A stretch of 64,000 bases of DNA from Prevotellaceae bacterium (lineage in GTDB: Bacteria > Bacteroidota > Bacteroidia > Bacteroidales > Bacteroidaceae), in the NCBI GenBank assembly GCA_015257125.1, contig JABZKU010000009.1, forward strand, positions 10,473 through 74,472, read 5' to 3'. The notes below the pieces were generated by a model. The model did no database searches. It was given only the letters and a program-made list of their open reading frames with translations, and was not told the origin of the DNA. The position numbers and the translations under genes were made by a program. Of this stretch, positions 1-64,000 are shown piece by piece; positions within the stretch are counted from its first letter, which is position 1; each line of letters opens with the position of its first letter.

Positions 1-1113
1 TCCGGCATTGGTTCGGGCAACAATCCGGCATTGGCACGTGACGAAGCCATCGCTTCCACCGACAAAATCATCAGGGCACTCGCCGGAGAAACGATGATTT
101 TGTTCCTATTGGCCAGTTTCGGCGGAGGTGTCGGCACCGGTTGCACACCGGTCATCGCACGCATCGCACGAAGTCTCGGCATTACCACAACAGCGGTCGT
201 CACCACGCCATTTCTCTTCGAGGGCATCGAACACATCGACCGCGCGCTCGACGGTATTCAGGTTTTGGTCGAAGAAGTCGACAGTCTTTTGGTGATCAAC
301 AATGAGAAACTCCTCATTACCCACCCCGAACTCACGCTGCAGACCGCCTTTGCCAAATCCGATCTCGCACAAGCTGAACCTGTCGCCTCACTTTCGTCTA
401 TCACGGTCAACACCACCGCACCCGTAACCATCGGCCTTCGCCAAATGCGCGATTTTCTCGGGCGGGGCGGCGTAAGTTTTCATTCGGTCGGCTATGCACG
501 CGGCCCCGGACGCTTGACCCGTGCCATAGAAGACGCCCTGCGCTCCCCGCTCGTGGCCGACTATGACATCTATCGCGCCAAGTGCGTTGTCCTCTTTATC
601 CAATACAGCGAGCAATCCGTCGCCGGCAACGGCGAACCTCAAGAAGGACTCAAAATGGACGAACTTTCGGAAGTGAATCGCTTCTACGACTCGTTCTCCA
701 ATGAGATCGATTTCTACTGGGGATTGGCGCCCGACGAGACGTTAGGCGAATATGTCAGTGCCACGATCTTTGCCGGCGGTTTCAGTCTCGAGGACATCAG
801 CGGCATGCGCGACCATATTGATGCCACCACCACGGCTCGCGACCTCGTTCGCGCCAGAGAAGAAGCCATTCGCGAGCGAAGAAGGGCAGAATTCTACGGT
901 CTCAGCGACCCTTCCCCCCTGCCCTATCGTCGCCACGCCGTCTACATCTTCCAACCCGACGACCTCGACAACCCGGAAGTCATTCGCATGGTCGAATCTT
1001 CCCCCACCGGTCGTCGTTCTCCTGAGCTACACGCGCAAATCGTGCGCCGATCGCTCATCCCCCCTCCCCAATCATCCACCTCCGATTCGGAACAACCTCA
1101 CCAACATGTCTGA
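1..1113 (+). CDS. FtsZ-family (tubulin-like GTPase) paralog, 5' end truncated by the window
   Basis: Frame 1 is open from nt 1. The translation carries the FtsZ signature GGGVGTGCTPVIARIA (compare GGGTGTGAAPVIA in the downstream ftsZ) and the PFLFEG motif, and has a Pro-rich C-terminal tail. The stop overlaps the ftsZ start (ATGTCTGA). The T7-loop NxDFxD motif seems to be absent (TIGLRQMRDF in its place). Confidence 0.6.
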   Translation, partial: SGIGSGNNPALARDEAIASTDKIIRALAGETMILFLLASFGGGVGTGCTPVIARIARSLGITTTAVVTTPFLFEGIEHIDRALDGIQVLVEEVDSLLVINNEKLLITHPELTLQTAFAKSDLAQAEPVASLSSITVNTTAPVTIGLRQMRDFLGRGGVSFHSVGYARGPGRLTRAIEDALRSPLVADYDIYRAKCVVLFIQYSEQSVAGNGEPQEGLKMDELSEVNRFYDSFSNEIDFYWGLAPDETLGEYVSATIFAGGFSLEDISGMRDHIDATTTARDLVRAREEAIRERRRAEFYGLSDPSPLPYRRHAVYIFQPDDLDNPEVIRMVESSPTGRRSPELHAQIVRRSLIPPPQSSTSDSEQPHQHV

Positions 1114-2437
1114 TAACGCCTCCCATCCCAACGAAAAGAAACACTTCGAGCCCCTTGTGGAAATCACTCCCACCAAGAAACCTGAAGCCCCCGTAGCCAT
1201 CATCAAAGTCATCGGTGTCGGTGGCGGCGGCGGAAACGCCGTTAGCAACATGTATCGCGAGAATGTCGAAGGCGTTCGCTTCCTCGTCTGCAACACCGAC
1301 GCCAAAGCCCTTGCAGACTCTGCCGTCCCCAATCACGTACAACTCGGCCCCGGTCTCGGCGCCGGCGGACGCCCCGAACGCGGTCGCGCCTTGGCAGAGG
1401 AAAATGTCGAATCCATTCGCGAAGCCCTCGAAGACGACCTCAACATGGTGTTCATCACCGCAGGTATGGGTGGGGGTACCGGAACCGGTGCCGCCCCTGT
1501 CATTGCACGAGAGGCCATGGCCAAGGGCATTCTCACCGTCGGCATTGTCACCATCCCCTTCCTTTTCGAGCAAAAGCTGCAAGTCAACAAAGCACTCGAC
1601 GGCGTTGAGTGCATCAGTAAGGAGGTGGATGCCCTACTCATCGTCAACAACCAGCGTCTTTTCGACATCTATCGCGACCTCACTGTGAAAGATGCCTTCA
1701 AAAAGGCCGACGACACCCTCACCGACGCCGTGCGTTCCATCGTTGAGATCATCAATATGGGCGGAAGCGGCAGTGTAAATCTCGACTTCAGCGATGTCGA
1801 CACCTGCTTGCGCAAAGGTGGAGTGGCCGTCATGTCCACTGGTGTAGCCACCGGCGAAAACCGTCTGCGCAAAGCCATCGATGCCGCACTCGAATCGCCG
1901 CTGCTCAACGATCGCGACATCCAAGATTCCAAGTCGCTTCGCCTCGCCGTCTTCAGCCCCGAAGATCCGGTTCACACGTTGAAGATCGATGAAATGGATC
2001 ACATCGACAAGTTCATGAAGGACATCAACGCCAATGTCGATTTCAAATACGGCTTGGCCACCGATCCCACCCTCACCGACGACCAAGTACGCGTCATTGT
2101 CCTCGCCTCCGGCTTCCGCAATGTCACCGCCCACCTCACCGAAGAGGACAATCATCCCCTCACCGAAGAGGAAACCGAACGCATCAACGCCGAAAATGAG
2201 CGTATCAGCAACTACTACGGATGCGAAAAGGGCGAACGCACGCGCTACACCCGCTACTATGTCCTCAAACCCGAAGACCTCGACAACGAAGTGCTCATTT
2301 CCGACATCGAGAACATTCCCACCATTCGCCGCACCGATGGCGATTTGCGCCGCATCCGCCAAAACAGCAACAGCGCTGAGCCGGTGGTAGCCCCCACCCC
2401 CGCAGAGGAAGCCCCCCAAACTGAGCCCAACGAATAA
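1106..2437 (+). CDS. ftsZ: cell division protein FtsZ
   Basis: GVGGGGGNAV N-terminal P-loop, GGGTGTGAAPVIA, NLDFSDV T7 loop, and a C-terminal IPTIRR peptide. About 443 aa counted from the internal ATG at 1106; the ORF-track start at 752 would add an implausible Pro/Ser-rich leader. Confidence 0.85.
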   Translation: MSDNASHPNEKKHFEPLVEITPTKKPEAPVAIIKVIGVGGGGGNAVSNMYRENVEGVRFLVCNTDAKALADSAVPNHVQLGPGLGAGGRPERGRALAEENVESIREALEDDLNMVFITAGMGGGTGTGAAPVIAREAMAKGILTVGIVTIPFLFEQKLQVNKALDGVECISKEVDALLIVNNQRLFDIYRDLTVKDAFKKADDTLTDAVRSIVEIINMGGSGSVNLDFSDVDTCLRKGGVAVMSTGVATGENRLRKAIDAALESPLLNDRDIQDSKSLRLAVFSPEDPVHTLKIDEMDHIDKFMKDINANVDFKYGLATDPTLTDDQVRVIVLASGFRNVTAHLTEEDNHPLTEEETERINAENERISNYYGCEKGERTRYTRYYVLKPEDLDNEVLISDIENIPTIRRTDGDLRRIRQNSNSAEPVVAPTPAEEAPQTEPNE

Positions 2438-2552
2438 TACAGACCGTTCGCACGGCCGCAAGAAATGGGTTGCCCCGACCGCTTTTTGCCCAAAGGCAGC
2501 GCCTGACGTGGCAACTCCCCGCAAGCACTGCGAACTTCACACCCCTACCACT

Positions 2553-2999
2553 ATGCTTTTCGACCAGATCAGCACCGACATCATGTCGGCCATGAAAGCG
2601 CACGACAAGGTGCGCACACAAGCCCTCCGCAACGTCAAGAAATACTTCATCGAAGCAAAGACCGCTCCCGGCAGCAACGGTGAACTCACCGACGAAGCCG
2701 CAATGAAGATCCTCGCCAAACTCGCCAAGCAGGGACGCGACACCGCCGCCCTCTATACTGAGCAGAATCGCCCCGACCTCGCGGAGAGCGAACTCGCCGA
2801 AGTGGCCGTGATCGAGATCTACTTGCCCAAAGCCCTCACCGACGAGGAACTCACCGCCGCCCTCCGCGACATCATTGCCGAAGTTGGCGCCGCTTCGCCC
2901 AAAGACATGGGCAAAGTTATGGGCGTGGCTTCCAAACGCCTCGCCGGACGTGCCGACGGCCGCGCCATCAGCGAAAAGGTTAAGGCGCTCTTGGCCTAA
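2553..2999 (+). CDS. yqeY: GatB/YqeY domain protein
   Basis: MLFDQISTDIMSAMKAHDKVRTQALRNVK... matches the typical YqeY N-terminus. About 148 aa, immediately downstream of ftsZ as in other Bacteroidota. Confidence 0.75.
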   Translation: MLFDQISTDIMSAMKAHDKVRTQALRNVKKYFIEAKTAPGSNGELTDEAAMKILAKLAKQGRDTAALYTEQNRPDLAESELAEVAVIEIYLPKALTDEELTAALRDIIAEVGAASPKDMGKVMGVASKRLAGRADGRAISEKVKALLA

Positions 3000-3057
3000 A
3001 CCACCGCAAAAGCAGAAAGCGGCGACAGCAATTCGCCCCACTTTCCCCATTCACACA

Positions 3058-3098
3058 CGGGATTTGTCTTCAATCGCGAAGACAAATCCCGTTTTTTC
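3058..3098 (+). terminator. intrinsic terminator after yqeY
   Basis: Perfect 13-bp stem cgggatttgtcttc / gaagacaaatcccg with loop aatcgc, followed by TTTTTT. Confidence 0.6.
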
Positions 3099-3487
3099 GT
3101 ACCCATCTGCCGGCTATTCGAAACGCCTCGGGCACCCCGTTTTCGAAACACCACGACTTTCGCCAAAAAGTTCACAACTTCCGCGCGAAACTCCCCTTGT
3201 TTTGCCCGAAAGAGCACAAGAAAATCTGCAAACCACTGATTTTCTCTGTTTTTTTGGCAAAATCAACATAGAAGAAACGGCCGCCTCCAAAAAATATGCG
3301 TATCTTAGCCTATCGATCTGTTTCGTGCGACAAATCGCGCGTCACCGGGTTGCGCAGCCCCTTGCTCGACTGCGGGAACGCGCCCGCCGATACGGCACAC
3401 AGCGCCGCACATTGTGCCCGCTGTTTCCGCGCCCACTCACGAAAAGCCGCAACCCCGATCGACAAACACGCCAAGCCCCTCGCAATT

Positions 3488-5206
3488 ATGACCTACCAGT
3501 GGAACTACGTCCCCGCCCCTCCCGGCGAAGAAGCCGAAGGCCGAAGACTCTCCGAAGAATTGGGCATGCACCCCGTCTTCGGGCGCATGCTCCGCGAGCG
3601 TTGTATCTACACAGCCGCCGCCGCACGCCGATTCTTCCGCCCGCAACTCACCGACCTGCACGACCCGTTCCTCATGAACGATATGCAGGTGGCGGTCGAA
3701 CGCCTCAACCTCGCCATCGCCCGCAAGGAGCGCATCATGGTCTACGGCGACTATGACGTCGACGGCGTCACCTCCGTGGCACTGGTCTATCGATTCATCA
3801 GTCGCTATTACAGCAACATCGACTACTACATCCCCGACCGCTACGAAGAAGGGTACGGGGTGTCGAAACGCGGTATCGACTATGCCGCCGAAACCGGTGT
3901 GCGCCTCATCATCGTCTTGGACTGTGGCATCAAGGCCGTCGAAGAAATCACCTATGCCAAGGAGTGTGGCATCGATTTCATCATTTGCGACCACCACGTT
4001 CCCGACGAGGTCTTGCCCCCGGCTGTGGCCATTCTCAATCCCAAGCGTCGCGACAATCACTACCCCTACACGCATCTCTCGGGCTGCGGCGTGGGTTTCA
4101 AATTCATGCAGGCCTTTGCCGCTGACAATGGCATTGAGTTCAACCGCTTGCACGAGTTGCTCGACCTCTGTGCCGTGTCGATTGCATCGGACATCGTGCC
4201 CGTCACGGGCGAAAATCGCATCCTCGCCTACCACGGGCTGCGGCGCCTCAACTCCAACCCCTCCATCGGTTTGCAAGCCATCGTGGAGGTGTGCGGACTG
4301 GCCGACCGCGAACTGACGATGAACGACATCATTTTCCGCATCGGCCCCCGCATCAATGCCTCCGGACGCATGCAAAACGGCAAAGAAGCCGTCCAACTGC
4401 TGGTCGAAAACGACTACTCCACCGCCCTCAATCAGGCTTCGCACATCAATCTCTACAACGAGGCGCGCAAAGATCTCGACCGCAAGATGACCGAGCAAGC
4501 CACCGAACAGGTCAGCGCCATGAAGGGTCTCGAAGAGCGCCGCGGCATTGTCATCTACAACGAGGAGTGGCACAAAGGCATCATCGGCATTGTGGCCTCG
4601 CGCGTCACCGAACAATACTATCGCCCCGCCGTGGTCTTGACCCGATCGGGCGACATGGCCACCGGTTCTGCGCGCTCCGTCACCGGCTTCGACGTCTACA
4701 AAGCGGTGCAAAGCTGCGCCGACCTGCTCGAAAACTTCGGCGGACACACCTATGCCGCCGGACTCACGCTGCGAGTGGAGAACGTGCCGGAATTTTCGCG
4801 ACGTTTCGAAGCCTACGTGGCCGAACACATTCTCGACGAACAGACACAACCCTCGCTCGACATCACCGCTGTGCTCGACTTCAACGAGGTCGATTTCGAA
4901 TTCTACAAGCAGTTGCGCAAATTTGCCCCCTTCGGGCCCGGCAACGAGCGCCCACTCTTCTGCACGCCCCGCGTCTATGACTATGGCACCTCGAAGGTGG
5001 TGGGACTCGGACAGAAGCACATTCGCCTCGAATTGGTCGACAACAAATCGAACGCCGTGATGAACGGCATCGCCTTCGGCCAAAGTTCGCAGGCACGCTA
5101 CATCAAAACGCGCCGCGCCTTCGGCATCTGCTACGCGGTGGAGGAAAACTCCCACAAACGCGGCGAGGTGCAGTTGCAAATCGAAGACATTCGTCCCTGT
5201 GAGTAA
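3488..5206 (+). CDS. recJ: single-stranded-DNA-specific exonuclease RecJ
   Basis: DHH motifs (MVYGDYDVDGVTS, ICDHH), a DHHA1 region and a C-terminal OB-like region. The ATG at 3488 gives ~572 aa; the ORF-track start at 3296 is an unlikely leader. Confidence 0.85.
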   Translation: MTYQWNYVPAPPGEEAEGRRLSEELGMHPVFGRMLRERCIYTAAAARRFFRPQLTDLHDPFLMNDMQVAVERLNLAIARKERIMVYGDYDVDGVTSVALVYRFISRYYSNIDYYIPDRYEEGYGVSKRGIDYAAETGVRLIIVLDCGIKAVEEITYAKECGIDFIICDHHVPDEVLPPAVAILNPKRRDNHYPYTHLSGCGVGFKFMQAFAADNGIEFNRLHELLDLCAVSIASDIVPVTGENRILAYHGLRRLNSNPSIGLQAIVEVCGLADRELTMNDIIFRIGPRINASGRMQNGKEAVQLLVENDYSTALNQASHINLYNEARKDLDRKMTEQATEQVSAMKGLEERRGIVIYNEEWHKGIIGIVASRVTEQYYRPAVVLTRSGDMATGSARSVTGFDVYKAVQSCADLLENFGGHTYAAGLTLRVENVPEFSRRFEAYVAEHILDEQTQPSLDITAVLDFNEVDFEFYKQLRKFAPFGPGNERPLFCTPRVYDYGTSKVVGLGQKHIRLELVDNKSNAVMNGIAFGQSSQARYIKTRRAFGICYAVEENSHKRGEVQLQIEDIRPCE

Positions 5207-7277
5207 GACGATCGACCACTACACCCCACCTCCCGGCCAACCCGACGCGACCGACCAAGCCTTGCAGGACATTTGGGGCGAACCTATCTCGCCGGAGGGG
5301 GAGTTTCTCCCCGACACGGCGACATTACCCGCCACGCAACTCGCCACAGAGACGCCGGTCGATCGCAACGATCCGCGCGCGGTGTTGCAAGCCGGCTGGG
5401 GCTACGCCGATTTTCGCGGCATCCAACGCGAAATTATCGACAGTCTGCTCGCCGGCCACGACACCCTCGGCCTCATGCCCACCGGCGGCGGCAAAAGCAT
5501 CACCTTCCAAGTGCCGGCACTCATGATGGAGGGCACCTGCTTGGTGATCACACCGCTCATTGCGCTGATGAAAGACCAGGTGGAGAACCTCCGCCGGCGA
5601 AAAATCCGTGCCACGGCCATCCACTCAGGACTTTCGCGCGAAGAAATCAACCGCGAGCTCGACAATGTCATCCTCGGCGAATACAAATTTCTCTACCTTT
5701 CGCCCGAACGCATCCACACCGAGCTCTTCCGCTTCAAACTCGCTTACATGAAAGTGAGTTTCATCGCGGTAGACGAGGCACATTGCATCTCGCAATGGGG
5801 CTACGACTTCCGCCCCTCCTACTTGCAGGTGCACGAAATCCGCCACCTCCTGCCCACCGTGCCCATCTTGGCGCTCACCGCAACGGCCACGACCACCGTG
5901 GTCGACGACATTCAGGCGCAACTGGGCTTCCGCGAGCGGCGCGTCTTCCGCATGAGTTTCGAACGCGCCAACCTCACTTATCTCGTGCGGCAGTCCGAAG
6001 ACAAACTCGGCGACCTGATCGCCCTACTCCACCAAAGCGAAGGATCGGCCATCGTCTATACCCGCTCACGCGGCGGAACACGCGACACTGCCCTCGCCTT
6101 GCAGAGCGCAGGCATCCCCGCGCTCTACTACCATGCGGGACTGCCGACAGAAGACAAGAACGCGCGCCAAGAAGCGTGGCAAAACGACCGCACCCGCGTG
6201 ATGGTGGCGACCAATGCTTTCGGCATGGGCATCGACAAACCCGATGTGCGACTCGTGGTGCACCTCGATCCGCCCGATTCCTTGGAAGCCTATTTCCAAG
6301 AAGCCGGACGAGCCGGACGCGACGGCGCACCGGCCGAAGCCATCCTCCTGACCCATCCGCGAGATGTGCGACTCCTCTCCCAACGCATCGCACAAACCTT
6401 TCCGCCGAAGGAGAAAATTCGAGAAGTCTACGACGATGTGGCCTACTACCTCCAAATTCCGGAGGGCGAAGGTGAGGAGCATTCTTTCGAATTTGACCTC
6501 GAAGAGTTCTGTCGCCGCTTCCGCTATTTCCCCCTCACCGTGGTCAGCGCGTTTGCCATCCTCGAACGAGCGGGTTATCTCCTCTATACCGACAAACACG
6601 AGCGCCGCTCGCGCCTGATGATGATTGTCAAGCGCGAAGAACTCTATCGCGTGCACAATCGTGTGGCCGAAGGCGACAAAGTGCTCACTGCGCTCTTTCG
6701 CACCTACACCGGGCTGTTTGCCGACTACGTTTTTATCGAAGAAAAAGCCCTCGCCGCCGCGTGCGGCCTCAGCGAAGAGGTGCTCTACGAGAAACTGATG
6801 GCACTGAACCGCGCGCGTTTGTTGCACTACATCCCGCACAAGAGCGTGTCGACGTTGCGTTATCTCACGCGGCGCACGGCGGGCGAACGTTTGTCCATCG
6901 GTGCGGACGCTTACGAGACGCGTCTCGACCAATACACGCGCCGCATCGAAGGCGTCGTGCGCTACTGCACCGACCGAGACACTTGTCGCAGCCGAATGTT
7001 GCTCGAGTATTTCGACGATCCCGCCGCCCACGATTGCGGACGCTGCGACGTCTGTCGGCCGACGCCCGAAGCTTGCACGCCCGATGCCCAACTGGAAGCG
7101 AATTTGTTTCAACTCTTGGCTGACGGTCGTCCGCACACGGTCGCCGAATGGCACGTTGCGCAACTCGATGCCGAACGTGCCGGCCAACTGCTGCAACAAT
7201 TGCTCGACGAGGGACGCATTCTTTTCGACGGGGCACAACTCACGTTGCCCACTGCGCCGACTTCGCCCGAAAAATAA
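5199..7277 (+). CDS. recQ: ATP-dependent DNA helicase RecQ
   Basis: Helicase motifs MPTGGGKS, DEAHCISQWGYDFRPSY, a zinc-binding region with a Cys cluster (CGRCDVC) and an HRDC-like tail. It overlaps the recJ stop by 8 nt. Confidence 0.85.
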   Translation: MSKTIDHYTPPPGQPDATDQALQDIWGEPISPEGEFLPDTATLPATQLATETPVDRNDPRAVLQAGWGYADFRGIQREIIDSLLAGHDTLGLMPTGGGKSITFQVPALMMEGTCLVITPLIALMKDQVENLRRRKIRATAIHSGLSREEINRELDNVILGEYKFLYLSPERIHTELFRFKLAYMKVSFIAVDEAHCISQWGYDFRPSYLQVHEIRHLLPTVPILALTATATTTVVDDIQAQLGFRERRVFRMSFERANLTYLVRQSEDKLGDLIALLHQSEGSAIVYTRSRGGTRDTALALQSAGIPALYYHAGLPTEDKNARQEAWQNDRTRVMVATNAFGMGIDKPDVRLVVHLDPPDSLEAYFQEAGRAGRDGAPAEAILLTHPRDVRLLSQRIAQTFPPKEKIREVYDDVAYYLQIPEGEGEEHSFEFDLEEFCRRFRYFPLTVVSAFAILERAGYLLYTDKHERRSRLMMIVKREELYRVHNRVAEGDKVLTALFRTYTGLFADYVFIEEKALAAACGLSEEVLYEKLMALNRARLLHYIPHKSVSTLRYLTRRTAGERLSIGADAYETRLDQYTRRIEGVVRYCTDRDTCRSRMLLEYFDDPAAHDCGRCDVCRPTPEACTPDAQLEANLFQLLADGRPHTVAEWHVAQLDAERAGQLLQQLLDEGRILFDGAQLTLPTAPTSPEK

Positions 7278-7362
7278 GCCCCCGCGCACACGCACCCAGC
7301 TTGTTTCAGCCGCGGGGCGACCGCTTTCCTTTTTTTCCTCCTCAACCAACTGATTTCACACC

Positions 7363-8595
7363 GTGGTACTCAATTATATTTGGATTGCTTTTTTTCTCAT
7401 CGCCTTCGTCATTGCCGCCTTTCGCCTCTTGTTTATGGGCGATTTCGACGTCTTTCCGGCCATTATGAACTCGACTTTCGAAACGGCGAAGACGGCTTTT
7501 GAAATTTCGCTCGGACTCACCGGCGTATTGTCGCTTTGGATGGGCGTGATGAAGATCGGCGAACGCGGTGGAGTCATTCAGTTTGTGGCGCGACTCCTCG
7601 GCCCGGTGTTCAAACGCCTCTTCCCCGAGATTCCGGAAGGCCATCCTGTGGTGGGAAACATCTTCATGAATATCTCAGCCAACATGCTAGGGCTCGACAA
7701 CGCCGCCACACCGCTCGGCCTCAAGGCGATGGAGGGACTACAGGAGTTGAATCCACAGAAAGAGCGTGCGAGCAACGCGATGATCATGTTCTTGGTGCTC
7801 AACACCAGCGGACTCACGCTCATTCCGGTGTCGATCATGGTCTACCGTGCCCAACAAGGCGCGGCCAACCCCACCGATGTGTTCATTCCCATCCTGTTGG
7901 CCACTTTCTTTTCGACGCTGGCCGGCGTGATGGTCACGGCACTTTTTCAGCGCATCAACCTCCTGAACCGCACTTTGCTGCTCACACTCGGCGGTGCTTC
8001 GCTGACGGTGGCCGGCATCATTTGGGGTTTCGCCTCGCTCGACGCCGAAATGATGAACCGCGTAGGCACAACGAGCGCCAACGTCCTCTTGTTCACGCTC
8101 ATCACCGCCTTCATCCTCGCAGGACTTCGCCAAAAGATCAACGTCTACGATGCCTTTGTCGAAGGAGCCAAGGCGGGTTTCGAAACAGCGGTGCGCATCA
8201 TCCCCTATCTTGTGGCGATGCTCGTGGCCATCGGGGTGTTTCGCGCCAGCGGCGCGATGGATGCGCTCATCGACGGCGTGTCATGGGCAGTTCAACGCTG
8301 CGGCTTCGACGCACAGTGGGTGGGTGCGCTGCCCACCGCCTTGATGAAACCACTGTCGGGCTCCGGCGCACGCGGAATGATGGTCGACGCGATGACCACC
8401 CACGGGGCGGATTCGTTTGTGGGGCGCTTGTCGTGCATTTTCCAAGGCAGCACCGACACCACGTTCTACATTCTCGCCGTTTACTTCGGCAGTGTGGGCG
8501 TCCGCCACACGCGTCACGCCGTGGCCGCCGGCCTGCTCGCCGATCTGGCCGGCATTGTGGCTGCCATCGCCATTTGCTATCTCTTCTTCGGCTAA
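7363..8595 (+). CDS. nucleoside-recognition (Gate) domain membrane protein, SpmA/SpmB-like fusion
   Basis: Polytopic membrane protein MVLNYIWIAFFLIAF... with two Gate/nucleoside transporter-like halves. GTG start. Confidence 0.6.
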   Translation: MVLNYIWIAFFLIAFVIAAFRLLFMGDFDVFPAIMNSTFETAKTAFEISLGLTGVLSLWMGVMKIGERGGVIQFVARLLGPVFKRLFPEIPEGHPVVGNIFMNISANMLGLDNAATPLGLKAMEGLQELNPQKERASNAMIMFLVLNTSGLTLIPVSIMVYRAQQGAANPTDVFIPILLATFFSTLAGVMVTALFQRINLLNRTLLLTLGGASLTVAGIIWGFASLDAEMMNRVGTTSANVLLFTLITAFILAGLRQKINVYDAFVEGAKAGFETAVRIIPYLVAMLVAIGVFRASGAMDALIDGVSWAVQRCGFDAQWVGALPTALMKPLSGSGARGMMVDAMTTHGADSFVGRLSCIFQGSTDTTFYILAVYFGSVGVRHTRHAVAAGLLADLAGIVAAIAICYLFFG

Positions 8596-9744
8596 GTTCC
8601 GCGCATGGGCGACACGCCTTTCAGCAATTTGCACTTAGAGAAAAAGCCGCCCCTTGTTCCGCAGTCGAAATTAGACAACGACAGACGAACTGTTGGCCAC
8701 ACAGCATAGAAATAAGCCATTATTGGTTCATCCCACATTTGGAGTGAGGCGTCAACTACCGGAAGCCCTTTCTCGAAAGTGCACCGGCCTCCCACTTCAT
8801 CCCCCCAACGCGCACGCGTAGCGCGCGCGTCCGCTGTTTTTCGTTTTTTGCCTTCACCTCTTCACCATACGACGGTAAGAAGCTCGAAAACAGCGACTTG
8901 CGTGTGAAGACTTCACCCCTTTCTCCTTCACCGGTGAAGGCAAAAAAAGGGCTTTTCCTTCACACACAACGCGCACTGTATCAACAACTTGCGGATAAAG
9001 GTGAAGGGTGAAGGCAAGAATTTCGAACTCCCTGAGTGCGCGATGCGCAGGGGCGTGTCCGTTCGCGCGTACGGAGGTGCGGATGAGGAAAACATGGGTG
9101 ACACCGTGAGCGAAGGGACGGGTGTCTTTTCAAAAAAAGCGGAGAGGAAGCAGAGAAAAGAAGAGGCGTTTCGTAAGAAAGTCCACAAGTTTTTATTCAA
9201 TCTCTCCCTTTTCTCAAAAATCGAAATATTTTTCTCGCAAAATCTTCGACAATTCGAAACTAAATCCTTACTTTTGCGCTTGACAAAACACAACTTCCCT
9301 TCATTCCGCCGCACTGCGGCGTCCATATAGCGCAAAGTCGAGGTACTGTCCCGACCATCCGGCGCAAACGCTCTTTGACCTACTGAACCGGCGCGACTTC
9401 GCCATATCCCTACCTATCTGAACAGGCGAAAAGCGCTACGCTCCGGCGCGGGATGCGTCTTCACGCGACCGCGACGAGCTATAATCGAAGCGCTCCAAAC
9501 CACCATCCACACAAGGTACAAGCCACTATAACACAACGACTTGCACACCCTACCGGACTGCAAGTAAAACCGTTTCCCTATCCACCGAGCACGTCTTGAC
9601 AGACTTCCCCGTTGACCCCAATCGCCGTGAGCGAAGAAGATCATCGGATAGGACTTCGACGCGGAATGATGGCCGCATCACTCCCAATGTCTGATGAACT
9701 TTACATTATACCTCTGCACTTTCATTTCATAATCCCCATACCTC

Positions 9745-10122
9745 ATGAAAAAAGCCCTCTCCACCACGCAGGCACCTGCCGCCATCGGTCCTTACTCACA
9801 GGCCATTGAAGTGAACGGCACCGTCTATGTCAGCGGACAACTGCCGGTCGATCCCGCCACCGGCGAGTTTGTGCCCGGCGGTATCCAAGAACTCACGCAC
9901 CGTTCGCTCACGAATCTCACCCATGTGCTGACCGAAGCCGGTTTGACGCTCGACAATGTGGTGAAAACCACCGTATTCTTGGCCGACATCGAAGACTTTG
10001 CCGCCATGAACGAGGTCTATGCTTCGTTCTTCAAAGCGCCTTTCCCCACTCGCTCCGCGATGGCGGTGAAAACGCTCCCGAAAGGTGCGCGCGTTGAGAT
10101 AGAATGCATCGCCGTGCGCTGA
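9745..10122 (+). CDS. ridA: RidA family (YjgF/TdcF) reactive-intermediate deaminase
   Basis: MKKALSTTQAPAAIGPYSQAIEVNGTVYVSGQLP... is a classic RidA sequence. 125 aa. Confidence 0.85.
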   Translation: MKKALSTTQAPAAIGPYSQAIEVNGTVYVSGQLPVDPATGEFVPGGIQELTHRSLTNLTHVLTEAGLTLDNVVKTTVFLADIEDFAAMNEVYASFFKAPFPTRSAMAVKTLPKGARVEIECIAVR

Positions 10123-10194
10123 TAGCATTACCTCCTTGCGCACAGCTATCACGTAGACATGGCGCCATGCGACACGACTTGCGCAGTGCAACAC

Positions 10195-10245
10195 AAAAAA
10201 TCCCCGTTACCGATTCAACAAGAATCAGCAACGGGGATTTTTCTA
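10195..10245. terminator. bidirectional intrinsic terminator between convergent ridA and gdhA
   Basis: aaaaaatccccgtt ... aacggggattttt, a 12-13 bp stem flanked by A-run and T-run on opposite sides. It lies 73 nt after the ridA stop and 75 nt after the gdhA stop. Confidence 0.55.
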
Positions 10246-10319
10246 TGGGATAGCGAGGCGAGCGAGGGCACGTCGCAAACGAAGGCCGCGCCGCCTCGAA
10301 AGCGCAAGCGAGCCGTGCG

Positions 10320-11657
10320 TCAAATCACGCCTTGCGCCATCATGGCCTTGGCCACCTTCATGAAACCGGCCACGTTCGCACCGCGCACATAGTTCACATA
10401 ACCGTCGGCCTCAGTGCCGTATTGCACACAAGCCGCGTGGATGCTTTCCATGATTTGGTGCAAACGGCCGTCGACTTCATCGGCCGTCCACGAAAGGCGC
10501 GCCGAGTTCTGGCTCATCTCGAGACCCGACACCGAAACACCGCCGGCATTCGCCGCCTTGCCGGGCGCATAGAGGATGCGCGCGGACTGGAAAAGGCGAA
10601 CCGCCTCGGGCGTGCAGGGCATGTTGGCGCCTTCGCTCACGGCCATCACGCCGTTGTCGAGCAGCATTTGTGCGTGTTCGCCGTTCAGCTCGTTTTGCGT
10701 GGCCGAAGGCAGGGCGATGTCGGCCTTGATGCTCCAAGGTTTCTGCCCCTCGAAGTATTGTGCCGTGGGATATTCCTCGGCATATTCGCGAATGCGGCCA
10801 CGGTAGAGATTCTTCAGCTCCATGATGTAGTCGAGTTTCGCGCGATCGATGCCGTCGGGATCGTAGACAAAGCCATCACTGTCGGACATGGTGAGCACCT
10901 TACCGCCCAATTCGAGTACCTTCTCGGCCGTGTATTGCGCCACATTGCCCGAACCGGAGATGAGCACCGTCTTGCCTTGCAAATCGGTGCCGCGGGTGCG
11001 GAGCATTTCCATCAAGAAATAGACATTACCATAGCCCGTTGCTTCGGGACGAATGAGGCTTCCGCCGAATTCACGGCCTTTGCCGGTGAGCACGCCCGTG
11101 AATTGGCGCGTATATTTCTTATAGGCACCGAACATATAGCCCACTTCGCGGCCACCCACGCCGATGTCGCCGGCGGGCACGTCGCAATCCTCGCCGATGT
11201 TGCGGTGCAATTCGAGCATGAAGGCTTGGCAGAAGCGCATCACCTCGGCGGCACTCTTACCGCGGGGCGAAAAGTCGGAACCGCCCTTCGCGCCGCCCAT
11301 GGGAAGCGTGGTCAATGCGTTTTTGAACGTCTGTTCGAAAGCCAAGAACTTGAGAATACCCAAGTTGACGGAGCTGTGGAAACGAATACCGCCCTTGTAG
11401 GGGCCGATGGCGTTGTTGTGTTGCACGCGATAGCCCATGTTGGTGCGCACATTGCCGCGGTCGTCGGTCCACGTCACGCGGAAAGTGTGGATGCGCTCGG
11501 GGATGCACAGGCGCTCCATGAGGTTGACTTTCTCAAACTCGGGGTGTTTGTTGTATTCCTCTTCGAGGGTGAAGAGCACTTCTTCCACCGCTTGGTGGTA
11601 CTCGGGCTCGTTGGGAAAACGGGCTTTCAGCGTTTCGAGCAGTTCTTTGGCGTTCAT
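10320..11657 (-). CDS. gdhA: NADP-specific glutamate dehydrogenase
   Basis: MNAKELLETLKARFPNEPEYHQAVEEV..., a GGAKGGSDFSPRGKS dinucleotide/substrate motif, and hexameric GDH family length (445 aa from the ATG at 11657). Confidence 0.9.
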   Translation of the reverse strand: MNAKELLETLKARFPNEPEYHQAVEEVLFTLEEEYNKHPEFEKVNLMERLCIPERIHTFRVTWTDDRGNVRTNMGYRVQHNNAIGPYKGGIRFHSSVNLGILKFLAFEQTFKNALTTLPMGGAKGGSDFSPRGKSAAEVMRFCQAFMLELHRNIGEDCDVPAGDIGVGGREVGYMFGAYKKYTRQFTGVLTGKGREFGGSLIRPEATGYGNVYFLMEMLRTRGTDLQGKTVLISGSGNVAQYTAEKVLELGGKVLTMSDSDGFVYDPDGIDRAKLDYIMELKNLYRGRIREYAEEYPTAQYFEGQKPWSIKADIALPSATQNELNGEHAQMLLDNGVMAVSEGANMPCTPEAVRLFQSARILYAPGKAANAGGVSVSGLEMSQNSARLSWTADEVDGRLHQIMESIHAACVQYGTEADGYVNYVRGANVAGFMKVAKAMMAQGVI

Positions 11658-11921
11658 GAGGGGGATTAGTATTTGAATGTAAAGAAATACGGAGCTTTTA
11701 TCGAATATATGAGGCAAAATTACTCAAACTCATGGACACCTGCAAAGCCACGCGGCAAAAAACAGAAAAAAGTTGTGGACTTTTTCTCTATCGACGCGAA
11801 AAAAAGGGCTTTGCCGTGTGGCGAATTAAAAAGAGAATGACTACCTTTGCTCTGTGTCACAGCACAAAAGACACACTCCACTGAATGAACATTCATTTCA
11901 CTTACATAAATCCCAAAGAAA

Positions 11922-12914
11922 ATGGCTTTTTTGACTAACGAAAAACTCGTGATCGTCGGTGCCGCCGGCATGATCGGCTCCAACATGGTGCAGAGCGCCC
12001 TGATGATGGGTCTCACTTCCAACATTTGCCTCTACGATGTATTCTCGCCCGAAGGTGTGGCAGAAGAAATGCGTCAGTGCGGTTTCAACGACGCGAAGAT
12101 CACGGCTACCACCGACGTGGCCGAGGCCTTCAAAGACGCCAAATACATCATCTCGTCCGGCGGTGCGCCCCGTAAGGAAGGCATGACCCGCGAAGACCTC
12201 CTCGCCGGCAACTGCAAAATCGCCGAAGAACTCGGTAAAAACATCAAGCAGTACTGCCCCGACGTGAAGCACGTGGTGATTATCTTCAACCCTGCCGACC
12301 TCACCGGCCTCGTTACGCTCCTCTACTCCGGTTTGAAGCCCGGACAGGTGACGACCCTCGCCGCGCTCGACTCCACTCGTCTGCAAAGCGCCCTCGCCAA
12401 GAAGTTCGGCGTGATGCAAAACGAAGTGAAGGGCTGCGCCACTTACGGTGGTCACGGCGAACAAATGGCCGTATTCGGCAGCGCGGTTGAAATTGCCGGC
12501 CGCAAACTCTCTGACCTCATCGGCACTGCCGAATTCCCCGAGGAAGAATGGGCACAAATGCGCAAGGACGTGACGCAAGGTGGCGCTGCCATCATCAAGC
12601 TCCGTGGCCGCAGCTCGTTCCAAAGCCCCTCGTACCTCTCGGTTGAGATGATTCGCTCGGTGATGGGCGGCGAACCCTTCCGCTACCCCGCCGGTACTTA
12701 CGTGAAGAACGAAAAGTATCAGCACATCATGATGGCAATGGACACCACCCTCGACGCCAACGGCTGCTCCTACAAGGAACCCGTCGGCACGCCTGAGGAA
12801 GTGGCTGCACTCGACGCCAGCTACGCTCACCTCTGCAAGATGCGCGATGAGCTCGTTACGCTCAACATCGTGCCTCCCGTGGCAGAGTGGAACAAGATCA
12901 ACCCCAACCTCTAA
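11922..12914 (+). CDS. mdh: malate dehydrogenase (LDH/MDH superfamily)
   Basis: VIVGAAGMIGSNM Rossmann motif and SGGAPRKEGMTREDLL substrate loop. 330 aa. Confidence 0.7.
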   Translation: MAFLTNEKLVIVGAAGMIGSNMVQSALMMGLTSNICLYDVFSPEGVAEEMRQCGFNDAKITATTDVAEAFKDAKYIISSGGAPRKEGMTREDLLAGNCKIAEELGKNIKQYCPDVKHVVIIFNPADLTGLVTLLYSGLKPGQVTTLAALDSTRLQSALAKKFGVMQNEVKGCATYGGHGEQMAVFGSAVEIAGRKLSDLIGTAEFPEEEWAQMRKDVTQGGAAIIKLRGRSSFQSPSYLSVEMIRSVMGGEPFRYPAGTYVKNEKYQHIMMAMDTTLDANGCSYKEPVGTPEEVAALDASYAHLCKMRDELVTLNIVPPVAEWNKINPNL

Positions 12915-13149
12915 TCGCCCCGGGCTGATCGACCCCAACACGCGGCGCTCCTCCTTTGCGGAGGGGCGCCGCTTTTTTGTTGCCCCACGCTTTTCGCCCG
13001 CTCACAACGAGGGAAACAAAAACAAACGCGCCTCCTGTCGCCCCTAAGCCGCCAACAGCACAACCGGAACTACCGGCTTTTTCGCACACTGCCACGCCTT
13101 CGCATCGAGGCACAAGTTGGGCGCGCTGAAAATGGACAACTTTTGCCAC

Positions 13150-13195
13150 AAAGTGGGGGACTTTCATCGAAAAAGTCCCCACTTTTCTTTCTCAT
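13150..13195 (+). terminator. hairpin + T-tract (candidate terminator, also a variant of the dispersed AAAGTCC repeat)
   Basis: aaagtgggggacttt / aaagtccccacttt inverted repeat (14-15 bp stem) followed by tctttctc. Confidence 0.4.
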
Positions 13196-13662
13196 CGCTC
13201 AAGAAAAATTTGCATCTTGACAATTGCCGTGCTAAAAAACTTATGCCGACAGAAAAAACGGGCGACACACTTCCCTTTCGCGCCCACCCCGTCGCACCAC
13301 ATCACTCCTCAAGAAGAATCGTCGAGCAAGATTTGCATACATCGCGCTTTTCGTCCTGCGAAACAGCCCGAAAATCACAAGATGATGGAAAGCAAGGCAC
13401 CGGCTACCGCCGAGAACGACTGCCGAATTGCACAAAACGCGCAGAAGGTCGGAAGTACCTATCGGAAACAGCCAACTTCGGATGAGTGCGTGGAGGTGAG
13501 TTATTTAACCCCATCGGAGCGGTTTCGGAAAACCTCTTCTTTGGACACGTTGCAGACGAAGTAAAATATAAAAATTGCCTATTCTGCCTAACAAAACACA
13601 CATAAAACATAATCGTTGAAAGATCGCTCGCAGAAAATCCCACAAATATCGCCGCAATCTCG

Positions 13663-13670
13663 TATTTTTG
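13663..13670 (+). promoter_or_regulatory. candidate Bacteroidota sigma-A -7 box (TATTTTTG) upstream of giant gene 1
   Basis: Matches TAnnTTTG about 125 nt upstream of the ATG at 13796. No clear -33 TTTG. Confidence 0.3.
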
Positions 13671-13795
13671 TAACGAAATGTAGCCATACGAAAGTAGTCG
13701 CATGCGATATGAATCGCCATTGCGGCTCCTTTTGAATGAAGATGAACAGACGCACTTTCAAGGACTATAGCAACAAATTTCAATTTATCAGCAAT

Positions 13796-16700
13796 ATGCA
13801 AAGTACAAGTACCTCTAAGCAGTGGTTCTTCGGACTGTGTTGCACATTGTTGTTGTTATGCGCAAGCGCTCTCCCGTCGGCAGGACAAAACTGTCCGAAC
13901 TTCGGGTGGAACGACTTCACCAAGTCGATTGTGCAGCCCAACTTGGACTGCAACAAGCCGGGCGAGGTGACGATACGCTACAGCAACAACGTCGTCGGCG
14001 TCGACGAGGTGCACTATCAGTTCGGATCCGGAACCAGCGGCCCTTGGTTTCACGAAGTCGATGCCGCCGCGCCGGGATCGACCGTGAAGGCCGAAATCCC
14101 TACATCGATGAGCGGAAAATCGCTCTTTGTGCGCGTGACGACCAAGTGTGGCACCGACACCCGTTCCAATGTGTGGAACATGGGCAACATCATTGCTCAA
14201 AAGACGGAAACCATCACCCTACAAGGCTCGAGCACACCGGCCGGTAGCGGTACGGGGTCGAGTGGTGGTATCACCGTGTGGCTCAATGGCCCCTCGGGAA
14301 TCACAGAGGCCACCTTCAAGCTCTACAAGTGGCACGGCACTGCGGTGCTGGCCAGCCAACGCAGCACGCGCCCGTATGAGGGGGTGACGTTCTTCAATTT
14401 GGAGAAAGGCGACTACGAAGTGAAAGTAGAAGCCAAGCCGGCTTGTACCCCCACCACAACGGCTTCCAACTGGGACACGGATCACTTCAACCTCTCGAAG
14501 GTGATCTACGTCGGCTCATTTAATTTGCAGGTTACTTCTATCCCTGCACGCGGTACCTGTACCGGTGGTGTGAAAGTTGAGCCTTCGAAAGTGACGGGTG
14601 TGCAACAAATGGAGTACGTCCTCACCACACAGGCTGATCGCAACACCCCTATTCAAGCCTTTACGGCCAACTATCCTAATTTTGCCCACACCTTTACGGG
14701 CTTGCCGGCCGGACAATACACCGTGCGTGCGACAGAAAAGACCGGCAACAGCCAAGTGAGTTCGAACTTCAACGTAGGCAACCAAAATGCTTCGCCCGCT
14801 GTCACGGTCAACCACCACACTCTCCGTGGAGTGGCTGAAGGTGAGGTGAATATTCGCCTGGACAACACCACCGAGGCATGTCCGGCCAAACTGACCCTCA
14901 CGCGCGACAACACGACTTCGGGGTTGCCCTTCACCACGATGGTGAAGAACAACATCACCGAAGAAAACACGCTGTTCGAGGGACTTACCGAGGGTAACTA
15001 CACGATCACAGCCGAATATGGAGGTCAATCGTTCTCGGCGAAATTCGGTATCGCTCATTCGACCATGGGCTACTTGTACAACCGCGGCGTAACGCAGGCG
15101 AACAGCATCTGCGACCCTTCGGGTAGTGCCAACTGGTTGTTGTCGGGTGGTTTCTACTACAATCCGCTGGAAGTGAAGATCGTGGATCGCAACACGCAGA
15201 ACCTCGTTCGTAAATTCACACTTCCGGCAGGACAGACGTATTTCGAAACGAAGGGACTCTTCCCCGGCGACTACACGCTCACCGTGGGGTACGAAGCGGC
15301 GAACCAATTTACGACGTCTAATTTCTCGATTGCCCCGAAAGACAACGTACAGGGATACCTGAGTTTCGCGCTGGACGAGCCCACAGAATTTTGCGGCGAC
15401 CAACCGATGGCAAAAATCGCGGTGAACTTCATTGGTGCTGGTGGCATTGAAAACTACCCGGGCACACAAAAGTTCATGAACGGCGCCACTTTCGAAATCT
15501 ATGACGCCGAAGGCAACTTCTTGTACTCGGGCAACATGCCGCAACTGACGGGCAATGCGAAATCGACTATTGAAAGTCCCTTTGCCCCCAACAGAGGCCA
15601 AATCAAGGTGAAGCCGACTTGCGGTTACCCGATTCTCACTTACACGCTCTCCAGCATCAATGGAATGAAGGGAGCTTACCTCTTCAGCCCTGATTTCACC
15701 TATCGTGGCTGCGGAAGCCGCGGAACAAACGTGGATCTTCGCGTGCTGGACACCAAGAACAACGTGGTACCCCTCATTACCTACACGGTGAAGAAGAAAA
15801 CCGGGGAACTCATCGGCACCTACGAAATGAAGGAGGGGGTGAATACCGCCATCTTTGCCAACATGGAACCCGGTGACTACGACGTGGAATGGTATCCGCA
15901 ATGTAAGCCCGACCAGAAGCACCAAGAAACCTTCCGTGTGGAAGACAAGGTGAACGAAACAAGACGTGAAATTAGAGGAGCAGTCTGTGAAGATCAAGGT
16001 TATATTCGCATTGACTTCACCAGTTTCCGCAACATCAACGGCTGGCGCTACGAACTGATTCGAAAGAACGACAATAAACTGATGCGCGTCTATGGTAGTG
16101 TCAACAGCACTGTAGTTTCATTCGAACGCGTACCGGCCGGCGATTATATCGTGAAAGCCATTCCCATTGTGGAGTGTGGTGATATTACGCCCGGTGAATT
16201 TGAAGTCACTGTGCCTGCCATTACCGCCGGATCAGAAATCAGCGACCCTATCTACCTTTGGACTCGCGACGCCGATGCATTGCCTTTCCAATATGTGGGT
16301 AAGGTACGCTACTACACGCGTCTTCCATATAGTTATGTCAAATGGCGTGTGCTGGATGTGTCCACGAATGCCGAAATCAAGAAGGGCGAAGTGCATCCGG
16401 TGGCCAACAACACGGGCACCTTCCCCATCGTCGTAGAGGGATTGCCCCACACTTACAAAATTGAATTTGAGACCCCTTGCGGAACATACACACGCATCGA
16501 CTCGCTCAATTTGGCCAACCGCAAGCAATTGCCGGGCTTTGAACTAACCACCATTGCCGGTAACACCGAGTGCAACACAACGCCTTCGCTCACGGTGAAG
16601 TCGCGCCTGAAAGCGGCCGGGCTTCCCGACAAGGCCTCGAGAATCCAACTCTACAAGTACGTCGATAAGGGAGATGGCTACAAATGGCACTTTGACCAAG

Positions 16701-19700
16701 AGGTGGCGGATGCCAATGCGATCATCGAAACCAAGACCTTTGAGAACTTGGATCCCGGTATTCAATATTATGTGAACTACTTCTACGACGGAACGAGTGA
16801 CCGACAGCAGATTGGTATCCCCGGCAACGCAGGTACCATGTCAGTACCTGTGTATACGTCGAGCTTCAGCCCGAAGGGCACGGCCATCCTCACAGTGAAT
16901 CCCTACGCGGGGACTCCCGGTTCGACAATGGAGGTCGTGGTGACAGACAATCAGCAGAACGAAATCTTCAATAAGACGGTGTCGGCCACCGAAGCAACGA
17001 AGATCGAGGTGAAAAAGCCTGCCACCGGTTTTACGGTCAAGACCAAAGTGCTCAACGGCTGCTTTAAGGACAAGACGTTCACGTCGTACCTTTATCCTAC
17101 GACGACTCCCGTCTTTAGTTTCGACACGCGCACCAACAGGATGCAGTGTAAGAACGACGGTGAGATCACGATGATTTTGCCCGAGGCTTTCCACGATGTG
17201 GATCAAGTGCACTACACGCTGAAGAAAATAACGGGCACGCAATACACCGACGTGGCTGAAACGACGAAGCCAGCTGAACCGAAGACCTTCATCGGTCTGG
17301 AAGCCGGCACCTATGAGATCTCCGCTCGCGCAACAGTCTTCAAAGATGAGACCGGACAACCGAAGGTGATGGACTTCAAACGCAACGTGCAGCTCACGAC
17401 GCCTTATAGGGACGGTCTTTACGCTACGGTACGTCCGGACTACATGGTATCGACGCGAAGCGAATGCGCCCAAGGACGCATCGGTTTGAACATTGAAAAG
17501 GGATCGGGTAGATATCGCGTCTTCTTGAAGAAAACACCCGACGGTGTATTGCCCGAACCGAAGGAACTCTTCACCGATGGTATCTACTCCTCGATGCGCA
17601 ACAAGTTGTGGGGTGAAAACTTCAAGCCCGGTCACTATGCACTGACGGTGACGGATGGCTGTATGGAACGTGACATTCCCGATGCCGAGATTCTCGAAAT
17701 GCCGAACTTGGCCAGCGCTAGCTTCAACCGTTGGTATATGAACGGCGACAAGCGCATGAAGAAAGAACTCGGAGAAAAGGTTGACTCGTTCTTGTATCAA
17801 GTAAAATTCGACCCCTCTGCTTTCCCCGCCAGCTACCAACAGACGGCATACCGCTCTTATGAAGTGCAAGTCGTGGGTAAGGGGCAGGCTCCCGACGACA
17901 CCCAGTGGAAGAGCAACTGGAATACGCCCAACGATGGCCAAGCCATTCTGGACAACTACTCAAAGCGCTTCAATAACTGTGATGGCGTGGACATCTTGCT
18001 TCGCATGAAGAACTGTCCCGAGACCCTGATCCGCGTTCCGACTACGATCGATGTAATCAACATGTTCTACGGTAGTTGGCAATTGCTGAAGTGTAATACG
18101 GTGCAGTGGATTTTCACCGATGGTGAGATTGGCCATAAGTATCATCTGAAAGTCAAGAACACGACGGACAATGTGGTGGTTTACGAAAAAGACATCACCT
18201 ACACCTCACGCGAACAATACCTCACGCGCGATCCGGAGTTGGAATTCCCCTCTGACAAGAGTTATCACTTAGAGATGACACCGTCAGACTATTGTGGTAA
18301 TCCGGTCTATCACTCTCCCTACAACTTTAACCGCGTGGAACGTATTTACAGATACTCTTTGGACGATGGCCTCATCATGTCGGACTGCGATGGTCGCCGC
18401 TTGGCGATCTATGGCTGGACGGATTGTAAACTGCCGATGAAGTACTTCGTTTATGAAGTGACTGCTACCGGAGAGAATCTTGTTGCGCAAAGTGGTAACT
18501 ATGTTCCGGAAAGATGGTACAGCACCTATAAGTTCCTGAAAGATCACCGCTACATCATTCGCGTAGTAGAATACGGACAACCCGAAACGACTAAGATTGA
18601 TCTTGTAGACTTCACGCTCAACTATCGTTTGCCCAGCGGCTACAAAAAGTCTGTTGACTATTTATGGTCTACGCAAACGATGTGTGGCTCGGCTTATGAC
18701 GCTACGAAAAAAGCCTACAACCTGAATGCGCTTCATTGGTTCTTCGGTACGGCGGACTGGACAGGGGTTCCTCCCGTGGAGCAAAAGACCTACGTGACCA
18801 TCCCGAACATGAAGATCGTTGCCACACAAAAAGAGGCACCGCATCGCAAGTTTGTATCCACGAAAGTGAGTCGTTACAATACGACGTATATGAGACACGA
18901 AGCATGGAAGGAAGAACTTGCTGACGGATCACTCATCGACGCGGCTTATGCTCCGGAAGGTAAATACACCGTGGTGGCTCAAACGGATGGCTGCGGCGAG
19001 ATCAACTTGGGAGACGAGTACTTGGGACGCCCGACGATCGATCTCTCGGCTTCGACCGTAACTTCGGCTTGTGATGGTAAGTTTACGGTTACGCCGAAGG
19101 GCACAATCACTTACCATGGTAGCACCGAAGAAGCGGAAATTACTTCGTTCTACGTTCAAGGTGATAACGCCAATACGACTCGCAACTGGGGTCAATCCTT
19201 CGATACTTACCAACGCCTATTCACGCTGGTGGTTAACATGAAGCGCAAGAGCGACGGTAAGACTTGTACGACGACTTGGCCTTTCTCGATGAGCAACTAC
19301 GTGCTCGACTTTGACCAGTCTCAGAGCTTGAGTATGTTCTGCACCGACTCGGGTAAGGGTATCATCCACATGGCTCTGAAGGGTGGTAATGCACCTTATA
19401 CTTACAAGTTGATGTCTCTCGACGGTACGGAAATTGCCCGCAAGACTGTGCCCGGTGCCGTGGACTTCGAACATGGTAAGTTGGGTGAACGCTATCGTAT
19501 CACGGCTACCGATGCCTGCGGATTGACTTGGATTCACCAAGATGTGTTGCTGCAAGACCCTGCTGCAATTTCATCTTCGATGACTATCGAGACATCCTTC
19601 TGTGCCGGTGATCGGGCTAAACTTGCTGCCCGTGAATTTCCTGGTGCAACATACTTATGGCACTTGCCCGATGGTTCGACAAAAGCCGGCCGCGTAATTG

Positions 19701-20431
19701 AGTTCGAAGCCAAAACAGCGAATGCCGGTGAGTTTATCGTTGATATCCATCTGACAACTTGTACGGTAACGCTGTATGGTAAGCACACGGTTGGTATTGC
19801 AAGTATTAAAGAAGCCAGTGGTTTGATCCTCACACAACAAGCTTGCGCGGGTGAACCGGTTGCTTTCAATCTTGATCCTGCAAGCGCAACCATCGACGGT
19901 GAGAAAGCCGATGCGGATGAAATTGAATATCAGTGGGAACGTACTGCTACACCGGACGATGAGTCTACTTGGACTCCGATTCGCAATGCAACGGAACAGA
20001 ACCTGACATACAATGCCGCTGCCCCGGGTGTTTACTATGTTCGCCGTACGGCAAAAATCGGCGACTGTAAGGCGATCAGTGACCAATCAAAGTTGACGGT
20101 TATTGCGGGTATTAATGTCGCTATGACTCCGGATGAGCAGTCAAGAACGATCAATGATAAGAATCCCTTCACGCTCACGGCCGGTATTGTAACGGGTAAT
20201 CCGAATCGCACTTACCAATGGCAACGCAGTGCCGACAAGAAGCATTGGGTGAACATCGGTACAGATGAAACCTTCACCGAAACGAAGCGTTTTGGTAACA
20301 CGGTTTACTACCGTCGAATTGTTTCTGCCGGTGCATGTAGCATCGAAGGTCAACCGATCACGGTTCGTTTCAAGAAGCGTTGGCCGGCTTACATCAACCC
20401 GCAGGTTCGTCAGCGTACGCTCGATGATTAA
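13796..20431 (+). CDS. giant secreted cysteine-patterned repeat protein with SprB-like repeats (2211 aa from ATG 13796)
   Basis: N-terminal signal peptide (KQWFFGLCCTLLLLCASALPSAGQ), then ~20 repeated ~90-100 aa modules. Each module has a conserved Cys and a GG..Y.Y motif (e.g. CTDSGKGIIHMALKGGNAPYTYKL) resembling Pfam SprB repeats. It is a paralog of the minus-strand gene at 22077..28685. No recognisable T9SS type A/B CTD. Confidence 0.8.
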   Translation: MQSTSTSKQWFFGLCCTLLLLCASALPSAGQNCPNFGWNDFTKSIVQPNLDCNKPGEVTIRYSNNVVGVDEVHYQFGSGTSGPWFHEVDAAAPGSTVKAEIPTSMSGKSLFVRVTTKCGTDTRSNVWNMGNIIAQKTETITLQGSSTPAGSGTGSSGGITVWLNGPSGITEATFKLYKWHGTAVLASQRSTRPYEGVTFFNLEKGDYEVKVEAKPACTPTTTASNWDTDHFNLSKVIYVGSFNLQVTSIPARGTCTGGVKVEPSKVTGVQQMEYVLTTQADRNTPIQAFTANYPNFAHTFTGLPAGQYTVRATEKTGNSQVSSNFNVGNQNASPAVTVNHHTLRGVAEGEVNIRLDNTTEACPAKLTLTRDNTTSGLPFTTMVKNNITEENTLFEGLTEGNYTITAEYGGQSFSAKFGIAHSTMGYLYNRGVTQANSICDPSGSANWLLSGGFYYNPLEVKIVDRNTQNLVRKFTLPAGQTYFETKGLFPGDYTLTVGYEAANQFTTSNFSIAPKDNVQGYLSFALDEPTEFCGDQPMAKIAVNFIGAGGIENYPGTQKFMNGATFEIYDAEGNFLYSGNMPQLTGNAKSTIESPFAPNRGQIKVKPTCGYPILTYTLSSINGMKGAYLFSPDFTYRGCGSRGTNVDLRVLDTKNNVVPLITYTVKKKTGELIGTYEMKEGVNTAIFANMEPGDYDVEWYPQCKPDQKHQETFRVEDKVNETRREIRGAVCEDQGYIRIDFTSFRNINGWRYELIRKNDNKLMRVYGSVNSTVVSFERVPAGDYIVKAIPIVECGDITPGEFEVTVPAITAGSEISDPIYLWTRDADALPFQYVGKVRYYTRLPYSYVKWRVLDVSTNAEIKKGEVHPVANNTGTFPIVVEGLPHTYKIEFETPCGTYTRIDSLNLANRKQLPGFELTTIAGNTECNTTPSLTVKSRLKAAGLPDKASRIQLYKYVDKGDGYKWHFDQEVADANAIIETKTFENLDPGIQYYVNYFYDGTSDRQQIGIPGNAGTMSVPVYTSSFSPKGTAILTVNPYAGTPGSTMEVVVTDNQQNEIFNKTVSATEATKIEVKKPATGFTVKTKVLNGCFKDKTFTSYLYPTTTPVFSFDTRTNRMQCKNDGEITMILPEAFHDVDQVHYTLKKITGTQYTDVAETTKPAEPKTFIGLEAGTYEISARATVFKDETGQPKVMDFKRNVQLTTPYRDGLYATVRPDYMVSTRSECAQGRIGLNIEKGSGRYRVFLKKTPDGVLPEPKELFTDGIYSSMRNKLWGENFKPGHYALTVTDGCMERDIPDAEILEMPNLASASFNRWYMNGDKRMKKELGEKVDSFLYQVKFDPSAFPASYQQTAYRSYEVQVVGKGQAPDDTQWKSNWNTPNDGQAILDNYSKRFNNCDGVDILLRMKNCPETLIRVPTTIDVINMFYGSWQLLKCNTVQWIFTDGEIGHKYHLKVKNTTDNVVVYEKDITYTSREQYLTRDPELEFPSDKSYHLEMTPSDYCGNPVYHSPYNFNRVERIYRYSLDDGLIMSDCDGRRLAIYGWTDCKLPMKYFVYEVTATGENLVAQSGNYVPERWYSTYKFLKDHRYIIRVVEYGQPETTKIDLVDFTLNYRLPSGYKKSVDYLWSTQTMCGSAYDATKKAYNLNALHWFFGTADWTGVPPVEQKTYVTIPNMKIVATQKEAPHRKFVSTKVSRYNTTYMRHEAWKEELADGSLIDAAYAPEGKYTVVAQTDGCGEINLGDEYLGRPTIDLSASTVTSACDGKFTVTPKGTITYHGSTEEAEITSFYVQGDNANTTRNWGQSFDTYQRLFTLVVNMKRKSDGKTCTTTWPFSMSNYVLDFDQSQSLSMFCTDSGKGIIHMALKGGNAPYTYKLMSLDGTEIARKTVPGAVDFEHGKLGERYRITATDACGLTWIHQDVLLQDPAAISSSMTIETSFCAGDRAKLAAREFPGATYLWHLPDGSTKAGRVIEFEAKTANAGEFIVDIHLTTCTVTLYGKHTVGIASIKEASGLILTQQACAGEPVAFNLDPASATIDGEKADADEIEYQWERTATPDDESTWTPIRNATEQNLTYNAAAPGVYYVRRTAKIGDCKAISDQSKLTVIAGINVAMTPDEQSRTINDKNPFTLTAGIVTGNPNRTYQWQRSADKKHWVNIGTDETFTETKRFGNTVYYRRIVSAGACSIEGQPITVRFKKRWPAYINPQVRQRTLDD

Positions 20432-20571
20432 ACCTTGATTTTCTTCAGAGCAGAAATTACTAGTATTAGATTCTGCTTTGCTGAAAAGGACAAAATAATT
20501 GGCGTCCGTATCAAACGAAAGTTTTGATACGGACGCCTTTGTTTTGTCTATGGATATAGCAGTTCGAAAAA
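19276..20571. repeat. left arm of a ~1.3-kb near-identical inverted repeat (3' end of giant gene 1 plus 3'UTR)
   Basis: The reverse complement matches 21937..23232 almost base for base. About 330 nt were compared by eye with 1 mismatch, and the encoded C-terminal ~385 aa differ at 4 positions. Confidence 0.8.
20501..20546 (+). terminator. intrinsic terminator of giant gene 1
   Basis: ggcgtccgtatcaaa-cgaaagt-tttgatacggacgcc is a perfect 15-bp stem followed by tttgttttg. It is part of the duplicated arm. Confidence 0.65.
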
Positions 20572-20678
20572 GGGTGATACTGTCCCCAAACGTGTGTAAG
20601 CTCGATACTGTCCTATAAAAGTGTGTAAGCTCCAAAGTTCTTATATTTGTGGTGAAATCAAAAATCAAATCAAGAACA

Positions 20679-21329
20679 ATGAAGCTTACAATGGAACAAA
20701 GATCGGAAATAATTTCCGAACCGGCCTCTAGTGAGGCAGGTTTTAATGAGTTGATGCGCGTACTTTTGGATAGTTTTTCCAAGCAGGAACGTGCCCTCTT
20801 CTTAGAGGAACATAAAGGTGAACAAGGCAACGGTTTCCGTCCTCGTCGTTGGCGTGGTCACGGTTGCAGCTTTCAACTTCGCATTCCTCGCACTCGCTCG
20901 GGTACTTTTCAACCGATCATACTCGGCATCTTGGCTGCTCAGGAAAGCGAGCGTGCGCTGCTTTTTCATGAGTTGTATGCGCGTGGACTTTCCTGTGAAG
21001 ACATCGCCGAGGTGGGTCGCCGCATCTACGGTCATCATTACAGCAAACAGCAGATGAGCCGGCTCTCCGGGGCTTGTTATGAGGAGATCCAAGAGTGGCT
21101 TGCGTGCCGACTTACTTCTCATTATTTGGCCGTCTACATCGATGCCACGTTCTGCAGCACGCGTCGTGACGGGAGCGTCTCGAAGGAGGCCTACTACACG
21201 ATGTTGGGACTGCTGCCCGACGGGAGTCGTGAGGTGCTCACGGTGGTTAATCACCCAAAGAAGGGGCAATTGCATGGGAAATGGAGCTCGAAGCGCTCAA
21301 GGAACGCGGCGTGGAACAAATCGATTTGA
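20679..21329 (+). CDS. IS256-family transposase, N-terminal part (orfA; frame 0, contains first catalytic D)
   Basis: ...LAVYIDATFCSTRRDG...LTVVNHPKKG, then the frame closes at 21329. The start is set at the MKLTMEQ ATG; the ORF track begins at 20649. Confidence 0.7.
   Translation: MKLTMEQRSEIISEPASSEAGFNELMRVLLDSFSKQERALFLEEHKGEQGNGFRPRRWRGHGCSFQLRIPRTRSGTFQPIILGILAAQESERALLFHELYARGLSCEDIAEVGRRIYGHHYSKQQMSRLSGACYEEIQEWLACRLTSHYLAVYIDATFCSTRRDGSVSKEAYYTMLGLLPDGSREVLTVVNHPKKGQLHGKWSSKRSRNAAWNKSI
21254..21260 (+). other. C_CCA_AAG slippery heptamer: candidate programmed -1 ribosomal frameshift site (or 1-bp deletion in an A-run)
   Basis: In the orfA frame the codons are cac CCA AAG aag. Shifting -1 gives CCC AAA gaa ggg gca ..., which translates PKEGAIAWEMELEALKERGV and continues the IS256 transposase (orfB frame). 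This matches the X_XXY_YYZ rule. Confidence 0.45.
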
Positions 21330-21829
21330 TTGTCTCCGATGCGTTGAGCGGTATCGAAAATGCGGTGTGTTCGGCTTTTCCCACGGCGCTGCACCAACTC
21401 TGCGTCGTGCATTTCAAACGGAAGGTGTTGAACACCGTTTCCACCAAAGACAAAGCCGAGGTCGGTGAGGAGCTCAAAGCGCTCTTTCCCGTGGAGCATA
21501 CCGACATTATGCCTCTTGCGGCCTATGAGAATTTGCGTACCTTCGCTCGGCGTTGGGGCAAGAAATACCCGAGCCTTGCCCGATTGGACAGAGAACGCAA
21601 TGCGGCCTATTTCACTTATCTAAGGTTTCCCGAAAGTGCACGCCGAATGATTTACTCGACCAACTGGGTGGAACGTCTCAATCGCTGCTACAAGCGCACT
21701 TTACTCATGCGTGGAGCGATGCCTTCTCCCGCTTCCGTGGTTTATCTTTTGGGCTCTGTTGCCAAGGAGAAAACGGAAGGGACGTATGCAAGACGGCTAC
21801 CGTATTTTCGGGAATGGATAATCAAGTAA
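21257..21829 (+). CDS. IS256-family transposase, C-terminal part (orfB; -1 frame; second D and E of DDE)
   Basis: ...IDLIVSDALSG... and ...YSTNWVERLNRCYKRTL carry the second D and the E of the IS256 DDE triad. The track lists it as 21281..21829, and the open -1 frame begins just after a TAA at 21249-21251. Confidence 0.7.
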   Translation, partial: KEGAIAWEMELEALKERGVEQIDLIVSDALSGIENAVCSAFPTALHQLCVVHFKRKVLNTVSTKDKAEVGEELKALFPVEHTDIMPLAAYENLRTFARRWGKKYPSLARLDRERNAAYFTYLRFPESARRMIYSTNWVERLNRCYKRTLLMRGAMPSPASVVYLLGSVAKEKTEGTYARRLPYFREWIIK

Positions 21830-21859
21830 AACGACAAATAAAAATCAACATCACAAATT

Positions 21860-21893
21860 CCCCTCCGGCTTGGGGTACCCCAAGCCGGAGGGG
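21860..21893. repeat. perfect 34-bp palindrome inside the IS, 30 nt after the transposase stop
   Basis: cccctccggcttggg-GTAC-cccaagccggagggg. It could act as a terminator or as a transposase/host-factor site. Confidence 0.5.
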
Positions 21894-21936
21894 AAGGACG
21901 AAGGAGTATCTTACACACTTTTTCGGACATTACCCT

Positions 21937-23232
21937 TTTTTCGAACTGCTATATCCATAGACAAAACAAAGGCGTCCGTATCAAAACTTTCGTTTGATAC
22001 GGACGCCAATTATTTTGTCCTTTTCAGCAAAGCAGAATCTAATACTAGTAATTTCTGCTCTGAAGAAAATCAAGGTTTAATCATCGAGCGTACGCTGACG
22101 AACCTGCGGGTTGATGTAAGCCGGCCAACGCTTCTTGAAACGAACCGTGATCGGTTGACCTTCGATGCTACATGCACCGGCAGAAACAATTCGACGGTAG
22201 TAAACCGTGTTACCAAAACGCTTCGTTTCGGTGAAGGTTTCATCTGTACCGATGTTCACCCAATGCTTCTTGTCGGCACTGCGTTGCCATTGGTAAGTGC
22301 GATTCGGATTACCCGTTACAATACCGGCCGTGAGCGTGAAGGGATTCTTATCATTGATCGTTCTTGACTGCTCATCCGGAGTCATAGCGACATTAATACC
22401 CGCAATAACCGTCAACTTTGATTGGTCACTGATCGCCTTACAGTCGCCGATTTTTGCCGTACGGCGAACATAGTAAACACCCGGGGCAGCGGCATTGTAT
22501 GTCAGGTTCTGTTCCGTTGCATTGCGAATCGGAGTCCAAGTAGACTCATCGTCCGGTGTAGCAGTACGTTCCCACTGATATTCAATTTCATCCGCATCGG
22601 CTTTCTCACCGTCGATGGTTGCGCTTGCAGGATCAAGATTGAAAGCAACCGGTTCACCCGCGCAAGCTTGTTGTGTGAGGATCAAACCACTGGCTTCCTT
22701 AATACTTGCAATACCAACAGTATGTTTACCATACAGCGTTACCGTACAAGTTGTCAGATGAATATCAACGATAAACTCACCGGCATTCTCTGTTTTGGCT
22801 TCGAACTCGATTTCGCGGCCGGCTTTTGTAGAACCATCGGGCAAGTGCCATAAGTAAGTTGCACCAGGGAATTCGCGCGCTGCAAGTTTAGCCCGATCAC
22901 CGGCACAGAAGGAGGTCTCGACAGTCATCGAAGATGAAATTGCATCAGGGTCTTGCAGCAACACATCTTGGTGAATCCAAGTCAATCCGCAGGCATCGGT
23001 AGCCGTGATACGATAGCGTTCACCCAACTTACCATGTTCGAAGTCCACGGCACCGGGCACAGTCTTGCGGGCAATTTCCGTACCGTCGAGAGACATCAAC
23101 TTGTAAGTATAAGGTGCATTACCACCCTTCAGAGCCATGTGGATGATACCCTTACCCGAGTCGGTGCAGAACATACTCAAGCTCTGAGACTGGTCAAAGT
23201 CGAGCACGTAGTTGCTCATCGAGAAAGGCCAG
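21937..23232. repeat. right arm of the ~1.3-kb inverted repeat (3' end of giant gene 2 plus 3'UTR)
   Basis: Mirror image of 19276..20571; the stop codons map onto each other (20429 <-> 22079). Confidence 0.8.
21961..22007 (-). terminator. intrinsic terminator of giant gene 2 (mirror copy)
   Basis: Same 15-bp stem as at 20501, with a T-tract on the minus strand (acaaaacaaa on the top strand). Confidence 0.65.
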
Positions 23233-26200
23233 GTCATCGTACATGTCTTACCGTCGCTCTTGCGCTTGATGTTCAAAACCAAGGTAAACTCACGCTGATA
23301 AGTACCGAAAGACTGTCCCCAGTTGCGAGTTGTGTTATAGCTGTCACCCTGAACATAGAAAGATGTAATTTCCACGTCTTCCGTACTTCCAAGATAAGTC
23401 AGCGTACCCTTAGGTGTTACCGTAAACTTACCGTCACAAGCGGCATCTACCGTCGTGGCGCTGAGGTCGAGAATCGGGCGACCGATGTAGTCGTCTTCCA
23501 TCGGAATGTCACCACAATCGGTGTGCGCCACCACAGTGTATTCGCCTTCCGGAGCGTAGGCATCGATCAATGTACCATCAGGCAACTCTTCCTTCCACGA
23601 ATAGCGGTACATAGTAGTTGAGTAGCGCGTTACGCTTGTTGCAACGAACTTACGTGTAGGATTAGCTTTCGGACGAGCTACGATCGTCATCTTCGGAATC
23701 GTCAAATAGGTCTTCTGCTCCACTGCAGGAACTCCATCCCAACTTGGATAGAAGTAGCTCGAGAAATTATTCATGTAGTAACCATTCTTGGAAGCGGTGT
23801 AGCCATTACCACAGAAGGTTTGGCCTTTGAACGTATAATCTCTCGACACCGTGTACTTTGAAGGTAAACGATAGTTGAGCGTGAAGTCAACGAGTAGATC
23901 CTTTGTGGTTTCGGGTTGACCGTATTCCACCACGCGAATGACATACTTCTTGTCCTTCTTGAACTTGTAAGGGCTGTACCATACTTCAGGAACATAGTTA
24001 CCACTCTCGCTTACGAGTGTTTCCTGCGTACCATTTACCTCATAAGCGTAGTACTTGAGAGGCAGCCTACAGTCTGTCCAACCCCGGATGGCCAAAAGAC
24101 GACCATCGCAATCCGACATAATACTTTGACCATAGTCAAGTGAGTACTGATAGTTACGATTGATCGCATTGAAATATCTCGTTGTTCCATAAATCGGGTC
24201 ACCACAATAATCTGTCGGCGTCATGTCGATGCGATAACTCTTATTTGCGGGAAACTCGAGATCAGGATCACGAGTGAGGTATTGTTCACGAGAAGTATAG
24301 TTTACTTCTTTGTCCACTAGTACAACATTATCCGTTGTACGAGTAACCTTTATCTTGTACTTGTGACCAATTTCACCATCGGTGAATACCCACTGTACCG
24401 TATTACACTTTAGTTGTTGCCAAAAACCACTAAAAGCATAACGAATATCTCGATTATCGGTAATACGCGTCAGCGTGGCCGGACAGTTCTTCAAACGAAG
24501 AAGGACGTCTACCCCATTACAATTATCGAAACGTTTCGAATAATCGCTAATATAGGATTTACCATCGTTACTGTCGCCCCAGCTGCTCTTCCACTGACTA
24601 TCATCAGGGGCAGCCCCTTTCGCTACTACTTGAATTTCGTAGGCGCGATAGGCTGTCTGGCGGAAACCTTCAGGGAAGTCCGAGGGGTCGAATCTTAAGT
24701 AGTAATTGACAGAATCTCGAGTTTCGTCTTTTTTGTTTCTCAGACGAGAATCCAAGCGCAGCTCCCACCAGGCCCAAGTAATCTTGGGTGTGTTGGGCAT
24801 TTCGAGAATCTCTGCATCTGGGATATCACGTTCCATACAGCCATCCGATACGGTCAGCGCGTAATGGCCGGGCTTCAATCCGCTACCCCAAAGCTTATTA
24901 TAATAATTTGTTCCGATCGGGTCAGTGAAAATTTCACGAGGCTTAGTCAAAACACCTTCGTCAGGGGTCTTCGTCAAGAAGACGCGATACTTACCGGAGC
25001 CCTTTTCGATGTTCAAACCGATGCGACCGTTGGGACATTCGTCTCTGGTCGGCACCATATAATCCGGGCGCACCGTGGCATAGAGACCATCTCGATAAGG
25101 TGTGCTCAACGTTATGGTCTGTTCAAAGTCTTGCACCTGAGGTTGGCCATTTTCGTCTTTGAAGACAGTGGCACGACCGGTCACCTTGTACGTACCGGCT
25201 TCCAGACCGATGAAGGTCTTCGGTTCACCGGGCTTCGTGGTTTCGGCCACGTCGGTATATTGCGAACCGGTGGTCTTCGTCAGCGTATAGTGGATTTGAT
25301 CCACGTCGTGGAAGGACTCCGGCACCACCATGGTGATTTCACCGTCGTTCTTACACTTCATGTTGTTTTTACGAAGCGAGAAGCTAAACTTCGTACCTTG
25401 GCGCGGTGTATTCCACGTGCTGGCAGATTTACCGGCCATACAGCCGTCTACCATCGTTGCTTCGGCAGTAAAAGAACCATACGGTTTACGCACATCGAAG
25501 TTATAAGGTGCATCGGCGGGAACTTCGCCATTGAAGAGTTCGGTGCCGTCCGTGCTCTTGATAACCAAACGCATCTTTGTACCCGGTTCGGCCGGATTGA
25601 TGCGAGCCGTAAGCGTAGAAACACCCTTCAAGCTGAAGTCCGTAGAATTCAATTGAAGGCTCAAATTTGATGTTTCTCCAATATTGATGCCTTGGAAATA
25701 ATCACTCGTTCCGTTGTAGTAATAACGAATGGCATAGGAACCGGACTCCAATTCGGTGAAAGTGTGGCTTTCGATGATAGAAGTCGGATTGGTTTCTTCC
25801 TTCAAAGGACGATAGGCAGCGTTTCCGTCGACCACCGTGTATTTGTACAGGACGATCTTCGTAGCCTTTTCGGGCAGCCCGGCTGACTTCAACTTAGAGA
25901 GCACCGTAATATACCCCTTCTTATTGCAAGTTGTGTTCACGCTACCCAGGAAGTAGCTAAAACCGGGCATGTTCTTGCGGTTATCCAAATAGAGAGAATC
26001 CAAACGGGTATATTTACCGCAAGGAGTTTCAAACTCAATGTTGTAAGTGTGCGGCAATTTATCTACAACAAAGCCGAAACCACCTGTCTGTGTTTTTGAG
26101 GGACGTGCTTCCCCCTTGTTGAGTTCAGCTCCGGTCACCACATCCAGCACACGCCATTTTATATTATCCAGCGGATAGACAGAATAGTAACGTGCCTTAC

Positions 26201-28685
26201 CATCATTCTGATAGGGTGTGGGGTTCTGGTCGCGAGTCCAAAGATAGATGTAGTTTTCTTGCGGTTTTTCTTTGGGCACGGTGACCTCAAATGAACCGGG
26301 GGTAATCTCTCCACACGTTACGATAGGAGTAGACTTCACAATATAATTACCGGCAGGAACGCGGCTGAAATAAACACTGCTTGTCTGTCCGGAACCGTAG
26401 ACGCGCACCACATTACCTGTGGCCTTGTCTACCAATTCGTGGCGCCAAGCATTGATGTTGGTAAAGTTGTAAAAACTGATGGATATAGCGCCCTCTTCAC
26501 CACAACGAGCAGGAGTTACATTGCGGTTCAATTCTTTAACCGTATCTTCAACGCGGAACTCATCGGTGTGTTTCTGCGTGGGGGCACATTGCGGCCACCA
26601 CTCCACTTTATAATCACCGGGCTGCATGTTGGCGAAGATTGCTGTATTCACACCCTCCTTCATCACATACTCACCTACCAAAGCACCGGTAGCCTTGTCG
26701 GTTACCTTGTAAGTCATGAGCGGAGCCACTTGCCCTTTCATATCGAGGACACGCAAATCCACGTCGGTTCCCGTACCACCGCAACCTCGGAAGGTAAAGT
26801 TCGGGCTAAACTTGTAGCCGGAGTTACCATACATCGTGTAGTCCTGGTAGGGATAACCACAAGCTGACTTCACACGAAGTCTATAATAAGGCTCTGCAAC
26901 CGGCGTTTCGATGTAACTTGCCGCGTTACCGGTCAACGCAGGCATTGCACCGGAATACTGGAAAACACCTTGCTGATTATAGATTTCAAATGTTGCCCCA
27001 TTGAGGAACGAAGAAAGCATGGGGGCATTCTCGACACCTCCGGTTCCCGTGTACTTCACGGGAATGCGCATCATCGGCTTTTCGCCGCAGAAATCGGTGC
27101 TAACCGCCGTGCTGTTAAAGTCAAACGAGAGATTCCCTTCGAGAGAATTCTTCAGACCGATATCGAAGTCTAATTTCGTCTCCAATCCGGAGCTCTCATG
27201 ACGTGCCGTGACCGTGTACTCTCCCGGGAAGAGGCCTTTGACTTCCACCGTTCTTTCACCGGCGGGTTGAGTCCATTCTTTCACCAAAGCACCACCATCA
27301 CGATAGGTGACACGCATCTTCAGCGGGGCATAATAAATGCCATTGTAGAGATACCAAACTTGTCCACCGGAGGCCTCACACAATCTATTGGCAGGCGTAA
27401 TTGAGCTATACGAAAAATAGCCGAGAGTACCTTCACTGATCTGGAAGTTGCTCGTCTTCGTGATGCCACCGTATTCGGCTTTCACCTGATAATTTCCCTT
27501 CGGGAGATTTTCGATAAGGGTGACTTCTTCGGTCACATTCGTCTTCACGACGGGCGTGAAGGCCACCCCATCCGTGCGCGTAATGGTCAGCTTGGCGGGG
27601 CAAGCCTCAGTAGTGTTTGGCAATTGGATATTGACCGCTCCTTCGTTTACGCCGGGCAGTGTTCCGTGCTGAACGTTGGCATAGACATCATTCTCTTGAT
27701 TGTAAATGTTGAAGTAGTTGGTCATCGAGCTGTTGCCCGTCTTTTCCGTCGCCTTTAAGACATAGTTACCGGCTTGCACTCCCGTGAAAGTGTGGGAAAA
27801 GTTCGGGTAGGTGGCCGTAAACGTCTGAACCGGTGTATCAGGCGTACTTTGATTGGCAATGGTGTACTCAATGTTCTGCACACCCGTCACTTTCGACACC
27901 TCGACTTTGACACCACCCGGGCAAGTACCGCGGGCAGGAATCTGCGTGGTCACCAAATTGAAGGAACCCACCGAGATGCCGGAAGACAGATTAAAGTGGT
28001 CCGTATCCCAATTGGAGGGCGGATTGGCCGGGGTACAAGAAGGCTTGGCTTCCGCCTTCACCACATAGTCGCCCTTGGGCAAATTGAAGAACGTCACGCC
28101 ATCATAGGGACGCGTGGAACGCTGAGATTGAATGACCGTGTTCTGGTCATCGAATTTGTAGAGCTTAAAGGTGGCTTCCGTAAAACCGGTGGGACCGACC
28201 AAGGAGGCTTGCACACCACCACTTGCACCCGTACCACTACCGGCGGGTGTACTGCTCACACTCAGTCTAATATCCTGAGCCTTTTGCGATGAGACACCCG
28301 ACATGTTCCACCAGTCTGTGCGTGTATTCGTACCGCATGTGGTCGTGATACGCACATAAAGTGTCTTGCCGTTCATGCTTGCCGGAATGTCCGCTTTGAC
28401 GGTCGCACCCGGTGCCGGCGCATCGACCGTTTCAAACCAAGGGCCGTTCGGTCCGGAACCGAATTGATACTTCACTTCGTCCACTCCGACGATGTTGTTG
28501 CTGTAGCGTATGGAAACGGTTCCCGGCGTATTACAGTCCGAGTTGGGCTGCATTTGCGACTTCGTAAAATCGTTCCATTGGAAATTCGGGCAATTCTGCC
28601 CCACTGCGGGGAGACTACCCAAACAGAGCAACAATGTACAGAGGAGCCCGAAGATGCTTGATCTTAGGGGAATTGTTTTCTCCAT
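22077..28685 (-). CDS. giant secreted cysteine-patterned repeat protein with SprB-like repeats (2202 aa), paralog of 13796..20431
   Basis: Signal peptide MEKTIPLRSSIFGLLCTLLLCLGSLPAVGQ, with N-terminal ~100 aa about 75% identical to giant 1. Internal blocks range from ~50% to ~85% identity, and the C-terminal ~385 aa are near identical. Confidence 0.8.
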   Translation of the reverse strand: MEKTIPLRSSIFGLLCTLLLCLGSLPAVGQNCPNFQWNDFTKSQMQPNSDCNTPGTVSIRYSNNIVGVDEVKYQFGSGPNGPWFETVDAPAPGATVKADIPASMNGKTLYVRITTTCGTNTRTDWWNMSGVSSQKAQDIRLSVSSTPAGSGTGASGGVQASLVGPTGFTEATFKLYKFDDQNTVIQSQRSTRPYDGVTFFNLPKGDYVVKAEAKPSCTPANPPSNWDTDHFNLSSGISVGSFNLVTTQIPARGTCPGGVKVEVSKVTGVQNIEYTIANQSTPDTPVQTFTATYPNFSHTFTGVQAGNYVLKATEKTGNSSMTNYFNIYNQENDVYANVQHGTLPGVNEGAVNIQLPNTTEACPAKLTITRTDGVAFTPVVKTNVTEEVTLIENLPKGNYQVKAEYGGITKTSNFQISEGTLGYFSYSSITPANRLCEASGGQVWYLYNGIYYAPLKMRVTYRDGGALVKEWTQPAGERTVEVKGLFPGEYTVTARHESSGLETKLDFDIGLKNSLEGNLSFDFNSTAVSTDFCGEKPMMRIPVKYTGTGGVENAPMLSSFLNGATFEIYNQQGVFQYSGAMPALTGNAASYIETPVAEPYYRLRVKSACGYPYQDYTMYGNSGYKFSPNFTFRGCGGTGTDVDLRVLDMKGQVAPLMTYKVTDKATGALVGEYVMKEGVNTAIFANMQPGDYKVEWWPQCAPTQKHTDEFRVEDTVKELNRNVTPARCGEEGAISISFYNFTNINAWRHELVDKATGNVVRVYGSGQTSSVYFSRVPAGNYIVKSTPIVTCGEITPGSFEVTVPKEKPQENYIYLWTRDQNPTPYQNDGKARYYSVYPLDNIKWRVLDVVTGAELNKGEARPSKTQTGGFGFVVDKLPHTYNIEFETPCGKYTRLDSLYLDNRKNMPGFSYFLGSVNTTCNKKGYITVLSKLKSAGLPEKATKIVLYKYTVVDGNAAYRPLKEETNPTSIIESHTFTELESGSYAIRYYYNGTSDYFQGINIGETSNLSLQLNSTDFSLKGVSTLTARINPAEPGTKMRLVIKSTDGTELFNGEVPADAPYNFDVRKPYGSFTAEATMVDGCMAGKSASTWNTPRQGTKFSFSLRKNNMKCKNDGEITMVVPESFHDVDQIHYTLTKTTGSQYTDVAETTKPGEPKTFIGLEAGTYKVTGRATVFKDENGQPQVQDFEQTITLSTPYRDGLYATVRPDYMVPTRDECPNGRIGLNIEKGSGKYRVFLTKTPDEGVLTKPREIFTDPIGTNYYNKLWGSGLKPGHYALTVSDGCMERDIPDAEILEMPNTPKITWAWWELRLDSRLRNKKDETRDSVNYYLRFDPSDFPEGFRQTAYRAYEIQVVAKGAAPDDSQWKSSWGDSNDGKSYISDYSKRFDNCNGVDVLLRLKNCPATLTRITDNRDIRYAFSGFWQQLKCNTVQWVFTDGEIGHKYKIKVTRTTDNVVLVDKEVNYTSREQYLTRDPDLEFPANKSYRIDMTPTDYCGDPIYGTTRYFNAINRNYQYSLDYGQSIMSDCDGRLLAIRGWTDCRLPLKYYAYEVNGTQETLVSESGNYVPEVWYSPYKFKKDKKYVIRVVEYGQPETTKDLLVDFTLNYRLPSKYTVSRDYTFKGQTFCGNGYTASKNGYYMNNFSSYFYPSWDGVPAVEQKTYLTIPKMTIVARPKANPTRKFVATSVTRYSTTMYRYSWKEELPDGTLIDAYAPEGEYTVVAHTDCGDIPMEDDYIGRPILDLSATTVDAACDGKFTVTPKGTLTYLGSTEDVEITSFYVQGDSYNTTRNWGQSFGTYQREFTLVLNIKRKSDGKTCTMTWPFSMSNYVLDFDQSQSLSMFCTDSGKGIIHMALKGGNAPYTYKLMSLDGTEIARKTVPGAVDFEHGKLGERYRITATDACGLTWIHQDVLLQDPDAISSSMTVETSFCAGDRAKLAAREFPGATYLWHLPDGSTKAGREIEFEAKTENAGEFIVDIHLTTCTVTLYGKHTVGIASIKEASGLILTQQACAGEPVAFNLDPASATIDGEKADADEIEYQWERTATPDDESTWTPIRNATEQNLTYNAAAPGVYYVRRTAKIGDCKAISDQSKLTVIAGINVAMTPDEQSRTINDKNPFTLTAGIVTGNPNRTYQWQRSADKKHWVNIGTDETFTETKRFGNTVYYRRIVSAGACSIEGQPITVRFKKRWPAYINPQVRQRTLDD

Positions 28686-29773
28686 CTTAGTTAATCATTT
28701 ATTGTATCTGTGTAATGAATTGAATTATAGAATTTCTATTGTTCACGATCCATGCAAGTGCTCATTTGCGCAAGCGCTCATACGGATTGAGATTTTCCCA
28801 TCGTTTACTTCATCGACAAACGTCGCACTCGAATTCAAATTATCGCGCGCGACCACTGTCATAAGATTACATTCCAAGGACAAATATACGCGATGTGAAG
28901 GAGAAGACGCAGTTTTTGAGGGTAAAATGCGTCCCGAACCTCAAAAACACCTTGTTTTGACACACACAGTCATCAAAATCGGCGGTTTTCGTGAAAACAA
29001 AGCAGTCGTTTGCCTTGAATTGGAATCATCGTCCCGTTCAGGAATGCAACTTTATTGACTGAAAACGAAAGTCGACTCAAAAATCAGGAACAAACAGGCT
29101 ACATGATTAGGGACGTGGCTTGCCCATCTTCTCAACTCCTCCTCATCGTTTTGCACCGTCCTCTTAGATTTCTTCTTTCTTCACACCTTTCTCCTTTTCA
29201 TTTTCCCCATCATCCATGAGTTTTTTGGGTAGACGCATACACGAGTAAAGAGGGCATTGGAAATCCATCTCTGAAAAAGCACCTCAACCTTCAACACAAA
29301 AATCAGCTGATTACAAACGAATTAACAGGACACGCTTCACATAGAGATTAGAGAGTGGCCAAGTTCTTTCTCCTCTCCACTTTGTTTGCCCTCGGTAGCG
29401 GTAGAGCTTCCCACACAAGGGTGTGCGAATCCTTTCTTTTTTACTTAAAAGACAGCGGCACGCTCGAGGTATTTTCTTGCGCCGAGGCGAAAAACAACTT
29501 GCCCGTACGCACATGCGCAACGCGCATTTCACTCCCCTTTTTCGACATGGCCTCACCTCAGTTCGGCCGGTCTTGGCTAACGGCTATTTTATCTTTGCAC
29601 GCGTTGAAAATCGGGGCTATTCTCATCGCGTTGCCTGCATCGCGATGATGCTTTCCTTACATGAACTCTCGGCATTGAGTCAACATGAGTGCAAACAGCG
29701 GGTAAGGACAAACACAACGCACAGCAGCATAAGATGAATTCCCTTCGGTGTCATCACAAACCCGGCAATAGAC

Positions 29774-29841
29774 GAAGAAAAGTCCACCGGTTTCGCGAAA
29801 AAACGCCCAGTTTTTGAAGCAAAGTCCACTGTTTTTTCGCG
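29774..29841. repeat. three-unit array of the AAAAGTCCAC repeat upstream of giant gene 2
   Basis: Units gaagaaaagtccaccggtttcgcg, aaaaaacgcccagtttttgaagc and aaagtccactgttttttcgcg. The period is about 22 bp. Confidence 0.7.
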
Positions 29842-30014
29842 ATGCCTTGTGGGCGGCGCATCCGAAACGATGAGTCGCCCTTTCAACTGCGGCGGTTTGC
29901 GGTTCATTCAGCGCATGGAGCGTAAATTTTCCGCACAAAAAAGCCCGCAGTTTATGTGAACTGCGGGCTATTATTTCGTCTATTTTATGGGGATCGCACG
30001 GCGGCTGCGCGCAT

Positions 30015-30614
30015 TCAGTCCTTGATCAGGCCCTCTTGTCGCAAGAGATCGGCGAGGGTTTCGAGTTCGGCATACCATGCTTCGCCGAAACGGCGGATGA
30101 GGGGCTCGCGTAGAAAACGATAGATGGGCAATCGGAGTTCGCGACCTTTGGCTACAGCCGGCGCACAGACCGACCAGCGGTGGTAGTTGAGCGCCACTGT
30201 GCCGTTGGAGAGGGGTTGCTCGCGAATGGGGTAAAGCGCGCAACTGATGGGCTTGGGCCAGTCGATGCGTCCCTCGCGAAACGCACAATCGGTGGCGCAG
30301 AGACAAAGACCGTCGTCGTCATAGCGCGCAAAACAGCATTCTCTTCCGCCGACGATGCTGGTAACGAGGTCGCCGTCGCGGTCGCGATAGGCCACTCCCT
30401 GCTTGTCGAGCACTTTGCGGGCGCGGGGACTGAGCTGCATGCGCACTGCCGGTAGCACACGCTCAAGTTCGCGACACTCCTCGGCCGTGACGGGGGCACC
30501 GGCTTCGCCTTCGACGCAGCAGGCTCCGCCACAGGCGGCGAGATCGCAACAAAAATGTTCGGTGAAAATATCGGGCGACAAGAGCACGTCGCCTACTTGG
30601 AGGATGGGGAGCAT
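30015..30614 (-). CDS. DUF3109 family Cys-rich protein
   Basis: MLPILQVGDVLLSPDIFTEHFCCDLAACGGACCVEGEAGAP... has the characteristic CC..C..CC cluster. 199 aa. Confidence 0.6.
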   Translation of the reverse strand: MLPILQVGDVLLSPDIFTEHFCCDLAACGGACCVEGEAGAPVTAEECRELERVLPAVRMQLSPRARKVLDKQGVAYRDRDGDLVTSIVGGRECCFARYDDDGLCLCATDCAFREGRIDWPKPISCALYPIREQPLSNGTVALNYHRWSVCAPAVAKGRELRLPIYRFLREPLIRRFGEAWYAELETLADLLRQEGLIKD

Positions 30615-30709
30615 GGAAAGAATCGCACGAAGCGAGCAGTTGGAGATAAAGAACGAGGAGAAAGGAGCGTACGTTGTCTTAAAGCGCTTTCACCCTCGGC
30701 TACAACGGA

Positions 30710-31369
30710 TTACCATTGGATGGGCGTTTCGCCCCGCGCAGCCAAATAGGCGTTGGCTTGCGAGAAAGGCCGCGAACCGAAGAAGCCACGATAGGCCGAA
30801 AGCGGCGAGGGATGCGGCGCGGTGAGAATGCAATGGCGCGCACTGTCGATGAGGGCGGCCTTGCGTCCGGCATAGGCGCCCCAAAGTAGGAACACAATCC
30901 CTTCGCGACGAGCGGAGAGGGTGCGAATGACGGCATCGGTGAAGGTTTCCCAGCCCTGTCCTTGGTGTGAACCGGCGGCTCCGGCGCGCACGGTGAGCGT
31001 GGCGTTCAGCAAGAGCACACCTTGGTCGGCCCATCGGCGTAAACTGCCGGAAGTGGGGACGGGTATGCCGAGATCGGTGTGCAACTCCTTGAAGATGTTT
31101 TGCAACGAAGGAGGTGGGGGAACGCCGTCGCGCACGGAGAAACAGAGTCCTTCGGCTTGTCCGGCACCGTGATAGGGATCTTGGCCGAGGAGCACGACTT
31201 TGACGTCGGGGAAGGGACAACGATCGAAGGCCGCAAAGATTTCACCGGCGGGGGGATAGCAGGTGCCGGCGGCATATTCGGCGCGCACGAAGTCCGTAAG
31301 TGCCGAAAAATAAGGGGCTTCGAACTCGGCGGCGAGGGCTTCGTGCCAAGAAGGATGGATGCGGATCAT
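30710..31369 (-). CDS. ung: uracil-DNA glycosylase
   Basis: MIRIHPSWHEALAAEFEAPYF..., VVLLGQDPYHGAGQAEGLCFSV (water-activating loop) and HPSPLSA. Start at the ATG 31369 (220 aa). Confidence 0.85.
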   Translation of the reverse strand: MIRIHPSWHEALAAEFEAPYFSALTDFVRAEYAAGTCYPPAGEIFAAFDRCPFPDVKVVLLGQDPYHGAGQAEGLCFSVRDGVPPPPSLQNIFKELHTDLGIPVPTSGSLRRWADQGVLLLNATLTVRAGAAGSHQGQGWETFTDAVIRTLSARREGIVFLLWGAYAGRKAALIDSARHCILTAPHPSPLSAYRGFFGSRPFSQANAYLAARGETPIQW

Positions 31370-31392
31370 GGGCGATGCAGACGCGGTGTGAT

Positions 31393-33285
31393 TTATTCGA
31401 GGTAGGTGTAGCCGTAGAGACCGGCACGATAGGTGGAGATGAACTCTTTGCCTTCTTCGACGGTGATTTTCTGCTCGTTGACGGCTTTGGTCACCCACGA
31501 TTCGAGGCGGCGCACGAGTCGCTTGGGGTCATACTGCACATATTCGAGCACATCGGCCACGGTTTCGCCATCAATCGTTTTGTCGATGGAATATCCGTCG
31601 GCATCGACGGTGATATGCACCGCATTGGTGTCGCCGAAGAGGTTGTGCATGTTGCCGAGAATCTCTTGGTAGGCACCTACGAGGAAAACGCCGATGTAAT
31701 ATCGATCGCCCATGCGGAAGGTGTGCAGGGGAATGTAGTTGGTCTGCTGATTGTGGTTGACGTAGGTGGTGATCTTACCGTCGCTGTCGCAAGAGATGTC
31801 TTGAATCGTGGCGTTGCGGTCGGGACGCTCGTCGAGACGCTGGATCGGCATGATGGGGAAGAGCTGATCGATGGCCCAATGGTCGGGCAGCGACTGGAAG
31901 AGCGAGAAGTTGCAAAAATACTTCTCGGACATCATCTTGTCGAGCTTGCGGAGTTCGTCGGGGGCGTGCTTGAGGTGGTGAGAAAGGTCGACCACTTCGG
32001 AGCAGATGCTCCAATAGAGGCTTTCGATCTGTGCACGGGTGCGGAGATCGATGAGCCCGTGGCGGAAGAGGTCGAGGGCTTCTTCGCGAATGTCCTCGGC
32101 GTCGTGCCAATCTTCGAGCATGGAACGCGTGGAAAGTTTGTCCCAAATCTCGGTGAGGTCGTGCACTAATTTGTGATCGTCGGGAGAGGGATGGAAGTTT
32201 TCGTCCATGTGGGGCACTTCGGTGGTTTCGAGCACCTCAAGGATGAGCACGGAGTGGTGAGCGGTGAGCGAACGTCCGCCCTCAGTGATGATGTTGGGAT
32301 GCGGAATGTCGTTCTTATTGGCTGCCTCGACGAGGGTGTAGACAATGTCGTTGACGTATTCCTGCACACTGTAGTTGACCGAACTTTCAGAGTTGGACGA
32401 ACGCGTGCCGTCGTAGTCGACCCCGAGACCGCCACCGCAGTCGACGAACTCAATATTGAAGCCCATTTTGCGGAGCTGCACATAGTATTGTGCCATCTCG
32501 CGGAGGGCGATGCTGATGAGTCGGATTTTGGGGATTTGGCTGCCGATATGGAAGTGAATGAGGCGGAGGCAGTCGCTGAGTCCCTTCTCTTCGAGGAGGT
32601 TGAGGGCTTGGAGCAGTTCGGAACTGTTGAGTCCGAACTTAGAGGCGTCGCCACCGGAGCTTTCCCACTTGCCCATGGAGCGACTGGCGAGCTTGATGCG
32701 GATGCCGAGATTGGGACGAACGCCCATCTTCTCTGCAGTTTGCGCAATGATCTCCAGTTCGTGCAACTTCTCGATGACAAGGAAAACGCGCTTTCCCATC
32801 TTTTGTGCGAGAAGCGCCAGCTCGATGAAGTTTTGATCTTTGTGGCCGTTGCAGACAATCACGGAATCGGAGTCCATGTTGGTGGCCAACACGGCGTGCA
32901 GTTCGGGCTTGGAACCGCACTCAAGACCGAGGTTGTACTTCTTGCCGTGGGAGATGATTTCCTCGACAACGGGGCGCATCTGATTGACCTTGATGGGATA
33001 GATGATGAAGTGCTCGCCGCGGTAGTCGTATTCCTTCTCGGCACGCTCGAAGCAATCGGCGGTTTTCTCAATGCGATTGTCGAGGATGTCGGGAAAACGG
33101 AGCAGAACGGGAGCGGGGATGTCGCGTTCGGCCAGTTCGTCGACCAACTCGCGGAGGTCGATGCGGACATTGTTCTTACGCGGACAAACGTAGGCGTGAC
33201 CACTTTCGTTGATACCGAAATAGTTCACGCCCCAACCTTTGATATTATAAAGTTCTTCGGAGTCTTCAATACGCCATTTTCTCAT
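31393..33285 (-). CDS. speA: biosynthetic arginine decarboxylase
   Basis: MRKWRIEDSEELYNIKGWGVNYFGINESGH..., a PLP fold-III decarboxylase about 630 aa long. Confidence 0.85.
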   Translation of the reverse strand: MRKWRIEDSEELYNIKGWGVNYFGINESGHAYVCPRKNNVRIDLRELVDELAERDIPAPVLLRFPDILDNRIEKTADCFERAEKEYDYRGEHFIIYPIKVNQMRPVVEEIISHGKKYNLGLECGSKPELHAVLATNMDSDSVIVCNGHKDQNFIELALLAQKMGKRVFLVIEKLHELEIIAQTAEKMGVRPNLGIRIKLASRSMGKWESSGGDASKFGLNSSELLQALNLLEEKGLSDCLRLIHFHIGSQIPKIRLISIALREMAQYYVQLRKMGFNIEFVDCGGGLGVDYDGTRSSNSESSVNYSVQEYVNDIVYTLVEAANKNDIPHPNIITEGGRSLTAHHSVLILEVLETTEVPHMDENFHPSPDDHKLVHDLTEIWDKLSTRSMLEDWHDAEDIREEALDLFRHGLIDLRTRAQIESLYWSICSEVVDLSHHLKHAPDELRKLDKMMSEKYFCNFSLFQSLPDHWAIDQLFPIMPIQRLDERPDRNATIQDISCDSDGKITTYVNHNQQTNYIPLHTFRMGDRYYIGVFLVGAYQEILGNMHNLFGDTNAVHITVDADGYSIDKTIDGETVADVLEYVQYDPKRLVRRLESWVTKAVNEQKITVEEGKEFISTYRAGLYGYTYLE

Positions 33286-33417
33286 CGTAAGGATCGTATA
33301 TGCAGGAAAAAGAGGTTTATTTTGTAGTCGTTTTCGTGCCGCGGGCGTGCTAAACATCACTTGTTTGCACGCCTCTTCGGCAGATCGAAAACAGAAGTAG
33401 AAATAGCCGGAAGCAAA

Positions 33418-33963
33418 TCAGCCATTGCTGTTGGCTTCCAAGCCTAAAGAATCGATGATGCAGCAGGAAAGTCGACCCACCTTTTCGGGGGTGTCGAGAG
33501 GATGCACCTCGGCGATGTGTTGAGCACGCTCATAATAGGCCGTGCGCTCGGCAAGTTGTGCTGTAACGAAGGCACGCAATTCTTCGGGGCTTTTGCCTTC
33601 GAGCAAGGGACGGCGGCCTTTGCTCACACTCAAGTGAGCACAAATCGTATCGGCATCGGCTCGAAGATAGACGGTGTGCGCCACGCTGTTGAGGAAGTCC
33701 ATGTTGTCAAAATGGGCGGGGGTTCCGCCACCACAAGAGAGGACGATGTCTTCGAATTGCGCCACTTCATGGAGCATTCTCCGCTCGAGATCTCGAAAAC
33801 GGGCTTCTCCCTCCTCGGCAAAGATGGCCGAAATGCGTTTGTGGAAACGCTCTTCGATGTACCAATCGAGATCGTAGAAACGCAACCCGAGACGGCGCGC
33901 AAGATCACGCCCAACGGTGGTTTTGCCGACGCACATGTAGCCGATCAATGCGATGCACTTCAT
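33418..33963 (-). CDS. aroK: shikimate kinase
   Basis: MKCIALIGYMCVGKTTVGRDLARRLG has a Walker A motif. 181 aa. Confidence 0.8.
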   Translation of the reverse strand: MKCIALIGYMCVGKTTVGRDLARRLGLRFYDLDWYIEERFHKRISAIFAEEGEARFRDLERRMLHEVAQFEDIVLSCGGGTPAHFDNMDFLNSVAHTVYLRADADTICAHLSVSKGRRPLLEGKSPEELRAFVTAQLAERTAYYERAQHIAEVHPLDTPEKVGRLSCCIIDSLGLEANSNG

Positions 33964-33966
33964 GGC

Positions 33967-36327
33967 TTACTTCTTCTTAGTGGTACGACGTTTTGTCGTG
34001 GACTTCGCGGCCGTCTTCGAACCGGATTCAATGAGCGCGCGGCACTCTTCGAGCGTAAGTTCGCCGGCATGTTCGGCACGTTCCTTGGGAATCTTGTAGT
34101 TCTTGCCTTTATACTTGATATAAGGGCCGAAACGACCGACAAGCACCTCAAGTTCAGGTTCTTCCTCGAAGGAGAGCAGATGACTCTTCGCATCGGCTTC
34201 GCGCTTTTGGAGGATGAGTTCGACGGCGCGCTCGGGGGTGATCGTGAGCGGGTCTTCGTCTTTGGGAATCGACACGAACTTTTTGCCGTGCTGCACATAG
34301 GGACCGAAACGCCCTGCACCGATTTTGATCACTTGATCTTCAAATTCGCCAAGTTCTCGGGGCAGTTTGCACAGTTCGAGGGCTTCTTCGAGGGTGATGG
34401 TAGCCAAACTTTGATCGGGCGAAAGGCGTGCGAAACGCGGTTTGTCATCACCTTCGCCATTGCCAATTTGGATCATCGGACCATAACGGCCGATTTTCAC
34501 ACTCACCGGCTGACCGCTTTTGGGATCATCGCCGAGATAGCGTTCGCCCACGCGAGTTTCGCTGCGCTCGGCCAGTACGGTGTCGACTTGGGGCTCCAAA
34601 TCTCCGTAGAAAGTGCGAATGAGTTCCGTCCAATTCTTGGTACCTTCTGCCACGAGGTCGAAATCATGTTCGACATTGGCCGTGAAGTTGTAGTCCATAA
34701 TGGAGGGGAATTTGTCCATCAAGAAGTCATTCACCACAATACCGATGTCGGTCGGAACCAGTTTACCGCGGTCGCTGCCGTAATTCTCACTGCTCTGCTC
34801 GGTCGTGATCTCATTACCGGAGAGGGTGACGAGGGTGATGGGACGTGACTTACCTTCATTCTCTCCGCGGCGCACATATTCTCGCGCTTGAATGGTTGAA
34901 ATGGTGGGCGCGTAGGTCGAAGGACGACCGATGCCGAGCTCTTCGAGTTTGTGCACGAGCGAGGCTTCACTGTAACGCGCCGGGGGCAAGCTGTAACGCT
35001 GACGAGCGGTGAGCGTTTGACGCTTCAATTCTTGTCCTTCTACCATCGGAGGTAAAAGACCTTCTGCCGCGAGATTGTCGGAAGTTTCGTTCTCGCTGTC
35101 GTCAAAGCTCTCACGATAGACGCGCAAGAAGCCTTCAAACTTCACGACTTCGCCGGTGGCGACAAAATGGTGTTCACTGCCGTCGATCTGAATGAGCACA
35201 GTGGTACGTTCCAACTGGGCATCGGCCATTTGGCAGGCGACTGTACGCTTCCAAATCAGGTCATAAAGACGCTTTTCTTGCGCAGTTCCTTTGATTTCGC
35301 TCCGACGCATGTCGGTGGGACGGATGGCTTCGTGCGCTTCTTGGGCACCTTTGGCGTGCGTGTGGTAGCGACGACGCTTATGGTAGTCTGCTCCCATCAA
35401 TTCGGTGATGACCGGTCCGACCGTATTGAGGCAAAGATCGGAAAGGTTCATCGAGTCGGTACGCATGTAGGTGATCAAACCCGCTTCGTAGAGCTTCTGT
35501 GCGACGCGCATTGTGGTGCCTACCGAGAAACCCATCTTGCGTGCGGCATCTTGCTGCAACGTCGAGGTGGTGAAGGGAGGAGCCGGTGTGCGCTTAGAGG
35601 GCTTTGTGGCAATCGAGCCGATGGTGAAACGCGCATTTTTGCAGTGTTCGAGGAAGGCTTGGGCTTCTTCGACCGTGGCAAAGCGATGATTCAACTCCGC
35701 ATCGAGTTGCGCGGTTTGGCCGTCTGCACCGTCTACGATGAAACGGGCGAGCAGACGGAAATTGCTCTCGCTTTCGAAAGCAGCAATTTCGCGTTCGCGC
35801 TCCACAATGAGGCGAACCGTCACGCTCTGCACACGACCGGCGGAAAGGCCGGCGCGCACTTTGTGCCACAACACGGGCGAAAGGCGGAAACCTACCAAGC
35901 GATCGAGTACGCGACGCGCTTGTTGCGCATCTACCAAGTTGAGATCGATCGTACGCGGATGCTCAATGGCGTCGAGGATGGCAGGTTTCGTAATTTCGTG
36001 GAATACAATACGGCGCGCGGTGGCCGGATCGAGTTTAAGGACTTCCGCAAGGTGCCAAGAGATGGCTTCTCCCTCGCGGTCCTCATCGGAAGCCAACCAA
36101 ACGGTCTCGCATTTCTTGGCTTGCGCGCGCAAATCGCTGACAATTTTCTTCTTGTCGTCGGGAATTATATAGACGGGCGCAAAAGTTTTCGGGTCAACGC
36201 CGAAATCTTTTTTCGCCAAATCGCGGATGTGTCCGAAGCTGGACATGACCTTAAAGTCGTCGCCGAGAAAGCGTTCGATGGTCTTGGCCTTCGCGGGGCT
36301 CTCCACGATCACTAAGTTCTTCTGCAT
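33967..36327 (-). CDS. topA: DNA topoisomerase I
   Basis: MQKNLVIVESPAKAKTIERFLG (TOPRIM), active-site region, and C-terminal Zn-ribbon/Lys-rich tail. 786 aa. Confidence 0.9.
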   Translation of the reverse strand: MQKNLVIVESPAKAKTIERFLGDDFKVMSSFGHIRDLAKKDFGVDPKTFAPVYIIPDDKKKIVSDLRAQAKKCETVWLASDEDREGEAISWHLAEVLKLDPATARRIVFHEITKPAILDAIEHPRTIDLNLVDAQQARRVLDRLVGFRLSPVLWHKVRAGLSAGRVQSVTVRLIVEREREIAAFESESNFRLLARFIVDGADGQTAQLDAELNHRFATVEEAQAFLEHCKNARFTIGSIATKPSKRTPAPPFTTSTLQQDAARKMGFSVGTTMRVAQKLYEAGLITYMRTDSMNLSDLCLNTVGPVITELMGADYHKRRRYHTHAKGAQEAHEAIRPTDMRRSEIKGTAQEKRLYDLIWKRTVACQMADAQLERTTVLIQIDGSEHHFVATGEVVKFEGFLRVYRESFDDSENETSDNLAAEGLLPPMVEGQELKRQTLTARQRYSLPPARYSEASLVHKLEELGIGRPSTYAPTISTIQAREYVRRGENEGKSRPITLVTLSGNEITTEQSSENYGSDRGKLVPTDIGIVVNDFLMDKFPSIMDYNFTANVEHDFDLVAEGTKNWTELIRTFYGDLEPQVDTVLAERSETRVGERYLGDDPKSGQPVSVKIGRYGPMIQIGNGEGDDKPRFARLSPDQSLATITLEEALELCKLPRELGEFEDQVIKIGAGRFGPYVQHGKKFVSIPKDEDPLTITPERAVELILQKREADAKSHLLSFEEEPELEVLVGRFGPYIKYKGKNYKIPKERAEHAGELTLEECRALIESGSKTAAKSTTKRRTTKKK

Positions 36328-36346
36328 ATACTGTTTATTTTGGGTG

Positions 36347-36382
36347 CAAAAATACGCTGACAGCGTCGATACACCAAATAAA
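36347..36382 (-). promoter_or_regulatory. Bacteroidota sigma-A promoter for topA (-33 TTTG / -7 TATTTTTG)
   Basis: On the minus strand the sequence reads TTTG-gtgtatcgacgctgtcagcg-TATTTTTG, a 20-nt spacer, ending about 20 nt before the ATG at 36327. Confidence 0.45.
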
Positions 36383-36551
36383 TCTGCCCTTTTTTCCGTT
36401 CCTACTCATCTTATAATAAGAGAACGCGCCGCCGGTGTCGCAAAACACCGACGGCGAGAGCAGAAAAAGGAATAATCACCTGCGCCATTCTACACAGAAA
36501 CCTGCGTGGCGCAGACGTATATCTTCAAAATGAGGACCGATCTGCATGCCT

Positions 36552-36962
36552 TCAACGCAAGGCCAAAGCGGCATCTTCGGCGGCTTCCATGATTTCGCGT
36601 TCGCCGGGGCCTTTGTCGTTGATACCCACCAAGTGCAACACGCCGTGCACGAGCACGCGGTGCAACTCTTCGTCATAGGGACGGCCGAAGAGTTCGGCGT
36701 TCGTGCGCACTGTATCGAGCGAAATATAGAGATCGCCCGAAAGCACATCGGCCGCGCTGTAGTCGAAAGTAATGATATCGGTGTAATAATCGTGCTGAAG
36801 GTAGCGACGGTTCACATCGAGTATCTCCTCGTCGTTGCAAAACACGTAGTTCACCTCGCCCAAACGCCGACCGTGCGAGGCCACAACGCGGCGCAACCAA
36901 GCGGTTTCACGCGCAACATCGAGCGGAGGAACCGGAAGTGAGAGCGCATTAAATGTAATCAT
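36552..36962 (-). CDS. ybeY: rRNA maturation endoribonuclease YbeY
   Basis: HGVLHLVGINDKGPGEREIMEAAE metal-binding H..H....H motif. 136 aa. Confidence 0.8.
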   Translation of the reverse strand: MITFNALSLPVPPLDVARETAWLRRVVASHGRRLGEVNYVFCNDEEILDVNRRYLQHDYYTDIITFDYSAADVLSGDLYISLDTVRTNAELFGRPYDEELHRVLVHGVLHLVGINDKGPGEREIMEAAEDAALALR

Positions 36963-36983
36963 AACAAACTGTGGTTCAGAAAC

Positions 36984-38024
36984 TCAAAACAAGGAAGGTT
37001 CTTCGGCGGAAACGCCGTAAGGGGTGCGACCAAGGTGCGTATAAGCCAGCTCCGTCACCTCACGACCGCGCGGTGTGCGGCGAATGAAACCCTCTTTGAT
37101 CAAGAACGGCTCATATACTTCTTCCACTGTGCCGGCATCTTCGCCAATGGCCGTGGCGATAGTCGTCACTCCCACGGGACCACCCTTGAACTTATCGATG
37201 ATGGTGGTCAAAATCTTGTTGTCGATTTCGTCGAGACCGAAGCGATCGATATTCAACGCCTCGAGCGCAATCCGCGCAATGGGCACATCGATCGCGCCGT
37301 CGCCCTTCACTTCGGCAAAATCGCGTACGCGGCGCAAGAGCGCATTGGCAATACGCGGTGTACCGCGGGAACGTCCGGCCACTTCGGCCGCGGCTTTCGG
37401 ATCCATCGGCACACCTAAAATGTGCGCCGAGCGCTGCACGATGTCGCAAAGCGTCGCCGAATCGTAGTACTCCAAGTGGAGATTGATCCCGAAACGGGCG
37501 CGAAGCGGTGCGGTGAGCAGACCGCTGCGCGTCGTAGCACCGACAAGCGTGAAGGGATTGAGGTCGATTTGGATGGAACGCGCCGAAGGCCCTTTGTCGA
37601 TCATGATATCGATGCGATAATCCTCCATCGCCGAATAGAGATATTCCTCCACTACCGGCGACAAACGATGTATTTCATCGATGAAAAGCACATCATTCGG
37701 CTCTAACGAGGTGAGCAATCCCGCCAAGTCACCGGGTTTGTCGAGCACCGGCCCCGAGGTGAGCTTAAAACCCACCCCCAATTCGTTGGCAATAATGTTG
37801 GAAAGCGTCGTTTTACCCAAGCCCGGAGGACCATGCAGGAGCGTATGATCGAGCGGTTCACCGCGACGGCGAGCTGCTTCGACAAAGATGCGCAAATTGT
37901 CCACGACTTTCGTTTGACCGGTGAAGTCATCGAACGAAAGTGGGCGCAAAGCATTTTCAAACTCTCGCTCTGTCGTTGGCGGTGTCTGCTGTTCGGAGCG
38001 AATGTCGAAAGTATCTTCTAACAT
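36984..38024 (-). CDS. ruvB: Holliday junction branch-migration helicase RuvB
   Basis: [22 protein letters not shown] Walker [12 protein letters not shown] Walker B, and a C-terminal winged helix. Start at the ATG 38024. Confidence 0.9.
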
Positions 38025-38094
38025 AAAGAGAAAGCGGAATAGAAGCGTAACAGAAAAGCGCACAGTCTACAGACCGGCGCCGGAAAAGCAGCCG

Positions 38095-38532
38095 TCAATC
38101 GCCGAGCGGTTGCACACGGCACACAAATTCGAGGCTGTCGTCGTGGCGCAAATCGAGTGCATGATAGTTGCGTACGATGCGAAATTCGCGGATACGAAAG
38201 CCCACCGTGCGCCCCATCGTGAAGTCTGCGCCGGGCAAATCACGTTTATCGACATAAACCGTGCGGCGCACGGCCGGCATACGCAGCGTGTCGTCCACGG
38301 CCGGAGCGGCGGTCAGCACCAACTGCGCTTCATCGCGACAATCACAACTATAACGCACGCGCGCTTCGTAACGTCCGGCAGCTGCCGGTTGCCACTGTTC
38401 GTTTACCCGTTCCGGATCGACGGGAGCCGGTTCAGGTGCATCGTGGTCGCATGCGGCGCCGAAACTGAGGGCTGCGACGAACAAAAGCGGTGCGCCTGCA
38501 CGACGAAAACGAGAAATCAACGAGGGGTTCAT
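38095..38532 (-). CDS. hypothetical lipoprotein
   Basis: Signal peptide plus lipobox (LSFGAAC). No recognisable domain. Confidence 0.4.
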   Translation of the reverse strand: MNPSLISRFRRAGAPLLFVAALSFGAACDHDAPEPAPVDPERVNEQWQPAAAGRYEARVRYSCDCRDEAQLVLTAAPAVDDTLRMPAVRRTVYVDKRDLPGADFTMGRTVGFRIREFRIVRNYHALDLRHDDSLEFVCRVQPLGD

Positions 38533-38655
38533 GAGTCAGTGAAGGATTTCGGCAAAAGGCGCTCCTTTTAAGTAACGAAGGAGGCTCATTTTGGTGAGCA
38601 GCGGTGCGGTGCACTCCATCCTATCGACGAGTGCTGCACCTTTGCCGAATATAGA

Positions 38656-38692
38656 CGAAAAACGGAGTCAGCGCCCGAGGGTGCGACTCCGT
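38656..38692 (-). terminator. intrinsic terminator of rpsT
   Basis: On the minus strand: acggagtc-gcaccctcgggcgct-gactccgt followed by ttttt. Confidence 0.5.
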
Positions 38693-38716
38693 GTGTATCG
38701 AGATCTGTCGGCCGTA

Positions 38717-38971
38717 TCAGGCGAGCTTGCTCACATGGAGCATGATGCTCGACTTGATGTTCGAAGCCTTGTTCTTGTGGATGACGTTCGTCTTAGCGAG
38801 CTTGTCAAGCATCTTCTGCACTTTGGGGAGAAGTTCTACGGCAGCTGCCTTGTCGGTCGTGGCGCGGAGCTTGCGCACGGCGTTACGCATCGTCTTAGCA
38901 TAGTAGCGATTGTGCAAGCGACGAGTGGCGGTCTGACGAATTCTTTTCACAGAGGATTTGTGATTTGCCAT
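38717..38971 (-). CDS. rpsT: 30S ribosomal protein S20
   Basis: [36 protein letters not shown]... 84 aa. Confidence 0.9.
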
Positions 38972-39132
38972 TTTGAATAGGAATTTGTTAGTTCGAAATA
39001 TATAGAATTGACTGCCGGCACTCTTCAGCAGGAGGAAAATAGGCGTCTCCCGACGATGCTGCTTCAGACGTTACCTGGATGTTCTAAAACAAAGCGGGGA
39101 ATTCTTGCGAACTCCCCACAGTCGATTGATTG

Positions 39133-39204
39133 TAGTCCCTAGGAGAGTCGAACTCCTCTTTTGAGAATGAAAATCTCACGTCCTAACCGATAGACGAAGG
39201 GACC
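39133..39204 (-). tRNA. tRNA-Glu (anticodon TTC)
   Basis: The minus-strand sequence GTCCCTTCGTCTATCGGTTAGGACGTGAGATTTTCATTCTCAAAAGAGGAGTTCGACTCTCCTAGGGACT folds as a cloverleaf. Anticodon loop TTTTCAT and T-arm GGAGTTCGACTCTCC. CCA is not encoded. Confidence 0.8.
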
Positions 39205-39410
39205 GTTTTGCTTAAGGTTTGACAGCGTCGCTTGTGGTGTGCCGTTGTTCCTTGTTTGCGAGTGCAAAGGTAGCACATTTTTCTCAATCTCCAAATAGTT
39301 CGGCCATTTTTTTTCGCGAAAAGTGCATTTTCCCTCCATTTTCTTCATTTCACCCCCTTTTTCGGGGCAAAAAACGGGGTAAAGCCTATTTTTTGCCGTA
39401 CTTTCGCCGC

Positions 39411-40133
39411 ATGTTACTTCAAGACCAAATTTTGGTACTCCGCACCCTTCGTTATGCCGACGACCGTTTAATCGTCGAAGCCCTCGCACGCACACACGGG
39501 CGCGTTTCTTTTATGGTGCGCATCACACATTCACCGCGCGCCACCGTGCGTCACACCTTATTTACGCCGCTGGCCGTGATCGACACGGAGTGGAATCGCC
39601 CACGAACGGGGCAACTCGGCAAACCGCTCGCTGCTCGCGTTGCACAACCGCGGCTCACACTCCACACCATGCCGGCCAAAACCGCCGTGGTACTCTTCTT
39701 ATCCGAGATGCTCCTCCATGTGGTGCACAGCGAGGAGGCCGACGAAAAGGTTTTCGACTTCGTGGCGGCGGCCTTGCAGTGGCTCGACACCGCCGAGCGC
39801 GACTACGCCAATTTCCATTTGGTCTTTCTCATGCGCCTCACGCGCTTTCTCGGCATCGCCCCCGACCTCTCGCAGGCCGGACTCCCCTACTTCGATTTGG
39901 TGGGCGGCCGATTTGCCGGCGTGCGTCCCATGCACACGCACATCTTGGAAGGCGAGGAGGCAAAAGCGTTTGCCAATCTGTTGCGCATGAATTTTTCGAC
40001 CATGCATCTCTTCCGCTTCTCGCGCGCGCAGCGCAACCGCATTCTCGATGTACTCATCGTCTACTACCGATTGCACCTCGCCGCCATGCCCGAGCTCAAG
40101 AGTCCGGACGTCTTGCGCGCCCTTTTCGACTGA
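39411..40133 (+). CDS. recO: DNA repair protein RecO
   Basis: MLLQDQILVLRTLRYADDRLIVEALARTHGRVSFMVR... matches the RecO N-terminal OB fold. About 240 aa from the ATG 39411. Confidence 0.7.
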   Translation: MLLQDQILVLRTLRYADDRLIVEALARTHGRVSFMVRITHSPRATVRHTLFTPLAVIDTEWNRPRTGQLGKPLAARVAQPRLTLHTMPAKTAVVLFLSEMLLHVVHSEEADEKVFDFVAAALQWLDTAERDYANFHLVFLMRLTRFLGIAPDLSQAGLPYFDLVGGRFAGVRPMHTHILEGEEAKAFANLLRMNFSTMHLFRFSRAQRNRILDVLIVYYRLHLAAMPELKSPDVLRALFD

Positions 40134-40134
40134 T

Positions 40135-40893
40135 TCAGCCGCCGCACACCCACAAACGCGGGATTTCATCTTCGCCCCAGGGCGCAAAACCTTCATATTC
40201 GAAGTCACGCAAATCCTCCGGGCGCACAATGCGGTGCGTAAGGACATGTCGCGTCAAGGCACCGCGCATCATTTTGGCATAGACGACAATGGTCTTCTGC
40301 TTGTCCCCTTGCATCACGCGAAACTCCGGCGAGATCACTTGCACCGTACGTTCCACGCGTGCCCAATCGAAGAGGCGTTTCATCTCTCCGCTCGCCAGAT
40401 AGAGCAACATCCCGTCGTCGGCCTGCACGCTCTCAATGAGCACGTCGGTGAGCAAGGGCTTCCAATAATCGAAAAGCGAACGTCCCTCCGCGCCGGGGGC
40501 CGGCACCGTTCCTTCCAAACGATAAGACGCAATGGCGTCGAGGGGGCGATTGAGCCCATAGAGGAAAGAAGTGATCCACAAATGCGCCTGTGCGTAGTCC
40601 ATCTCCTCTGCGCTGAACTCCTCGGCGCGAAGATGCTGATACGCCATGCCGGCATAAATGAGTGAGGCGGGCGCTGTCTTGGGTTCGGCGAGCAAGGCGG
40701 CAAAATCCATGGCCGCCCGCGCACCGAGACGCGGCGTGGTGCCCAAGATAGTGGCCAACTCCTCGCCGTCGTAGCGACTCATGTGGGCGGCGATATCAAG
40801 GGCTTGAGACAAAAAGCGCGGTGTGCTGACCGCAAACGAAGAAGTAGGCACAGACGAGTGCATTTTCTTGGCAGGCGAAAGAAGTATCTGCAT
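40135..40893 (-). CDS. yaaA: peroxide stress protein YaaA (UPF0246)
   Basis: MQILLSPAKKM... is the typical YaaA start. About 252 aa. Confidence 0.7.
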   Translation of the reverse strand: MQILLSPAKKMHSSVPTSSFAVSTPRFLSQALDIAAHMSRYDGEELATILGTTPRLGARAAMDFAALLAEPKTAPASLIYAGMAYQHLRAEEFSAEEMDYAQAHLWITSFLYGLNRPLDAIASYRLEGTVPAPGAEGRSLFDYWKPLLTDVLIESVQADDGMLLYLASGEMKRLFDWARVERTVQVISPEFRVMQGDKQKTIVVYAKMMRGALTRHVLTHRIVRPEDLRDFEYEGFAPWGEDEIPRLWVCGG

Positions 40894-41265
40894 AAATACG
40901 AGAAAGACATTCAAAAGAAAACGGGGGCGTAACCTGCGCCCCACAAGGCATTTCACAAGGAACAGGAAAAGCGAGAAGCACAGCGCGAGGTGTTTTGATC
41001 GAAACCGAACATTTCGCTTTCCACCTCACACTCCTTATATATACGCGTGCGCGCGTAGAAATCGCCCGAAAGGAAACGGCAACCGGTCGGAGCGTTGTTT
41101 TTTCGATCTACCGATCGTACAACAACGAAAAACCTTTGCACCATCGCCTTCACTCCCCCACCCTTTCAACCCCAATCGGTTGCACGGGCGGGCAAGGAGT
41201 GAAGGCGATGTGCAGTAGCGCCGGACAACGACGAAAGATTAACACACGAAGTGCGTCACCGCGCC

Positions 41266-41745
41266 TCAATCGGGATAAGTCAACCGATCGGGGGTAAGAT
41301 TGCGCAGCACCTCGTCGAGATACTTGCGCGCTTCCCATTGTGCCATGGGCAGATCCATCAAACGGAAGTTACCGCAGTCGCGCGCTGTGGCGCCGGGCAC
41401 TTCGCCCTCAAAGGCCGCGATAAATTCGTAGGTCTCGATGAGCAGCGGGATGATCTCGCTCGAGGTGAGATCGCCTTTCAAAATCAGGTAATTTCCCGTC
41501 AGGCAACCCATGGGTCCCCAATAGATCACGCGATCTGCCCAAACGGGGTGATTGCGCAGGAAGGTCGCAGCGAGGTGCTCCATGGTGTGAATGGCATTGA
41601 CATGCAAGGCCGGTTCGCGGTTGGGCGCTTTCATGCGCACATCGAAAGTGGTGACGATTTCGTCGCCCACGCGATCTTGACGACTCACATAAACCCCACG
41701 GCGCAGCGTGAGGTGGTTGACGGTGAAGGAGGGTATTTTTTTCAT
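41266..41745 (-). CDS. luxS: S-ribosylhomocysteine lyase LuxS
   Basis: HTMEHLAATFLRNH metal-binding HxxEH motif. 159 aa. Confidence 0.85.
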   Translation of the reverse strand: MKKIPSFTVNHLTLRRGVYVSRQDRVGDEIVTTFDVRMKAPNREPALHVNAIHTMEHLAATFLRNHPVWADRVIYWGPMGCLTGNYLILKGDLTSSEIIPLLIETYEFIAAFEGEVPGATARDCGNFRLMDLPMAQWEARKYLDEVLRNLTPDRLTYPD

Positions 41746-41757
41746 GCGAAAGGCGTT

Positions 41758-42474
41758 TCAAAAAGTAGTGGGAATGCGCGAAAGGAAAGTGCGTGTGATG
41801 CCGAACGAACGATCGGCCATCGTGCCCCAGAAGTCTTGATATTGTTCCCAATGGGCTTCGGCGCCCGGCGTGTCGCTGATGACACGGAAACTCAGGAACG
41901 GCACGTTGTGAAGGTGACAGGCGTGGGCGATGGCCGCACTCTCCATGTCTACGGCCAGCGCTTCGGGGAAGGCGCCGAGCACAGCCTTGAGTTCCGCGGG
42001 ATCGGTGATGAACTTGTCGCCGGTGCAGGTCAGTCCGCAGCACACAGGCGTCTCGACGGCGGGATCGTCGGCCAAGTCGCGCGCCACAGCCAGCAAACGT
42101 GCGTCGGCATCGAAGCGAGCCGGCAGTCCCTGTACCTGACCGTAGGCATTGCCCTCGCCGCACCACACATCGTGGTAGACGGTAGAAGCGGCAGCCACCA
42201 CGCCCATCACACCGGGTTCGGGTGCGAGCCCGCCGGCACAGCCCGTACTGATCATCGCATCGGGACAATGAGCAGCGATCAGCGACGCCGCCGTGAGTGC
42301 CGCGTTCACCTTGCCGATGCCGCTCATGGCCAGCACCACCGTGTGGTCGCCCAAACGTCCCGTCAATACGGGGGGCGCACCGAAAGTGGCAGCGGGAAGT
42401 TCGGCGCAGTCCGTGAGCAGCGCCGCAATTTGGTCATGCTCGACTTGCATGGCCGTGATGATTCCTATTTTCAT
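41758..42474 (-). CDS. mtnN: 5'-methylthioadenosine/S-adenosylhomocysteine nucleosidase
   Basis: MKIGIITAMQVEHDQIAALL... 238 aa. It lies immediately upstream of luxS (activated methyl cycle operon). Confidence 0.8.
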   Translation of the reverse strand: MKIGIITAMQVEHDQIAALLTDCAELPAATFGAPPVLTGRLGDHTVVLAMSGIGKVNAALTAASLIAAHCPDAMISTGCAGGLAPEPGVMGVVAAASTVYHDVWCGEGNAYGQVQGLPARFDADARLLAVARDLADDPAVETPVCCGLTCTGDKFITDPAELKAVLGAFPEALAVDMESAAIAHACHLHNVPFLSFRVISDTPGAEAHWEQYQDFWGTMADRSFGITRTFLSRIPTTF

Positions 42475-42566
42475 CGTGGAGTTTTTATGGAGATTTGCCT
42501 ACAAAAATACGGCTTTTCGGCCGACATTGTGTAACTTTGCCACTTAATAATCATGTAACTAATCAG

Positions 42567-45239
42567 ATGAAACAATTTCTTCGCCGCTCATGGCCCGACC
42601 TCGTGGTTGTGCTGTGTTTTCTGCTGGTAAGTTTCGCCTATTTCGCCACGCCCATCAGCGAAGGCCTCGTGTTGGGCGGCCACGATACCGTGGCCGGCAT
42701 GGGACAAGGACAGGAACAAGCCGCTTATCATGAGGCCACGGGCGAACGCTCCCGTTGGACGAACAGTATCTTCTCGGGTATGCCCACTTATCAGATTTCG
42801 CCGACCTACGGTTCGACGAAAGTGATGAGCGTGGTCGAGACCGTCGTGCGCCTTTGCACCTCCGGCCCGCTCGGCTTCCTCTTCCTCTACCTCTTCGGCT
42901 TCTACCTGCTGATGCGCGCCCTGCGTTTCAAACCGCTGCTCTCGGCTTTCGGCGCGACGGCATGGGCGTTTTCGAGTTATTTTCTCATCATCATCGCCGC
43001 CGGACACCTCTGGAAGGTGAACACCCTCGGCTTCATTCCGCCCACCATCGCCGGCTTGGTGCTGGCCTATCGCGGCAAATACTTGTGGGGCGCGACCGTC
43101 ACGGCGCTTTTTGCCGCCTTGCAGATTGCAGCCAACCACTTGCAAATGACTTACTACTTCCTGTTTGTCATGCTCTTCGTGGCAGTGGCCTACGGCATTG
43201 AGGCTTTGCGCAGCAAAACCCTCGGCCGCTGGGCGAAAGCCACCGGCGCCCTCGTGGTGGGTGGTCTCTTGGCGGCGGCGGTCAACCTGCCGAATCTCTA
43301 CCACACGTGGCAATACTCGAAAGAGTCGATGCGCGGCAAGACCGAACTCACCACGCCCTCGCCCAAAAAGGCCGAAACCGCCGATGCGCCCTCGGCAGAG
43401 GGCACTGACGGATTGGCGCGCGACTACATCACGCAGTGGAGTTATGGCGTCGACGAGACGCTCACGCTCTTGATGCCCGACTTCAAAGGCGGCGGATCGA
43501 GCAGCATTCTCGACCGCGAAGGCATAGAAAAGTTGGAAGGCTACAACGAGTTCTATCAATACGCCACGCAGTTGCAGCAAGCCACCGGCTCGGGCAACGT
43601 GCCGGGCATCATCCAGTATTGGGGTGACCAACCTTTCACCGTAGGTCCCGTCTATGTGGGTGCCATCATCTGCTTCCTCTTCGTGCTCGGCCTCTGTCTG
43701 GTGCGCGGCCCGCTCAAGTGGGCGCTCGCCGCAGCCACCCTGCTCTCTTTCCTCTTCGCCTGGGGACACAACTTCATGGCAGCCACCGACTTCTTCATCG
43801 ACGTGCTGCCCATGTACTCCAAGTTCCGCACCGTTTCGTCGGCCTTGGTGATCGCAGAGTTCACCATGCCCGTCTTGGCGATGCTCGCCTTGGCCGAAGT
43901 GATTCGCCATCCCGAAAAGATTTTCGGCACGCGCCGCGGCAAAGTCTCCCTCGGTGTGGCCGCCGTCCTCACGGTGGGCGTGAGTCTGTTCTATGCGCTC
44001 GTGCCCGATGCGGCCAATCTGCTTTCTTCTACCGACCAACAAGCCTTTGCTCAGCTGCAGCAATTCGGTGTGCCCGCCGATTTCATCAATGGCTACAAGG
44101 GTGCCCTCCTTTCGCTCCACGCCGCCATCCTTTCGGCCACCGCTTGGCGCGCTTTCTTCCTCTCTTTCATCGCCCTTGCGCTGGTGGCGGCTTATGCCAA
44201 GTGGCCGAAAGCAATTCCTTCGGCCGCCGTGGTGGGTGTGCTCCTCTTGCTCACGCTCGGCGACCTCTGGAACATCGATCGCCGCTACTTGAACACCGAT
44301 AGTTTCAAAGAACCCGAAGCGATGCAGGGCAACTTCGCCAAATCGCCTGCCGATCAGCTCATTTTGCAGGACAAGGATCCCAACTTCCGTGTGCTCAATC
44401 TTTCGGGCGGCAATCCGTTCAACGAAACCTCGAACCAAACGGCCTACTGGCACAAGTCGATCGGCGGCTATCACGCCGCGAAACTCCGTCGCTATCAAGA
44501 GTTGATCAACTTCTACCTCGACGACGAATGCCAACACCTCGGCCAAGCGGCGCAAGCGGCCTATTCTCAAGCGGCGGCCGACAGCGCGCAACTCGTGGCG
44601 CGCGGCATTCGCACCCCCGAGCAGCTGAATGACTACGTGGCTTTGACCCTCGACACCGATTCGGTGACGCCCCTGCTGAATATGCTCAACATGAAGTGGG
44701 TGATCCTCAGCGGCGGCAACATCGCCCTGCGCAACACGCACGCCAACGGCAATGCGTGGTTTGTCAATGAGGTGAAGTTTGCCGACAATGCCGATGCCGA
44801 AATCCGTGCCCTCGGCAAACTCGACACGAAACACCAAGCCGTGGCCGATGTGCGCTTCAAGTCGCAGCTCGAAGGCGCCACCGACGGACAAGGTCGCATT
44901 GAACTCAAGCAATATGCGCCGAACGAACTCCGCTACACGAGCGAAAACAGTAAAGCCGGCGTGGCGGTCTTCTCCGAAATCTACTATCCCGGCTGGACGG
45001 CCACCATCGATGGCCAACCGGTGGAGGTGGCTCGCGTCAACTACGTGTTGCGCGCCCTCCGCGTTCCCGCCGGTCGTCACGAAATTGTCTTCTCTTTCCG
45101 CCCCACCTCGGTGAGCACAACAGAAGTCATCGCCTACGTGGCCTTCGCCCTCTTGATCGCGGGCTTCCTCTTTGCCGCGTGGCGACAATGGCGCACCGCC
45201 GGAGAGGAAAGCGACGAAGCGGAGACGTCCGCGGCGTAA
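42567..45239 (+). CDS. YfhO-family polytopic membrane protein
   Basis: About 890 aa with many transmembrane segments and an MKQFLRRSWPDLVVVLCFLLVSFAYF start. The architecture is typical of the Bacteroidota YfhO-like (glycosyltransferase-39-like) family. Confidence 0.55.
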   Translation: MKQFLRRSWPDLVVVLCFLLVSFAYFATPISEGLVLGGHDTVAGMGQGQEQAAYHEATGERSRWTNSIFSGMPTYQISPTYGSTKVMSVVETVVRLCTSGPLGFLFLYLFGFYLLMRALRFKPLLSAFGATAWAFSSYFLIIIAAGHLWKVNTLGFIPPTIAGLVLAYRGKYLWGATVTALFAALQIAANHLQMTYYFLFVMLFVAVAYGIEALRSKTLGRWAKATGALVVGGLLAAAVNLPNLYHTWQYSKESMRGKTELTTPSPKKAETADAPSAEGTDGLARDYITQWSYGVDETLTLLMPDFKGGGSSSILDREGIEKLEGYNEFYQYATQLQQATGSGNVPGIIQYWGDQPFTVGPVYVGAIICFLFVLGLCLVRGPLKWALAAATLLSFLFAWGHNFMAATDFFIDVLPMYSKFRTVSSALVIAEFTMPVLAMLALAEVIRHPEKIFGTRRGKVSLGVAAVLTVGVSLFYALVPDAANLLSSTDQQAFAQLQQFGVPADFINGYKGALLSLHAAILSATAWRAFFLSFIALALVAAYAKWPKAIPSAAVVGVLLLLTLGDLWNIDRRYLNTDSFKEPEAMQGNFAKSPADQLILQDKDPNFRVLNLSGGNPFNETSNQTAYWHKSIGGYHAAKLRRYQELINFYLDDECQHLGQAAQAAYSQAAADSAQLVARGIRTPEQLNDYVALTLDTDSVTPLLNMLNMKWVILSGGNIALRNTHANGNAWFVNEVKFADNADAEIRALGKLDTKHQAVADVRFKSQLEGATDGQGRIELKQYAPNELRYTSENSKAGVAVFSEIYYPGWTATIDGQPVEVARVNYVLRALRVPAGRHEIVFSFRPTSVSTTEVIAYVAFALLIAGFLFAAWRQWRTAGEESDEAETSAA

Positions 45240-45424
45240 TGCGCGAACGGACGACGCCACGGCTACGAACCTTTTGACTACTTTTTAATTCTCGCAGCGC
45301 TGTTTCGGCAGCGTGAGCACGCACAGAACTCCCCGATGCACCTCTTCTCAAAGGCGCACGGGGAGTTTTGCCACCCACCCCCGAAACAACCACTGCTCAT
45401 TTTCAACTCAAAACAATACGAATT

Positions 45425-46525
45425 ATGCGCATTCATCACCAACTGCTTGTTTCTGTCGCTGCGTTGGGGCTGGCCTTCGGGCTTGCCCTCACTTCCTGCG
45501 CACGCACACAGCACAACACTCAAACACCAACCGCAATGAACGATACTGCCACTCTCTACTTTGCCGGAGGCTGCTTCTGGGGCACCGAGCATTTCTTCAA
45601 ACAAATCAACGGGGTGCTCGACACCCGCGTGGGCTATGCCAACGGCCACACGGAAAACCCCACCTACGAACAAGTGTGCGGCCACAACACCGGTTTTGCC
45701 GAGGCCGTCGAAGTGAAATACGACCCGCAACGCCTTCCGCTCACACTCCTTGTGCAACTCTTCTTCCGCACCGTCGACCCGACCAGCGTAAACCGTCAGG
45801 GCGGTGACGTGGGGCCGCAATACCGCACCGGCATCTACTACACCGATCCCGACCTGCGTCCGATGCTCATAGCCGAGAAAGCCAAACTCGCCGCCGCTAT
45901 CGGTCGCCCCGTGGCCATCGAGGTCGAACCGCTCCACAACTTCTATGCCGCCGAAGACTATCACCAAGACTATCTCGATGTGCATCCGGGTGGCTATTGC
46001 CATGTGCCGAGTGCCCTCTTTGAGGAAGCCCGCAAGGCGAACGCCGACACGCCGGAAAAACGCACGTATAAGAAAGCCACCGACGCGGAATTGCGCAGCC
46101 GACTCAACGACCTCCAATACGCCGTGACGCAAAAAGCGGCCACCGAAGCCCCACACAAAAATGCCTACGATAAGGAGTTCCGCCCGGGCATCTATGTAGA
46201 CATCACGACCGGCGAACCCCTTTTCCTCTCTACCGACAAGTTTGAATCGGGTTGCGGCTGGCCGGCCTTCTCGAAGCCCATCGATCCGCACCTGCTCGAC
46301 AACCTCTCCGACAACAGCCACGGCATGCAACGCACGGAGGTGCGCAGCAAACTCGGCGGTGCCCACCTCGGCCACGTCTTCAACGACGGCCCGAAAGCCA
46401 CCGGCGGACTGCGCTATTGCATCAACAGTGCCTCGCTTCGCTTTGTCCCCAAAGCGGAGATGGAGCGCGAAGGCTACGGCGCCCTCCTGCCTTTGCTCGA
46501 CACACCGAAGGCCATGGCGCATTGA
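45425..46525 (+). CDS. msrAB: bifunctional peptide-methionine sulfoxide reductase MsrA/MsrB, lipoprotein
   Basis: MsrA motif [15 protein letters not shown] and MsrB CGWPAF...[11 protein letters not shown]. Lipoprotein signal LALTSC. Confidence 0.85.
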
Positions 46526-46647
46526 GATCGCGGCGCTTTTCATCCCGCATTTCCGTTTTTCCCGACCGCTCCTCGTCCTTTTCGACGAGGAGCGGTTGGC
46601 GTTTGTAGTACTGTCCACACCACCCGAAACATCGGAGGGAGTTTTGT

Positions 46648-46715
46648 CGAAAAAGTCCACCGGTTTTGCGACAAACTCCACTGCTTTCACGCAAAAGTCC
46701 ACCGTTTTTTCCTGC
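46648..46715. repeat. array of three ~22-bp tandem units, core AAAAGTCCAC(C/T)G-TTTT (member of a dispersed intergenic repeat family)
   Basis: The three units are cgaaaaagtccaccggttttgcg, acaaactccactgctttcacgc and aaaagtccaccgttttttcctgc, with a 21-22 bp period. Similar arrays lie at 3140-3205, 9172-9196, 11767-11815, 13128-13190, 29774-29841, 54076-54162 and 63034-63124. Confidence 0.7.
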
Positions 46716-47130
46716 TTCTTTTGGCCTATGTGAGCACAACGGCCGACGATTGGGGAAAAGTTCACCGCGCGGGAGAAAATGCGCCACAAACAAGGCGGCG
46801 CATTCCATGGTTTCTCCGACCGCGGTGGGTGTTTTTCTCCTCATCGCCCCTCTTTCCGTTGCGAAAGAGGGGCGATGTTTTTGCCCTTCGCCCGCAGCCG
46901 GCGAAAACGACCTGTCGGCACGAAGGAAAGGGTGAGGGCGGGCGAAAGTGTAGACGAGGCGGTGCGGAAGCACGGGCGGAAAGGCGTGGGCACAAGGGCA
47001 CAAAAAAGCGCCGGCCGACGTGAGTTAAACGTCTGCCGGCGCGAAGAGGAAGCACTGTGAGCGAAGCGAACACTTAGTCGTGAGCCGTCACCATCAAGGC
47101 GCGGCGACTAAGCTGTTTCGCCGCAGGAGC

Positions 47131-51108
<3,978 letters not shown>

Positions 51109-51150
51109 TTAGAGAGATAATTGTCAGCATAGGACAGGGCGTCGCCACAC

Positions 51151-51858
51151 TTACTCGAAGTAGAAAGTGAGCACCACCATATTGGGCGTGGTTCGCTGCA
51201 AACTTTGCGTAAACACCAGCTGTGTGGGATCGGTCAAGTCGGGTCGGTTGCGCTGCAACGTGTTGTTCAGCCCGAAACAGAACTTAATTTCCGGAATCAG
51301 CTTGAAGAACGGCAGATAAAAGTCGCAGCCGAACCCCACTTCCGCGAAGGTTTGCAGCGGACGCGTGCGGATATAACTGCCTTTCGACGAGGTGAGGTCA
51401 TACATCACGTCAAGTCCGCCCACCGCATAGGGACGAAAATTATTATAGCGCGGACCGGCGACTTTGACGAGGGCAGGAACGGCGATATACGTCGTTTTCA
51501 TGTCCTGCGTGAGCTCTTGTTTTGTCGCCATGTTGCGAAAGGTCAGGTGTTTCGAGCCGAAATGCAGCGTAGGGGTGACGCGAAATGCCAAATTGCGCGT
51601 GAATCTCCATTCGCCCAAGACACCTACCGAGAAACCGAAGTTCTGTCTGTCGTTCTCGCCCACCCATTGTGCGCCGTCGGCCTCGTTGATGTAGCCGTTG
51701 TTGAGGAGTTTCAGCCCCTGGTCGTGGAGTCCGATCTGAAAGCCGTAGTGCCACGGACGTTCGTCGATGAACGGTTTGTATTGCACCACACGTTGCTGTG
51801 CTCCGCCGCGAAGTGCGGTGAAGCAAAGGAGGAAAATGAAGAGCAACCTTGTGGACAT
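51151..51858 (-). CDS. outer-membrane beta-barrel protein (PorT/SprT-like family?)
   Basis: Signal peptide, about 235 aa, alternating hydrophobic beta-strand pattern, terminal aromatic residue (YFE). Confidence 0.35.
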   Translation of the reverse strand: MSTRLLFIFLLCFTALRGGAQQRVVQYKPFIDERPWHYGFQIGLHDQGLKLLNNGYINEADGAQWVGENDRQNFGFSVGVLGEWRFTRNLAFRVTPTLHFGSKHLTFRNMATKQELTQDMKTTYIAVPALVKVAGPRYNNFRPYAVGGLDVMYDLTSSKGSYIRTRPLQTFAEVGFGCDFYLPFFKLIPEIKFCFGLNNTLQRNRPDLTDPTQLVFTQSLQRTTPNMVVLTFYFE

Positions 51859-51922
51859 AGGGGGAAACAGAGTGAGGAGGAAGAAGCGAAGCGCGGAGAT
51901 TGCGCGGGATCAGCACAGCCAT

Positions 51923-52516
51923 TTATTGCAAACGGATGCCCACCGACTCGATGCCGGGGATTTCGTTGCGCCGCATGAGGTGATGCACGGTGATTCGTCC
52001 CTTTGCGCCGTCGGGCAGTCGGAGCGTGACGAGCGGAAAGGCGTAGGGGTGCACCGAAATGCCGCGGGCGCGAAGTCGCCCTTCGTCAGTGGTGAGATCG
52101 GCCACGAGGGTATCGGTGCGCACCATGAGCAGACTGTCGCGCAAGCAGCGGGGCGGGCGCGGCTGTCCGATGGCTCTGAAGTGGCGCCGCGCGTCGGTGC
52201 GCGCCTGCGCCGCCGAGTCCGGCACCGCCAGTGTCCACCGTTGCTGCACCACCAAGGTGATCGAACGGAAAGGACAGGGTTCGGCAGAAGATTTGCGGAG
52301 CATCACCGAGAGCGGATAGTCGCGGGCACCGGGCAAACTGTCGACCGTGAACACATACGACGTGTCGCGCGACCAGCCGTGGAGATCAACGGCGCCATAT
52401 TGCAGATAAGGTTCCGCTTCTCGGCAGGAAACGGCGAGCAGCCCCACGAAGAGGAAGGTGCAAAGTCGCCCTAAGTGTCCAAAAAAGAGAGTACGAACTG
52501 AAATCATACGGTTCAT
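51923..52516 (-). CDS. gldH: GldH-like lipoprotein
   Basis: Lipoprotein signal ...LLAVSC, W..D and DYP motifs reminiscent of GldH, and a conserved position immediately downstream of a PSP1-domain gene as in Flavobacterium gldH. Confidence 0.45.
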   Translation of the reverse strand: MNRMISVRTLFFGHLGRLCTFLFVGLLAVSCREAEPYLQYGAVDLHGWSRDTSYVFTVDSLPGARDYPLSVMLRKSSAEPCPFRSITLVVQQRWTLAVPDSAAQARTDARRHFRAIGQPRPPRCLRDSLLMVRTDTLVADLTTDEGRLRARGISVHPYAFPLVTLRLPDGAKGRITVHHLMRRNEIPGIESVGIRLQ

Positions 52517-53856
52517 GCCGTCGGAGTATTGTCGGAATTGCCGTTCGGAGTCGGGCGCGTTTGGTCGCGGCGTCCGTTGCCTTTCACCTGATCGGCGCGG
52601 GCTTCCGCATCGCGACTGTTGCGATTGCGGTCATTGCGGTTGCCGCTGCGCTCGCGGTTGCGGTCGTCGTTGCGACGGGGCGCGCGTTCACGTCGAGCAT
52701 TGCCACCGCGGGCGTTGGGAGCGCCCGCTTCCTGTCCTTCTTCCGGCGCTGTCTGTCGTGCATTGTCAGGACGGGGACGACGCTTTTTGCGCTTTTTCGA
52801 CTTGTCGAAGCGTGTCAAATCGTCTTGTTCGGCGAGGTCCACCACCTTTTTCTCGGTGGGTTGTGCACCGTTGTCGAGCGTTTCGGGCTTCTCACCGCCG
52901 CGGTTCATCTCCATCACCTCCAGTGCGCGTTCGGCACTGACGGTCACTAAGTTGGCCGCCATGCGTTTGTCGGTCGAATAGGTGATCTGTCCGCTGAGAA
53001 TGTCCGCTTTGAAATGGTAATACGTGCCGTCGATCGTCTCGAGGGGCACGTTGCGTTCGGGCAAACTCTTGTGCGCCTCGTTGTAGGCGTCGAGTTCGTA
53101 GTTCAAACAGCATTTGAGTTTACCGCATTGCCCAGCGAGTTTTTGCGGATTGGGCGAAATGTCTTGTTGGCGAGCGGCACCTGTCGACACGGTTTGGAAG
53201 TTTTTCATCCAAGTCGAGCAGCAGAGTTCGCGGCCGCACGGCCCGATGCCGCCGATGCGTCCGGCTTCTTGGCGTGCACCGATCTGGCGCATCTCGACGC
53301 GCACGTGGAAGGTATCGGCCAGCACGCGAATGAGTTTGCGGAAGTCCACACGCGAGTCGGCAATGTAGTAGAAAATCGCTTTGTTGCAGTCGCCTTGATA
53401 TTCGACGTCGCCGATTTTCATGTCCAGTTCGAGCGATTTGGCAATTTGTCGGCTTTGGATCATCGTATCGTTCTCACGACTGCGGGCTTCGTGCCATTTT
53501 TCGATGTCCGAGGTGCGTGCTTTTCGATACACGCGTTTGATTTCGCCGGCGTTCTTGGGCTGTGCCTTTTTCATTTGCAGGGGCACGAGCGAACCGGTGA
53601 GCGTTACGGTGCCAATGTCGTGGCCGGGCGATGCTTCGACGGCCACAACATCGCCTTTTTGCAGGTCGAGGTGATTATCGTTACGAAAATATCCCTTGCG
53701 GGTGTTCTTAAATTGCACTTCCACGAGATCGGAGAGCTCGTTGTTGCCGGGAATGTCGCTATTGTAGTCGTAAGTGTTAAGTTGATGTTTGGAGCACCCG
53801 CATCCGCAGGCCGAGAATCCGCGGAGAGCAGGGTCGGGAATGGTCGTTTGTGACAT
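52513..53856 (-). CDS. PSP1 C-terminal domain protein (RicT/YaaT-like) with RG-rich C-terminal tail
   Basis: PSP1 domain with Cys cluster (GGIGPCGRELCCSTW, KLKCCLNYE) and a low-complexity Arg/Asn/Gly tail. 447 aa. Confidence 0.7.
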   Translation of the reverse strand: MSQTTIPDPALRGFSACGCGCSKHQLNTYDYNSDIPGNNELSDLVEVQFKNTRKGYFRNDNHLDLQKGDVVAVEASPGHDIGTVTLTGSLVPLQMKKAQPKNAGEIKRVYRKARTSDIEKWHEARSRENDTMIQSRQIAKSLELDMKIGDVEYQGDCNKAIFYYIADSRVDFRKLIRVLADTFHVRVEMRQIGARQEAGRIGGIGPCGRELCCSTWMKNFQTVSTGAARQQDISPNPQKLAGQCGKLKCCLNYELDAYNEAHKSLPERNVPLETIDGTYYHFKADILSGQITYSTDKRMAANLVTVSAERALEVMEMNRGGEKPETLDNGAQPTEKKVVDLAEQDDLTRFDKSKKRKKRRPRPDNARQTAPEEGQEAGAPNARGGNARRERAPRRNDDRNRERSGNRNDRNRNSRDAEARADQVKGNGRRDQTRPTPNGNSDNTPTA

Positions 53857-54075
53857 GGGGAAAAATATAGTGACGGCATTGTCGGCGGCAGAAGTCAGCG
53901 GCCGCTTGCCGGGAGTGGAGGAGGGAATCCAACACGGTGTGTGTACAATTCGCCTTCATACGCAAAAGTATATTTTTTTGCTGGAAGTACCAAGTAAATG
54001 TCGGCTTTTAGCAGATTGTCCTGCACTTTGTCTGCACAAGCGCGAACGACGCGGAGGCACATTTCGAAGTTGCGG

Positions 54076-54162
54076 AGAAAAACAGTGGACTTTTCGCCAA
54101 AAGTAGGGACGTTTTCAAAGAAAGCCCACGACTTTTGGAAGAAGATTGTGGACTTTTGCGCG
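54076..54162. repeat. four-unit array of the same repeat in inverse orientation (GTGGACTTTT) upstream of PSP1 gene
   Basis: GTGGACTTTT / AGGGACGTTTT / CCACGACTTTT / GTGGACTTTT occur at 54086, 54106, 54126 and 54149, spaced 21-22 bp. Confidence 0.7.
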
Positions 54163-54385
54163 AAAGCGATACCCTGCCGAGCGAAAAAGGGGGAAGGAGC
54201 GATGAAAAAGAGGGGAAGAAGAAAAAACGGCTCGCTCTTTTCGCGTGGAAGAAAAGAGCGAGCCGAGAAAAAGAGAGGCAGCGGCGGAAGACTTTGCCTC
54301 GTCGACCGACCGGAGAAGACCGCGGGGCGCAGAAACTCGAAAACGAGCGCAGCGAAGAAGGGGCGAAGCCCGGCGCAAAAGGGGA

Positions 54386-55414
54386 TCAGCGCACCACTTT
54401 CTCCACTTCGGCTTCCAAATGCTCGACGTCGATGTCGCGCGCCACGATCGTACCGCCGGCGTCAACCAGCAGCGTTCCCGGCACGTAGCGCACGCCCAAT
54501 TTGCGGGCAAGGGGACTTTCGTATTCGCCCGGTGCATAAATGGCATTGGTGAGCGAATCGCGTTGCGCGCGGGTGCGGGCTTTCTCCTCGTCGGTGTCCA
54601 TCAGCACATTGACTACCGCAAGGCGTTGGCCGAAACGCCGACGCAGCGTGCGGAGCTTCGACACCAAACGATAGTTGCTGCTGTCCCACGAAGCCGAGAA
54701 GACGACGAGGGCACAACGGCCTTTGAGTTTTTCGTCCGTGAACGTATCGCCGCTGAGGGTGCGTTCGGCGAGACGGGGAAGTTTTGCCCCTTCGGCCGTG
54801 GCGAAGACGGGACGAAGGTGGGCGGCGATGAGCTTCAGTTGCGCATTGTTCGGTTGCGATTTCACCAAAAGGTCGAGCAGTTCGCCGTCGGGGCGAGCAC
54901 GCAGGCGCTCGGCCGAGGCGAAGATGTCGAGAAATACCGCCACGGCGGCCAAACTCTTGGGATGCGAACGAATGAAGGCCTCGGCCTTGCGGCGAATATC
55001 GGCTTCGGAACGCCCATGGTTGCCACTGCGGAAGCCTTGCAAGAGTTCGTTATCTTCGCCGCCCGAGATTTCCACCTCCTTCAAGCGGTTGGCTTCACCC
55101 GACAGGTGCACTTCTTCGCCGGGCACGGCCACGAGCGTGAGCGTGGAGAAGTTGGGATAGACCAAAGTGAGGAGCATCGGTTCGCTCACGGGGCGATCGT
55201 AGCTGAAGGCGCCGCGCGACAGGCGAATGCTGTCTGTGCCGCCCCCGTCGGCGGGGCTTTCGGCCGAAGCATAGGCGATGATCGCGGCTTGATCCACCCC
55301 TTTGATGTTGCCGGTGAGGCGCGCGGTGTGCTTGTCGGGGCCGCACGAGGCGAGCAGCCCGAGGGGGAGCAGGAACGAGAGGAGAAAACGTGAAATCATA
55401 AAACGAATGAGCAA
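54386..55414 (-). CDS. DUF4369 + thioredoxin-fold (TlpA-like) protein lacking the CXXC motif
   Basis: Thioredoxin-fold region LVVFSASWDSSNYRL where a paralog has WASWCGPCR. Lipoprotein-like N-terminus. Confidence 0.55.
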   Translation of the reverse strand: MLIRFMISRFLLSFLLPLGLLASCGPDKHTARLTGNIKGVDQAAIIAYASAESPADGGGTDSIRLSRGAFSYDRPVSEPMLLTLVYPNFSTLTLVAVPGEEVHLSGEANRLKEVEISGGEDNELLQGFRSGNHGRSEADIRRKAEAFIRSHPKSLAAVAVFLDIFASAERLRARPDGELLDLLVKSQPNNAQLKLIAAHLRPVFATAEGAKLPRLAERTLSGDTFTDEKLKGRCALVVFSASWDSSNYRLVSKLRTLRRRFGQRLAVVNVLMDTDEEKARTRAQRDSLTNAIYAPGEYESPLARKLGVRYVPGTLLVDAGGTIVARDIDVEHLEAEVEKVVR

Positions 55415-55494
55415 AAAAGAAACGACAGGAACGCAGAGGGTGCGGCGTTCCTGTCGTAAAAAAGGGAAGGGGATGCCGAATGGACGGCACCGAG

Positions 55495-57180
55495 TTATTT
55501 CACCAACTCGGGGTGCGCCGCAAGCACCTTGGCCAATTCGAGATCCGTCTGTGCCAATCCGGCCAACGAGCGGTCGGCGGCGATGGCGGAGGCCAATGCT
55601 TGCGCAGCGCCCTTGACATCGCCGGTGCGCGCGCCGACTACGGCAGAGAGATAGGCCGTCATCGCGTCACGGTTGGGAACAGCCATCAGCGTTTGGCGCG
55701 CCGCCACATAATCTTTGGTCAGAATCTGCGCGAGGGCGGCGGTATTGGTATTCACGCCTTTGAGCGTTTGGGCGGCCTGCACGAAGTTGCCGCGCGCCAC
55801 GAGGAGATTGCCGAGCACTTCGTTGTAGTTGGCAGCACTGAGCGCCTTGCCGAGGAGCGCTTCGGCCTGATCGAGGCGATGCTCGCGCACGGCGATGAGC
55901 GCTGCGTTGGCGTTGGCCTCGGGAAGTTCGGTGGCTTTCGCCAATTCAGCCTTGGCCGTTTCCAAATCGCCCTTGGCATAAGCGATTTGCGCCAAACCGT
56001 TGTGCGCACGCTTGTCGTTGGGATAAAGACGGGCGGCCTTTTCAAAAATGGCCTTGCGCTCTTCGAGGTTGTTCGTGAGCGTGGCGGCATAAAGCACCTC
56101 TTCTACCGAAAGTTTGGAGGCGTCGTTGACATATTGTTCGCGAATTTCATCGTCGGTGCGGCCGACAACGCGATAGTTGATGGCCAAACGCGCGCGACGG
56201 AGCTCGGGAAGCACTTCGTCGGCCAGTTCGGTGAACGCAGCGGAGATGTTGCGAATCTGCTGTTCGCGCTCTTCGGGATCTTGGTAGAGGGAGAGCACGC
56301 GAATGATGGCTTCTTTGTCTTGAATGTTGCTTTGTTGCACCAGTTCTTTGAAACCTTCCCAGTCTTCGGCGGTGTATTTCGTGTCGACGTTGGCACCTAA
56401 TTTGTTTTTGCTCAACTGTCTGTGCACATACTGCTCGGCGGTGTTGCGGCGGTTCTCAGCCAACTGCGTATTGAAGCCAAGTGATCCGTCGGGCGAGGCG
56501 TATGCGGCCACTTCGATGTTGTCGAGCGCCAGATTCTTGCGGTCGGCCTTGATCTCGCGCAGCATTTTCACGAAGTCTTGCACGGAGGTGCGGTTGAGTT
56601 CGCTGGTGCGCACTTTGGCTTGGTTGATGAGATATTTGATTTGTGCGTCCTGTCGGCGACTAATCTGCTGCTGATAGCCGTCGGCTGCCGTGGCGGTGGA
56701 AGCAGAGGCGAGGGTGCGATAGACCAACTGCGAGGTGGCGAGCACACCGTTGGCGACTTTCACTTCGGGGATGGCTACGCGCTTGTTGTCGATGCGGGCA
56801 TCGAACGTCAAGTAGAGCTCGCTGCGATCCATGGCCGAGGTGTAGGGGAAATTCGTGCGCATCACATAGTTGCCACCCACCTTGTAGGCGATGGTTTGAT
56901 CGTTGCCCACGACGTTTTCTCCTTGGAAAGTGGCACTTTGTCCCACGGTTTTCGTTCCGGCATAGCGCAATTCGGGCACAACGGTGACAACGGCTTTTTT
57001 CTTCATGTACTTTTCGGGAAAACGGCCGTTGATGGTTGCGGGAACCACGTCGCCCACCACTTCAAGGGGCGAAGGGGTGACGGTAAAGTTGTCGGCGCTG
57101 AGCGAACCGAGCTTGCCGCTGCACGAACTCAACGCAAGAAGTCCGAGCAATGCCGCGGAGACAGAGAGGGTTTGTTTCAT
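55495..57180 (-). CDS. TPR-repeat lipoprotein (hypothetical)
   Basis: MKQTLSVSAALLGLLALSSCSGK lipobox; C-terminal half has TPR-like helical repeats (AHNGLAQIAYAKGDLETAKAEL...). Confidence 0.45.
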   Translation of the reverse strand: MKQTLSVSAALLGLLALSSCSGKLGSLSADNFTVTPSPLEVVGDVVPATINGRFPEKYMKKKAVVTVVPELRYAGTKTVGQSATFQGENVVGNDQTIAYKVGGNYVMRTNFPYTSAMDRSELYLTFDARIDNKRVAIPEVKVANGVLATSQLVYRTLASASTATAADGYQQQISRRQDAQIKYLINQAKVRTSELNRTSVQDFVKMLREIKADRKNLALDNIEVAAYASPDGSLGFNTQLAENRRNTAEQYVHRQLSKNKLGANVDTKYTAEDWEGFKELVQQSNIQDKEAIIRVLSLYQDPEEREQQIRNISAAFTELADEVLPELRRARLAINYRVVGRTDDEIREQYVNDASKLSVEEVLYAATLTNNLEERKAIFEKAARLYPNDKRAHNGLAQIAYAKGDLETAKAELAKATELPEANANAALIAVREHRLDQAEALLGKALSAANYNEVLGNLLVARGNFVQAAQTLKGVNTNTAALAQILTKDYVAARQTLMAVPNRDAMTAYLSAVVGARTGDVKGAAQALASAIAADRSLAGLAQTDLELAKVLAAHPELVK

Positions 57181-57218
57181 GAGTGATAGAAAAATATGGG
57201 GAGTTTGTTGGGAAAGGT

Positions 57219-58097
57219 TCATTTTTTTGCCGAATCGGCTTCGTCTTCGTAGTAACGACCGCTGCGATCGTACCAAGACGTGGGGAGTTTGCAGCCAAAC
57301 ATGCAGTAAAGCCCGATCAAGATGAAGGGAACGGAAAGTAACTGGCCTTGATTGACGCCAATCAAGCCTTGCATGTGGAGTTCCCAGGGCTCTTGCACCT
57401 CTTTGAAGAACTCTACGCCGAAACGGAAGACGAAAATAAAGGTAAGGCAGAGACCAAAGAAAAAGCCGGTGCCGACTTTATCGCGATGGGTGCGATAAAG
57501 CAACCAACCGATGACGAGTAGCACGAAATAGGCGATGGCTTCGTAGAGTTGGGCGGGGTGTCTGGGCTGGGTTTCGCCAAGACGGGCGAAGACGAAGCCG
57601 AAATCGCTGTGCGTGTAGGTGCCTACGATCTCAGAGTTCATAAGATTGCCCAAACGGATGCAGCCCGCGGTGACAGGTGTGGCGATGGCGATGTTATCCA
57701 ACACACGTAATAGCCGAACCTTGGTGCTGCGCACGTAAAGCCAGAGGGAGAGCATCAAGCCGGCCGTACCTCCGTGCGAAGCCAAGCCTGCATAGCCGGT
57801 AAAGTGCCAATGGCCCATCCCGTCTTGGCGCATGGGGAGAATCATCTCGAGGGGATGCGACAAAAAATAGGCGGGTTCGTAGAGCAAGCAGTGGCCGAGG
57901 CGCGCACCGATGAGGATGCCTAAGAAACAATAGATGAAAAGTGGATCGAACTTGTCTTGCGGAATGCGCTGTTCGCGATAAAGTCGCCAAACCATCACAT
58001 AAGCGGCGGCCAAACCGATGGTCCAGAAGAGCGAATACCAGCGAATGACGAGCGAACCGACGTGAAAAGCGACCAAATCAGGGTTCCAAACAATCAT
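57219..58097 (-). CDS. lgt: prolipoprotein diacylglyceryl transferase
   Basis: Lgt signature region GGxxG / HPSQLYE-like (HPAQLYEAIAYFVLL), polytopic. Start at the ATG 58097. Confidence 0.8.
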   Translation of the reverse strand: MIVWNPDLVAFHVGSLVIRWYSLFWTIGLAAAYVMVWRLYREQRIPQDKFDPLFIYCFLGILIGARLGHCLLYEPAYFLSHPLEMILPMRQDGMGHWHFTGYAGLASHGGTAGLMLSLWLYVRSTKVRLLRVLDNIAIATPVTAGCIRLGNLMNSEIVGTYTHSDFGFVFARLGETQPRHPAQLYEAIAYFVLLVIGWLLYRTHRDKVGTGFFFGLCLTFIFVFRFGVEFFKEVQEPWELHMQGLIGVNQGQLLSVPFILIGLYCMFGCKLPTSWYDRSGRYYEDEADSAKK

Positions 58098-58174
58098 AGC
58101 AGGGAGAGATTGTGCAAATCGCGCACCGCCGGCAGCCCCCAATAGAGCGATCGGCGAAGCGCGACGTGCGATAA

Positions 58175-59278
58175 TTAGACATTGAAGAGGAAGTGCATGA
58201 TATCACCGTCTTGTACCACATACTCTTTGCCTTCGACGTGGAGCAAACCGGCTTCGCGAACGGCGCTTTCGCTGCCGTATTTGATGAAGTCTTCGTACTT
58301 GATGACTTGCGCACGGATGAAACCTTTCTCAAAGTCCGTGTGAATCACACCGGCGCACTGGGGAGCTTTCCAACCGCGCTTGTAAGTCCACGCGTGCACC
58401 TCGACTTCGCCCGCGGTGATGAAGGTTTCCAAATCAAGGAGCTTGTATGCTGCCTTAATCAAGCGGTTGACGCCGCTTTCCTCGAGACCTACGTCCTTCA
58501 AGAACTCTTGTCGTTCCTCAAACGTCTCAAGTTCTGCGATGTCTGCCTCGGTTTGTGCAGCCACAACCAGGATTTCTGCGCCTTCGGGGGCTACGGCTTC
58601 GCGCACGCGCTCCACATATTCGTTGCCCGACACGGCCGATCCTTCGTCGACGTTGCAGACATAGAGCACCGGCTTGGAGGTTAAGAGGAAAAGGTTGCGC
58701 GCGGCGGTTTGTTCGTCCTTCGATTCGAAGGTGACGCTGCGGGCATTGTTTCCTTCCAAGAGGGCTTCGCGAATGGCAGTGAGCACCGTGTATTCCAACT
58801 TCGCGTTCTTATCATTGCCCACTTGCGCGATTTTCTCCACACGCTTGATGCGATTTTCAACCGTCTCGAGGTCTTTGAGCTGCAACTCGGTGTCAATGAT
58901 CTCTTTGTCGCGAACCGGGTCTACACTTCCGTCGACATGCACCACATTGCCGTCGTCGAAACAGCGCAACACGTGGATGATGGCATCGGTCTCGCGGATA
59001 TTGCCGAGAAACTGGTTGCCGAGTCCTTCACCCTTCGAGGCGCCCTTCACCAAACCCGCGATGTCTACGATTTCTACCGTCGTGGGAATGATTTTTGTCG
59101 TCTTCACCAGCGCGGCCAACGCCGAGAGGCGCTCGTCGGGCACGGTGATGACGCCAACATTAGGCTCGATGGTGCAAAAAGGGAAGTTGGCACTCTGTGC
59201 CTTCGCGTTACTCAGACAATTGAATAGCGTCGATTTGCCCACATTAGGCAGGCCGACGATGCCGCATTGTAAACTCAT
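58175..59278 (-). CDS. ychF: ribosome-binding ATPase YchF
   Basis: MSLQCGIVGLPNVGKSTLFN G1 motif and a C-terminal TGS domain. 367 aa. Confidence 0.9.
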   Translation of the reverse strand: MSLQCGIVGLPNVGKSTLFNCLSNAKAQSANFPFCTIEPNVGVITVPDERLSALAALVKTTKIIPTTVEIVDIAGLVKGASKGEGLGNQFLGNIRETDAIIHVLRCFDDGNVVHVDGSVDPVRDKEIIDTELQLKDLETVENRIKRVEKIAQVGNDKNAKLEYTVLTAIREALLEGNNARSVTFESKDEQTAARNLFLLTSKPVLYVCNVDEGSAVSGNEYVERVREAVAPEGAEILVVAAQTEADIAELETFEERQEFLKDVGLEESGVNRLIKAAYKLLDLETFITAGEVEVHAWTYKRGWKAPQCAGVIHTDFEKGFIRAQVIKYEDFIKYGSESAVREAGLLHVEGKEYVVQDGDIMHFLFNV

Positions 59279-59405
59279 GTGTGATGATTTGCTGATTTGG
59301 AGCAAAGATACAACTATTTTTCGAGACAACGTGCCCTATATATATAATGAGTGCTCCGAACTCATCGTTCGAAGCACTCATTTATTGGTTTGCACGAGGC
59401 ACTTT

Positions 59406-61472
59406 TCAGTGGCGATCGGCAAAGTTTTTCAAACCCGTTTGCAGGAATTGGAGATAAGCGCCCACGTTTTCGTCGTAACTGCGGCTGGCGGTCAAAGGAT
59501 CGCCGTTGCCGTCGAGCAAAACGTAGAACGGTTGGGCATTGGCGCCGAACTTCGTGCGCTGCAAGTAGCTCCAACGGTCGCCGACGGTGCGGAGTTTCGT
59601 CGTTTTGCCGTTTTCTTGCACCTCGATCGTCTCGGGCAGCGGCGTCTTGTCGTCCACGTAGAGCGAAATCAGCACATAGTCCTTGTCAATGTGGTTGCGC
59701 ACTCGATTGTCCGTCCACACGGCGGCCTCCATCTTACGGCAGTTCACGCAACCGAAGCCCGTGAAGTCGATCAGCACCGGCTTACCCACACTGCGGGCGT
59801 AGGCCATGCCGGCTTCGTAGTCCTTAAACTTCGGTTCCACCGCGGTGTGCGGGTTGAGATTGAAGTCTTGTGTGTTCATCGGCGGGGCGAAAGCGCTCAC
59901 CGCCTTGACAGGAGCGCCCCACAAACCGGGCACCATGTAGATGGCGAAGGCCAAAGAGGCGATGCCGACAAAGAAAGCCGGAACCGAAGTGCCGCGTTCG
60001 TCTGCATCGTCGTGGGGAAATTTCACAAAACCGAAGAGATAGAGCGCGAGCAAGGCGAAGAGGGCAATCCACAAGGCCAAGAACACCTCACGATCGAGCA
60101 GATGCCAACCATAGGCGAGGTCGGCCACCGAGAAAAACTTCAGCGCGAAGGCCAATTCCACGAAACCGAGCGTGACTTTCACCTTGTTCATCCACGAACC
60201 GCCGCGCGTCGTCTTCTTGAGCAAGGCGGGGAAGAGCGCGAAGAGGGTGAAAGGCAGTGCCAACGCTACGGCAAAACCGAACATACCCACGGTGGGCGCG
60301 AGTTGACCGCCGCCCGAAGTGGAAACCTCCACCAGCAGGAAACCGATGATGGGGCCGGTGCACGAGAAGCTGACGAGAGCCAGCGTGAAGGCCATGAGGA
60401 AGATGCTCAACAAGCCCGTTGTGTTCGAAGCCTTGGCGTCGATTGCGTTACCCCACGAGGTGGGCAGCTGAATCTCGAAACCGCCGAGGAACGAAGCGCC
60501 GAAAAGCACCAACATCAAGAAGAAAGCGATGTTGAAGAAGGCGTCAGTCGACAGGTCGTTGAGTGCCGAAGCCCCGAAAAGCGAGGTGATGACCAATCCA
60601 AGCAAGACATAGATCACCACAATCGAGGCACCGTAAGTCAACGCATCGCGGATGCCCTTGGCGCGGTCACTGTTGCGCTTTAAGAAGAAGCTCACCGTCA
60701 TCGGAATGATGGGCCAAACGCAAGGCGTCACGAGCGCCAAGAGTCCGCCGAGGAAGCCTAAGCCGAAAATCAAGAGCAATCCTTTGCCGGCTGCGCCGTG
60801 GCTTTCGCCGAGGGCTTGGAGTTTGTCGGTGACGGGCGTCCAGAGTTGACGAATGGTGGCGCTGTCGAGCGCGGCAGTCTGCGCTTGTGCGGGCGCGGCG
60901 GCGGTTTCCGACAGAACGGTGGTCGCGGTGTCGGTCATGGCCGGCACGAGTTCTTTGGCCTCGACCTCTGTTTCGGTCTGCTTCTCGGCCGTTGCGGTCG
61001 CAGCCTCAGCAGCGGCCTTTTCAGGGCCGTCCGCTCCTTTCGCACTCATCTCCACTGTGGTGGGCGGCAAGCAGTTTTCGTCGTTGCAAGCCCCGTAACG
61101 CAGATAGCCCTTCACCTCATATTGCTTTTCGGTGAGTTCGATGCGTTGCGTGAACTGCGCGGTGTGCTCAAAGTAGGACACAGGCATGTCGAAAATGGGA
61201 TCTTGCTTGCGCTTCAAGCCGGCGCCGGGACGGAGCGCGCCTTTGAGTTTGGCGCCTTTGAGCACATCGGTGCCAAAAGTGGCCACCGTCGGGCCGCCGG
61301 GCGCGATGTCGGTGCCGTAGACGTGCCAACCGGAAGCGATGTTGCCGGTGAACACCACGTCAATCTCCGTGGGGCTGACGCGTTTGGTGGAAACACTGAA
61401 CTTGACCTGCGCTTGCGCAGCCGTCACGGCCAGCAGCACAAAGGAGAAGAGGAGAAAAAGGATGCGTTTCAT
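59406..61472 (-). CDS. dsbD: thiol:disulfide interchange protein DsbD
   Basis: N-terminal DsbD-alpha domain, central CcdA-like transmembrane core (LVTPCVWPIIP) and C-terminal thioredoxin domain GFGCVNCRKME. Confidence 0.85.
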   Translation of the reverse strand: MKRILFLLFSFVLLAVTAAQAQVKFSVSTKRVSPTEIDVVFTGNIASGWHVYGTDIAPGGPTVATFGTDVLKGAKLKGALRPGAGLKRKQDPIFDMPVSYFEHTAQFTQRIELTEKQYEVKGYLRYGACNDENCLPPTTVEMSAKGADGPEKAAAEAATATAEKQTETEVEAKELVPAMTDTATTVLSETAAAPAQAQTAALDSATIRQLWTPVTDKLQALGESHGAAGKGLLLIFGLGFLGGLLALVTPCVWPIIPMTVSFFLKRNSDRAKGIRDALTYGASIVVIYVLLGLVITSLFGASALNDLSTDAFFNIAFFLMLVLFGASFLGGFEIQLPTSWGNAIDAKASNTTGLLSIFLMAFTLALVSFSCTGPIIGFLLVEVSTSGGGQLAPTVGMFGFAVALALPFTLFALFPALLKKTTRGGSWMNKVKVTLGFVELAFALKFFSVADLAYGWHLLDREVFLALWIALFALLALYLFGFVKFPHDDADERGTSVPAFFVGIASLAFAIYMVPGLWGAPVKAVSAFAPPMNTQDFNLNPHTAVEPKFKDYEAGMAYARSVGKPVLIDFTGFGCVNCRKMEAAVWTDNRVRNHIDKDYVLISLYVDDKTPLPETIEVQENGKTTKLRTVGDRWSYLQRTKFGANAQPFYVLLDGNGDPLTASRSYDENVGAYLQFLQTGLKNFADRH

Positions 61473-61608
61473 GTGGGGTGTAGCTAAGATGAAACAAGGT
61501 GGCCGGCAATTCCGGCCACCGTTGAGGGAAATGATCGACACTGCACCACCGGTTCACTCCGCCGAATGGCGAAGGAGCGGCACGGGGGCACAAGAAGTCG
61601 AGTGATGT

Positions 61609-62796
61609 TTATTTGCGAACGCGCTTGCCGGGACGCGCCTTGCCGGCAGTACGCTCCACCTTCGTGGCACCGGTCACGGCGTCGGGCGTGGTCGTCTGCA
61701 CATCGGGGGCATTGGCATAGAGTTCGGCCACCTTCGCATCGAGTTGATCGCCGCGCAAACCGAAAGCGACGATTTTGCCTTGCGGATCGATGAGCAACGT
61801 GGCGGGAATCGAGCTGATGCCGTAGAGCGCAGCGGCTTCGCTCTGCCAACCCTTGAGGTCAGAGAGGTGAGGCCAGGTAAGATTCATGCGCTGGATGGCG
61901 CCCGTCCAAGCAGCCTTGTCGTTGTCGAGCGAAACGCCCACAATTTCAAAACCCTTGCTGTGGTACTTCTCATAGAGCGCTTTCACGCGCGGCATTTCCG
62001 CACGGCAAGGGCCGCACCACGAAGCCCAAAAATCAACCAACACATAGTTGCCTTTTCCGCAGTAGTCCGAGAGGCGCTTCGTGGCGCCTTGGGGCGTTTG
62101 GAGAGCAATGTCCTTGAACTGACTGCCGGGCTGGTGCGACTTCATGGCTTCGGCACGATGGGCAAACTGATCCACGAGGGGTTGCAACAGCGGCGTGGAG
62201 AAGCAAGCGGCTTTGCTCGCGATGAGAGCCTGAATGTCCTCTTCGTCGAGCAGACTGCCATAGAGGTAGAACAAAGGCGCGTTGCTCACCGCTTCGGGGT
62301 GGTCTTTCAGGCTCTTTTTCACCAGTGCGCCCACCTCCGTCACGGCTTGTTCGTATTGATCGGCGAGGGCTTTGAACTCGGGCGTGCCGACTTTGCCTTC
62401 GGCTTGGTACTGCTTGAGTTGGCTGACGAGGGCAATGATACCGGGCACCTTCTTGGCCACCACCGATTGGGTGTTGTTGAGGAGCGCATTCTCGGTCGTT
62501 CCGCTCACCGTCGAGGTGGGCAGATCCACCGTTACCGTGCCGTCGAGCACTGCCACCAAAGAGTTGTTGAGATCGCGCTGTTCAGAGAGTTGAAGGAAGG
62601 GTTGCTGTTGAGCATCGCCTTGCAGTGTGAACGTGCCGTCCTTGCCCACTTTCACCGAGTCCACGTTGTTGGACTGGAGATTGCGATAGTAGACCACAGA
62701 TTGGCCGGGAGTTGCTTTTCCTTTTACTACATATTGTTGAGCTGAGGCGCCGAGCGCGAGGGCTGCAAACGCCATAGAAAATAGCATTTTCTTCAT
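61609..62796 (-). CDS. TlpA-like thiol-disulfide oxidoreductase (DUF4369 + thioredoxin domain, CXXC intact)
   Basis: VDFWASWCGPCRAEMPRVKALYEKY and a signal peptide MKKMLFSMAFAALALGASAQ. Confidence 0.8.
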   Translation of the reverse strand: MKKMLFSMAFAALALGASAQQYVVKGKATPGQSVVYYRNLQSNNVDSVKVGKDGTFTLQGDAQQQPFLQLSEQRDLNNSLVAVLDGTVTVDLPTSTVSGTTENALLNNTQSVVAKKVPGIIALVSQLKQYQAEGKVGTPEFKALADQYEQAVTEVGALVKKSLKDHPEAVSNAPLFYLYGSLLDEEDIQALIASKAACFSTPLLQPLVDQFAHRAEAMKSHQPGSQFKDIALQTPQGATKRLSDYCGKGNYVLVDFWASWCGPCRAEMPRVKALYEKYHSKGFEIVGVSLDNDKAAWTGAIQRMNLTWPHLSDLKGWQSEAAALYGISSIPATLLIDPQGKIVAFGLRGDQLDAKVAELYANAPDVQTTTPDAVTGATKVERTAGKARPGKRVRK

Positions 62797-63158
62797 GTCG
62801 TGACTATTATAGGGGATAGATTGGCACAAAAGTACGCTTTTCTTTGAACAATGACAAGCATTTAGCGTTCTTTGGGCGCGAGCGACACTTAGGTTCTTGC
62901 CCGTTCTCCCTCTGTCGGGAGGGCATTCGGGTGATTTATCCTGTGTGTGAACATTTTGTGCAGAAAGTCGGGACGAAACTCCGACCGACTCCTTATTTAT
63001 ATATAGGGATAATTGAACTTGCGTGTGCGCTACGCGAAAAAAGACGCAGCACCGGCAACGAAAAACAGACCGGTTTCATCGAAAAGTCCACTGTTTTCGA
63101 ACAAAACTTGAGGACTTTTCGACGAAAGGAGCGCAGGAATTTTGACGACGTGCGGCGA

Positions 63159-64000
63159 TCAGTCGAAAACTCCGGTAGAAAGGTAGCGTTCGCCCGTATC
63201 GGGGAGCAGCGCCACGATGGTTTTACCGGCATAGGCCTCATCGGCGGCCAAGCGCAAGGCGGCACTGAACGCGGCGCCCGACGAAATGCCGCAAAGCATG
63301 CCTTCGACGGCGGCCAACTCGCGCGCGCCGGCGATGGCGTCCTCGTTCGTCACCCGAACGATGCGATCCACCACACTGCCGTCGTAGGTCGTGGGCACGA
63401 AACCGGCACCGATGCCTTGAATCTTGTGGGGCGCGGGCGCTCCACCGCTCAAAACGGGCGAGTCATCGGGCTCTACGGCCACAATCTCCACCGCTGCGTT
63501 ATGGGCTTTGAGGGTTTTGCCCACACCGCTCACCGTTCCACCCGTACCGACGCCGGCCACAAAGACATCAACGGCGCCTTCGGTGTCGCGCCACACCTCT
63601 TCGCCGGTGGAAGCGGCGTGCACCGCGGGATTGGCGGGGTTTTCAAACTGACCGAGGGTCACTGCACCGGGAATGGAGGCGCGCAGGGCTTCAGCACGGG
63701 CGAGTGCGCCCTTCATGCCCTCGGCACCAGGCGTGAGTTCGAGGCGAGCACCGTAGGCCGACACGAGTCGGCGACGCTCCACGCTCATGGTTTCGGGCAT
63801 AACGATGACTACTTCGTAACCCTTCACGGCGGCGGCAAAGGCCAAGCCCACACCGGTGTTGCCACTCGTGGCTTCGACGAGCGTACTGCCGGGGCGCAGC
63901 AGTCCATCTCGCTCAGCGGCGGTGATCATGGCCAGCGCGGTGCGATCTTTCACCGAACCGGCGGGGTTGTAACTTTCGAGTTTCACCAACAAACGGGCGC
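63159..64000 (-). CDS. cysK: cysteine synthase A (N-terminus lies beyond window end)
   Basis: ...VKLESYNPAGSVKDRTALAMI..., a PLP-binding TSGNTGVGLA motif and a C-terminal match to CysK. The ORF is open to the window edge. Confidence 0.8.
   Translation of the reverse strand, partial: ARLLVKLESYNPAGSVKDRTALAMITAAERDGLLRPGSTLVEATSGNTGVGLAFAAAVKGYEVVIVMPETMSVERRRLVSAYGARLELTPGAEGMKGALARAEALRASIPGAVTLGQFENPANPAVHAASTGEEVWRDTEGAVDVFVAGVGTGGTVSGVGKTLKAHNAAVEIVAVEPDDSPVLSGGAPAPHKIQGIGAGFVPTTYDGSVVDRIVRVTNEDAIAGARELAAVEGMLCGISSGAAFSAALRLAADEAYAGKTIVALLPDTGERYLSTGVFD

Follow-up and report, generated by a model that had tools for sequence, protein, structure and literature searches.

We analysed a 64,000-nucleotide stretch of DNA from an uncultured gut Prevotellaceae bacterium, here called the window, which begins within the first of two FtsZ-family genes lying in tandem. 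We refer to the upstream copy as Zu and to the downstream copy as Zd; they are followed by yqeY, as ftsZ usually is in this group. The features of the locus are listed below.

1..1113, + strand: Zu, an open frame covering codons 95-464 and the stop codon of a 464-aa degenerate FtsZ paralog (full gene at 8614-10008 of contig L001, the N-terminal 94 codons lying beyond the window)
121..141, + strand: T4 loop (G-box) of Zu, GGGVGTG, string GGGVGTGCTPVIA, read directly; the canonical form is GGGTGTG
424..447, + strand: T7 equivalent of Zu, VTIGLRQM, from the alignment to PDB 2vaw and the multiple alignment; the positions matching E. coli N207, D209 and D212 are T (427-429), G (433-435) and Q (442-444)
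943..1017, + strand: C-terminal motif of Zu, YIFQPDDLDNPEVIRMVESSPTGRR, the tail motif common to Bacteroidales FtsZ
1106..1113, + strand: 8-nt overlap of the Zd start and the Zu stop, ATGTCTGA
1106..2437, + strand: Zd, a canonical ftsZ of the downstream-copy family, 443 aa, with its ATG at 1106
1775..1798, within Zd: T7 loop VNLDFSDV (NLDFSDV at 1778-1798)
2553..2999, + strand: yqeY, a GatB/YqeY-domain protein (Pfam YqeY, E = 1.7e-43; gene calls on L001)
3057..3092, + strand: strong terminator-like hairpin 3' of yqeY, with a 15-bp stem and a T run

Frame 1 is open from the first base of the window until the TGA at 1111-1113, and both open reading frames were read through the overlap at 1106-1113, confirming the tandem FtsZ-family genes with overlapping stop and start that an initial annotation had described. 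The strings it quoted were all found, PFLFEG and TIGLRQMRDF together with the G-box string in Zu, and NLDFSDV in Zd. It had also placed the N-terminus of Zu outside the window, and the full open reading frame was recovered on contigs with identical Zd; the part in the window is 99.2% identical to it. On full contigs the gene order is murG-murC-ftsQ-ftsA-Zu-Zd-yqeY-recJ-recQ, and ftsA (478 aa), beyond the window, lies directly upstream of Zu. The earlier idea that the paralog stands in place of ftsA was thus mistaken: a survey of related genomes found both genes, in the order ftsA-Zu-Zd-yqeY, with Zu holding the dcw position downstream of ftsA. The Zu/Zd arrangement recurred on 22 contigs with identical Zd, in 2 GTDB metagenome-assembled genomes and at 17 short-read metagenome loci. 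A scan of L001:6900-10100 gave no terminator-like site from ftsA to the Zd start, and the hairpin at 3057..3092 is likely to be the end of a predicted ftsA/Zu/Zd/yqeY transcription unit. Neither the Rfam nor the tRNA scan revealed an rRNA in the window. The two genes had been described as translationally coupled; the overlap is indeed present, but it is not conserved. An identical or comparable overlap is seen in the P0003-type species, in L014 (ATGCCTGA) and in L017 (ATGA), and it is absent from the L010-type species, from L019 (Alloprevotella sp. oral taxon 473, GCA_000318095.2), from L020 and from L022. Though not conserved, the overlap suggests translational coupling.

BLASTP aligned Zu and Zd at 34% identity over 346 aa (E = 2e-52); the paralogy proposed earlier therefore stood, while the identity of 35-40% given for it was slightly too high. 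Since both proteins match the Pfam Tubulin family PF00091 and the NCBIfam ftsZ model TIGR00065, their paralogy is far beyond chance. The window part of Zu scored 77.3 bits against PF00091 (cut-off 33; E = 2.5e-21). Against the FtsZ C-terminal domain PF12327, Zu scored 21.5 bits, under the gathering score of 27; the domain is visible in the structure model, and the precomputed listing has it for the orthologs P0003 and P0008 and not for P0001 and P0002. Neither Zu (170.5 bits) nor P0008 (170.9 bits) reached the TIGR00065 equivalog cut-off of 295.2, against 305-310 bits for the canonical Zu of sister lineages and 289-301 for Zd (294.2 for the Zd of the window). The AF2 model of Zu has the FtsZ fold (pLDDT 82; core residues 45-360 mostly >85), and the best 50 Foldseek matches of this model in the PDB were all FtsZ, with target-normalised TM-scores of 0.78-0.93, so that the predicted fold is that of FtsZ rather than of TubZ, tubulin or CetZ. 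By domain and fold, Zu belongs to the FtsZ branch of the tubulin/FtsZ superfamily. We rejected assignment to the FtsZ-like families FtsZl1/FtsZl2 (Makarova and Koonin 2010, PMC2875224) or to TubZ/PhuZ: Pfam gave only PF00091 and PF12327, the best sequence and structure matches were bona fide FtsZ, and the gene has a dcw context.

We then compared the motifs of Zu with those of canonical FtsZ. The T7 equivalence was set by alignment to P. aeruginosa FtsZ (PDB 2vaw), and because INVDFADV aligns with VTIGLRQM, the equivalents of N207, D209 and D212 are T, G and Q, in agreement with the reported lack of the T7 Asn and Asp residues in the upstream copy. The NxDxxD motif reads T-I-G-L-R-Q in the window species and A-I-D-L-R-K, P-V-D-F-R-I and D-L-D-L-E-S in orthologs; the Asn and the second Asp are missing in all degenerate Zu, and the first Asp position is G or D within the window species, with Gly in most sequences. 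Degeneration at T7 had been recognised from the start, but it is not confined to that loop. In degenerate Zu, T1 changes from GGGGGN to GQGGIK (GHGGIK in P0008), T2 reads DTD with Asn replaced by Asp, and T4 changes from GGGTGTG to GGGVGTG in all four degenerate lineages, the glycines being kept and Thr becoming Val. In the motif table from the multiple alignment, this set of altered T1, T2, T4 and T7 was found only in the Zu of the window's lineage. An alignment of 37 canonical FtsZs gave 80 columns with conservation of 95% or more; the four degenerate Zu all retain 46 of these and all depart from 19, the changes concentrating in T1, T2, T4 and T7. Most nucleotide-pocket residues are kept, namely the T3 GxGxG and T4 glycines, T5 PFxFE, the T6 Asn and the H7 Phe and Asp. 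We had considered loss of the guanine-contacting Asp in H7 (ADDT to SDLA) and discarded it, as canonical FtsZs vary at the changed position, whereas the Asp that is nearly invariant is kept as D215 of Zu. The equivalents of F137, L178, M206, L272 and F275, which are subunit-contact residues in E. coli (PMC7010359), are still hydrophobic in Zu. On the top face, Glu or Pro occupies the canonical Lys141 position, which, together with the T4 Val, makes nucleotide binding and the acceptance of a subunit on top uncertain. Zu also has a conserved N-terminal extension of its own (KRxRK and IDLDAQP), 60-70% conserved in the degenerate lineages. Zu and Zd share the conserved C-terminal motif with single-copy FtsZ of Bacteroidales; its region is 50-60% identical even among the most distant Zu orthologs, was modelled as helices (pLDDT 82-90) and is presumed to be a putative FtsA-binding peptide region.

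Degenerate Zu comprises four species-level groups, all metagenome-derived and uncultured, and is confined to the window's lineage. A representative search of 1.84 billion proteins found no more divergent or intermediate degenerate members beyond these four lineages, and a word-index search with P0008 and a metagenome contig scan found no further degenerate members either.

Zd is intact from T1 to T7 and presumably catalytically active. One Zd subgroup has Gly in place of Asn207. The position of E. coli K141 is Leu in the Zd of exactly the four lineages with degenerate Zu and K or R in most other FtsZs compared, and this correlation of K141 to Leu with the loss of D212 rests on one evolutionary event. 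In the E. coli crystal filament K141 and R142 touch D209 and D212 (PMC7010359), contacts that come from a loose R-state crystal filament. These residue changes weakly hint that the bottom face of Zu may dock on the top face of Zd.

To place Zu in its family history, we compared tandem and single-copy loci. L017, L019, L020, L021 and L022 have ftsA-Zu-Zd-yqeY with both copies canonical, and Prevotella L011 and L013 have a single-copy ftsQ-ftsA-ftsZ-yqeY. The Zd family forms one clade across degenerate and canonical tandem loci (bootstrap 100). These results show that an ancestral tandem duplication of ftsZ in Alloprevotella-related Prevotellaceae gave rise to Zu and Zd, and that the pair is older than the degeneration of Zu, both copies being canonical in most lineages. 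In the sister lineages, identity to the FtsZ of single-copy Prevotellaceae is 59-65% for the upstream copy and 45-54% for the downstream one; the upstream copy there has the lower dN, is slower-evolving and is intact from T1 to T7. The upstream gene had been taken for an added paralog of a genuine downstream ftsZ, and this history appears to be reversed. Degenerate Zu scored best against the profile of canonical Zu (343-381 bits, versus 256-296 for core Zd) and lacks the T3 deletion specific to Zd. Based on synteny, profile scores and this T3-loop indel, degenerate Zu most probably descends from the canonical upstream copy; the same evidence disfavours an origin as a recent Zd copy or a foreign FtsZ. 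Its placement in NJ trees had bootstraps of 46-61, one tree setting it weakly beside Zd (61), a grouping that is probably due to long-branch attraction, and its diagnostic columns contained 6 ancestral, 5 Zd-like and 21 other cells.

The state of the Zu gene bears on what the protein does. dN/dS was 0.11-0.32 for Zu and 0.05-0.13 for Zd; by these ratios Zu is under purifying selection, and the comparisons also show that it evolved rapidly in the window's lineage, 2-3 times faster than Zd (between the window species and L014, Zu is 53% identical and Zd 86%). The faster evolution, together with T7 positions that are polymorphic even within the window species, indicates that selection is partly relaxed. 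Both observations, and the upper dN/dS value, would fit a redundant copy that became dispensable after Zd took over and is drifting towards a pseudogene with no specific function, as would the early stop codon of the L010-type species, which costs it 7 codons, and the functional redundancy of the two FtsZ copies, FtsZ1 and FtsZ2, in S. copri DSM 18205 (bioRxiv 10.64898/2026.04.17.719208). However, dN/dS is well under 1 in every comparison, an open reading frame of 457-470 aa has been kept in four species-level lineages with synonymous divergence >1, and no frameshift or internal stop was found in short-read assemblies, where the frame is intact at 16 of the 17 loci and runs past the contig end at the other. 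The 46 retained invariant columns and the conserved lineage-specific N-terminal extension also speak against decay, which we regard as unlikely. Apparent pseudogenes in the set were dismissed: in L016 a scaffold N-gap makes the upstream gene look split, the short gene call in L015 is an N-run, and the frameshifts in L039-L043 come from noisy long-read assemblies in which neighbouring genes are broken as well. We see next to no chance that the pair is a misassembled duplication, a chimeric contig or an error-ridden ftsZ copy, the outcome that the initial annotation had named as fatal to its reading, since copies this far apart in protein sequence (34%) occur in an identical arrangement in the 2 GTDB genomes and in dozens of assemblies that different studies produced independently, and orthologs at 82%, 75% and 51% identity carry the same substitutions.

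Given the loss of the T7 Asn and Asp, the role of a non-hydrolysing partner or regulator suggested for the upstream copy is a reasonable one. Our preferred reading, to which we give about even odds, is that Zu, a conserved protein derived from FtsZ, is no longer catalytically competent and acts with Zd, most likely as a non-hydrolysing subunit or cap that would modulate Zd filaments. Both would be expressed together from the dcw operon; FtsA would tether Zu to the membrane via the Zu tail, and Zu would join Zd longitudinally, either by co-polymerising with it or by capping an end. The T7 residues lost by Zu are those that trigger hydrolysis of the GTP held by the adjacent subunit, and in a GTP-bound subunit under the T7 face of Zu the GTP would stay unhydrolysed; Zd would supply the GTPase, and Zu would tune how the Z ring nucleates, how stable it is or how it treadmills. 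A stricter form, which we hold to be improbable, makes Zu and Zd an obligate tubulin-like heterodimer, in which the dead T7 of Zu would lock a permanently GTP-bound Zd-Zu interface, comparable to the N-site of tubulin, and the intact T7 of Zd would drive hydrolysis at the opposite interface; the T7 loss in Zu and the correlated change of Lys/Arg to Leu on the Zd top face are indirect hints in its direction. Zu might instead have become a scaffold independent of Zd, forming its own non-dynamic assemblies or engaging other partners via its N-terminal extension, and would then serve cell shape or the organisation of the envelope, not the dynamics of the Z ring. The conserved Zu-specific extension would suit such a function, the charge changes on the top face may disfavour stacking of Zd on Zu, and depletion of the reduced FtsZ2 of S. 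sanihominis alters morphology with no filamentation (bioRxiv 10.64898/2026.04.17.719208). Yet Zu shares its tail motif with Zd and single-copy FtsZ, has stayed inside the dcw operon overlapping Zd, and retains the hydrophobic residues of the longitudinal interface, and we consider the scaffold doubtful, if conceivable.

We further compared the non-hydrolysing-partner reading of Zu with known systems. Canonical FtsZ (TIGR00065) has the same Tubulin/FtsZ GTPase domain, fold, dcw site after ftsA and Bacteroidales-type tail, but Zu scores below its cut-off, has altered T1, T2, T4 and T7 and carries an extra conserved N-terminal segment. The tandem pairs of Alloprevotella sp. oral taxon 473 and its relatives share gene order and Zd family with the window; unlike the window, both of their copies are intact from T1 to T7 and their Zu evolves more slowly. 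The second ftsZ copies of Segatella resemble Zu as extra ftsZ genes in Prevotellaceae, a likeness drawn on copy number and phenotype, but they are strain- or species-specific, and that of S. sanihominis is truncated whereas Zu is full length. Alpha/beta-tubulin and BtubA/B are paralogous subunits, one with a non-catalytic T7, and have one inter-subunit GTP site that cannot be hydrolysed. The Zu/Zd pair may resemble alpha/beta-tubulin in principle; however, the best structural matches of Zu are all FtsZ, and the pocket is altered in Zu and not in beta-tubulin. Chloroplast and archaeal FtsZ1/FtsZ2 split roles in one ring and form heteropolymers (PMC8142252; bioRxiv 10.1101/2020.06.04.133736), but both have a catalytic T7, their genes are not adjacent and their duplications are independent. 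Nmar_1262 of Nitrosopumilus maritimus, a thaumarchaeal FtsZ, is degenerate and has no conserved T7 loop (PMC3684127). It is, like Zu, a naturally degenerate FtsZ homolog that lost the T7 loop; unlike Zu, it has no GTP-binding signature, does not polymerise and belongs to a Cdv-dividing archaeon without a canonical FtsZ partner. The E. coli FtsZ mutants D209A and D212A/G/N bind GTP with very low GTPase activity (PMC8142252, PMC3684127), and D212A is quoted in PMC8142252, from earlier work, as keeping ~7% of the activity. They are changed at the same positions as Zu, but they are otherwise canonical laboratory point mutants, while Zu has many more changes and a wild-type-like partner.

The usual view is that one FtsZ builds the bacterial Z ring, and according to a preprint of 2026, reports of multiple ftsZ genes had so far been limited to archaea. 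Our results show a tandem ftsZ pair inside the dcw cluster across a whole Alloprevotella-related branch of Prevotellaceae; such pairs are already present in public genomes, and our search of the literature on tandem ftsZ in Alloprevotella or Bacteroidetes turned up no description of them. In one sub-lineage the copy that was once the principal one appears to have become a conserved protein with a non-catalytic T7, while the other copy seems to have kept the GTPase. Automatic pipelines may name either, both or neither of the two genes "FtsZ", and the pair is relevant to FtsZ-directed knock-down or inhibitor work in gut Prevotellaceae. The lineages form a natural series for the sub-functionalisation of cytomotive filament proteins, which bears on the effect of T7-dead subunits on treadmilling in living cells and, by analogy, makes the origin of the catalytic asymmetry of alpha/beta-tubulin approachable. 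Should the heterodimer prove true, living relatives would preserve the stages of single ftsZ, active pair and one-dead pair, and the locus would be a bacterial replay of how the division of labour between alpha- and beta-tubulin may have evolved.

The locus, from an uncultured Prevotellaceae bacterium, carries two adjacent FtsZ-family genes, an upstream paralog (Zu) and a downstream canonical ftsZ (Zd), laid out as follows.

1-1113, + strand: part of Zu inside the window (codons 95-464), frame 1 open from base 1, TGA at 1111-1113
L001:8614-10008: full Zu gene on a metagenome contig, 464 aa
1106-2437, + strand: Zd, frame 2, ATG at 1106, 443 aa
Zu/Zd overlap: 8 nt, ATGTCTGA, common to both ORFs
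3057-3092: strong terminator-like hairpin and T-run, 3' of yqeY

The initial annotation had proposed two tandem FtsZ-family genes with overlapping stop and start codons, and this was upheld by the ORFs, the presence of the quoted motifs, BLASTP (34% identity between Zu and Zd over 346 residues, E = 2e-52) and matches of both proteins to Pfam Tubulin PF00091 and the NCBIfam ftsZ model TIGR00065. It had also set the paralog in place of ftsA, which proved wrong: full contigs carry ftsA, and Zu therefore sits between ftsA and Zd. A lookup of the identical downstream protein showed the gene order murG-murC-ftsQ-ftsA(478 aa)-Zu(464 aa)-Zd(443 aa)-yqeY-recJ-recQ on many independent metagenome contigs, and a scan of L001:6900-10100 found no terminator-like site between ftsA and the Zd start. 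The locus has a G+C content of ~55%, and Zu is present in the GTDB metagenome-assembled genomes CAUTYW01 (99% identity) and CAUQEF01 (82%). In the 82%-identity species (L010:7350-7400 and L029), GAA-CAA is replaced by GAA-TAA and Zu stops seven codons early; the stop/start overlap is lost there and an 11-nt spacer precedes Zd.

Elsewhere in the window, two convergent giant ORFs share 66% identity over ~2190 aa. Pfam is nearly empty for them, with a weak SpaA/prealbumin-like hit at about residues 170-230 and a weak C-terminal CHU_C-associated Ig_7 hit; they probably encode large secreted surface or adhesin proteins. Several housekeeping loci were also recognized.

13736-20431, + strand: giant ORF, 2231 aa
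22077-28685, - strand: giant ORF, 2202 aa
31393-33357, - strand: arginine decarboxylase
33967-36327, - strand: type IA topoisomerase
39132-39204, - strand: tRNA-Glu(TTC)
47131-51078, - strand: GH2 beta-galactosidase with ricin-type lectin domain
59406-61472, - strand: DsbD

Zu belongs to the FtsZ structural family. Its AF2 model has a mean pLDDT of 82, the core (residues 45-360) being predicted well, and all 50 of the best 50 PDB matches were FtsZ, at target-normalised TM-scores of 0.78-0.93. On TIGR00065, whose equivalog cut-off is 295.2 bits, full-length Zu scored 170 bits, its window part 139 bits and Zd 294.2 bits. Zd falls just below the cut-off, so the FtsZ name may be missed by model-based annotation; Zd of Alloprevotella sp. 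oral taxon 473 is likewise under it, at 289.2 bits. Zu falls short on the traits that define a functional FtsZ equivalog: it scores below the model cut-off, and its T1, T7 and G-box deviate.

The absence of T7 catalytic residues from the upstream copy, also suspected initially, was confirmed by alignment to P. aeruginosa FtsZ (PDB 2vaw). There INVDFADV aligns with VTIGLRQM, so that the equivalents of E. coli N207/D209/D212 in Zu are T/G/Q. Three further loops differ in the multiple alignment.

Loop motifs of canonical FtsZ and of Zu
T1: canonical GGGGGN; Zu GQGGIK
T2: canonical NTD; Zu DTD
T4: canonical GGGTGTG; Zu GGGVGTG

Of the 80 columns at least 95% conserved among 37 canonical FtsZs, 46 were kept and 19 changed in all four degenerate-Zu lineages and 15 were mixed, and the changes cluster in T1, T2, T4 and T7. 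T1 and T4 are altered in the same way in the orthologs P0002, P0003 and P0008 (82%, 75% and 51% identical to Zu), which have lost the T7 Asn and second Asp and keep the first Asp; at that first position, most sequences of the window species have Gly and a minority have Asp. Retained in Zu are the T3 and T4 glycines, T5 PFxFE, the T6 Asn, and the H7 Phe and Asp (F211, D215). Zu is also hydrophobic at the sites matching E. coli F137, L178, M206, L272 and F275, which make inter-subunit contacts in the E. coli filament crystal (PMC7010359). The C-terminal block YIFQPDDLDNPEVIRMVESSPTGRR is common to Zu, Zd and single-copy Bacteroidales FtsZ.

Relatives carry the pair with both copies intact. In L017, the nearest more distant relative (Zd 63% identical to that of the window), the order is ftsA-Zu-Zd-yqeY with an ATGA overlap, and both proteins have intact T1 to T7. 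So do both proteins in L020, L021, L022 and L019, the last from the named NCBI assembly for Alloprevotella sp. oral taxon 473. The canonical tandem pairs lie at L017:4682-7278, L019:3428-6275, L020:3704-6272 and L022:3555-6209, and also in L021. Canonical tandem ftsZ pairs within the dcw cluster are widespread among Alloprevotella-related Prevotellaceae; Prevotella L011 and L013 have the classical single-copy ftsQ-ftsA-ftsZ-yqeY. The downstream-type family is large, since the Zd clade takes in 75 cluster representatives from the best 120 hits to window Zd (79 members with references). Its signatures are a one-residue T3 deletion and T5 FEG changed to FEM/FEQ/FER. In P0148, P0160 and P0170 of the 'FER' group, T7 reads VGLDFRDV, with Gly for the N207-equivalent Asn and both Asp kept, so that T7 has changed in part, and independently, in the other paralog too.

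In NJ trees, Zu and Zd form a clade apart from single-copy Prevotella FtsZ (bootstrap 81), within which Zd (100) and canonical Zu (98) are each monophyletic, and the window lineage has L017 as its sister (98). Canonical Zu is closer to single-copy FtsZ than Zd is (59-65% vs 45-54% identity) and has a lower dN (0.17-0.26 vs 0.33-0.36), indicating that, of the two copies, the upstream one was the more conservative before degeneration; in the window lineage the copies have exchanged roles. The NJ trees give degenerate Zu a long branch whose position is uncertain (bootstrap 46-61). It scored 343-381 bits against the canonical Zu profile vs 256-296 against core Zd, and the T3 deletion of all Zd-type proteins is absent from it. 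Synteny, profile scores and this indel indicate that it is a fast-evolving descendant of the upstream copy. Exhaustive searches of the representative protein library, word index and metagenome contigs found no further degenerate lineage; in the library, the score falls from 761 to 261 bits past the Zu family.

Zu is kept up rather than decaying, and an artefact is excluded.

dN/dS of Zu and Zd
Within species (L009): Zu 0.11; Zd 0.05
Window species vs L010: Zu 0.17; Zd 0.09
Window species vs L014: Zu 0.32; Zd 0.11

For ftsA, dN/dS was 0.14 (window species vs L014; Nei-Gojobori). The Zu ORF is intact in 16 of 17 short-read metagenome loci and runs past the contig end in the remaining one; apparent disruptions were rejected as real breaks, being N-gaps or noisy long-read assemblies. 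Zu also has a specific N-terminal extension of ~25 aa, predicted disordered and 60-70% conserved across the four lineages, with KRxRK followed by IDLDAQP. Within Zu residues 1-42 (L001:8614-8740, not covered by the window) the basic patch precedes IDLDAQP, which resembles a duplicate of the (L/I)(V/I)D(L/M/F)G motif found ahead of the core in canonical Bacteroidales FtsZ. The dN/dS values, the integrity of the ORF across deep synonymous divergence and the conserved extension all disfavour a drifting redundant copy, which we consider quite improbable. A new function independent of Zd would have a parallel in S. sanihominis, where a reduced second FtsZ alters morphology and not septation (bioRxiv 10.64898/2026.04.17.719208), and we regard it as unlikely. 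Since Zu retains its fold, its tail motif and the hydrophobic residues for longitudinal contact, a non-catalytic partner of Zd is the most economical reading.

As such a partner, Zu would co-assemble with or cap Zd filaments at the membrane and alter their turnover, with its tail motif presumably binding FtsA. Its T7, lacking Asn and Asp, would leave GTP on the subunit beneath unactivated for hydrolysis, and Zd would supply the GTPase. In E. coli, D212A leaves ~7% of GTPase activity (PMC8142252), and T7 mutants bind GTP and assemble abnormally (PMC3684127). In the filament seen in E. coli crystals, K141 and R142 of one subunit touch D209 and D212 of the next (PMC7010359). At the position of K141, most other FtsZs compared have Lys/Arg, and Zd has Leu in precisely the four degenerate-Zu lineages, a weak hint that the Zu bottom face may dock on the Zd top face. 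On the Zu top face this position is Glu or Pro, which speaks for a possible capping role and against a Zd subunit stacked upon Zu. The K141-position correlations reflect a single event, and we therefore hold the overall mechanism with middling confidence.

The catalytic asymmetry of alpha/beta-tubulin resembles this logic. Chloroplast and archaeal FtsZ pairs also divide roles, but keep T7 in both members, and the closest natural degenerate FtsZ, that of Thaumarchaeota, is without a canonical partner, unlike Zu (PMC3684127). A survey of FtsZ evolution described few bacteria with two ftsZ genes, the extra copy lying outside dcw (PMC9871819). In our literature searches, neither the Alloprevotella-type tandem pair nor its degenerate derivative was found described; the sole Prevotellaceae report found concerns Segatella strains (bioRxiv 10.64898/2026.04.17.719208). 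If an obligate Zu-Zd heterodimer were demonstrated, the interest of the locus would rise sharply.

Follow-up and report, generated by a model that had tools for sequence, protein, structure and literature searches.

Why should two giant genes that have drifted apart over most of their length remain almost identical at one end? The question is raised by a 64,000-nucleotide stretch of a Prevotellaceae genome (the window), in which two convergent, tail-to-tail ORFs, here called genes A and B, encode proteins that are 66% identical overall. Over their last ~390 codons the two genes are near-identical even at synonymous sites, and this is the only region of the pair for which that is so. We consider it reasonably probable (about 0.6) that A and B belong, as old paralogues, to an unnamed family of giant proteins, presumably cell-surface fibres or adhesins, and that recurrent gene conversion keeps their 3′ module identical. 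Our overall verdict is that they represent an unannotated variant of the giant Ig-repeat surface proteins of Bacteroidota, with a C-terminus that appears to be under concerted evolution. A first-pass annotation of the same DNA had interpreted the pair as SprB-repeat proteins belonging to a diversification system, and had proposed Pfam and T9SS profile searches and a comparison with related genomes as checks.

Much of the earlier description of the locus was borne out. ORF calls and translations returned the two tail-to-tail giant ORFs at the lengths first given (2211 or 2231 aa, and 2202 aa; Table 1), and for gene A we prefer the start at 13796, where the start of its orthologue aligns. The lower-GC island (GC ~0.46-0.56 over 13-30 kb vs ~0.52-0.62 outside) and the long non-coding leaders were also recovered, with ~820 nt between the flanking terminator and the start codon of A and ~1,255 nt in the case of B. 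This supports the view that the accessory, low-GC slot houses a pair of giant paralogues with signal peptides. Each leader contains a Bacteroidetes-type -7 box, for which a putative promoter function is suggested by its match to the known TAnnTTTG consensus; the box of gene A is kept in every aligned leader. Downstream of its -7 box, the 5′ UTR of gene B is partly conserved and includes a small hairpin of 13 pairs, three of them with compensatory changes among six sequences, which is a weak signal. No Rfam family was found in the leaders or the island at gathering thresholds. Each gene has its own predicted promoter and terminator, and both genes are full-length.

Table 1. Features of the giant-gene locus, in window coordinates unless given as amino acids (aa).
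Feature	Position	Strand	Detail
Putative Bacteroidetes-type -7 promoter box, gene A	13662..13670	+	GTATTTTTG; 134 nt 5′ of ATG 13796
Gene A, alternative start	ATG 13736	+	would give 2231 aa
Gene A	13796..20431	+	2211 aa; ORF call and translation
Gene A, predicted layout			signal peptide over aa 1-30, then a conserved N-terminal domain; ~12 prealbumin-like modules as far as aa ~1200; divergent beta-sandwiches from there to aa ~1800; Ig module at the C-terminus (aa ~1800-2211)
Inverted repeat, 1,567 nt	19008-20574 / 21934-23500		its arms are the identical gene 3′ ends
Left homogenised arm	19277..20571	+	final ~385 codons of A and the adjoining 140 nt of 3′ flank
Codons of invariant tail, gene A	20393..20428	+	INPQVRQRTLDD
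Terminator-like hairpin, gene A	20501..20537	+	15-bp stem followed by a T-run; within palindrome arm
IS256/Mutator-family IS	20572..21935	+	palindrome centre; transposase in two frames, 20649-21329 and 21281-21829
Right homogenised arm	21936..23231	-	3′ flank plus last ~385 codons of B
Terminator-like hairpin, gene B	21971..22007	-	mirror copy of the A hairpin
Gene B	22077..28685	-	2202 aa; paralogue of A, architecture alike
Codons of invariant tail, gene B	22080..22115	-	INPQVRQRTLDD
Putative Bacteroidetes-type -7 promoter box, gene B	28881..28889	-	GTATATTTG; 204 nt 5′ of the ATG of B

Both proteins would begin with a Sec signal peptide (assigned by eye), with predicted cleavage before a Gln, followed by a conserved N-terminal domain. 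The body would then consist of ~12 prealbumin/Cna-B-like modules and ~6 divergent beta-sandwich domains, and the C-terminal module of one SprB-like unit, three or four Ig_7-like domains and a short invariant tail. A strand of the form xGxYxVxA, typical of prealbumin/CarboxypepD_reg-like domains, recurs 10 times in A and nine times in B vs 0.5 expected, at a spacing of ~95 aa. One module in each protein matches the SpaA profile PF17802 at 30.4 bits, above the gathering cutoff of 23.1, and matches to the Pfam SdrD_B and CarboxypepD_reg profiles stay below threshold. Profile self-hits within the family connect ~8-12 modules, and internal repeats are detectable only at aa ~30-1200 and in the last Ig-like domains.

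This is not the architecture first proposed, in which ~20 modules per protein would each carry a GG..Y.Y SprB-like motif. Each protein has a single copy of the SprB core GG..PY.Y (at aa 1863 of A and aa 1854 of B), and the motif that recurs is xGxYxVxA. The suggested Pfam search found a single SprB (PF13573) stretch in each protein, at 13.9-14.0 bits vs a cutoff of 28; the low score and the single motif together rule out a SprB-repeat architecture, and the label has to be withdrawn. The one SprB-like unit, KGG..PYTY, is invariant across the family. Matches in A and B to Ig_7, the CHU_C-associated domain, are also below threshold (21.7-23.8 bits vs 27.3). Each protein contains 38-39 cysteines, of which ~28 are invariant or nearly so. 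Bacteroidetes O-glycosylation sequons are depleted ~2.7-fold across the family, which would not be expected of proteins that a member of the Bacteroidota exports.

Identity between the paralogues is strikingly uneven along their length. The weakest central blocks are at 32-52%, the segments aa 51-100 and 1146-1200 stand at ~80%, and the final ~390 aa reach 96-100%, so that the mosaic reported in the first-pass annotation is real as a description; its reading as conversion tracts within the body did not survive. Over aa 1-1800, the A/B identity profile follows that of paralogues compared across genomes (r = 0.87), and synonymous-site identity between A and B is only ~0.25-0.68. Because of these two results we read the body mosaic as uneven constraint, and conversion tracts within the gene body are ruled out. 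Relative to a conspecific genome, dN/dS is ~0.16-0.18 in the giants vs 0-0.04 in flanking genes, and no window in the giants exceeds 1. The B alleles of conspecific genomes are ~8% apart at the amino acid level vs flanking proteins that are 99-100% identical, and dS between these alleles is patchy (0.08-0.35). Outside the 3′ module, the genes appear to diverge quickly under relaxed purifying selection.

The identical 3′ ends form a palindrome that extends ~140 nt past both stop codons and reaches the ends of an IS element. Synonymous-site identity in the 3′ arm is 0.83-1.0. Within the left arm, positions 19811-20571 match the other arm perfectly (100%) and positions 19277-19810 match it at ~97%; since the two zones are nested, more than one conversion event would be implied. 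The IS element, already suspected, belongs to the IS256/Mutator family: its transposase halves match Pfam Transposase_mut (PF00872) at 99.5 and 131.3 bits, and it has imperfect terminal inverted repeats (GGGTGATACTGTCC... and GGGTAATGTCC...). The same A-IS-B structure is found on an independent 342-kb scaffold (L015), where the arms are 100% identical over ~1,200 nt, the transposase is also split into two called ORFs (259 and 128 aa), and the 3′ module is 93-100% identical to its orthologues in the window per 100 nt. In another species, a tandem pair (L003) has homogenised 3′ ends too, without an intervening IS. Per 50-aa segment, the C-terminal module is 96-100% identical within the window pair and 82-100% within the tandem pair vs 70-94% between genomes. 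The 3′ module was thus homogenised independently in three genomes. As read from these alignments, the last ~1.3 kb, including ~140 nt of 3′ flank, is evidently kept identical by recurrent conversion between inverted copies.

A single recent inverted duplication or rearrangement, mediated by the IS256 element, could also have generated identical 3′ ends, with no recurrent and functionally favoured conversion. The arms meet the terminal repeats of the IS exactly. Elements of the IS256/Mutator family generate a direct target-site duplication of 8-9 bp; here it is absent, and the flanks (...TTCGAAAAA / IS / TTTTTTCGAA...) are inverted copies of each other. Transposase breaks at the IS ends could, moreover, prime repair from the other arm. 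The intergenic region has also been hit by an IS more than once: at another locus (L016), junction alignment places the IS in the opposite orientation and at another position, behind ~85 nt of unique sequence, and it is therefore probably an independent insertion rather than a flipped IS core. However, the tandem pair was homogenised with no IS between its genes, and the window and the 342-kb scaffold were homogenised separately, the latter with 37 nt of unique sequence between the B flank and the IS. Further, the nested 100% and ~97% zones imply more than one event, and past the tract the paralogues are of ancient divergence. A single IS-mediated origin is consequently unlikely.

Identity of this kind might also be an artefact, a repeat collapsed or copied during assembly or polishing. 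Perfect 761-nt inverted repeats are hard for assemblers, and short-read polishing may homogenise repeats. Yet no N occurs in the window or in the compared loci, and the independent 342-kb scaffold repeats the structure with sequence variants of its own. Independent short-read contigs from the conspecific MAG stop at aa ~1845-1872, at the start of the repeat and just within its boundary, as a genuine repeat predicts. In the third genome, the tandem pair is graded along the module rather than perfect. We regard an artefact as extremely improbable.

Members of the family are ~2,100-2,670 aa long, occur in Prevotellaceae MAGs only, and are all annotated as 'hypothetical'. The family seems to be confined to uncultured Prevotellaceae/Alloprevotella-like bacteria, and to be rigid in length. 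It is plentiful in metagenomes, where individual 90%-identity clusters comprise 250-1,100 sequences. Comparison with relatives agreed with the earlier expectation that the locus is not static, as copy number, orientation and location all vary. In the slot between MDH and DUF3109, some relatives have a single gene, which may point either way, and others have two, arranged in tandem or convergently; B-type copies are additionally found beside AlaRS. Recombination through the shared 3′ module would account for these alternative occupancies, with one, two tandem or two convergent genes. No conserved partner gene accompanies the family at the loci inspected (the window, L002, L003, L004, L007 and L011), where neighbours are housekeeping or locus-specific, and no PorP/SprF- or PorE-like gene adjoins family members at examined loci.

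This polymorphism, the divergence and patchy dS of B alleles between otherwise near-identical conspecifics, and the fact that conversion between A and B copies does happen are all features that would suit programmed adhesin or antigenic variation, in which paralogues swap segments by conversion and so make mosaic variants. The sole conversion tract, however, is the 3′ end, where its effect is homogenising and not diversifying. The profile of the body is explained by constraint, the A-type and B-type bodies sort into clean orthology groups across species, and dN/dS is ~0.17, with all windows at or below 1. No invertase, other recombinase or DGR reverse transcriptase is present among the annotated neighbours, the first 10 kb of the window being covered by synteny only. 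The leaders contain no invertible promoter, only insignificant inverted repeats of 12-27 nt, and there are no silent partial cassettes. A programmed system is distinctly unlikely, and the 'active diversification system' of the first-pass annotation is not supported: the only demonstrable conversion homogenises, and no machinery for variation was found among the annotated neighbours.

If conversion preserves the 3′ module, what might the module do? It is the most conserved part of these proteins, and it ends in a tail, NP[HQF][LVI]R[LQ]R, which every member of the family carries, even those whose C-terminal module has fallen to ~29% identity. The tail always starts 8-12 residues from the C-terminus, with the motif followed by 1-5 residues to the end. 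The proteins A and B run ~17 residues beyond their last strand into this NPxLRxR tail; in the structure model, the last domain is an Ig-like beta-sandwich with basic residues after it, and AlphaFold confidence is low over the tail.

In agreement with the first-pass annotation, neither protein ends in a known type A or type B T9SS sorting domain. Profile searches returned no match at the C-termini to type A (TIGR04183/PF18962), even at E <= 1, or to type B (TIGR04131/PF13585 CHU_C), and the sole TIGR04183 match in the pair is a spurious internal one (B aa 361-414, 16.5 bits). The last domain and tail searched alone matched no family, and NCBIfam and Pfam together returned nothing at the C-terminus. 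Control type A domains (P0174, P0093 and P0130) score 32-45 bits and a control type B domain, at the C-terminus of P0060, scores 55.7 bits; sampled non-family giants with the shared Ig unit end in TIGR04183 or TIGR04131 domains. Type C cargo (ChiA-like, cl41395) has a ChiA-type C-terminal domain of ~100 aa (PMC10202324). The genome itself is T9SS-bearing, given the core component PorT/SprT (NF052311, positions 51151-51858, 235 bits vs a cutoff of 125). Presence of the system therefore stands, but the 'CTD' of a GH2 enzyme in the window, offered earlier in its support, is only sub-threshold (TIGR04183, 18.5 bits vs 23), and a GldH-like match in the window is also below threshold (50.5 bits vs 78.7).

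In the tail we may be seeing a new signal for sorting or anchoring. Together with the C-terminal module it would take the protein across the outer membrane or attach it there, a role filled in other Bacteroidota giants by a type A or type B sorting domain. We tentatively raise, as a doubtful but possible extension, that the Ig module and tail constitute an undescribed candidate signal for outer-membrane export or anchoring, either a fourth T9SS class or a T9SS-independent route, with conversion keeping the paralogues of a genome matched to one receptor. A true sorting signal is usually common to unrelated cargo. Across the 341 kb and 206 proteins examined, this tail is confined to the family, and it could alternatively be a family-specific structural or oligomerisation element.

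Structure models cover aa ~1190-2202, that is, the central and C-terminal regions. The C-terminal model (pLDDT 83.7) is all-beta, with four to five Ig-like domains, and its best solved matches are Ig strings of GhpA and generic Ig arrays. The central model (pLDDT 66.5) is all-beta too and matches MG and FN3 arrays; a sequence search against solved structures gave no meaningful match. Since C3 and A2M, with their MG-domain arrays, are the top structural matches of the central region, A and B might be periplasmic or envelope-internal beta-sandwich proteins, for example in alpha-2-macroglobulin-like defence, rather than surface fibres. The want of a recognised outer-membrane secretion signal and the depleted O-glycosylation sequon point the same way. 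The TM score to MG arrays is only ~0.2, however, and the similarity is therefore that of generic beta-sandwich arrays. The CxEQ thioester motif is absent from A and B, the modelled residues show short helical turns only, with no helical thioester domain, and no lipobox is kept across the family. The missing thioester motif and low TM scores rule out an A2M-like central region. Further, genuine T9SS cargo has repeats homologous to the C-terminal units of A and B, and fast evolution with strain-level allelic diversity is typical of exposed proteins. A location inside the envelope is improbable; we favour extended cell-surface fibres or adhesins with the variable body exposed.

To our knowledge, it is T9SS sorting domains that bring all giant surface proteins with Ig repeats in Bacteroidota (SprB, GhpA, S-layer and adhesin cargo) to the cell surface. 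The A/B family has the building blocks of such giants, with the sorting domain replaced by a short invariant tail. If the tail is a signal, it would open up for study a new route of export or anchoring used by an uncultured lineage of Prevotellaceae. SprB, the 6,497-aa gliding adhesin of Flavobacterium johnsoniae, resembles A and B in being giant, Sec-exported and built of Ig-like repeats, and the C-terminal Ig_7-like units of A and B are homologous to repeats found ahead of the type B CTD of other giants. Unlike SprB, they have a single SprB-like unit, no TIGR04131/CHU_C domain and no adjacent SprF/PorP-like gene, and they are rigid at ~2,200 aa, with a body that is mostly prealbumin-like. 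Many proteins with the Ig unit of A and B end in a type A CTD, whereas A and B do not.

The grappling-hook protein GhpA of Aureispira is likewise a Sec-exported giant fibre of Ig repeats; disulfides link its domains, it carries a T9SS sorting domain, and PorP/PorE-like genes lie downstream (bioRxiv 10.1101/2024.01.29.577165). It provides the best solved match to the C-terminal module (PDB 9flu, 9fls and others), although the likeness is at fold level only (13-15% identity, TM ~0.3-0.4). A and B have neither the sorting domain nor the PorP/PorE-like genes. Their stalk recalls the Cna-B/SpaA/SdrD-B and CarboxypepD_reg domains, through the PF17802 match and the recurrent xGxYxVxA strand, but a single module passes the Pfam threshold and the rest have diverged strongly; the isopeptide and sortase (LPXTG) context of Cna-B/SpaA proteins does not apply in diderm Bacteroidota.

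The locus is a clean natural case of concerted evolution limited to one functional module, and illustrates how a shared module can drive change in copy number and orientation among surface-protein genes. Conversion between palindrome arms is a general phenomenon, and the features seen here are those expected of it: inverted copies around a spacer, arms identical up to that spacer, and recurrence in separate lineages. Unlike palindromes in general, this one takes in no more than the 3′ ~1.3 kb of each 6.6-kb gene, has an IS256-family element as its spacer, and shares its homogenised module with tandem pairs.

Genes A and B, convergent paralogues encoding proteins of 2211 and 2202 aa, are a genuine, well-delimited feature: an unannotated new variant of the giant Ig-repeat surface proteins of Bacteroidota. 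A word-indexed search returned 59 homologues, an exhaustive search gives more, and the sole name recorded for them is 'hypothetical protein'. Full-length members, all ~2,100-2,670 aa long, stem from metagenome assemblies; matches in the genome collection are without exception Prevotellaceae/Alloprevotella-like MAGs. The genes occupy an island of lower GC (~0.46-0.56 over 13-30 kb vs ~0.52-0.62 outside it in the window) bounded by housekeeping genes, with glutamate dehydrogenase and malate dehydrogenase (MDH) upstream, and DUF3109, a uracil-DNA glycosylase family protein and arginine decarboxylase downstream. Of the two possible starts of A, the ATG at 13796 is favoured, since it aligns with the point where the orthologue of a related genome begins and yields a normal signal peptide, read by eye from the sequence as MQSTSTSKQWFFGLCCTLLLLCASALPSAG with cleavage before Gln.

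Features of the giant-gene island, its surroundings and related loci (window coordinates unless a relative is named)
Feature	Position	Strand	Remark
Gene A	13736/13796-20431	+	ORF call and translation
Gene B	22077-28685	-	ORF call and translation
Inverted repeat, 1,567 nt	19008-20574 / 21934-23500		3' ends of A and B
Left arm, inner zone	19811-20571		0 mismatches/761 nt (100%)
Left arm, middle zone	19277-19810		17 mismatches/534 nt (~97%)
Left arm, outer zone	19008-19276		65 mismatches/269 nt (~76%)
IS256/Mutator-family element	20572-21935		
Second, internal terminal-repeat copy	~20600-20628		left end of element
Small hairpin, 5' UTR of B	~28810-28856	-	
Large ORFs, alternative strands	42588-45260 / 42495-45239	- / +	
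Large ORF	45278-46789	-	
GH2 LacZ-type beta-galactosidase, 1315 aa	47131-51078	-	N-terminal extension ~180 aa; C-terminal part ~95 aa
PorT/SprT, GldH-like lipoprotein, RicT/YaaT cluster	51151-53856	-	
DsbD-like reductase and two ResA/TlpA-like oxidoreductases	54386-55414, 59406-61541, 61609-62829	-	
IS copy, scaffold L015	16787-18290		
IS copy, relative L016	16835-17303		
B-type giants, relatives L002 and L007	from 10001		
Distant paralogue, L011	10001-16657		

Each gene has one terminator-like hairpin and a Bacteroidetes-type -7 box, GTAT(A/T)TTTG, which precedes the ATG by 134 nt in A and 204 nt in B and is kept in all aligned leaders. B-type leaders share a block 3' of this box, including a small hairpin with weak covariation (compensatory changes at 3 of 13 pairs, n=6 sequences). 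The block, which had no Rfam match at gathering thresholds, could be the regulatory leader of a very long transcript. Near the island are envelope thiol-disulfide proteins (DsbD-like and ResA/TlpA-like), which may matter for the ~38 Cys of each giant protein. The large ORFs beyond the island gave no NCBIfam match, and in Pfam only a weak YfhO match on the plus-strand ORF.

Because A and B are convergent, their identical 3' ends form an inverted repeat, the arms of which run ~140 nt past both stop codons, enclose the terminators and stop precisely where the terminal repeats of the IS256/Mutator-family element begin. The transposase of this element is divided between two frames in the window and called as two ORFs in L015, an independent 342-kb metagenome scaffold; no direct target-site duplication was found at the window element. 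L015 has the same A-IS-B arrangement, with 37 nt of unique sequence between B's flank and the IS end. In L016 the IS sits at a different position, in opposite orientation and ~85 nt further from B's terminator, which is most simply read as an independent insertion rather than a flipped core.

Such perfect identity might be suspected of being an assembly artefact. However, L015 repeats the structure with its own sequence variants: over ~1,200 nt the two arms agree at 100%, but the 3' module of L015 matches the window orthologues at only 93-100% per 100-nt window, so that A and B are closer to each other within each genome than to their orthologues. A conspecific MAG, the flanking proteins of which are 99-100% identical to those of the window, has its A- and B-carrying contigs ending at aa ~1845-1872, just within the repeat, and none of the sequences contains a single N. 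Together these observations rule out an artefact, to which we assign only a marginal probability, and show that conversion still operates at strain level. This process does not depend on the IS, since a tandem pair in a related genome (L003) is homogenised although no IS lies between the genes.

Concerted evolution is confined to the 3' module, of which the locus is a clear example. The overall identity of A and B is 66%; by 50-aa window, identity falls to 32% (aa ~1046-1095), reaches ~80% at aa 51-100 and 1146-1200, and stands at 96-100% across the last ~390 aa, the only part where synonymous sites are also identical. The first-pass annotation had read the mosaic as a sign of diversification and proposed mapping conversion tracts. 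A and B were compared with both L003 paralogues; for aa 1-1800, the profile of paralogues within a genome correlated with the cross-genome paralogue profile (r = 0.87) and with the orthologue profile (r = 0.77), so the body mosaic stems from uneven constraint, not conversion tracts. Conversion holds for the last ~380 aa, where alone both genomes have a within-genome identity excess (window +0.16 to +0.30; L003 +0.09 to +0.15). Homogenisation may be favoured by a common partner, or may be a mere consequence of the module's high similarity.

Across relatives the locus is not static, and the comparison proposed in the first-pass annotation revealed polymorphism in copy number, orientation and location. 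The MDH-DUF3109 slot holds a convergent pair with an IS in the window and L015, a tandem pair in L003, and a single gene in B orientation in L010. L005, 100% identical to L003's downstream gene and with its flanks off the contig, is grouped with the tandem pairs. L006, with a single A-type gene, is assigned to the same species as L003 because their leaders are 97.7% identical; its sequence matches gene 1 until ~200 nt past the stop and then L003's post-gene-2 flank, a junction that would be expected of unequal crossing-over, or of cassette insertion or excision via the shared 3' module. In two other genomes (L002, L007) a B-type giant lies downstream of alanyl-tRNA synthetase, a second preferred site. 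A third, distant paralogue (~29% identity, equal length, same tail) occupies an unrelated locus of the conspecific MAG, beside a TonB-dependent-receptor-like barrel, a DUF4435 protein, an SNF2/PLD helicase and an Eco57I-type restriction-modification methylase.

When the body regions are placed in a neighbour-joining tree, A-type separates from B-type across species, and the duplication is therefore older than those species. Comparison with the conspecific MAG gives dN/dS values of 0.16 (A) and 0.18 (B), with 0-0.04 for flanking genes, and a patchy dS in B (0.08-0.35), a pattern that indicates relaxed constraint and, probably, allelic exchange; no window has a dN/dS above 1, and no positive selection is demonstrable in this comparison. 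That the locus is a programmed adhesin variation system, the diversification system of the first-pass annotation, is unlikely: the sole conversion seen homogenises A and B, and no dedicated variation machinery was found among the annotated neighbouring genes, with the first 10 kb of the window covered through synteny.

The SprB-repeat modules first proposed for these proteins did not survive profile and motif searches: SprB scored 14 bits (cutoff 28), and its core GG..PY.Y occurred once per protein. Each protein has one above-threshold Pfam domain (SpaA/prealbumin-like, 30.4 bits), with Y_Y_Y, SdrD_B, CarboxypepD_reg, Ig_7 and PKD also below threshold, and NCBIfam gave no relevant match. The recurring motif is instead xGxYxVxA (10 copies in A, 9 in B, 0.5 expected), spaced at ~95 aa over aa 200-800. 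Profile self-comparison links modules with one another in aa ~30-1200 and again in the last Ig-like domains, with little in aa 1200-1800. In the model of the C-terminal 414 aa (pLDDT 83.7), four to five Ig-like domains precede a low-confidence tail, and the closest solved structures are generic Ig arrays and the Ig strings of GhpA, the grappling hook of Aureispira; aa 1190-1800 are modelled as all-beta (pLDDT 66.5) and resemble, with low TM scores, MG and FN3 arrays. From the regions modelled and profiled, each protein would be a string of roughly 22-24 predicted beta-sandwich domains, an estimate for which models cover aa 1190 onward. Neither protein has a thioester motif or catalytic domain, and ~28 Cys are invariant or near-invariant across the family. 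We infer that the giants are exposed fibres or adhesins. The general Bacteroidetes O-glycosylation sequon D-[ST]-[AILVMT] occurs less often than expected (1 in A, 3 in B, vs 7.4 by shuffling), with observed/expected of 0.37 in the family, whose members are related rather than independent samples, vs 1.27 in other Ig-unit giants.

The Ig-like units of the C-terminal module are homologous to repeats in many other giant Bacteroidota proteins, which end in type IX secretion (T9SS) sorting domains, either type B (TIGR04131; P0060, 55.7 bits) or type A (TIGR04183; P0174, P0093 and P0130, 32-45 bits). With these four as positive controls, Pfam and NCBIfam found no known sorting domain at the C-termini of A and B, as the first-pass annotation had noted. 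It was also right that the genome has a T9SS, PorT/SprT scoring 235 bits; its gldH scores below threshold as a GldH-like lipoprotein gene (50.5 bits vs 78.7), and the sorting domain it gave the GH2 enzyme is a sub-threshold C-terminal TIGR04183 match (18.5 bits vs 23) with no Pfam counterpart. The giants end otherwise. A 417-aa module, as an intact single block at the extreme C-terminus, occurs only in this family, and every member, down to ~29% module identity, has the tail [AP]-x-[IV]-N-P-[HQF]-[LVI]-R-[LQ]-R plus 1-5 residues, the motif always starting 8-12 residues before the protein end. Across the 341 kb and 206 proteins examined, this tail was seen in these giants only. The tail may be a new sorting or anchoring signal, and module and tail together would mediate export or anchoring. 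At the loci examined, no PorP/SprF-, PorE-like or other conserved partner gene adjoins any family member, in contrast to GhpA, which has PorP/SprF- or PorE-like genes downstream.

Follow-up and report, generated by a model that had tools for sequence, protein, structure and literature searches.

The window, by which we mean the whole 64,000-nt stretch of DNA analysed here, comes from a short-read metagenome assembly and contains two giant open reading frames that converge on an insertion sequence (IS). Gene A (positions 13736-20431, forward strand) encodes a 2231-aa protein with a signal peptide and Ig-like, prealbumin-like, PKD and SprB-type repeats, and gene B (22077-28685, reverse strand) encodes a 2202-aa protein. 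The products are predicted to be giant secreted Ig-like-repeat proteins of an uncultured human oral Prevotellaceae species. The neighbouring genes within 10 kb encode RecJ, RecQ, a Gate-domain protein, a Ribonuc_L-PSP family protein, glutamate dehydrogenase, malate dehydrogenase and DUF3109, and no recombinase, integrase or invertase gene is found among them. An Rfam search over the whole window returned a tRNA-Glu only, and a PDB sequence search with the gene tail encoded by the arms described below returned nothing informative.

A repeat search of the window yielded a single inverted pair, 19008-20574 and 21934-23500, with arms 1359 nt apart, in which base i pairs with base 42508-i. The high-identity portion begins directly after 19276/23232 and extends to the IS. 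The left arm (19277-20575, forward strand) consists of the last 1155 coding nt of A and 144 nt of 3′ UTR; the right arm (21935-23231, reverse strand) is its inverted copy, with 142 nt of 3′ UTR and the last 1155 coding nt of B, and both reading frames terminate inside the arms. A 1.3-kb inverted repeat at such identity is not attributable to chance. The preliminary description had called this structure a near-perfect palindrome centred on the IS; the inverted arms are real, but with 19 mismatches in 1299 nt their identity is 98.5% and mosaic rather than near-perfect.

Two perfect blocks (286 and 761 nt) lie on either side of a 248-nt patch at 93% identity. In the outer block (19277-19562, partner 22946-23231), B has been converted to A-type sequence in the window strain. 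The patch (19563-19810, partner 22698-22945) holds 17 differences, 13 of them synonymous; the other four (A1943D, I1951V, V1987E and A1995E) make the encoded tails differ at exactly four residues, the number given in the preliminary description. The inner block (19811-20571, partner 21937-22697) reaches to within 5 nt of the IS, where the adjoining A-run is A5 on the left and A6 on the right, a one-base difference between the arms. Each arm carries a hairpin with the 15-bp stem noted before, at 20501-20537 for A (forward strand) and, as its inverted copy, at 21971-22007 for B (reverse strand). With a T-rich tail on both strands, these hairpins are predicted to be terminator-like in both directions. 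The sequences flanking the IS (AAAAAGGG and CCCTTTTT) are inverted rather than directly duplicated, as the preliminary description had stated.

We considered that the assembler had used a single gene tail twice or had made a chimeric join at the IS. The short-read origin of the window leaves room for such an error, and two same-species MAG contigs break within the arms (L012 at 19331 and L013 at 23071). In addition, the window and an ENA contig with the same structure (L001) differ only at the partner positions 19462 and 23046. Collapse of a SNP between the arms would leave differences of just this kind, and the identity of the "perfect" blocks may therefore be a little exaggerated. Nevertheless, the layout recurs in a PromethION long-read contig and in at least five other assemblies. 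The long-read contig (L019, BNJS01002760, 659 kb, assembled with metaFlye from reads of 13 kb mean length) carries the whole A-arm-IS-arm-B structure collinear with the window and resolves both genes with the IS between them, which settles the question of a collapsed or chimeric assembly raised earlier. Three assemblies from other samples and other assemblers (L021, L003 and L004) agree, and strain-specific differences within the arms tell A from B. An artefact is thus extremely improbable, and the palindrome is real.

Outside the arms, A and B are far less alike, with 59% amino-acid identity over the first 1800 aa. In cross-species comparison, A falls together with L008 (66%), whereas B falls together with L009 and L011 (62-65%), and an orthologue of A is found at the same locus in UBA1746. 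Judging from these comparisons, A and B are old paralogues, each with its own orthologues in other species, and homogenisation is limited to their tails. The suggestion that the palindrome formed as a duplication is therefore not supported. No alignment was obtained for the 3′ UTRs of orthologues from other species. Identity between the genes does not decay gradually upstream of the arms, as had been proposed; the outer boundary is abrupt, with 78% identity over the last 77 nt outside and 100% immediately inside (19276/19277). Across strains, identity jumps from about 71% to 93-100% at this one boundary common to all.

Comparison of strains indicates that the arms have exchanged sequence repeatedly. 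The perfect tracts between A and B lie in different places and measure 286 and 738 nt in the window, 1169 nt in L021, 584 nt in strain 2 and at most 222 nt in the long-read L019, whereas the arms of L015 are just 94% identical. A five-SNP haplotype at 19318-19375 sits on B in strain 2 and L013 and on A in L019. The haplotypes of the divergent patch are likewise swapped between A and B when the window is compared with strain 2 (at 19563-19783), although the phase of the patch in the window, read across the 286-nt perfect block, may be mis-assigned. Bubble collapse may also account for part of the perfect blocks in short-read assemblies. Again relative to strain 2, conversion to the right-arm type has come to within 9 nt of the IS in the left arm of the window. 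Because the perfect tracts are placed differently by strain and a haplotype lies on A or on B depending on the strain, we infer recurrent gene conversion or exchange from arm to arm, with short-read phasing and bubble collapse as caveats; the earlier proposal of an ongoing conversion tract is borne out by both features. Protein-level selection does not explain the arm identity, since it extends to synonymous sites and the UTR. In UBA1746, A and B lie on different contigs and are locally 95% identical, so conversion needs neither the IS nor the palindrome.

The central element (20576-21934, forward strand) is an IS256-family IS without target-site duplication, an assignment based on matches to the PF00872 and NF033543 profiles. 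The family named in the preliminary description therefore stands, while the length is 1359 bp and not 1365 bp. Its transposase is split into an N-terminal fragment (20649-21329, forward strand, NF033543 profile positions 13-167) and a C-terminal fragment in the -1 frame (21281-21829, forward strand, profile positions 175-336), which score 99.5 and 131.3 bits against PF00872, compared to 251.8 bits for the intact copy in L019. Relatives carry a single intact ORF of 403 aa (L019) or 420 aa (L014). IS256-family elements typically have one transposase ORF of about 400 aa, terminal inverted repeats of about 25-30 bp and a direct target-site duplication of 8-9 bp, and they transpose by copy-out/paste-in through a circular intermediate. 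At the frameshift site (21254-21260, forward strand), the window reads CCCAAAG; compared with the intact copies it has a C>A change and has lost 1 nt (CACCCCACAGAA to CACCCAAAGAA). As a -1 slip on CCCAAAG would restore the protein, we considered a programmed -1 frameshift; we rejected it on the grounds that the intact relatives read CACCCCACAGAA as a single ORF. By sequence, the window copy is a decayed member of the family with a dead transposase.

The ends of the element are also irregular. Two left terminal repeats lie in tandem: IRL1 (GATACTGTCCCCAAACGTGTGTAAGCTC, 20576-20603, forward strand), which is allelic to the IRL of L015 and L017, and IRL2 (GATACTGTCCTATAAAAGTGTGTAAGCTC, 20604-20632, forward strand), which is the IRL used in L019, L016 and L020. 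The right terminal repeat (21910-21934, reverse strand; reverse complement GGTAATGTCCGAAAAAGTGTGTAAG) matches IRL1 in register at 20 of 25 positions (GATACTGTCCCCAAACGTGTGTAAG versus GGTAATGTCCGAAAAAGTGTGTAAG), as expected of imperfect terminal inverted repeats, and the subterminal TGTAA motif described for IS256-family ends (PMC7780238) is present. A 17-bp-stem hairpin within the right end (21858-21895, reverse strand) would be terminator-like toward transcription from the B side. Relative to the IS of strain 2, the left 400 nt of the window IS are 4.5% diverged and the right 950 nt are identical. The tandem IRL1 and IRL2 and this mosaic of divergence are signs of successive IS occupancy. We also considered that the IS had inserted cleanly into a perfect palindrome, exactly at its centre; on this reading, excision of GATAC...GGACATT leaves AAAAAGGGT joined to ACCCTTTTT. 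We rejected this reading because the in-register terminal repeats place GGT/ACC within the IS and because the junctions of other strains are different and asymmetric.

At least six distinct IS junctions, from two loci and with the IS in both orientations, lie no farther than about 45 nt from the terminator. We searched every junction type, that of the window included, for a target duplication and found none. A related MITE inside the L015 IS carries a 9-bp target duplication. An IS without a target duplication points to rearrangement after insertion and not to an element outside the IS256 family. The sequences suggest that the roughly 45 nt after the shared terminator are an insertion hotspot, used by IS256-like elements as well as by their MITEs. 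At its inner end (ATATAGCAGTTCGAAAAAGGGT, 20554-20575, forward strand; partner 21935-21954), the left arm is similar to an IS256-like MITE terminal repeat and could preserve a remnant of an older element, which is suggestive only, as the similarity of the arm inner ends to this repeat is marginal (p ~0.005-0.02 before multiple testing).

These junctions bear on the possibility that the IS itself built the palindrome. Under such a scheme, the terminal inverted repeats of the IS would pair after a break, one flank would be copied in inverted form onto the other side by fold-back synthesis or SDSA, and the event would be completed by annealing in the paralogous gene. In keeping with this scheme, the arms of window-type strains run directly up to the IS ends, where the flanks are inverted and a duplication is missing. 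Inner-end sequences specific to a strain are also seen on both sides; the window has GCAGTTCGAAAAAGGG, and a MITE-repeat relic follows GGATATA on an A arm (L017) and a B arm (L018). A fold-back model has also been proposed for a large inverted repeat with a 1.4-kb centre in L. delbrueckii ssp. bulgaricus (PMC5345009). However, L017 and L018 are different genomes, and L018 has no A arm. Elsewhere the two arms end at unequal distances from the IS; the asymmetry is 11 nt in L019, and L015 has a unique insert of 45 nt. All strains share a single ancient outer boundary, and the conversion in UBA1746, where the genes occupy separate contigs, took place outside this palindrome. We therefore regard construction by the IS as unlikely.

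Related genomes differ in layout: some have A without B, some have B without A and in the opposite orientation, and some have B at another locus. This variety raises the question of how the two genes came to face each other. IS copies behind the terminators of A and of a distant B could have recombined, joining the tails through one hybrid IS without a duplication, with conversion following later. In close relatives (L020 and L022), B does lie at another locus with the same IS just past its terminator, in either orientation; in UBA1746, the MDH-DUF3109 locus holds A only, B being located elsewhere; and the window IS is a mosaic that lacks a duplication. Against this, the MDH-DUF3109 locus of a more distant species (L010) is occupied by a B-like gene that has the orientation of B, suggesting that B is old at this locus, and no IS relic was found at the other joint expected upstream of B (28998-30060). 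We regard such an origin of the juxtaposition as unlikely.

The preliminary description further proposed that recombination between the arms flips the IS and that an outward IS promoter could then act as a switch on either giant gene. The IS has one orientation in 7/8 assemblies; in the long-read L015, from a different person, it is opposite relative to B. This opposite orientation, the patch alleles swapped between strains and the promoter halves known in IS256-family ends (PMC7780238) count in favour of a programmed switch. However, the L015 junctions are unlike all others and its inner-arm haplotypes have stayed in place while the IS is flipped. As the IS occurs in both orientations beside the same terminator at another locus, independent insertion explains L015 equally well. 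A flipped IS was thus found, but it gives no clear evidence of flipping by arm recombination. The IS lies downstream of both genes, so an outward transcript would be antisense and would face a 15-bp-stem hairpin with T-rich tails both ways; such hairpins separate the IS from the genes. A sigma-70 promoter scan of the IS ends showed no excess over shuffled sequences, though the model is ill-suited to Bacteroidota. The transposase is frameshifted in the window, the region within 10 kb supplies no recombinase, and the segment between the arms is the IS alone, without alternative coding segments. A flip would alter no protein sequence beyond a few SNPs. A programmed switch is therefore very unlikely, and the structure is an ordinary recombination product that reveals no new mechanism.

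We consider it probable that the locus consists of anciently diverged tail-to-tail paralogues whose tails have been homogenised by recurrent exchange between inverted copies, with a degenerate IS as a passive spacer in the centre. On this account, homologous exchange would hold the last 1155 coding nt, the 3′ UTR and the terminator at 94-99% identity, mostly through non-reciprocal gene conversion and occasionally through reciprocal exchange. The tract would be limited on the outside by the fixed point at which paralogue identity falls to about 71-78%, and on the inside by the end of homology at the IS, which would serve as a 1.36-kb spacer between the arms. The inverted flanks and the missing target duplication would be secondary, arising from IS-IS recombination between successive or independent insertions and from conversion tracts that reach the IS end. 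The near-symmetric junction of window-type strains weighs against this account, as two independent insertions do not fully explain it. The IS may also have actively helped to bring the pair about or to keep it stable, since neither a genome scan nor a metagenome scan turned up an IS-free A-B pair (empty site). One version of such a role is that the post-terminator stretch is a structure-directed landing site for IS256-like elements, which provide a kilobase spacer permitting palindrome tolerance and homogenisation; in another, the IS terminal repeats prime fold-back rebuilding of the arms. Either would make the IS integral to a self-maintaining palindrome, and we consider this a rather speculative idea with a small chance of being right. 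Should the hotspot or spacer idea prove correct, IS targeting would be tied to palindrome tolerance in bacteria.

The locus provides a clean natural case, seen in several human hosts, in which two giant surface-protein genes undergo concerted evolution of their 3′ modules. It shows how inverted paralogues, insertion hotspots near a terminator and a centre occupied by an IS come together in a kilobase-scale palindrome. In practical terms, it also shows why short-read MAG contigs are interrupted at such structures, which assemblers can over-homogenise.

Among known systems, tufA and tufB of Salmonella are inverted paralogues homogenised by RecA-dependent conversion, with occasional inversion. 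The tuf copies are far apart and fully homogenised, whereas A and B are adjacent and convergent and are homogenised in their tails alone. In the G segment of phage Mu and the R64 shufflon, a site-specific recombinase acts at short sites to swap different C-termini. These systems share with the present locus inverted repeats at gene 3′ ends and a segment that can in principle be flipped; they differ in that the locus has long homologous arms and no recombinase gene, and a flip here changes nothing because the tails are nearly identical.

The central element shares with IS256-family members such as IS256 and ISCth4 a Mutator-type DDE transposase, a length of about 1.36 kb, imperfect terminal inverted repeats of about 25 bp and the subterminal TGTAA(G) motif (PMC7780238). 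Its relatives with one ORF of 403-420 aa and the associated MITE with its 9-bp target duplication also fit the family; the window copy departs from it in having no target duplication, a doubled left end and a transposase broken by a 1-nt deletion. The large inverted repeat at the replication terminus of L. delbrueckii ssp. bulgaricus is likewise bacterial and chromosomal, has a central unique region of about 1.4 kb and occurs across strains, and both fold-back synthesis and IS involvement have been discussed for it (PMC5345009). Its 23-kb arms are whole-region duplications that include dif, whereas the arms described here are conversion tracts between old paralogues and their centre is demonstrably an IS. 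Mammalian sex-chromosome palindromes resemble the locus in their inverted gene-bearing arms, unique spacer, abrupt boundaries and identity maintained by intrachromosomal conversion (PMC8981503, PMC3403216). They extend over tens of kb to Mb, compared to 1.3 kb here, where each gene has no more than its 3′ fifth within the arms, a transposable element forms the spacer and the host is a bacterium without meiosis.

An inverted-repeat search of the window returned a single long inverted pair, 19008-20574 and 21934-23500, whose arms lie 1359 nt apart and in which base i faces base 42508-i. The 3′ ends of two convergent giant surface-protein ORFs, gene A (13736..20431, + strand, 2231 aa) and gene B (22077..28685, − strand, 2202 aa), fall within this pair. 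Each arm also carries a hairpin with a 15-bp stem and T-rich tails on both strands, predicted to be terminator-like both ways. These features bear out the preliminary description of inverted arms around an IS256-family element (the IS). In a full alignment, the units of A and B are mostly 50-77% identical and then climb to essentially 100%. The outer step is sharp, from 78% identity across the 77 nt preceding 19277 to 100% at that position, which corrects the gradual decay described earlier. The arms (19277-20575 and 21935-23231) are mosaic rather than near-perfect, with 19 mismatches in 1299 nt (about 98.5-98.7% identity): an outer block of 286 nt without differences (19277-19562), a divergent patch with 17 differences (19563-19810, 93%; 13 synonymous and four changing residues, A1943D, I1951V, V1987E and A1995E), and an inner perfect block of 761 nt (19811-20571; 738 nt as tabulated across strains). 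The A-run adjoining the IS differs by one base between arms (A5 vs A6).

The exact gene A protein was found on ENA metagenome contig ERZ2610424 NODE_46 (L001; L-numbers denote the sequences compared). The sole differences between this contig and the window lie at the palindromic partners 19462 and 23046, which are G/C in both arms of one assembly and A/T in both arms of the other, probably an arm-to-arm SNP collapsed oppositely by two short-read assemblies. The gene-IS-gene layout recurs in other samples and assemblers (L003-L006, L017, L021), and the same-species MAG contigs L012 and L013 terminate inside the arms. BNJS01002760 (659 kb; L019) contains A, arm, IS, arm and B collinear with the window; the BNJS, BNJT and BNJU records are human saliva PromethION reads (mean 13 kb) assembled with metaFlye (PMC7782811). 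As this long-read contig spans both genes and the IS, the palindrome is real and not an assembly artefact. The DNA belongs to an uncultured oral species of the Prevotellaceae. We note that in another contig from the same saliva sample (L016, BNJS01003456, 976-7857), an A-like arm is followed by 26 nt from the left end of the IS and then by more than 6 kb of unrelated AT-rich DNA, the far end of which is an 86% match to window 9171-9265; this contig is either a structural variant or chimeric.

The outer arm boundary is common to all strains, with A and B about 71% identical upstream and 93-100% inside, and no A-specific or B-specific clustering was seen within the arms across strains. Arm identity and the positions of perfect tracts vary from strain to strain: 99.1% in L021 (1169 nt perfect, all differences in the UTR), about 98.5-98.7% in the window (286 and 738 nt), 97.6% in the long-read L019 (at most 222 nt), 97.5% in a second strain of the same layout, strain 2 (584 nt), and 94% in L015. 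A five-SNP haplotype at 19318-19375 belongs to gene A in L019 and to gene B in both strain 2 and L013. At 19563-19783, strain 2's A is like the window's B and its B like the window's A, a swap that is consistent with reciprocal exchange and that could also arise if phase were wrongly assigned across the 286-nt perfect block of the window. Set against strain 2, the window's left arm has been converted to right-arm sequence over its final 20 nt, up to a point 9 nt from the IS. In the related species UBA1746, where A and B sit on separate contigs, the counterpart of 19277-19562 is likewise 95% identical between the two genes. Tail conversion thus belongs to the gene family as such, and the IS is not needed for it.

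The IS terminal repeats pair in register, agreeing at 20 of 25 positions, which places its limits at 20576-21934 (1359 bp) and amends the 1365 bp first reported. Its left end is doubled, with tandem repeats IRL1 (20576-20603) and IRL2 (from 20604), each of which is the sole left end in other strains. At the window junctions the flanks are inverted and lack a direct target duplication, as originally described. Two overlapping ORFs (20649..21329 and 21281..21829) each encode half of an IS256-family transposase of the Mutator type, which is split by a 1-nt deletion and a substitution (CACCCCACAGAA to CACCCAAAGAA). The reading frame is continuous through this site in the L014, L017, L019 and L021 copies, and L019 and L014 encode single transposase proteins of 403-420 aa. 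The window's copy is a decaying member of the family, with an apparently dead transposase. At 21254-21260, the deletion and C>A yield C CCA AAG, which has the form of a classic −1 slippery heptamer; slippage by −1 at this point would rebuild the full-length transposase (NHPK joined to EGAIAW; NHPTEGAIAW in intact copies), and residual expression may be possible. A GC-rich hairpin just within the IS right end (21858-21895, 17-bp stem), conserved in other IS copies, is predicted to be terminator-like toward transcription arriving from outside. Relative to strain 2 (L003-L006), the IS has 18 differences (4.5%) in its left 400 nt (20584-20981) and none in the remaining 950 nt (20982-21934), so it is itself a recombinant mosaic.

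Read outward, the junction beyond the terminator differs in almost every lineage. The IS follows ...GCAGTTCGAAAAAGGGT in the window, strain 2 and L021; GGATATAGC on the left and TTGTCT on the right in L019; GGATAT on the B side and 45 unique nt on the other side in L015; and 37 unique nt in L020. In L017 and L018, GGATATA is followed by a relic of the repeat of a MITE, a short IS256-like element. No target duplication was found at any of these junctions. An entire MITE of about 372 nt, with a 9-bp target duplication, lies inside the L015 IS (2323-2694); its terminal repeats are IS256-like (TATTGCTGTCCG[C/G]TAAA...), and the arm inner ends are weakly similar to them. MITE relics are present at L017 13676-13720, L018 1676-1700 and L014 1308-1327 and 1462-1483, and in strains other than L015 solo ends of this MITE adjoin the giant-gene terminator. 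At a separate B locus (L020, L022), the IS adjoins the same terminator in both orientations. The tandem IRL1 and IRL2 and the mosaic IS point to successive occupancy and IS-IS recombination, and an IS hotspot next to the terminator is well supported.

A signal peptide and weak hits to prealbumin-like SpaA domains are present in A and B alike, and the tail encoded by the arms matches PKD and Ig_7, with a SprB match below threshold. The family is small (26 clusters, none named). A and B share 59% identity across their first 1800 residues. Identity is higher between A and the UBA1746 gene that occupies the corresponding locus (66%), and between B and the L009 and L011 genes (62-65%), so the duplication is older than these species. 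By these comparisons, the tails alone are young and the gene bodies anciently duplicated. Between malate dehydrogenase and DUF3109, L008 has a lone A orthologue in the A orientation (4919-12647) and L010 a lone B-like gene in the opposite, B orientation (4886-12516), so this locus holds A, B or both by species. B is at another locus in L009, L020 and L022. The B-type gene of L020 (BNJS01001744, 5100-12350) and L022 (BNJU01003024, 4687-13013), with 87-92% identity to B of the window, lies beside helicase-like genes and has an IS256 copy or fragment after its terminator, in either orientation; upstream of the gene, L020 shares 95.5% identity with the UBA1746 B contig. This suggests that the B-type gene or its neighborhood moves between genomes or loci. 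The 1.3 kb upstream of B (28686-30014) has no convincing gene, and a search there turned up no relic of an IS; about 850 nt of this stretch are missing from the B-only L010.

In seven assemblies the left IS repeat is beside A or the right repeat beside B. The predicted orientation polymorphism was seen in long-read contig L015, where the left repeat is beside the B arm, but this is not clean proof of arm-mediated flipping, as the L015 junctions are unique to it, its inner-arm haplotypes resemble the B arm of L019 and not the A arm, and this terminator has documented independent insertions in both orientations. It is unlikely that the locus works as the proposed regulatory switch: the IS lies 3′ of both genes, behind hairpins that are terminator-like both ways, no recombinase gene is present among the neighboring genes, the window's transposase appears dead, and a flip would leave the proteins unchanged.

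The reading best supported here is that the inverted paralogous tails exchange by homologous recombination and that the IS occupies an insertion hotspot beside the terminator, both of which are well supported; target duplications may have been erased by secondary recombination. In E. coli, according to two reports, SbcCD attacks perfect and interrupted palindromes (PMC4245961, PMC3315005), so a kb-sized spacer would be expected to make the repeat tolerable, a role that the IS may fill here. The palindrome and IS belong to kinds already known, are well documented at the population level and are of modest interest. The central element is a decayed IS256-family member, and the arms behave like sex-chromosome palindromes, at small scale, and similarly to the L. 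delbrueckii ssp. bulgaricus inverted repeat with its 1.4-kb center (PMC5345009).

Follow-up and report, generated by a model that had tools for sequence, protein, structure and literature searches.

The REP and BIME elements of enterobacteria are bound by host architectural proteins (IHF, gyrase), and Rickettsia palindromic elements (RPEs) can sit in frame inside protein genes without destroying them. Mycobacterial interspersed repetitive units (MIRUs) occur in operon spacers, where their reading frames bridge the neighbouring genes, as Supply and co-workers reportedly described in 1997. MIRU-VNTR loci are interspersed minisatellites whose copy number differs between strains (PMC3635867). The closest described element to the repeat family that we report is BrickBuilt of Porphyromonas gingivalis, whose 23-nt unit is found at 19 loci per genome, in up to 22.8 copies per locus and always between genes (PMC4596501).

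The family came to light in a stretch of 64,000 nucleotides, called the window throughout, as short tandem arrays of a 21-bp unit; the array at 46648-46710 is our focal one. The motif is confirmed as real and above chance. With somewhat more confidence than doubt, we take the arrays to be a lineage-specific interspersed minisatellite of the REP/BIME-MIRU-BrickBuilt class, without a MITE frame. Other readings can be put forward, and they are considered below once the evidence has been set out.

The repeat unit and its arrays

The 21-bp unit consists of CG, an A-run of 4-5 bases, GTCCAC (or TCCCC), three variable bases, a T-run of 4-5 bases and CG. In its more general form the core reads G/C-T-C-C-A/C-C, the T-run is 3-5 bases long and the unit ends with 2-3 variable bases. 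The unit is weakly palindromic, its CGAAAA…TTTTCG ends being inverted repeats, and some units are fully palindromic. None of its forward frames contains a stop codon. Because of this, gene callers misplace ORFs over the arrays: a spurious ORF of 159-184 aa covers the array at 54 kb, and outside the window the tail of bacA (contig L021) is a spurious extension of the same kind.

The units and arrays of the window, together with the terminators that belong to the same layout, are the following.

3057-3092, 12942-12972, 29969-29942 (minus strand) and 54265-54228 (minus strand): terminators with a layout like that of the focal locus
3142-3204, plus strand: three degenerate units (3142/3163/3184) between the yqeY terminator and recJ; decayed in the sister species, in the same place
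9174-9194, plus strand: single strong unit, about 75 nt upstream of a -7 box, TACTTTTG
11767-11787, minus strand: single near-palindromic unit, AAAAAGT-TGTGG-ACTTTTT, between the divergent gdhA and mdh -7 boxes
13126-13188, no single strand: three units of mixed orientation (13126/13147/13168), 13148/13168 being an inverted pair able to form a hairpin
29775-29837, plus strand: three units, strong-weak-strong (29775/29796/29817); the sole array antisense to both flanking genes
46562-46599, plus strand: terminator hairpin of msrAB, 49 nt before the start of the focal array
46648-46710, plus strand: focal array of three units, strong (46648-46668), weaker (46669-46689, AAACTCCAC) and strong (46690-46710)
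46753-46773, plus strand: isolated in-phase unit, GGGAAAAGTTCACCGCGCGGG, 105 bp (5x21) from the first focal unit
54077-54160, minus strand: four units (54077/54098/54119/54140), the nearest about 110 nt upstream of the -7 box of the PSP1 operon
63037-63122, no single strand: four units (63037/63058/63079/63100), with 63079 (plus) and 63102 (minus) as an inverted pair

The three focal units, CGAAAAAGTCCACCGGTTTTG, CGACAAACTCCACTGCTTTCA and CGCAAAAGTCCACCGTTTTTT, abut one another. The sequence of the tandem array that had been proposed at 46648-46715 is as claimed, and Tandem Repeats Finder agrees with it (46648-46708, period 21, 2.9 copies, 72% matches). A scan with a 17-mer consensus, followed by a position matrix, recovered every locus that the original prediction had listed, and the four units that it had placed in inverse orientation at 54 kb do lie on the minus strand. 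Two points need amendment. The period had been given as about 21-22 bp; in the same scan every array keeps one exact register of 21 bp. Arrays of 2-4 units had been announced for at least nine intergenic regions: the dispersed loci are real, but eight were listed and two of these are single units.

The excess of the motif is large. Nine matches to AAAAGTCCACNG with at most one mismatch occur in the 8.9 kb of non-coding DNA of the window, where 0.2 are expected. At the same threshold AAAAGTCCACYG gives 8 matches against 0.56 expected from whole-window shuffles and, in non-coding DNA only, 9 against 0.20 (shuffle maximum 3) when the non-coding DNA is shuffled segment by segment with its dinucleotides preserved. 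The window holds 10 exact copies of AAAGTCCAC, about one per 6 kb, against 0.54 expected; nine of the 10 lie in non-coding DNA, which makes up 16% of the window (p=6e-7). An intergenic excess over base composition had been named as a check on the family, and within the window the non-coding shuffles bear it out.

On the strand of a strong unit, similarity to the consensus also peaks 21 and 42 bp away from it (7-8 of 15 positions versus a background of 3.6). A strong-weak-strong layout, with 42 bp from one strong unit to the other, recurs in three arrays: 29775, 46648 and one outside the window. As a whole, the family has a density of about one per 7 kb, with 1-4 units per intergenic locus.

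Genomic setting

A unit or an array is present in 8 of the 15 intergenic gaps of at least 150 bp in the window. Five arrays are preceded, by 49-155 nt, by a strong terminator of the upstream gene; the array at 54077, for example, starts 68 nt past such a terminator. Typically the arrays follow the terminator of one transcription unit and precede the promoter of another. The genes on either side are yqeY/recJ, a nucleoside-transporter-like gene/ridA, gdhA/mdh, two giant surface proteins, msrAB/GH2 beta-galactosidase, thioredoxin-like lipoproteins, the PSP1-gldH operon and a PALP enzyme, and we found no common functional theme among these housekeeping genes of the window. The start of msrAB is the lipoprotein ATG at 45425.

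The gap that holds the focal array is convergent, and the array lies downstream of the msrAB terminator. On its 3' side there is a -7-like sequence, TTCTTTTG, followed 130 nt further on by a strong terminator at 46842-46877, and an unannotated small transcript downstream of the array is possible.

Non-coding DNA is also enriched in exact Bacteroidetes -7 boxes (TAnnTTTG), 16 of the 23 being located there. The unit does not correspond to tandem Bacteroidetes -33/-7 promoter elements: its TTTG-to-TTTG distance is 21, not the 27-29 expected from TTTG-N19-21-TAnnTTTG. Nor do the intergenic arrays encode small peptides, given that a 1-bp indel in a T-run segregates within the 29775 array. In a wedge model the predicted curvature of the arrays falls at the 93rd-99.9th percentile of the window, other promoter regions being similarly high; the wedge parameters behind these figures are reportedly those of Bolshoy and co-workers (1991).

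Copies outside the window and inside ispD

A metagenome-wide scan for the 42-bp pattern AAAGTCCACNG-N31-AAAGTCCAC gave three true loci, two of them in the window and one, locus C, outside it. The three co-occur in the same assemblies, e.g. on OWLM01 contigs covered 4.7x and 5.4x. It is by such co-occurrence, at similar coverage, that locus C and the ispD locus described below were assigned to the species of the window; the genome examined for this species amounts to about 86 kb. Further arrays are found on the contigs around locus C, as densely as in the window.

One of these contigs, L131, carries the locus C array at 3976-4059 and another array at 13627-13710; the latter, read as its reverse complement, is 79% identical to the former over 63 bp. 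They share a module of 84 bp and four units, down to a non-consensus weak unit, GCTSATTCTYCCC, and the GAAG that prefixes the third unit. The flanks of the two arrays are unrelated, and the median identity of other array pairs is 60%. Judging by this one clear paralogous pair, multi-unit modules have been copied to unrelated sites, and the earlier idea that the units evolved solely in place is not supported in that form. The two arrays are in inverted orientation, and the 9.6 kb between them contain the T9SS operon porP-porK-gldLMN and housekeeping genes.

Some units lie in operon spacers. In L021 a four-unit array fills the bacA-truB spacer up to the truB start codon, and at 12245 of another contig, L149, a unit 38 bp past the upstream stop overlaps the start of a lipoprotein gene. 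L149 also carries, at 10112-10300, an array of at least eight units in mixed orientation that is in frame within ispD. This array splits the Pfam IspD match into residues 30-122 and 215-345, and the insertion stands in place of a loop of 6 residues in the IspD of a relative. Homologues of 318, 325, 332, 339, 346, 353, 360 and 374 aa are 95-98% identical outside the repeat and differ in length solely by whole heptads, each of which corresponds to one 21-bp unit. The array is tolerated inside ispD because the unit has no stop codon in its forward frames. A 21-bp unit upsets neither helical phase nor reading frame, and so one and the same repeat can reside between genes and inside an essential enzyme.

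A scan of a genome collection used a loose pattern, AAAGTCCACNG-N{10,31}-AAAGTCCAC, which returned chance matches and unrelated repeats; among the matches listed, L021 was informative and one other (L029) was an analogue. Another Bacteroidales MAG has 22-bp arrays with fully palindromic cores, one of 6.5 copies of AAAGTCCACGGACTTT and one, lying upstream of a -7 box, in which AAACAACGSCGTTGTTT is arranged strong-weak-strong. This hints that the design of A-run, palindromic core and T-run at two-turn spacing is more widespread in Bacteroidales. A viral scan gave 21 single matches, on unrelated contigs of 32-40% G+C, and the phage contigs are without the family. The family itself is seen only in the species of the window and its close relatives.

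Conservation within and between species

The Mdh of the window is identical to NCBI MBF1065891.1, from a MAG labelled 'Prevotellaceae bacterium', and among named relatives the nearest are MAGs labelled Bacteroidaceae, Rikenellaceae or Alistipes. The species is frequent in human-gut assemblies. At the focal gap five conspecific contigs are identical but for one base outside the array, and the cores of the focal array are invariant in 5 distinct conspecific sequences. Metagenomes supply more divergent conspecific sequences (93-98% identity), and in these the number of units in the arrays is constant. Whole-unit gain or loss, as read from such alignments, is documented for the long ispD array only; three intergenic arrays show no copy-number change across 4-13 conspecific sequences.

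Point differences are fewer inside the arrays than around them. The array at 29775 varies in 3 of 64 columns among 13 distinct conspecific sequences. In all, 14 of 211 array columns are variable versus 205 of 1381 in the surrounding intergenic DNA (Fisher p=8e-4), and at most 2 of the 14 variable sites fall on A-run or core positions of strong units (p=0.006). The lower polymorphism of the arrays could come from protein binding, gene conversion or neighbouring constraint; the sparing of A-run and core positions fits a sequence-specific constraint, e.g. protein binding. One change within the species, GCCCAC -> GTCCAC in contig L118, has moved a weak unit towards the consensus.

A sister species, syntenic and with an Mdh 97% identical, has arrays at the matching sites, decayed and with a TCCCC-type core. 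The counterpart of the 11767 unit is found there in the same place and is best read in the opposite orientation; the 9174 unit lies within a 1.1-kb non-coding stretch that the sister species does not have. In relatives whose Mdh is 87-89% identical, no units are present in 21 kb each. The arrays are therefore old at their sites and yet confined to a lineage. That units are held in place was foreseen in the original prediction and agrees with the retained sites of the sister species and with the fixed copy number among conspecific assemblies. It had also proposed conservation in related genomes as a check: this extends, in decayed form, to the sister species, but not to relatives at 87-89% Mdh identity.

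Alternative explanations

Apart from the minisatellite, the reading that survives best is that the arrays are operators or iteron-like sites that evolved in place for one DNA-binding protein, with the 21-bp spacing serving cooperative binding on the same face of the helix. This is possible, though on the unlikely side. The exact two-turn phasing, the polymorphism that spares core and A-run positions, the 42 bp between strong units in the strong-weak-strong arrays of three loci and the retention of sites in the sister species would all be expected of such a system, and the 22-bp perfect palindromes of the other Bacteroidales MAG, also strong-weak-strong and upstream of a -7 box, look like a parallel. 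However, the distance from array to -7 box ranges from about 55 to about 890 bp, so that there is no operator-like geometry, and orientations are mixed. Units in operon spacers reach start codons, the in-frame ispD array varies in copy number, and a non-consensus module is common to two loci. Related species are without units, and the flanking genes have no theme; what was found is neither a fixed promoter position nor a coherent regulon. The proposal of protein-binding arrays can be kept as far as the spared A-run and core positions, which fit constraint, and has to be given up where it would require operators, given the ispD array, the operon spacers and the variable promoter distance. The DnaA box, OxyR, CRP/FNR, Rex, ArgR, LytTR and AraC half-sites were considered as well; apart from a 21-bp spacing, which LytTR, AraC and ArgR sites have in common with our unit, none of them fits it, and none accounts for its density. 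Iterons of a replicon can be set aside, because the units are not clustered at a replicon origin: at least 8 loci are dispersed between housekeeping genes and no rep gene is nearby.

A more far-reaching suggestion, which we regard as unlikely, is that a so far undescribed architectural protein of this Bacteroidales lineage, specific for the sequence, is loaded at the arrays, and that these form a bacterial insulator or domain-boundary system with about one site per 7 kb. If so, the protein would coat the two-turn-phased units at transcription-unit boundaries, and the repeat would spread as the host protein protects or copies its units. In one case arrays in inverted orientation bracket the porP-gldKLMN operon.

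It is improbable that the arrays work at the RNA level, in 5' or 3' UTRs, whether as a REP-like 3' stabiliser or terminator or as part of a small RNA. The arrays in co-directional contexts (8 sense, 1 antisense, 3 mixed; p=0.02) would suit such a role, but the count is small, and the skew may also stem from a bias of insertion or selection that is tied to transcription or replication. The 63079/63102 pair, which immediately follows the PALP-enzyme stop codon, forms a strong hairpin (-38.3 kcal/mol, z = -6.1) and the 13148/13168 pair is terminator-like; inverted pairs may therefore be co-opted as 3' hairpins. The -7-like box and strong terminator downstream of the focal array, and a plus-strand -7 box at 29590 that would give sense transcription of the 29775 array, point in the same direction. 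Inverted pairs alone fold, however: direct-repeat arrays have no significant fold (z +0.3 to -1.7), strong terminators stand upstream of most arrays, and Rfam, at gathering as well as permissive thresholds, has no family for the arrays and returns only tRNA-Glu and noise.

We consider it quite improbable that the arrays are relics or miniatures of transposon ends with transposase-binding repeats, mobilised in trans. Tn7-, Mu- and IS21-like ends carry several such repeats, and 3-4 contiguous units of about 21-22 bp resemble these multi-site ends. One module was copied between loci, and there is an IS256-family element in the window. Yet the unit matrix finds no match in the inverted repeats of this IS256-like element (…TGTCCCCAAACGTGTGTAAG), which are rejected as a source of units; the inverted arrays of L131 enclose the T9SS operon and housekeeping genes instead of mobile-element genes and so are not transposon ends; neither a terminal dinucleotide signature nor a target duplication was seen; and no flanks are shared.

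An uptake-signal-like or conversion-driven motif, kept common by biased uptake or repair, is very improbable. The Haemophilus uptake signal has a core that begins with AAAGT and is followed by A/T tracts one turn apart; our unit resembles it in form, and the L118 change towards the consensus could be seen in the same light. Against this, the unit forms tandem arrays and nine of the 10 exact cores are non-coding, both unlike uptake signals, and exact cores are rare; most of them sit in tandem arrays, and many single copies in coding and non-coding DNA alike, as USS/DUS would have, were not found. Finally, we give practically no credence to a chance or compositional artefact of A/T-rich intergenic DNA: non-coding DNA is indeed lower in G+C (49.6% versus 55%) and plentiful in A/T runs, but the phasing, core-count and non-coding shuffle tests refute the idea, since the excess persists when the non-coding segments themselves are shuffled, the units hold their register and the same loci recur across many independent assemblies.

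A probable minisatellite at transcription-unit boundaries

Because arrays occupy about half of the larger gaps and one stands in frame in ispD, we read the family as a species-specific interspersed minisatellite; taking into account the spared core, the curvature and the two-turn phasing, we further read it as one that has settled at transcription-unit boundaries. Multi-unit modules have been copied between unrelated sites, as the L131 pair shows. Once in place, the arrays persist for at least species-level time, and the ispD array, at least, changes in length by whole units. With 21 bp corresponding to two helical turns and to seven codons, units would lie on one face of the helix and residence in a loop, in frame, would be possible.

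What the arrays might do for the host can be suggested from their sequence. Phased A/T runs would make the DNA bent, and strong units may be kept intact by a host protein reading AAAAGTCCAC or by gene conversion among copies. It is probable that a host architectural protein binds the arrays. If this is correct, they would be structural elements at the boundaries of transcription units, not the operators of one regulon, and would serve as bent, protein-bound spacer DNA, like REP/BIME in enterobacteria.

Dispersed repeat families are poorly described in gut Bacteroidales, and this one fills about half of the larger gaps; its bearer is an abundant uncultured species of the human gut. Since the ispD array varies by whole units, the family is sufficiently specific to be used as a marker for strain typing. 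Should the core be constrained by a protein that binds it, the arrays would be markers of transcription-unit boundaries and would indicate a new nucleoid factor.

Comparison with known systems

CRISPR arrays have repeats of 24-48 bp separated by unique spacers of about the same length. Our units abut and there are no spacers, so that the family is not CRISPR, as had been said of it from the start. It had also been said that the arrays are not copies of a mobile MITE, and for a MITE with conserved flanks or terminal inverted repeats we agree. When the 250-bp flanks of 14 arrays were searched all against all, none proved to be shared. Matches to IS5-type terminal inverted repeats (GAGACCTTTGCA, at most 2 mismatches) occur 4 times versus 5.5 expected, none of them adjoining an array, and no inverted repeats were found beyond the CGAAAA/TTTTCG ends of the unit. 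No transposase linked to the family, target-site duplication or empty site was found among the sequences compared. The literature that could be searched gave no description of the family and, with no Rfam match and no BrickBuilt features, the view that it is not a known Bacteroidota element is upheld.

BrickBuilt nevertheless shares much with it. Both occur in Bacteroidales as dispersed intergenic arrays of short imperfect units, without spacers and from one copy up, and both are species-restricted and lie near promoters. The present family differs by its 21-bp unit, by a much higher density and by having 1-4 units per intergenic locus, and one of its arrays is in frame inside a gene whereas BrickBuilt is always intergenic. 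No similarity of the unit to BrickBuilt is reported. The conserved leader and tail flanks and the IS5-type terminal repeats are absent; hence it is not a MITE of the BrickBuilt type.

With REP/BIME the arrays have in common an extragenic position at gene 3' ends or between transcription units, both orientations, mixed arrays and hairpins formed by inverted pairs. A REP, however, is an imperfect palindrome some 35 bp long and is linked to RAYT transposases. Our unit, at 21 bp, is mostly a direct repeat and weakly palindromic; no stable hairpin of the REP type was found in direct arrays, and no RAYT (IS200/IS605-like) gene in the ~86 kb examined. The ispD array is comparable to RPEs in its in-frame residence. 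RPEs, for their part, are single palindromic insertions of about 100-150 bp, not tandem 21-bp arrays, and are not variable in copy number.

The remaining comparison is with MIRUs. Their units, of about 40-100 bp, are without the design of A-run, core and T-run, and in contrast to operon-sited MIRUs most arrays here follow terminators, the intergenic ones being invariant in the sequences examined. In behaviour, however, the family is that of an interspersed minisatellite: tandem copies of one unit family recur at many scattered loci, and the bacA-array-truB arrangement in L021 resembles the MIRUs of operon spacers. Whole-unit variation (318-374 aa in steps of 7 aa) is seen in the ispD array.

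Repeats in and around coding genes

Two paralogous four-unit arrays lie at 3976-4059 and 13627-13710 of L131, a metagenome contig assigned to the window's species by co-occurrence in the same assemblies. They are mutually inverted and enclose 9.6 kb comprising the porP-porK-gldL-gldM-gldN operon and four more genes. On L197, a contig of another strain, part of this enclosed segment is 86% identical, as against 96% for the remainder.

The IspD protein of the same species carries a loop insertion of about 85-140 residues (10112-10300 of L149, a contig assigned in the same way; homologous proteins P0121-P0240), which is built from heptads, e.g. ENSELSA, ETPQLSA and DNPQSAT. The lengths of these homologues run from 318 to 374 residues in steps of 7 residues. 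The insertion is therefore an in-frame VNTR within an essential isoprenoid enzyme.

An IS256-family (Mutator-type) transposase is found at window positions 20576-21932, where a frameshift divides its gene into ORFs 20649-21329 and 21281-21829. The terminal repeats of this element are imperfect and about 28 bp long; the left one is present twice in tandem, as a 29-bp repeat at 20576-20632. Two giant genes (2231 and 2202 aa), paralogous and convergent, have 3' ends and terminators that together make up a 175-bp inverted repeat, 99% perfect (20400-20574 and 21934-22108), and the element occupies the exact centre of this repeat.

Strand composition of the window

The sign of the GC skew tracks the coding strand across the whole window, being negative at 1-16 kb, where genes are on the + strand, and positive at 28-64 kb, where they are on the - strand. 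It follows that the coding strands here are C- and A-rich. For the same reason the minimum of the skew, near 24-28 kb, is unlikely to be a landmark of replication.

Non-coding regions of the window

Directly 3' of the focal array, positions 46711-46885 (+) possibly specify an unannotated small transcript. A -7-like TTCTTTTG (46717-46724) stands just 3' of the array. An internal hairpin follows at about 46782-46806; further on, positions 46842-46877 make up a strong terminator with 15 pairs plus TTTTT. The region is kept in conspecific sequences, and a match for it in Rfam was not found.

Between the Gate-domain gene and ridA, about 1.1 kb (8600-9745) is without coding; the sister species, whose syntenic contig is L123, has 132 bp in its place (L123 7690-7820). 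Inside this stretch there is an exact -7 box at 9269-9276, and the next 469 bp downstream are ORF-free. The stretch may be a non-coding RNA gene or the relic of an insertion.

Upstream of each of the two giant surface-protein genes lies a long region free of ORFs, of 1.3 kb (28686-30014) and 0.8 kb (12915-13735) respectively, and the -7 boxes of both genes are near the start codon. Within the longer region there is a further -7 box at 29590, on the + strand, while positions 29942-29969 form a bidirectional terminator, which makes an antisense or non-coding transcript of about 370 nt, including the 29775 array, conceivable.

At the annotated ATG of recJ, 50 nt (3296-3345; ATGCGTATCTTAGCCTATCGATCTGTTTCGTGC…) are 100% identical between the window and L123, a higher conservation than that of the neighbouring coding DNA. 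Directly after them the match collapses at a large indel. The 50 nt may be a regulatory element, an RNA element or the code for a conserved N-terminal peptide.

Repeats with a similar core in other genomes

In a Lentisphaeria MAG (L007, L010, L036, L039, L041-L043, L050, L065, L080 and other contigs), a repeat whose period is about 34 bp, made of GTCCAC-like words (…GTCCACTAAAGTCCACAGTCCATCGTCTACTAA…), is scattered in many copies. It is strikingly abundant and unrelated to the window.

On L029, from a MAG labelled Bacteroidaceae (Bacteroidales, G+C 59%), there are 22-bp arrays whose cores are full palindromes, at 312-373 and 2558-2699. In one of them AAACAACGSCGTTGTTT, in a strong-weak-strong layout, precedes a TACCTTTG box by about 100 bp; in the other, a gene end is followed by AAAAGTCCACGGACTTTGGAGT in 6.5 copies. 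Tandem repeats of 40-42 bp, TTGTTCTCCGCTTCGCTATCGAAAGTCCACTGGACTTTCTTC, occur on further Bacteroidales contigs (L025, L037, L055, L089, L094, L116, L129, L132, L192) and include the palindrome AAAGTCCA-C-TGGACTTT. They look like a different family that has its core in common with the 21-bp family of the window.
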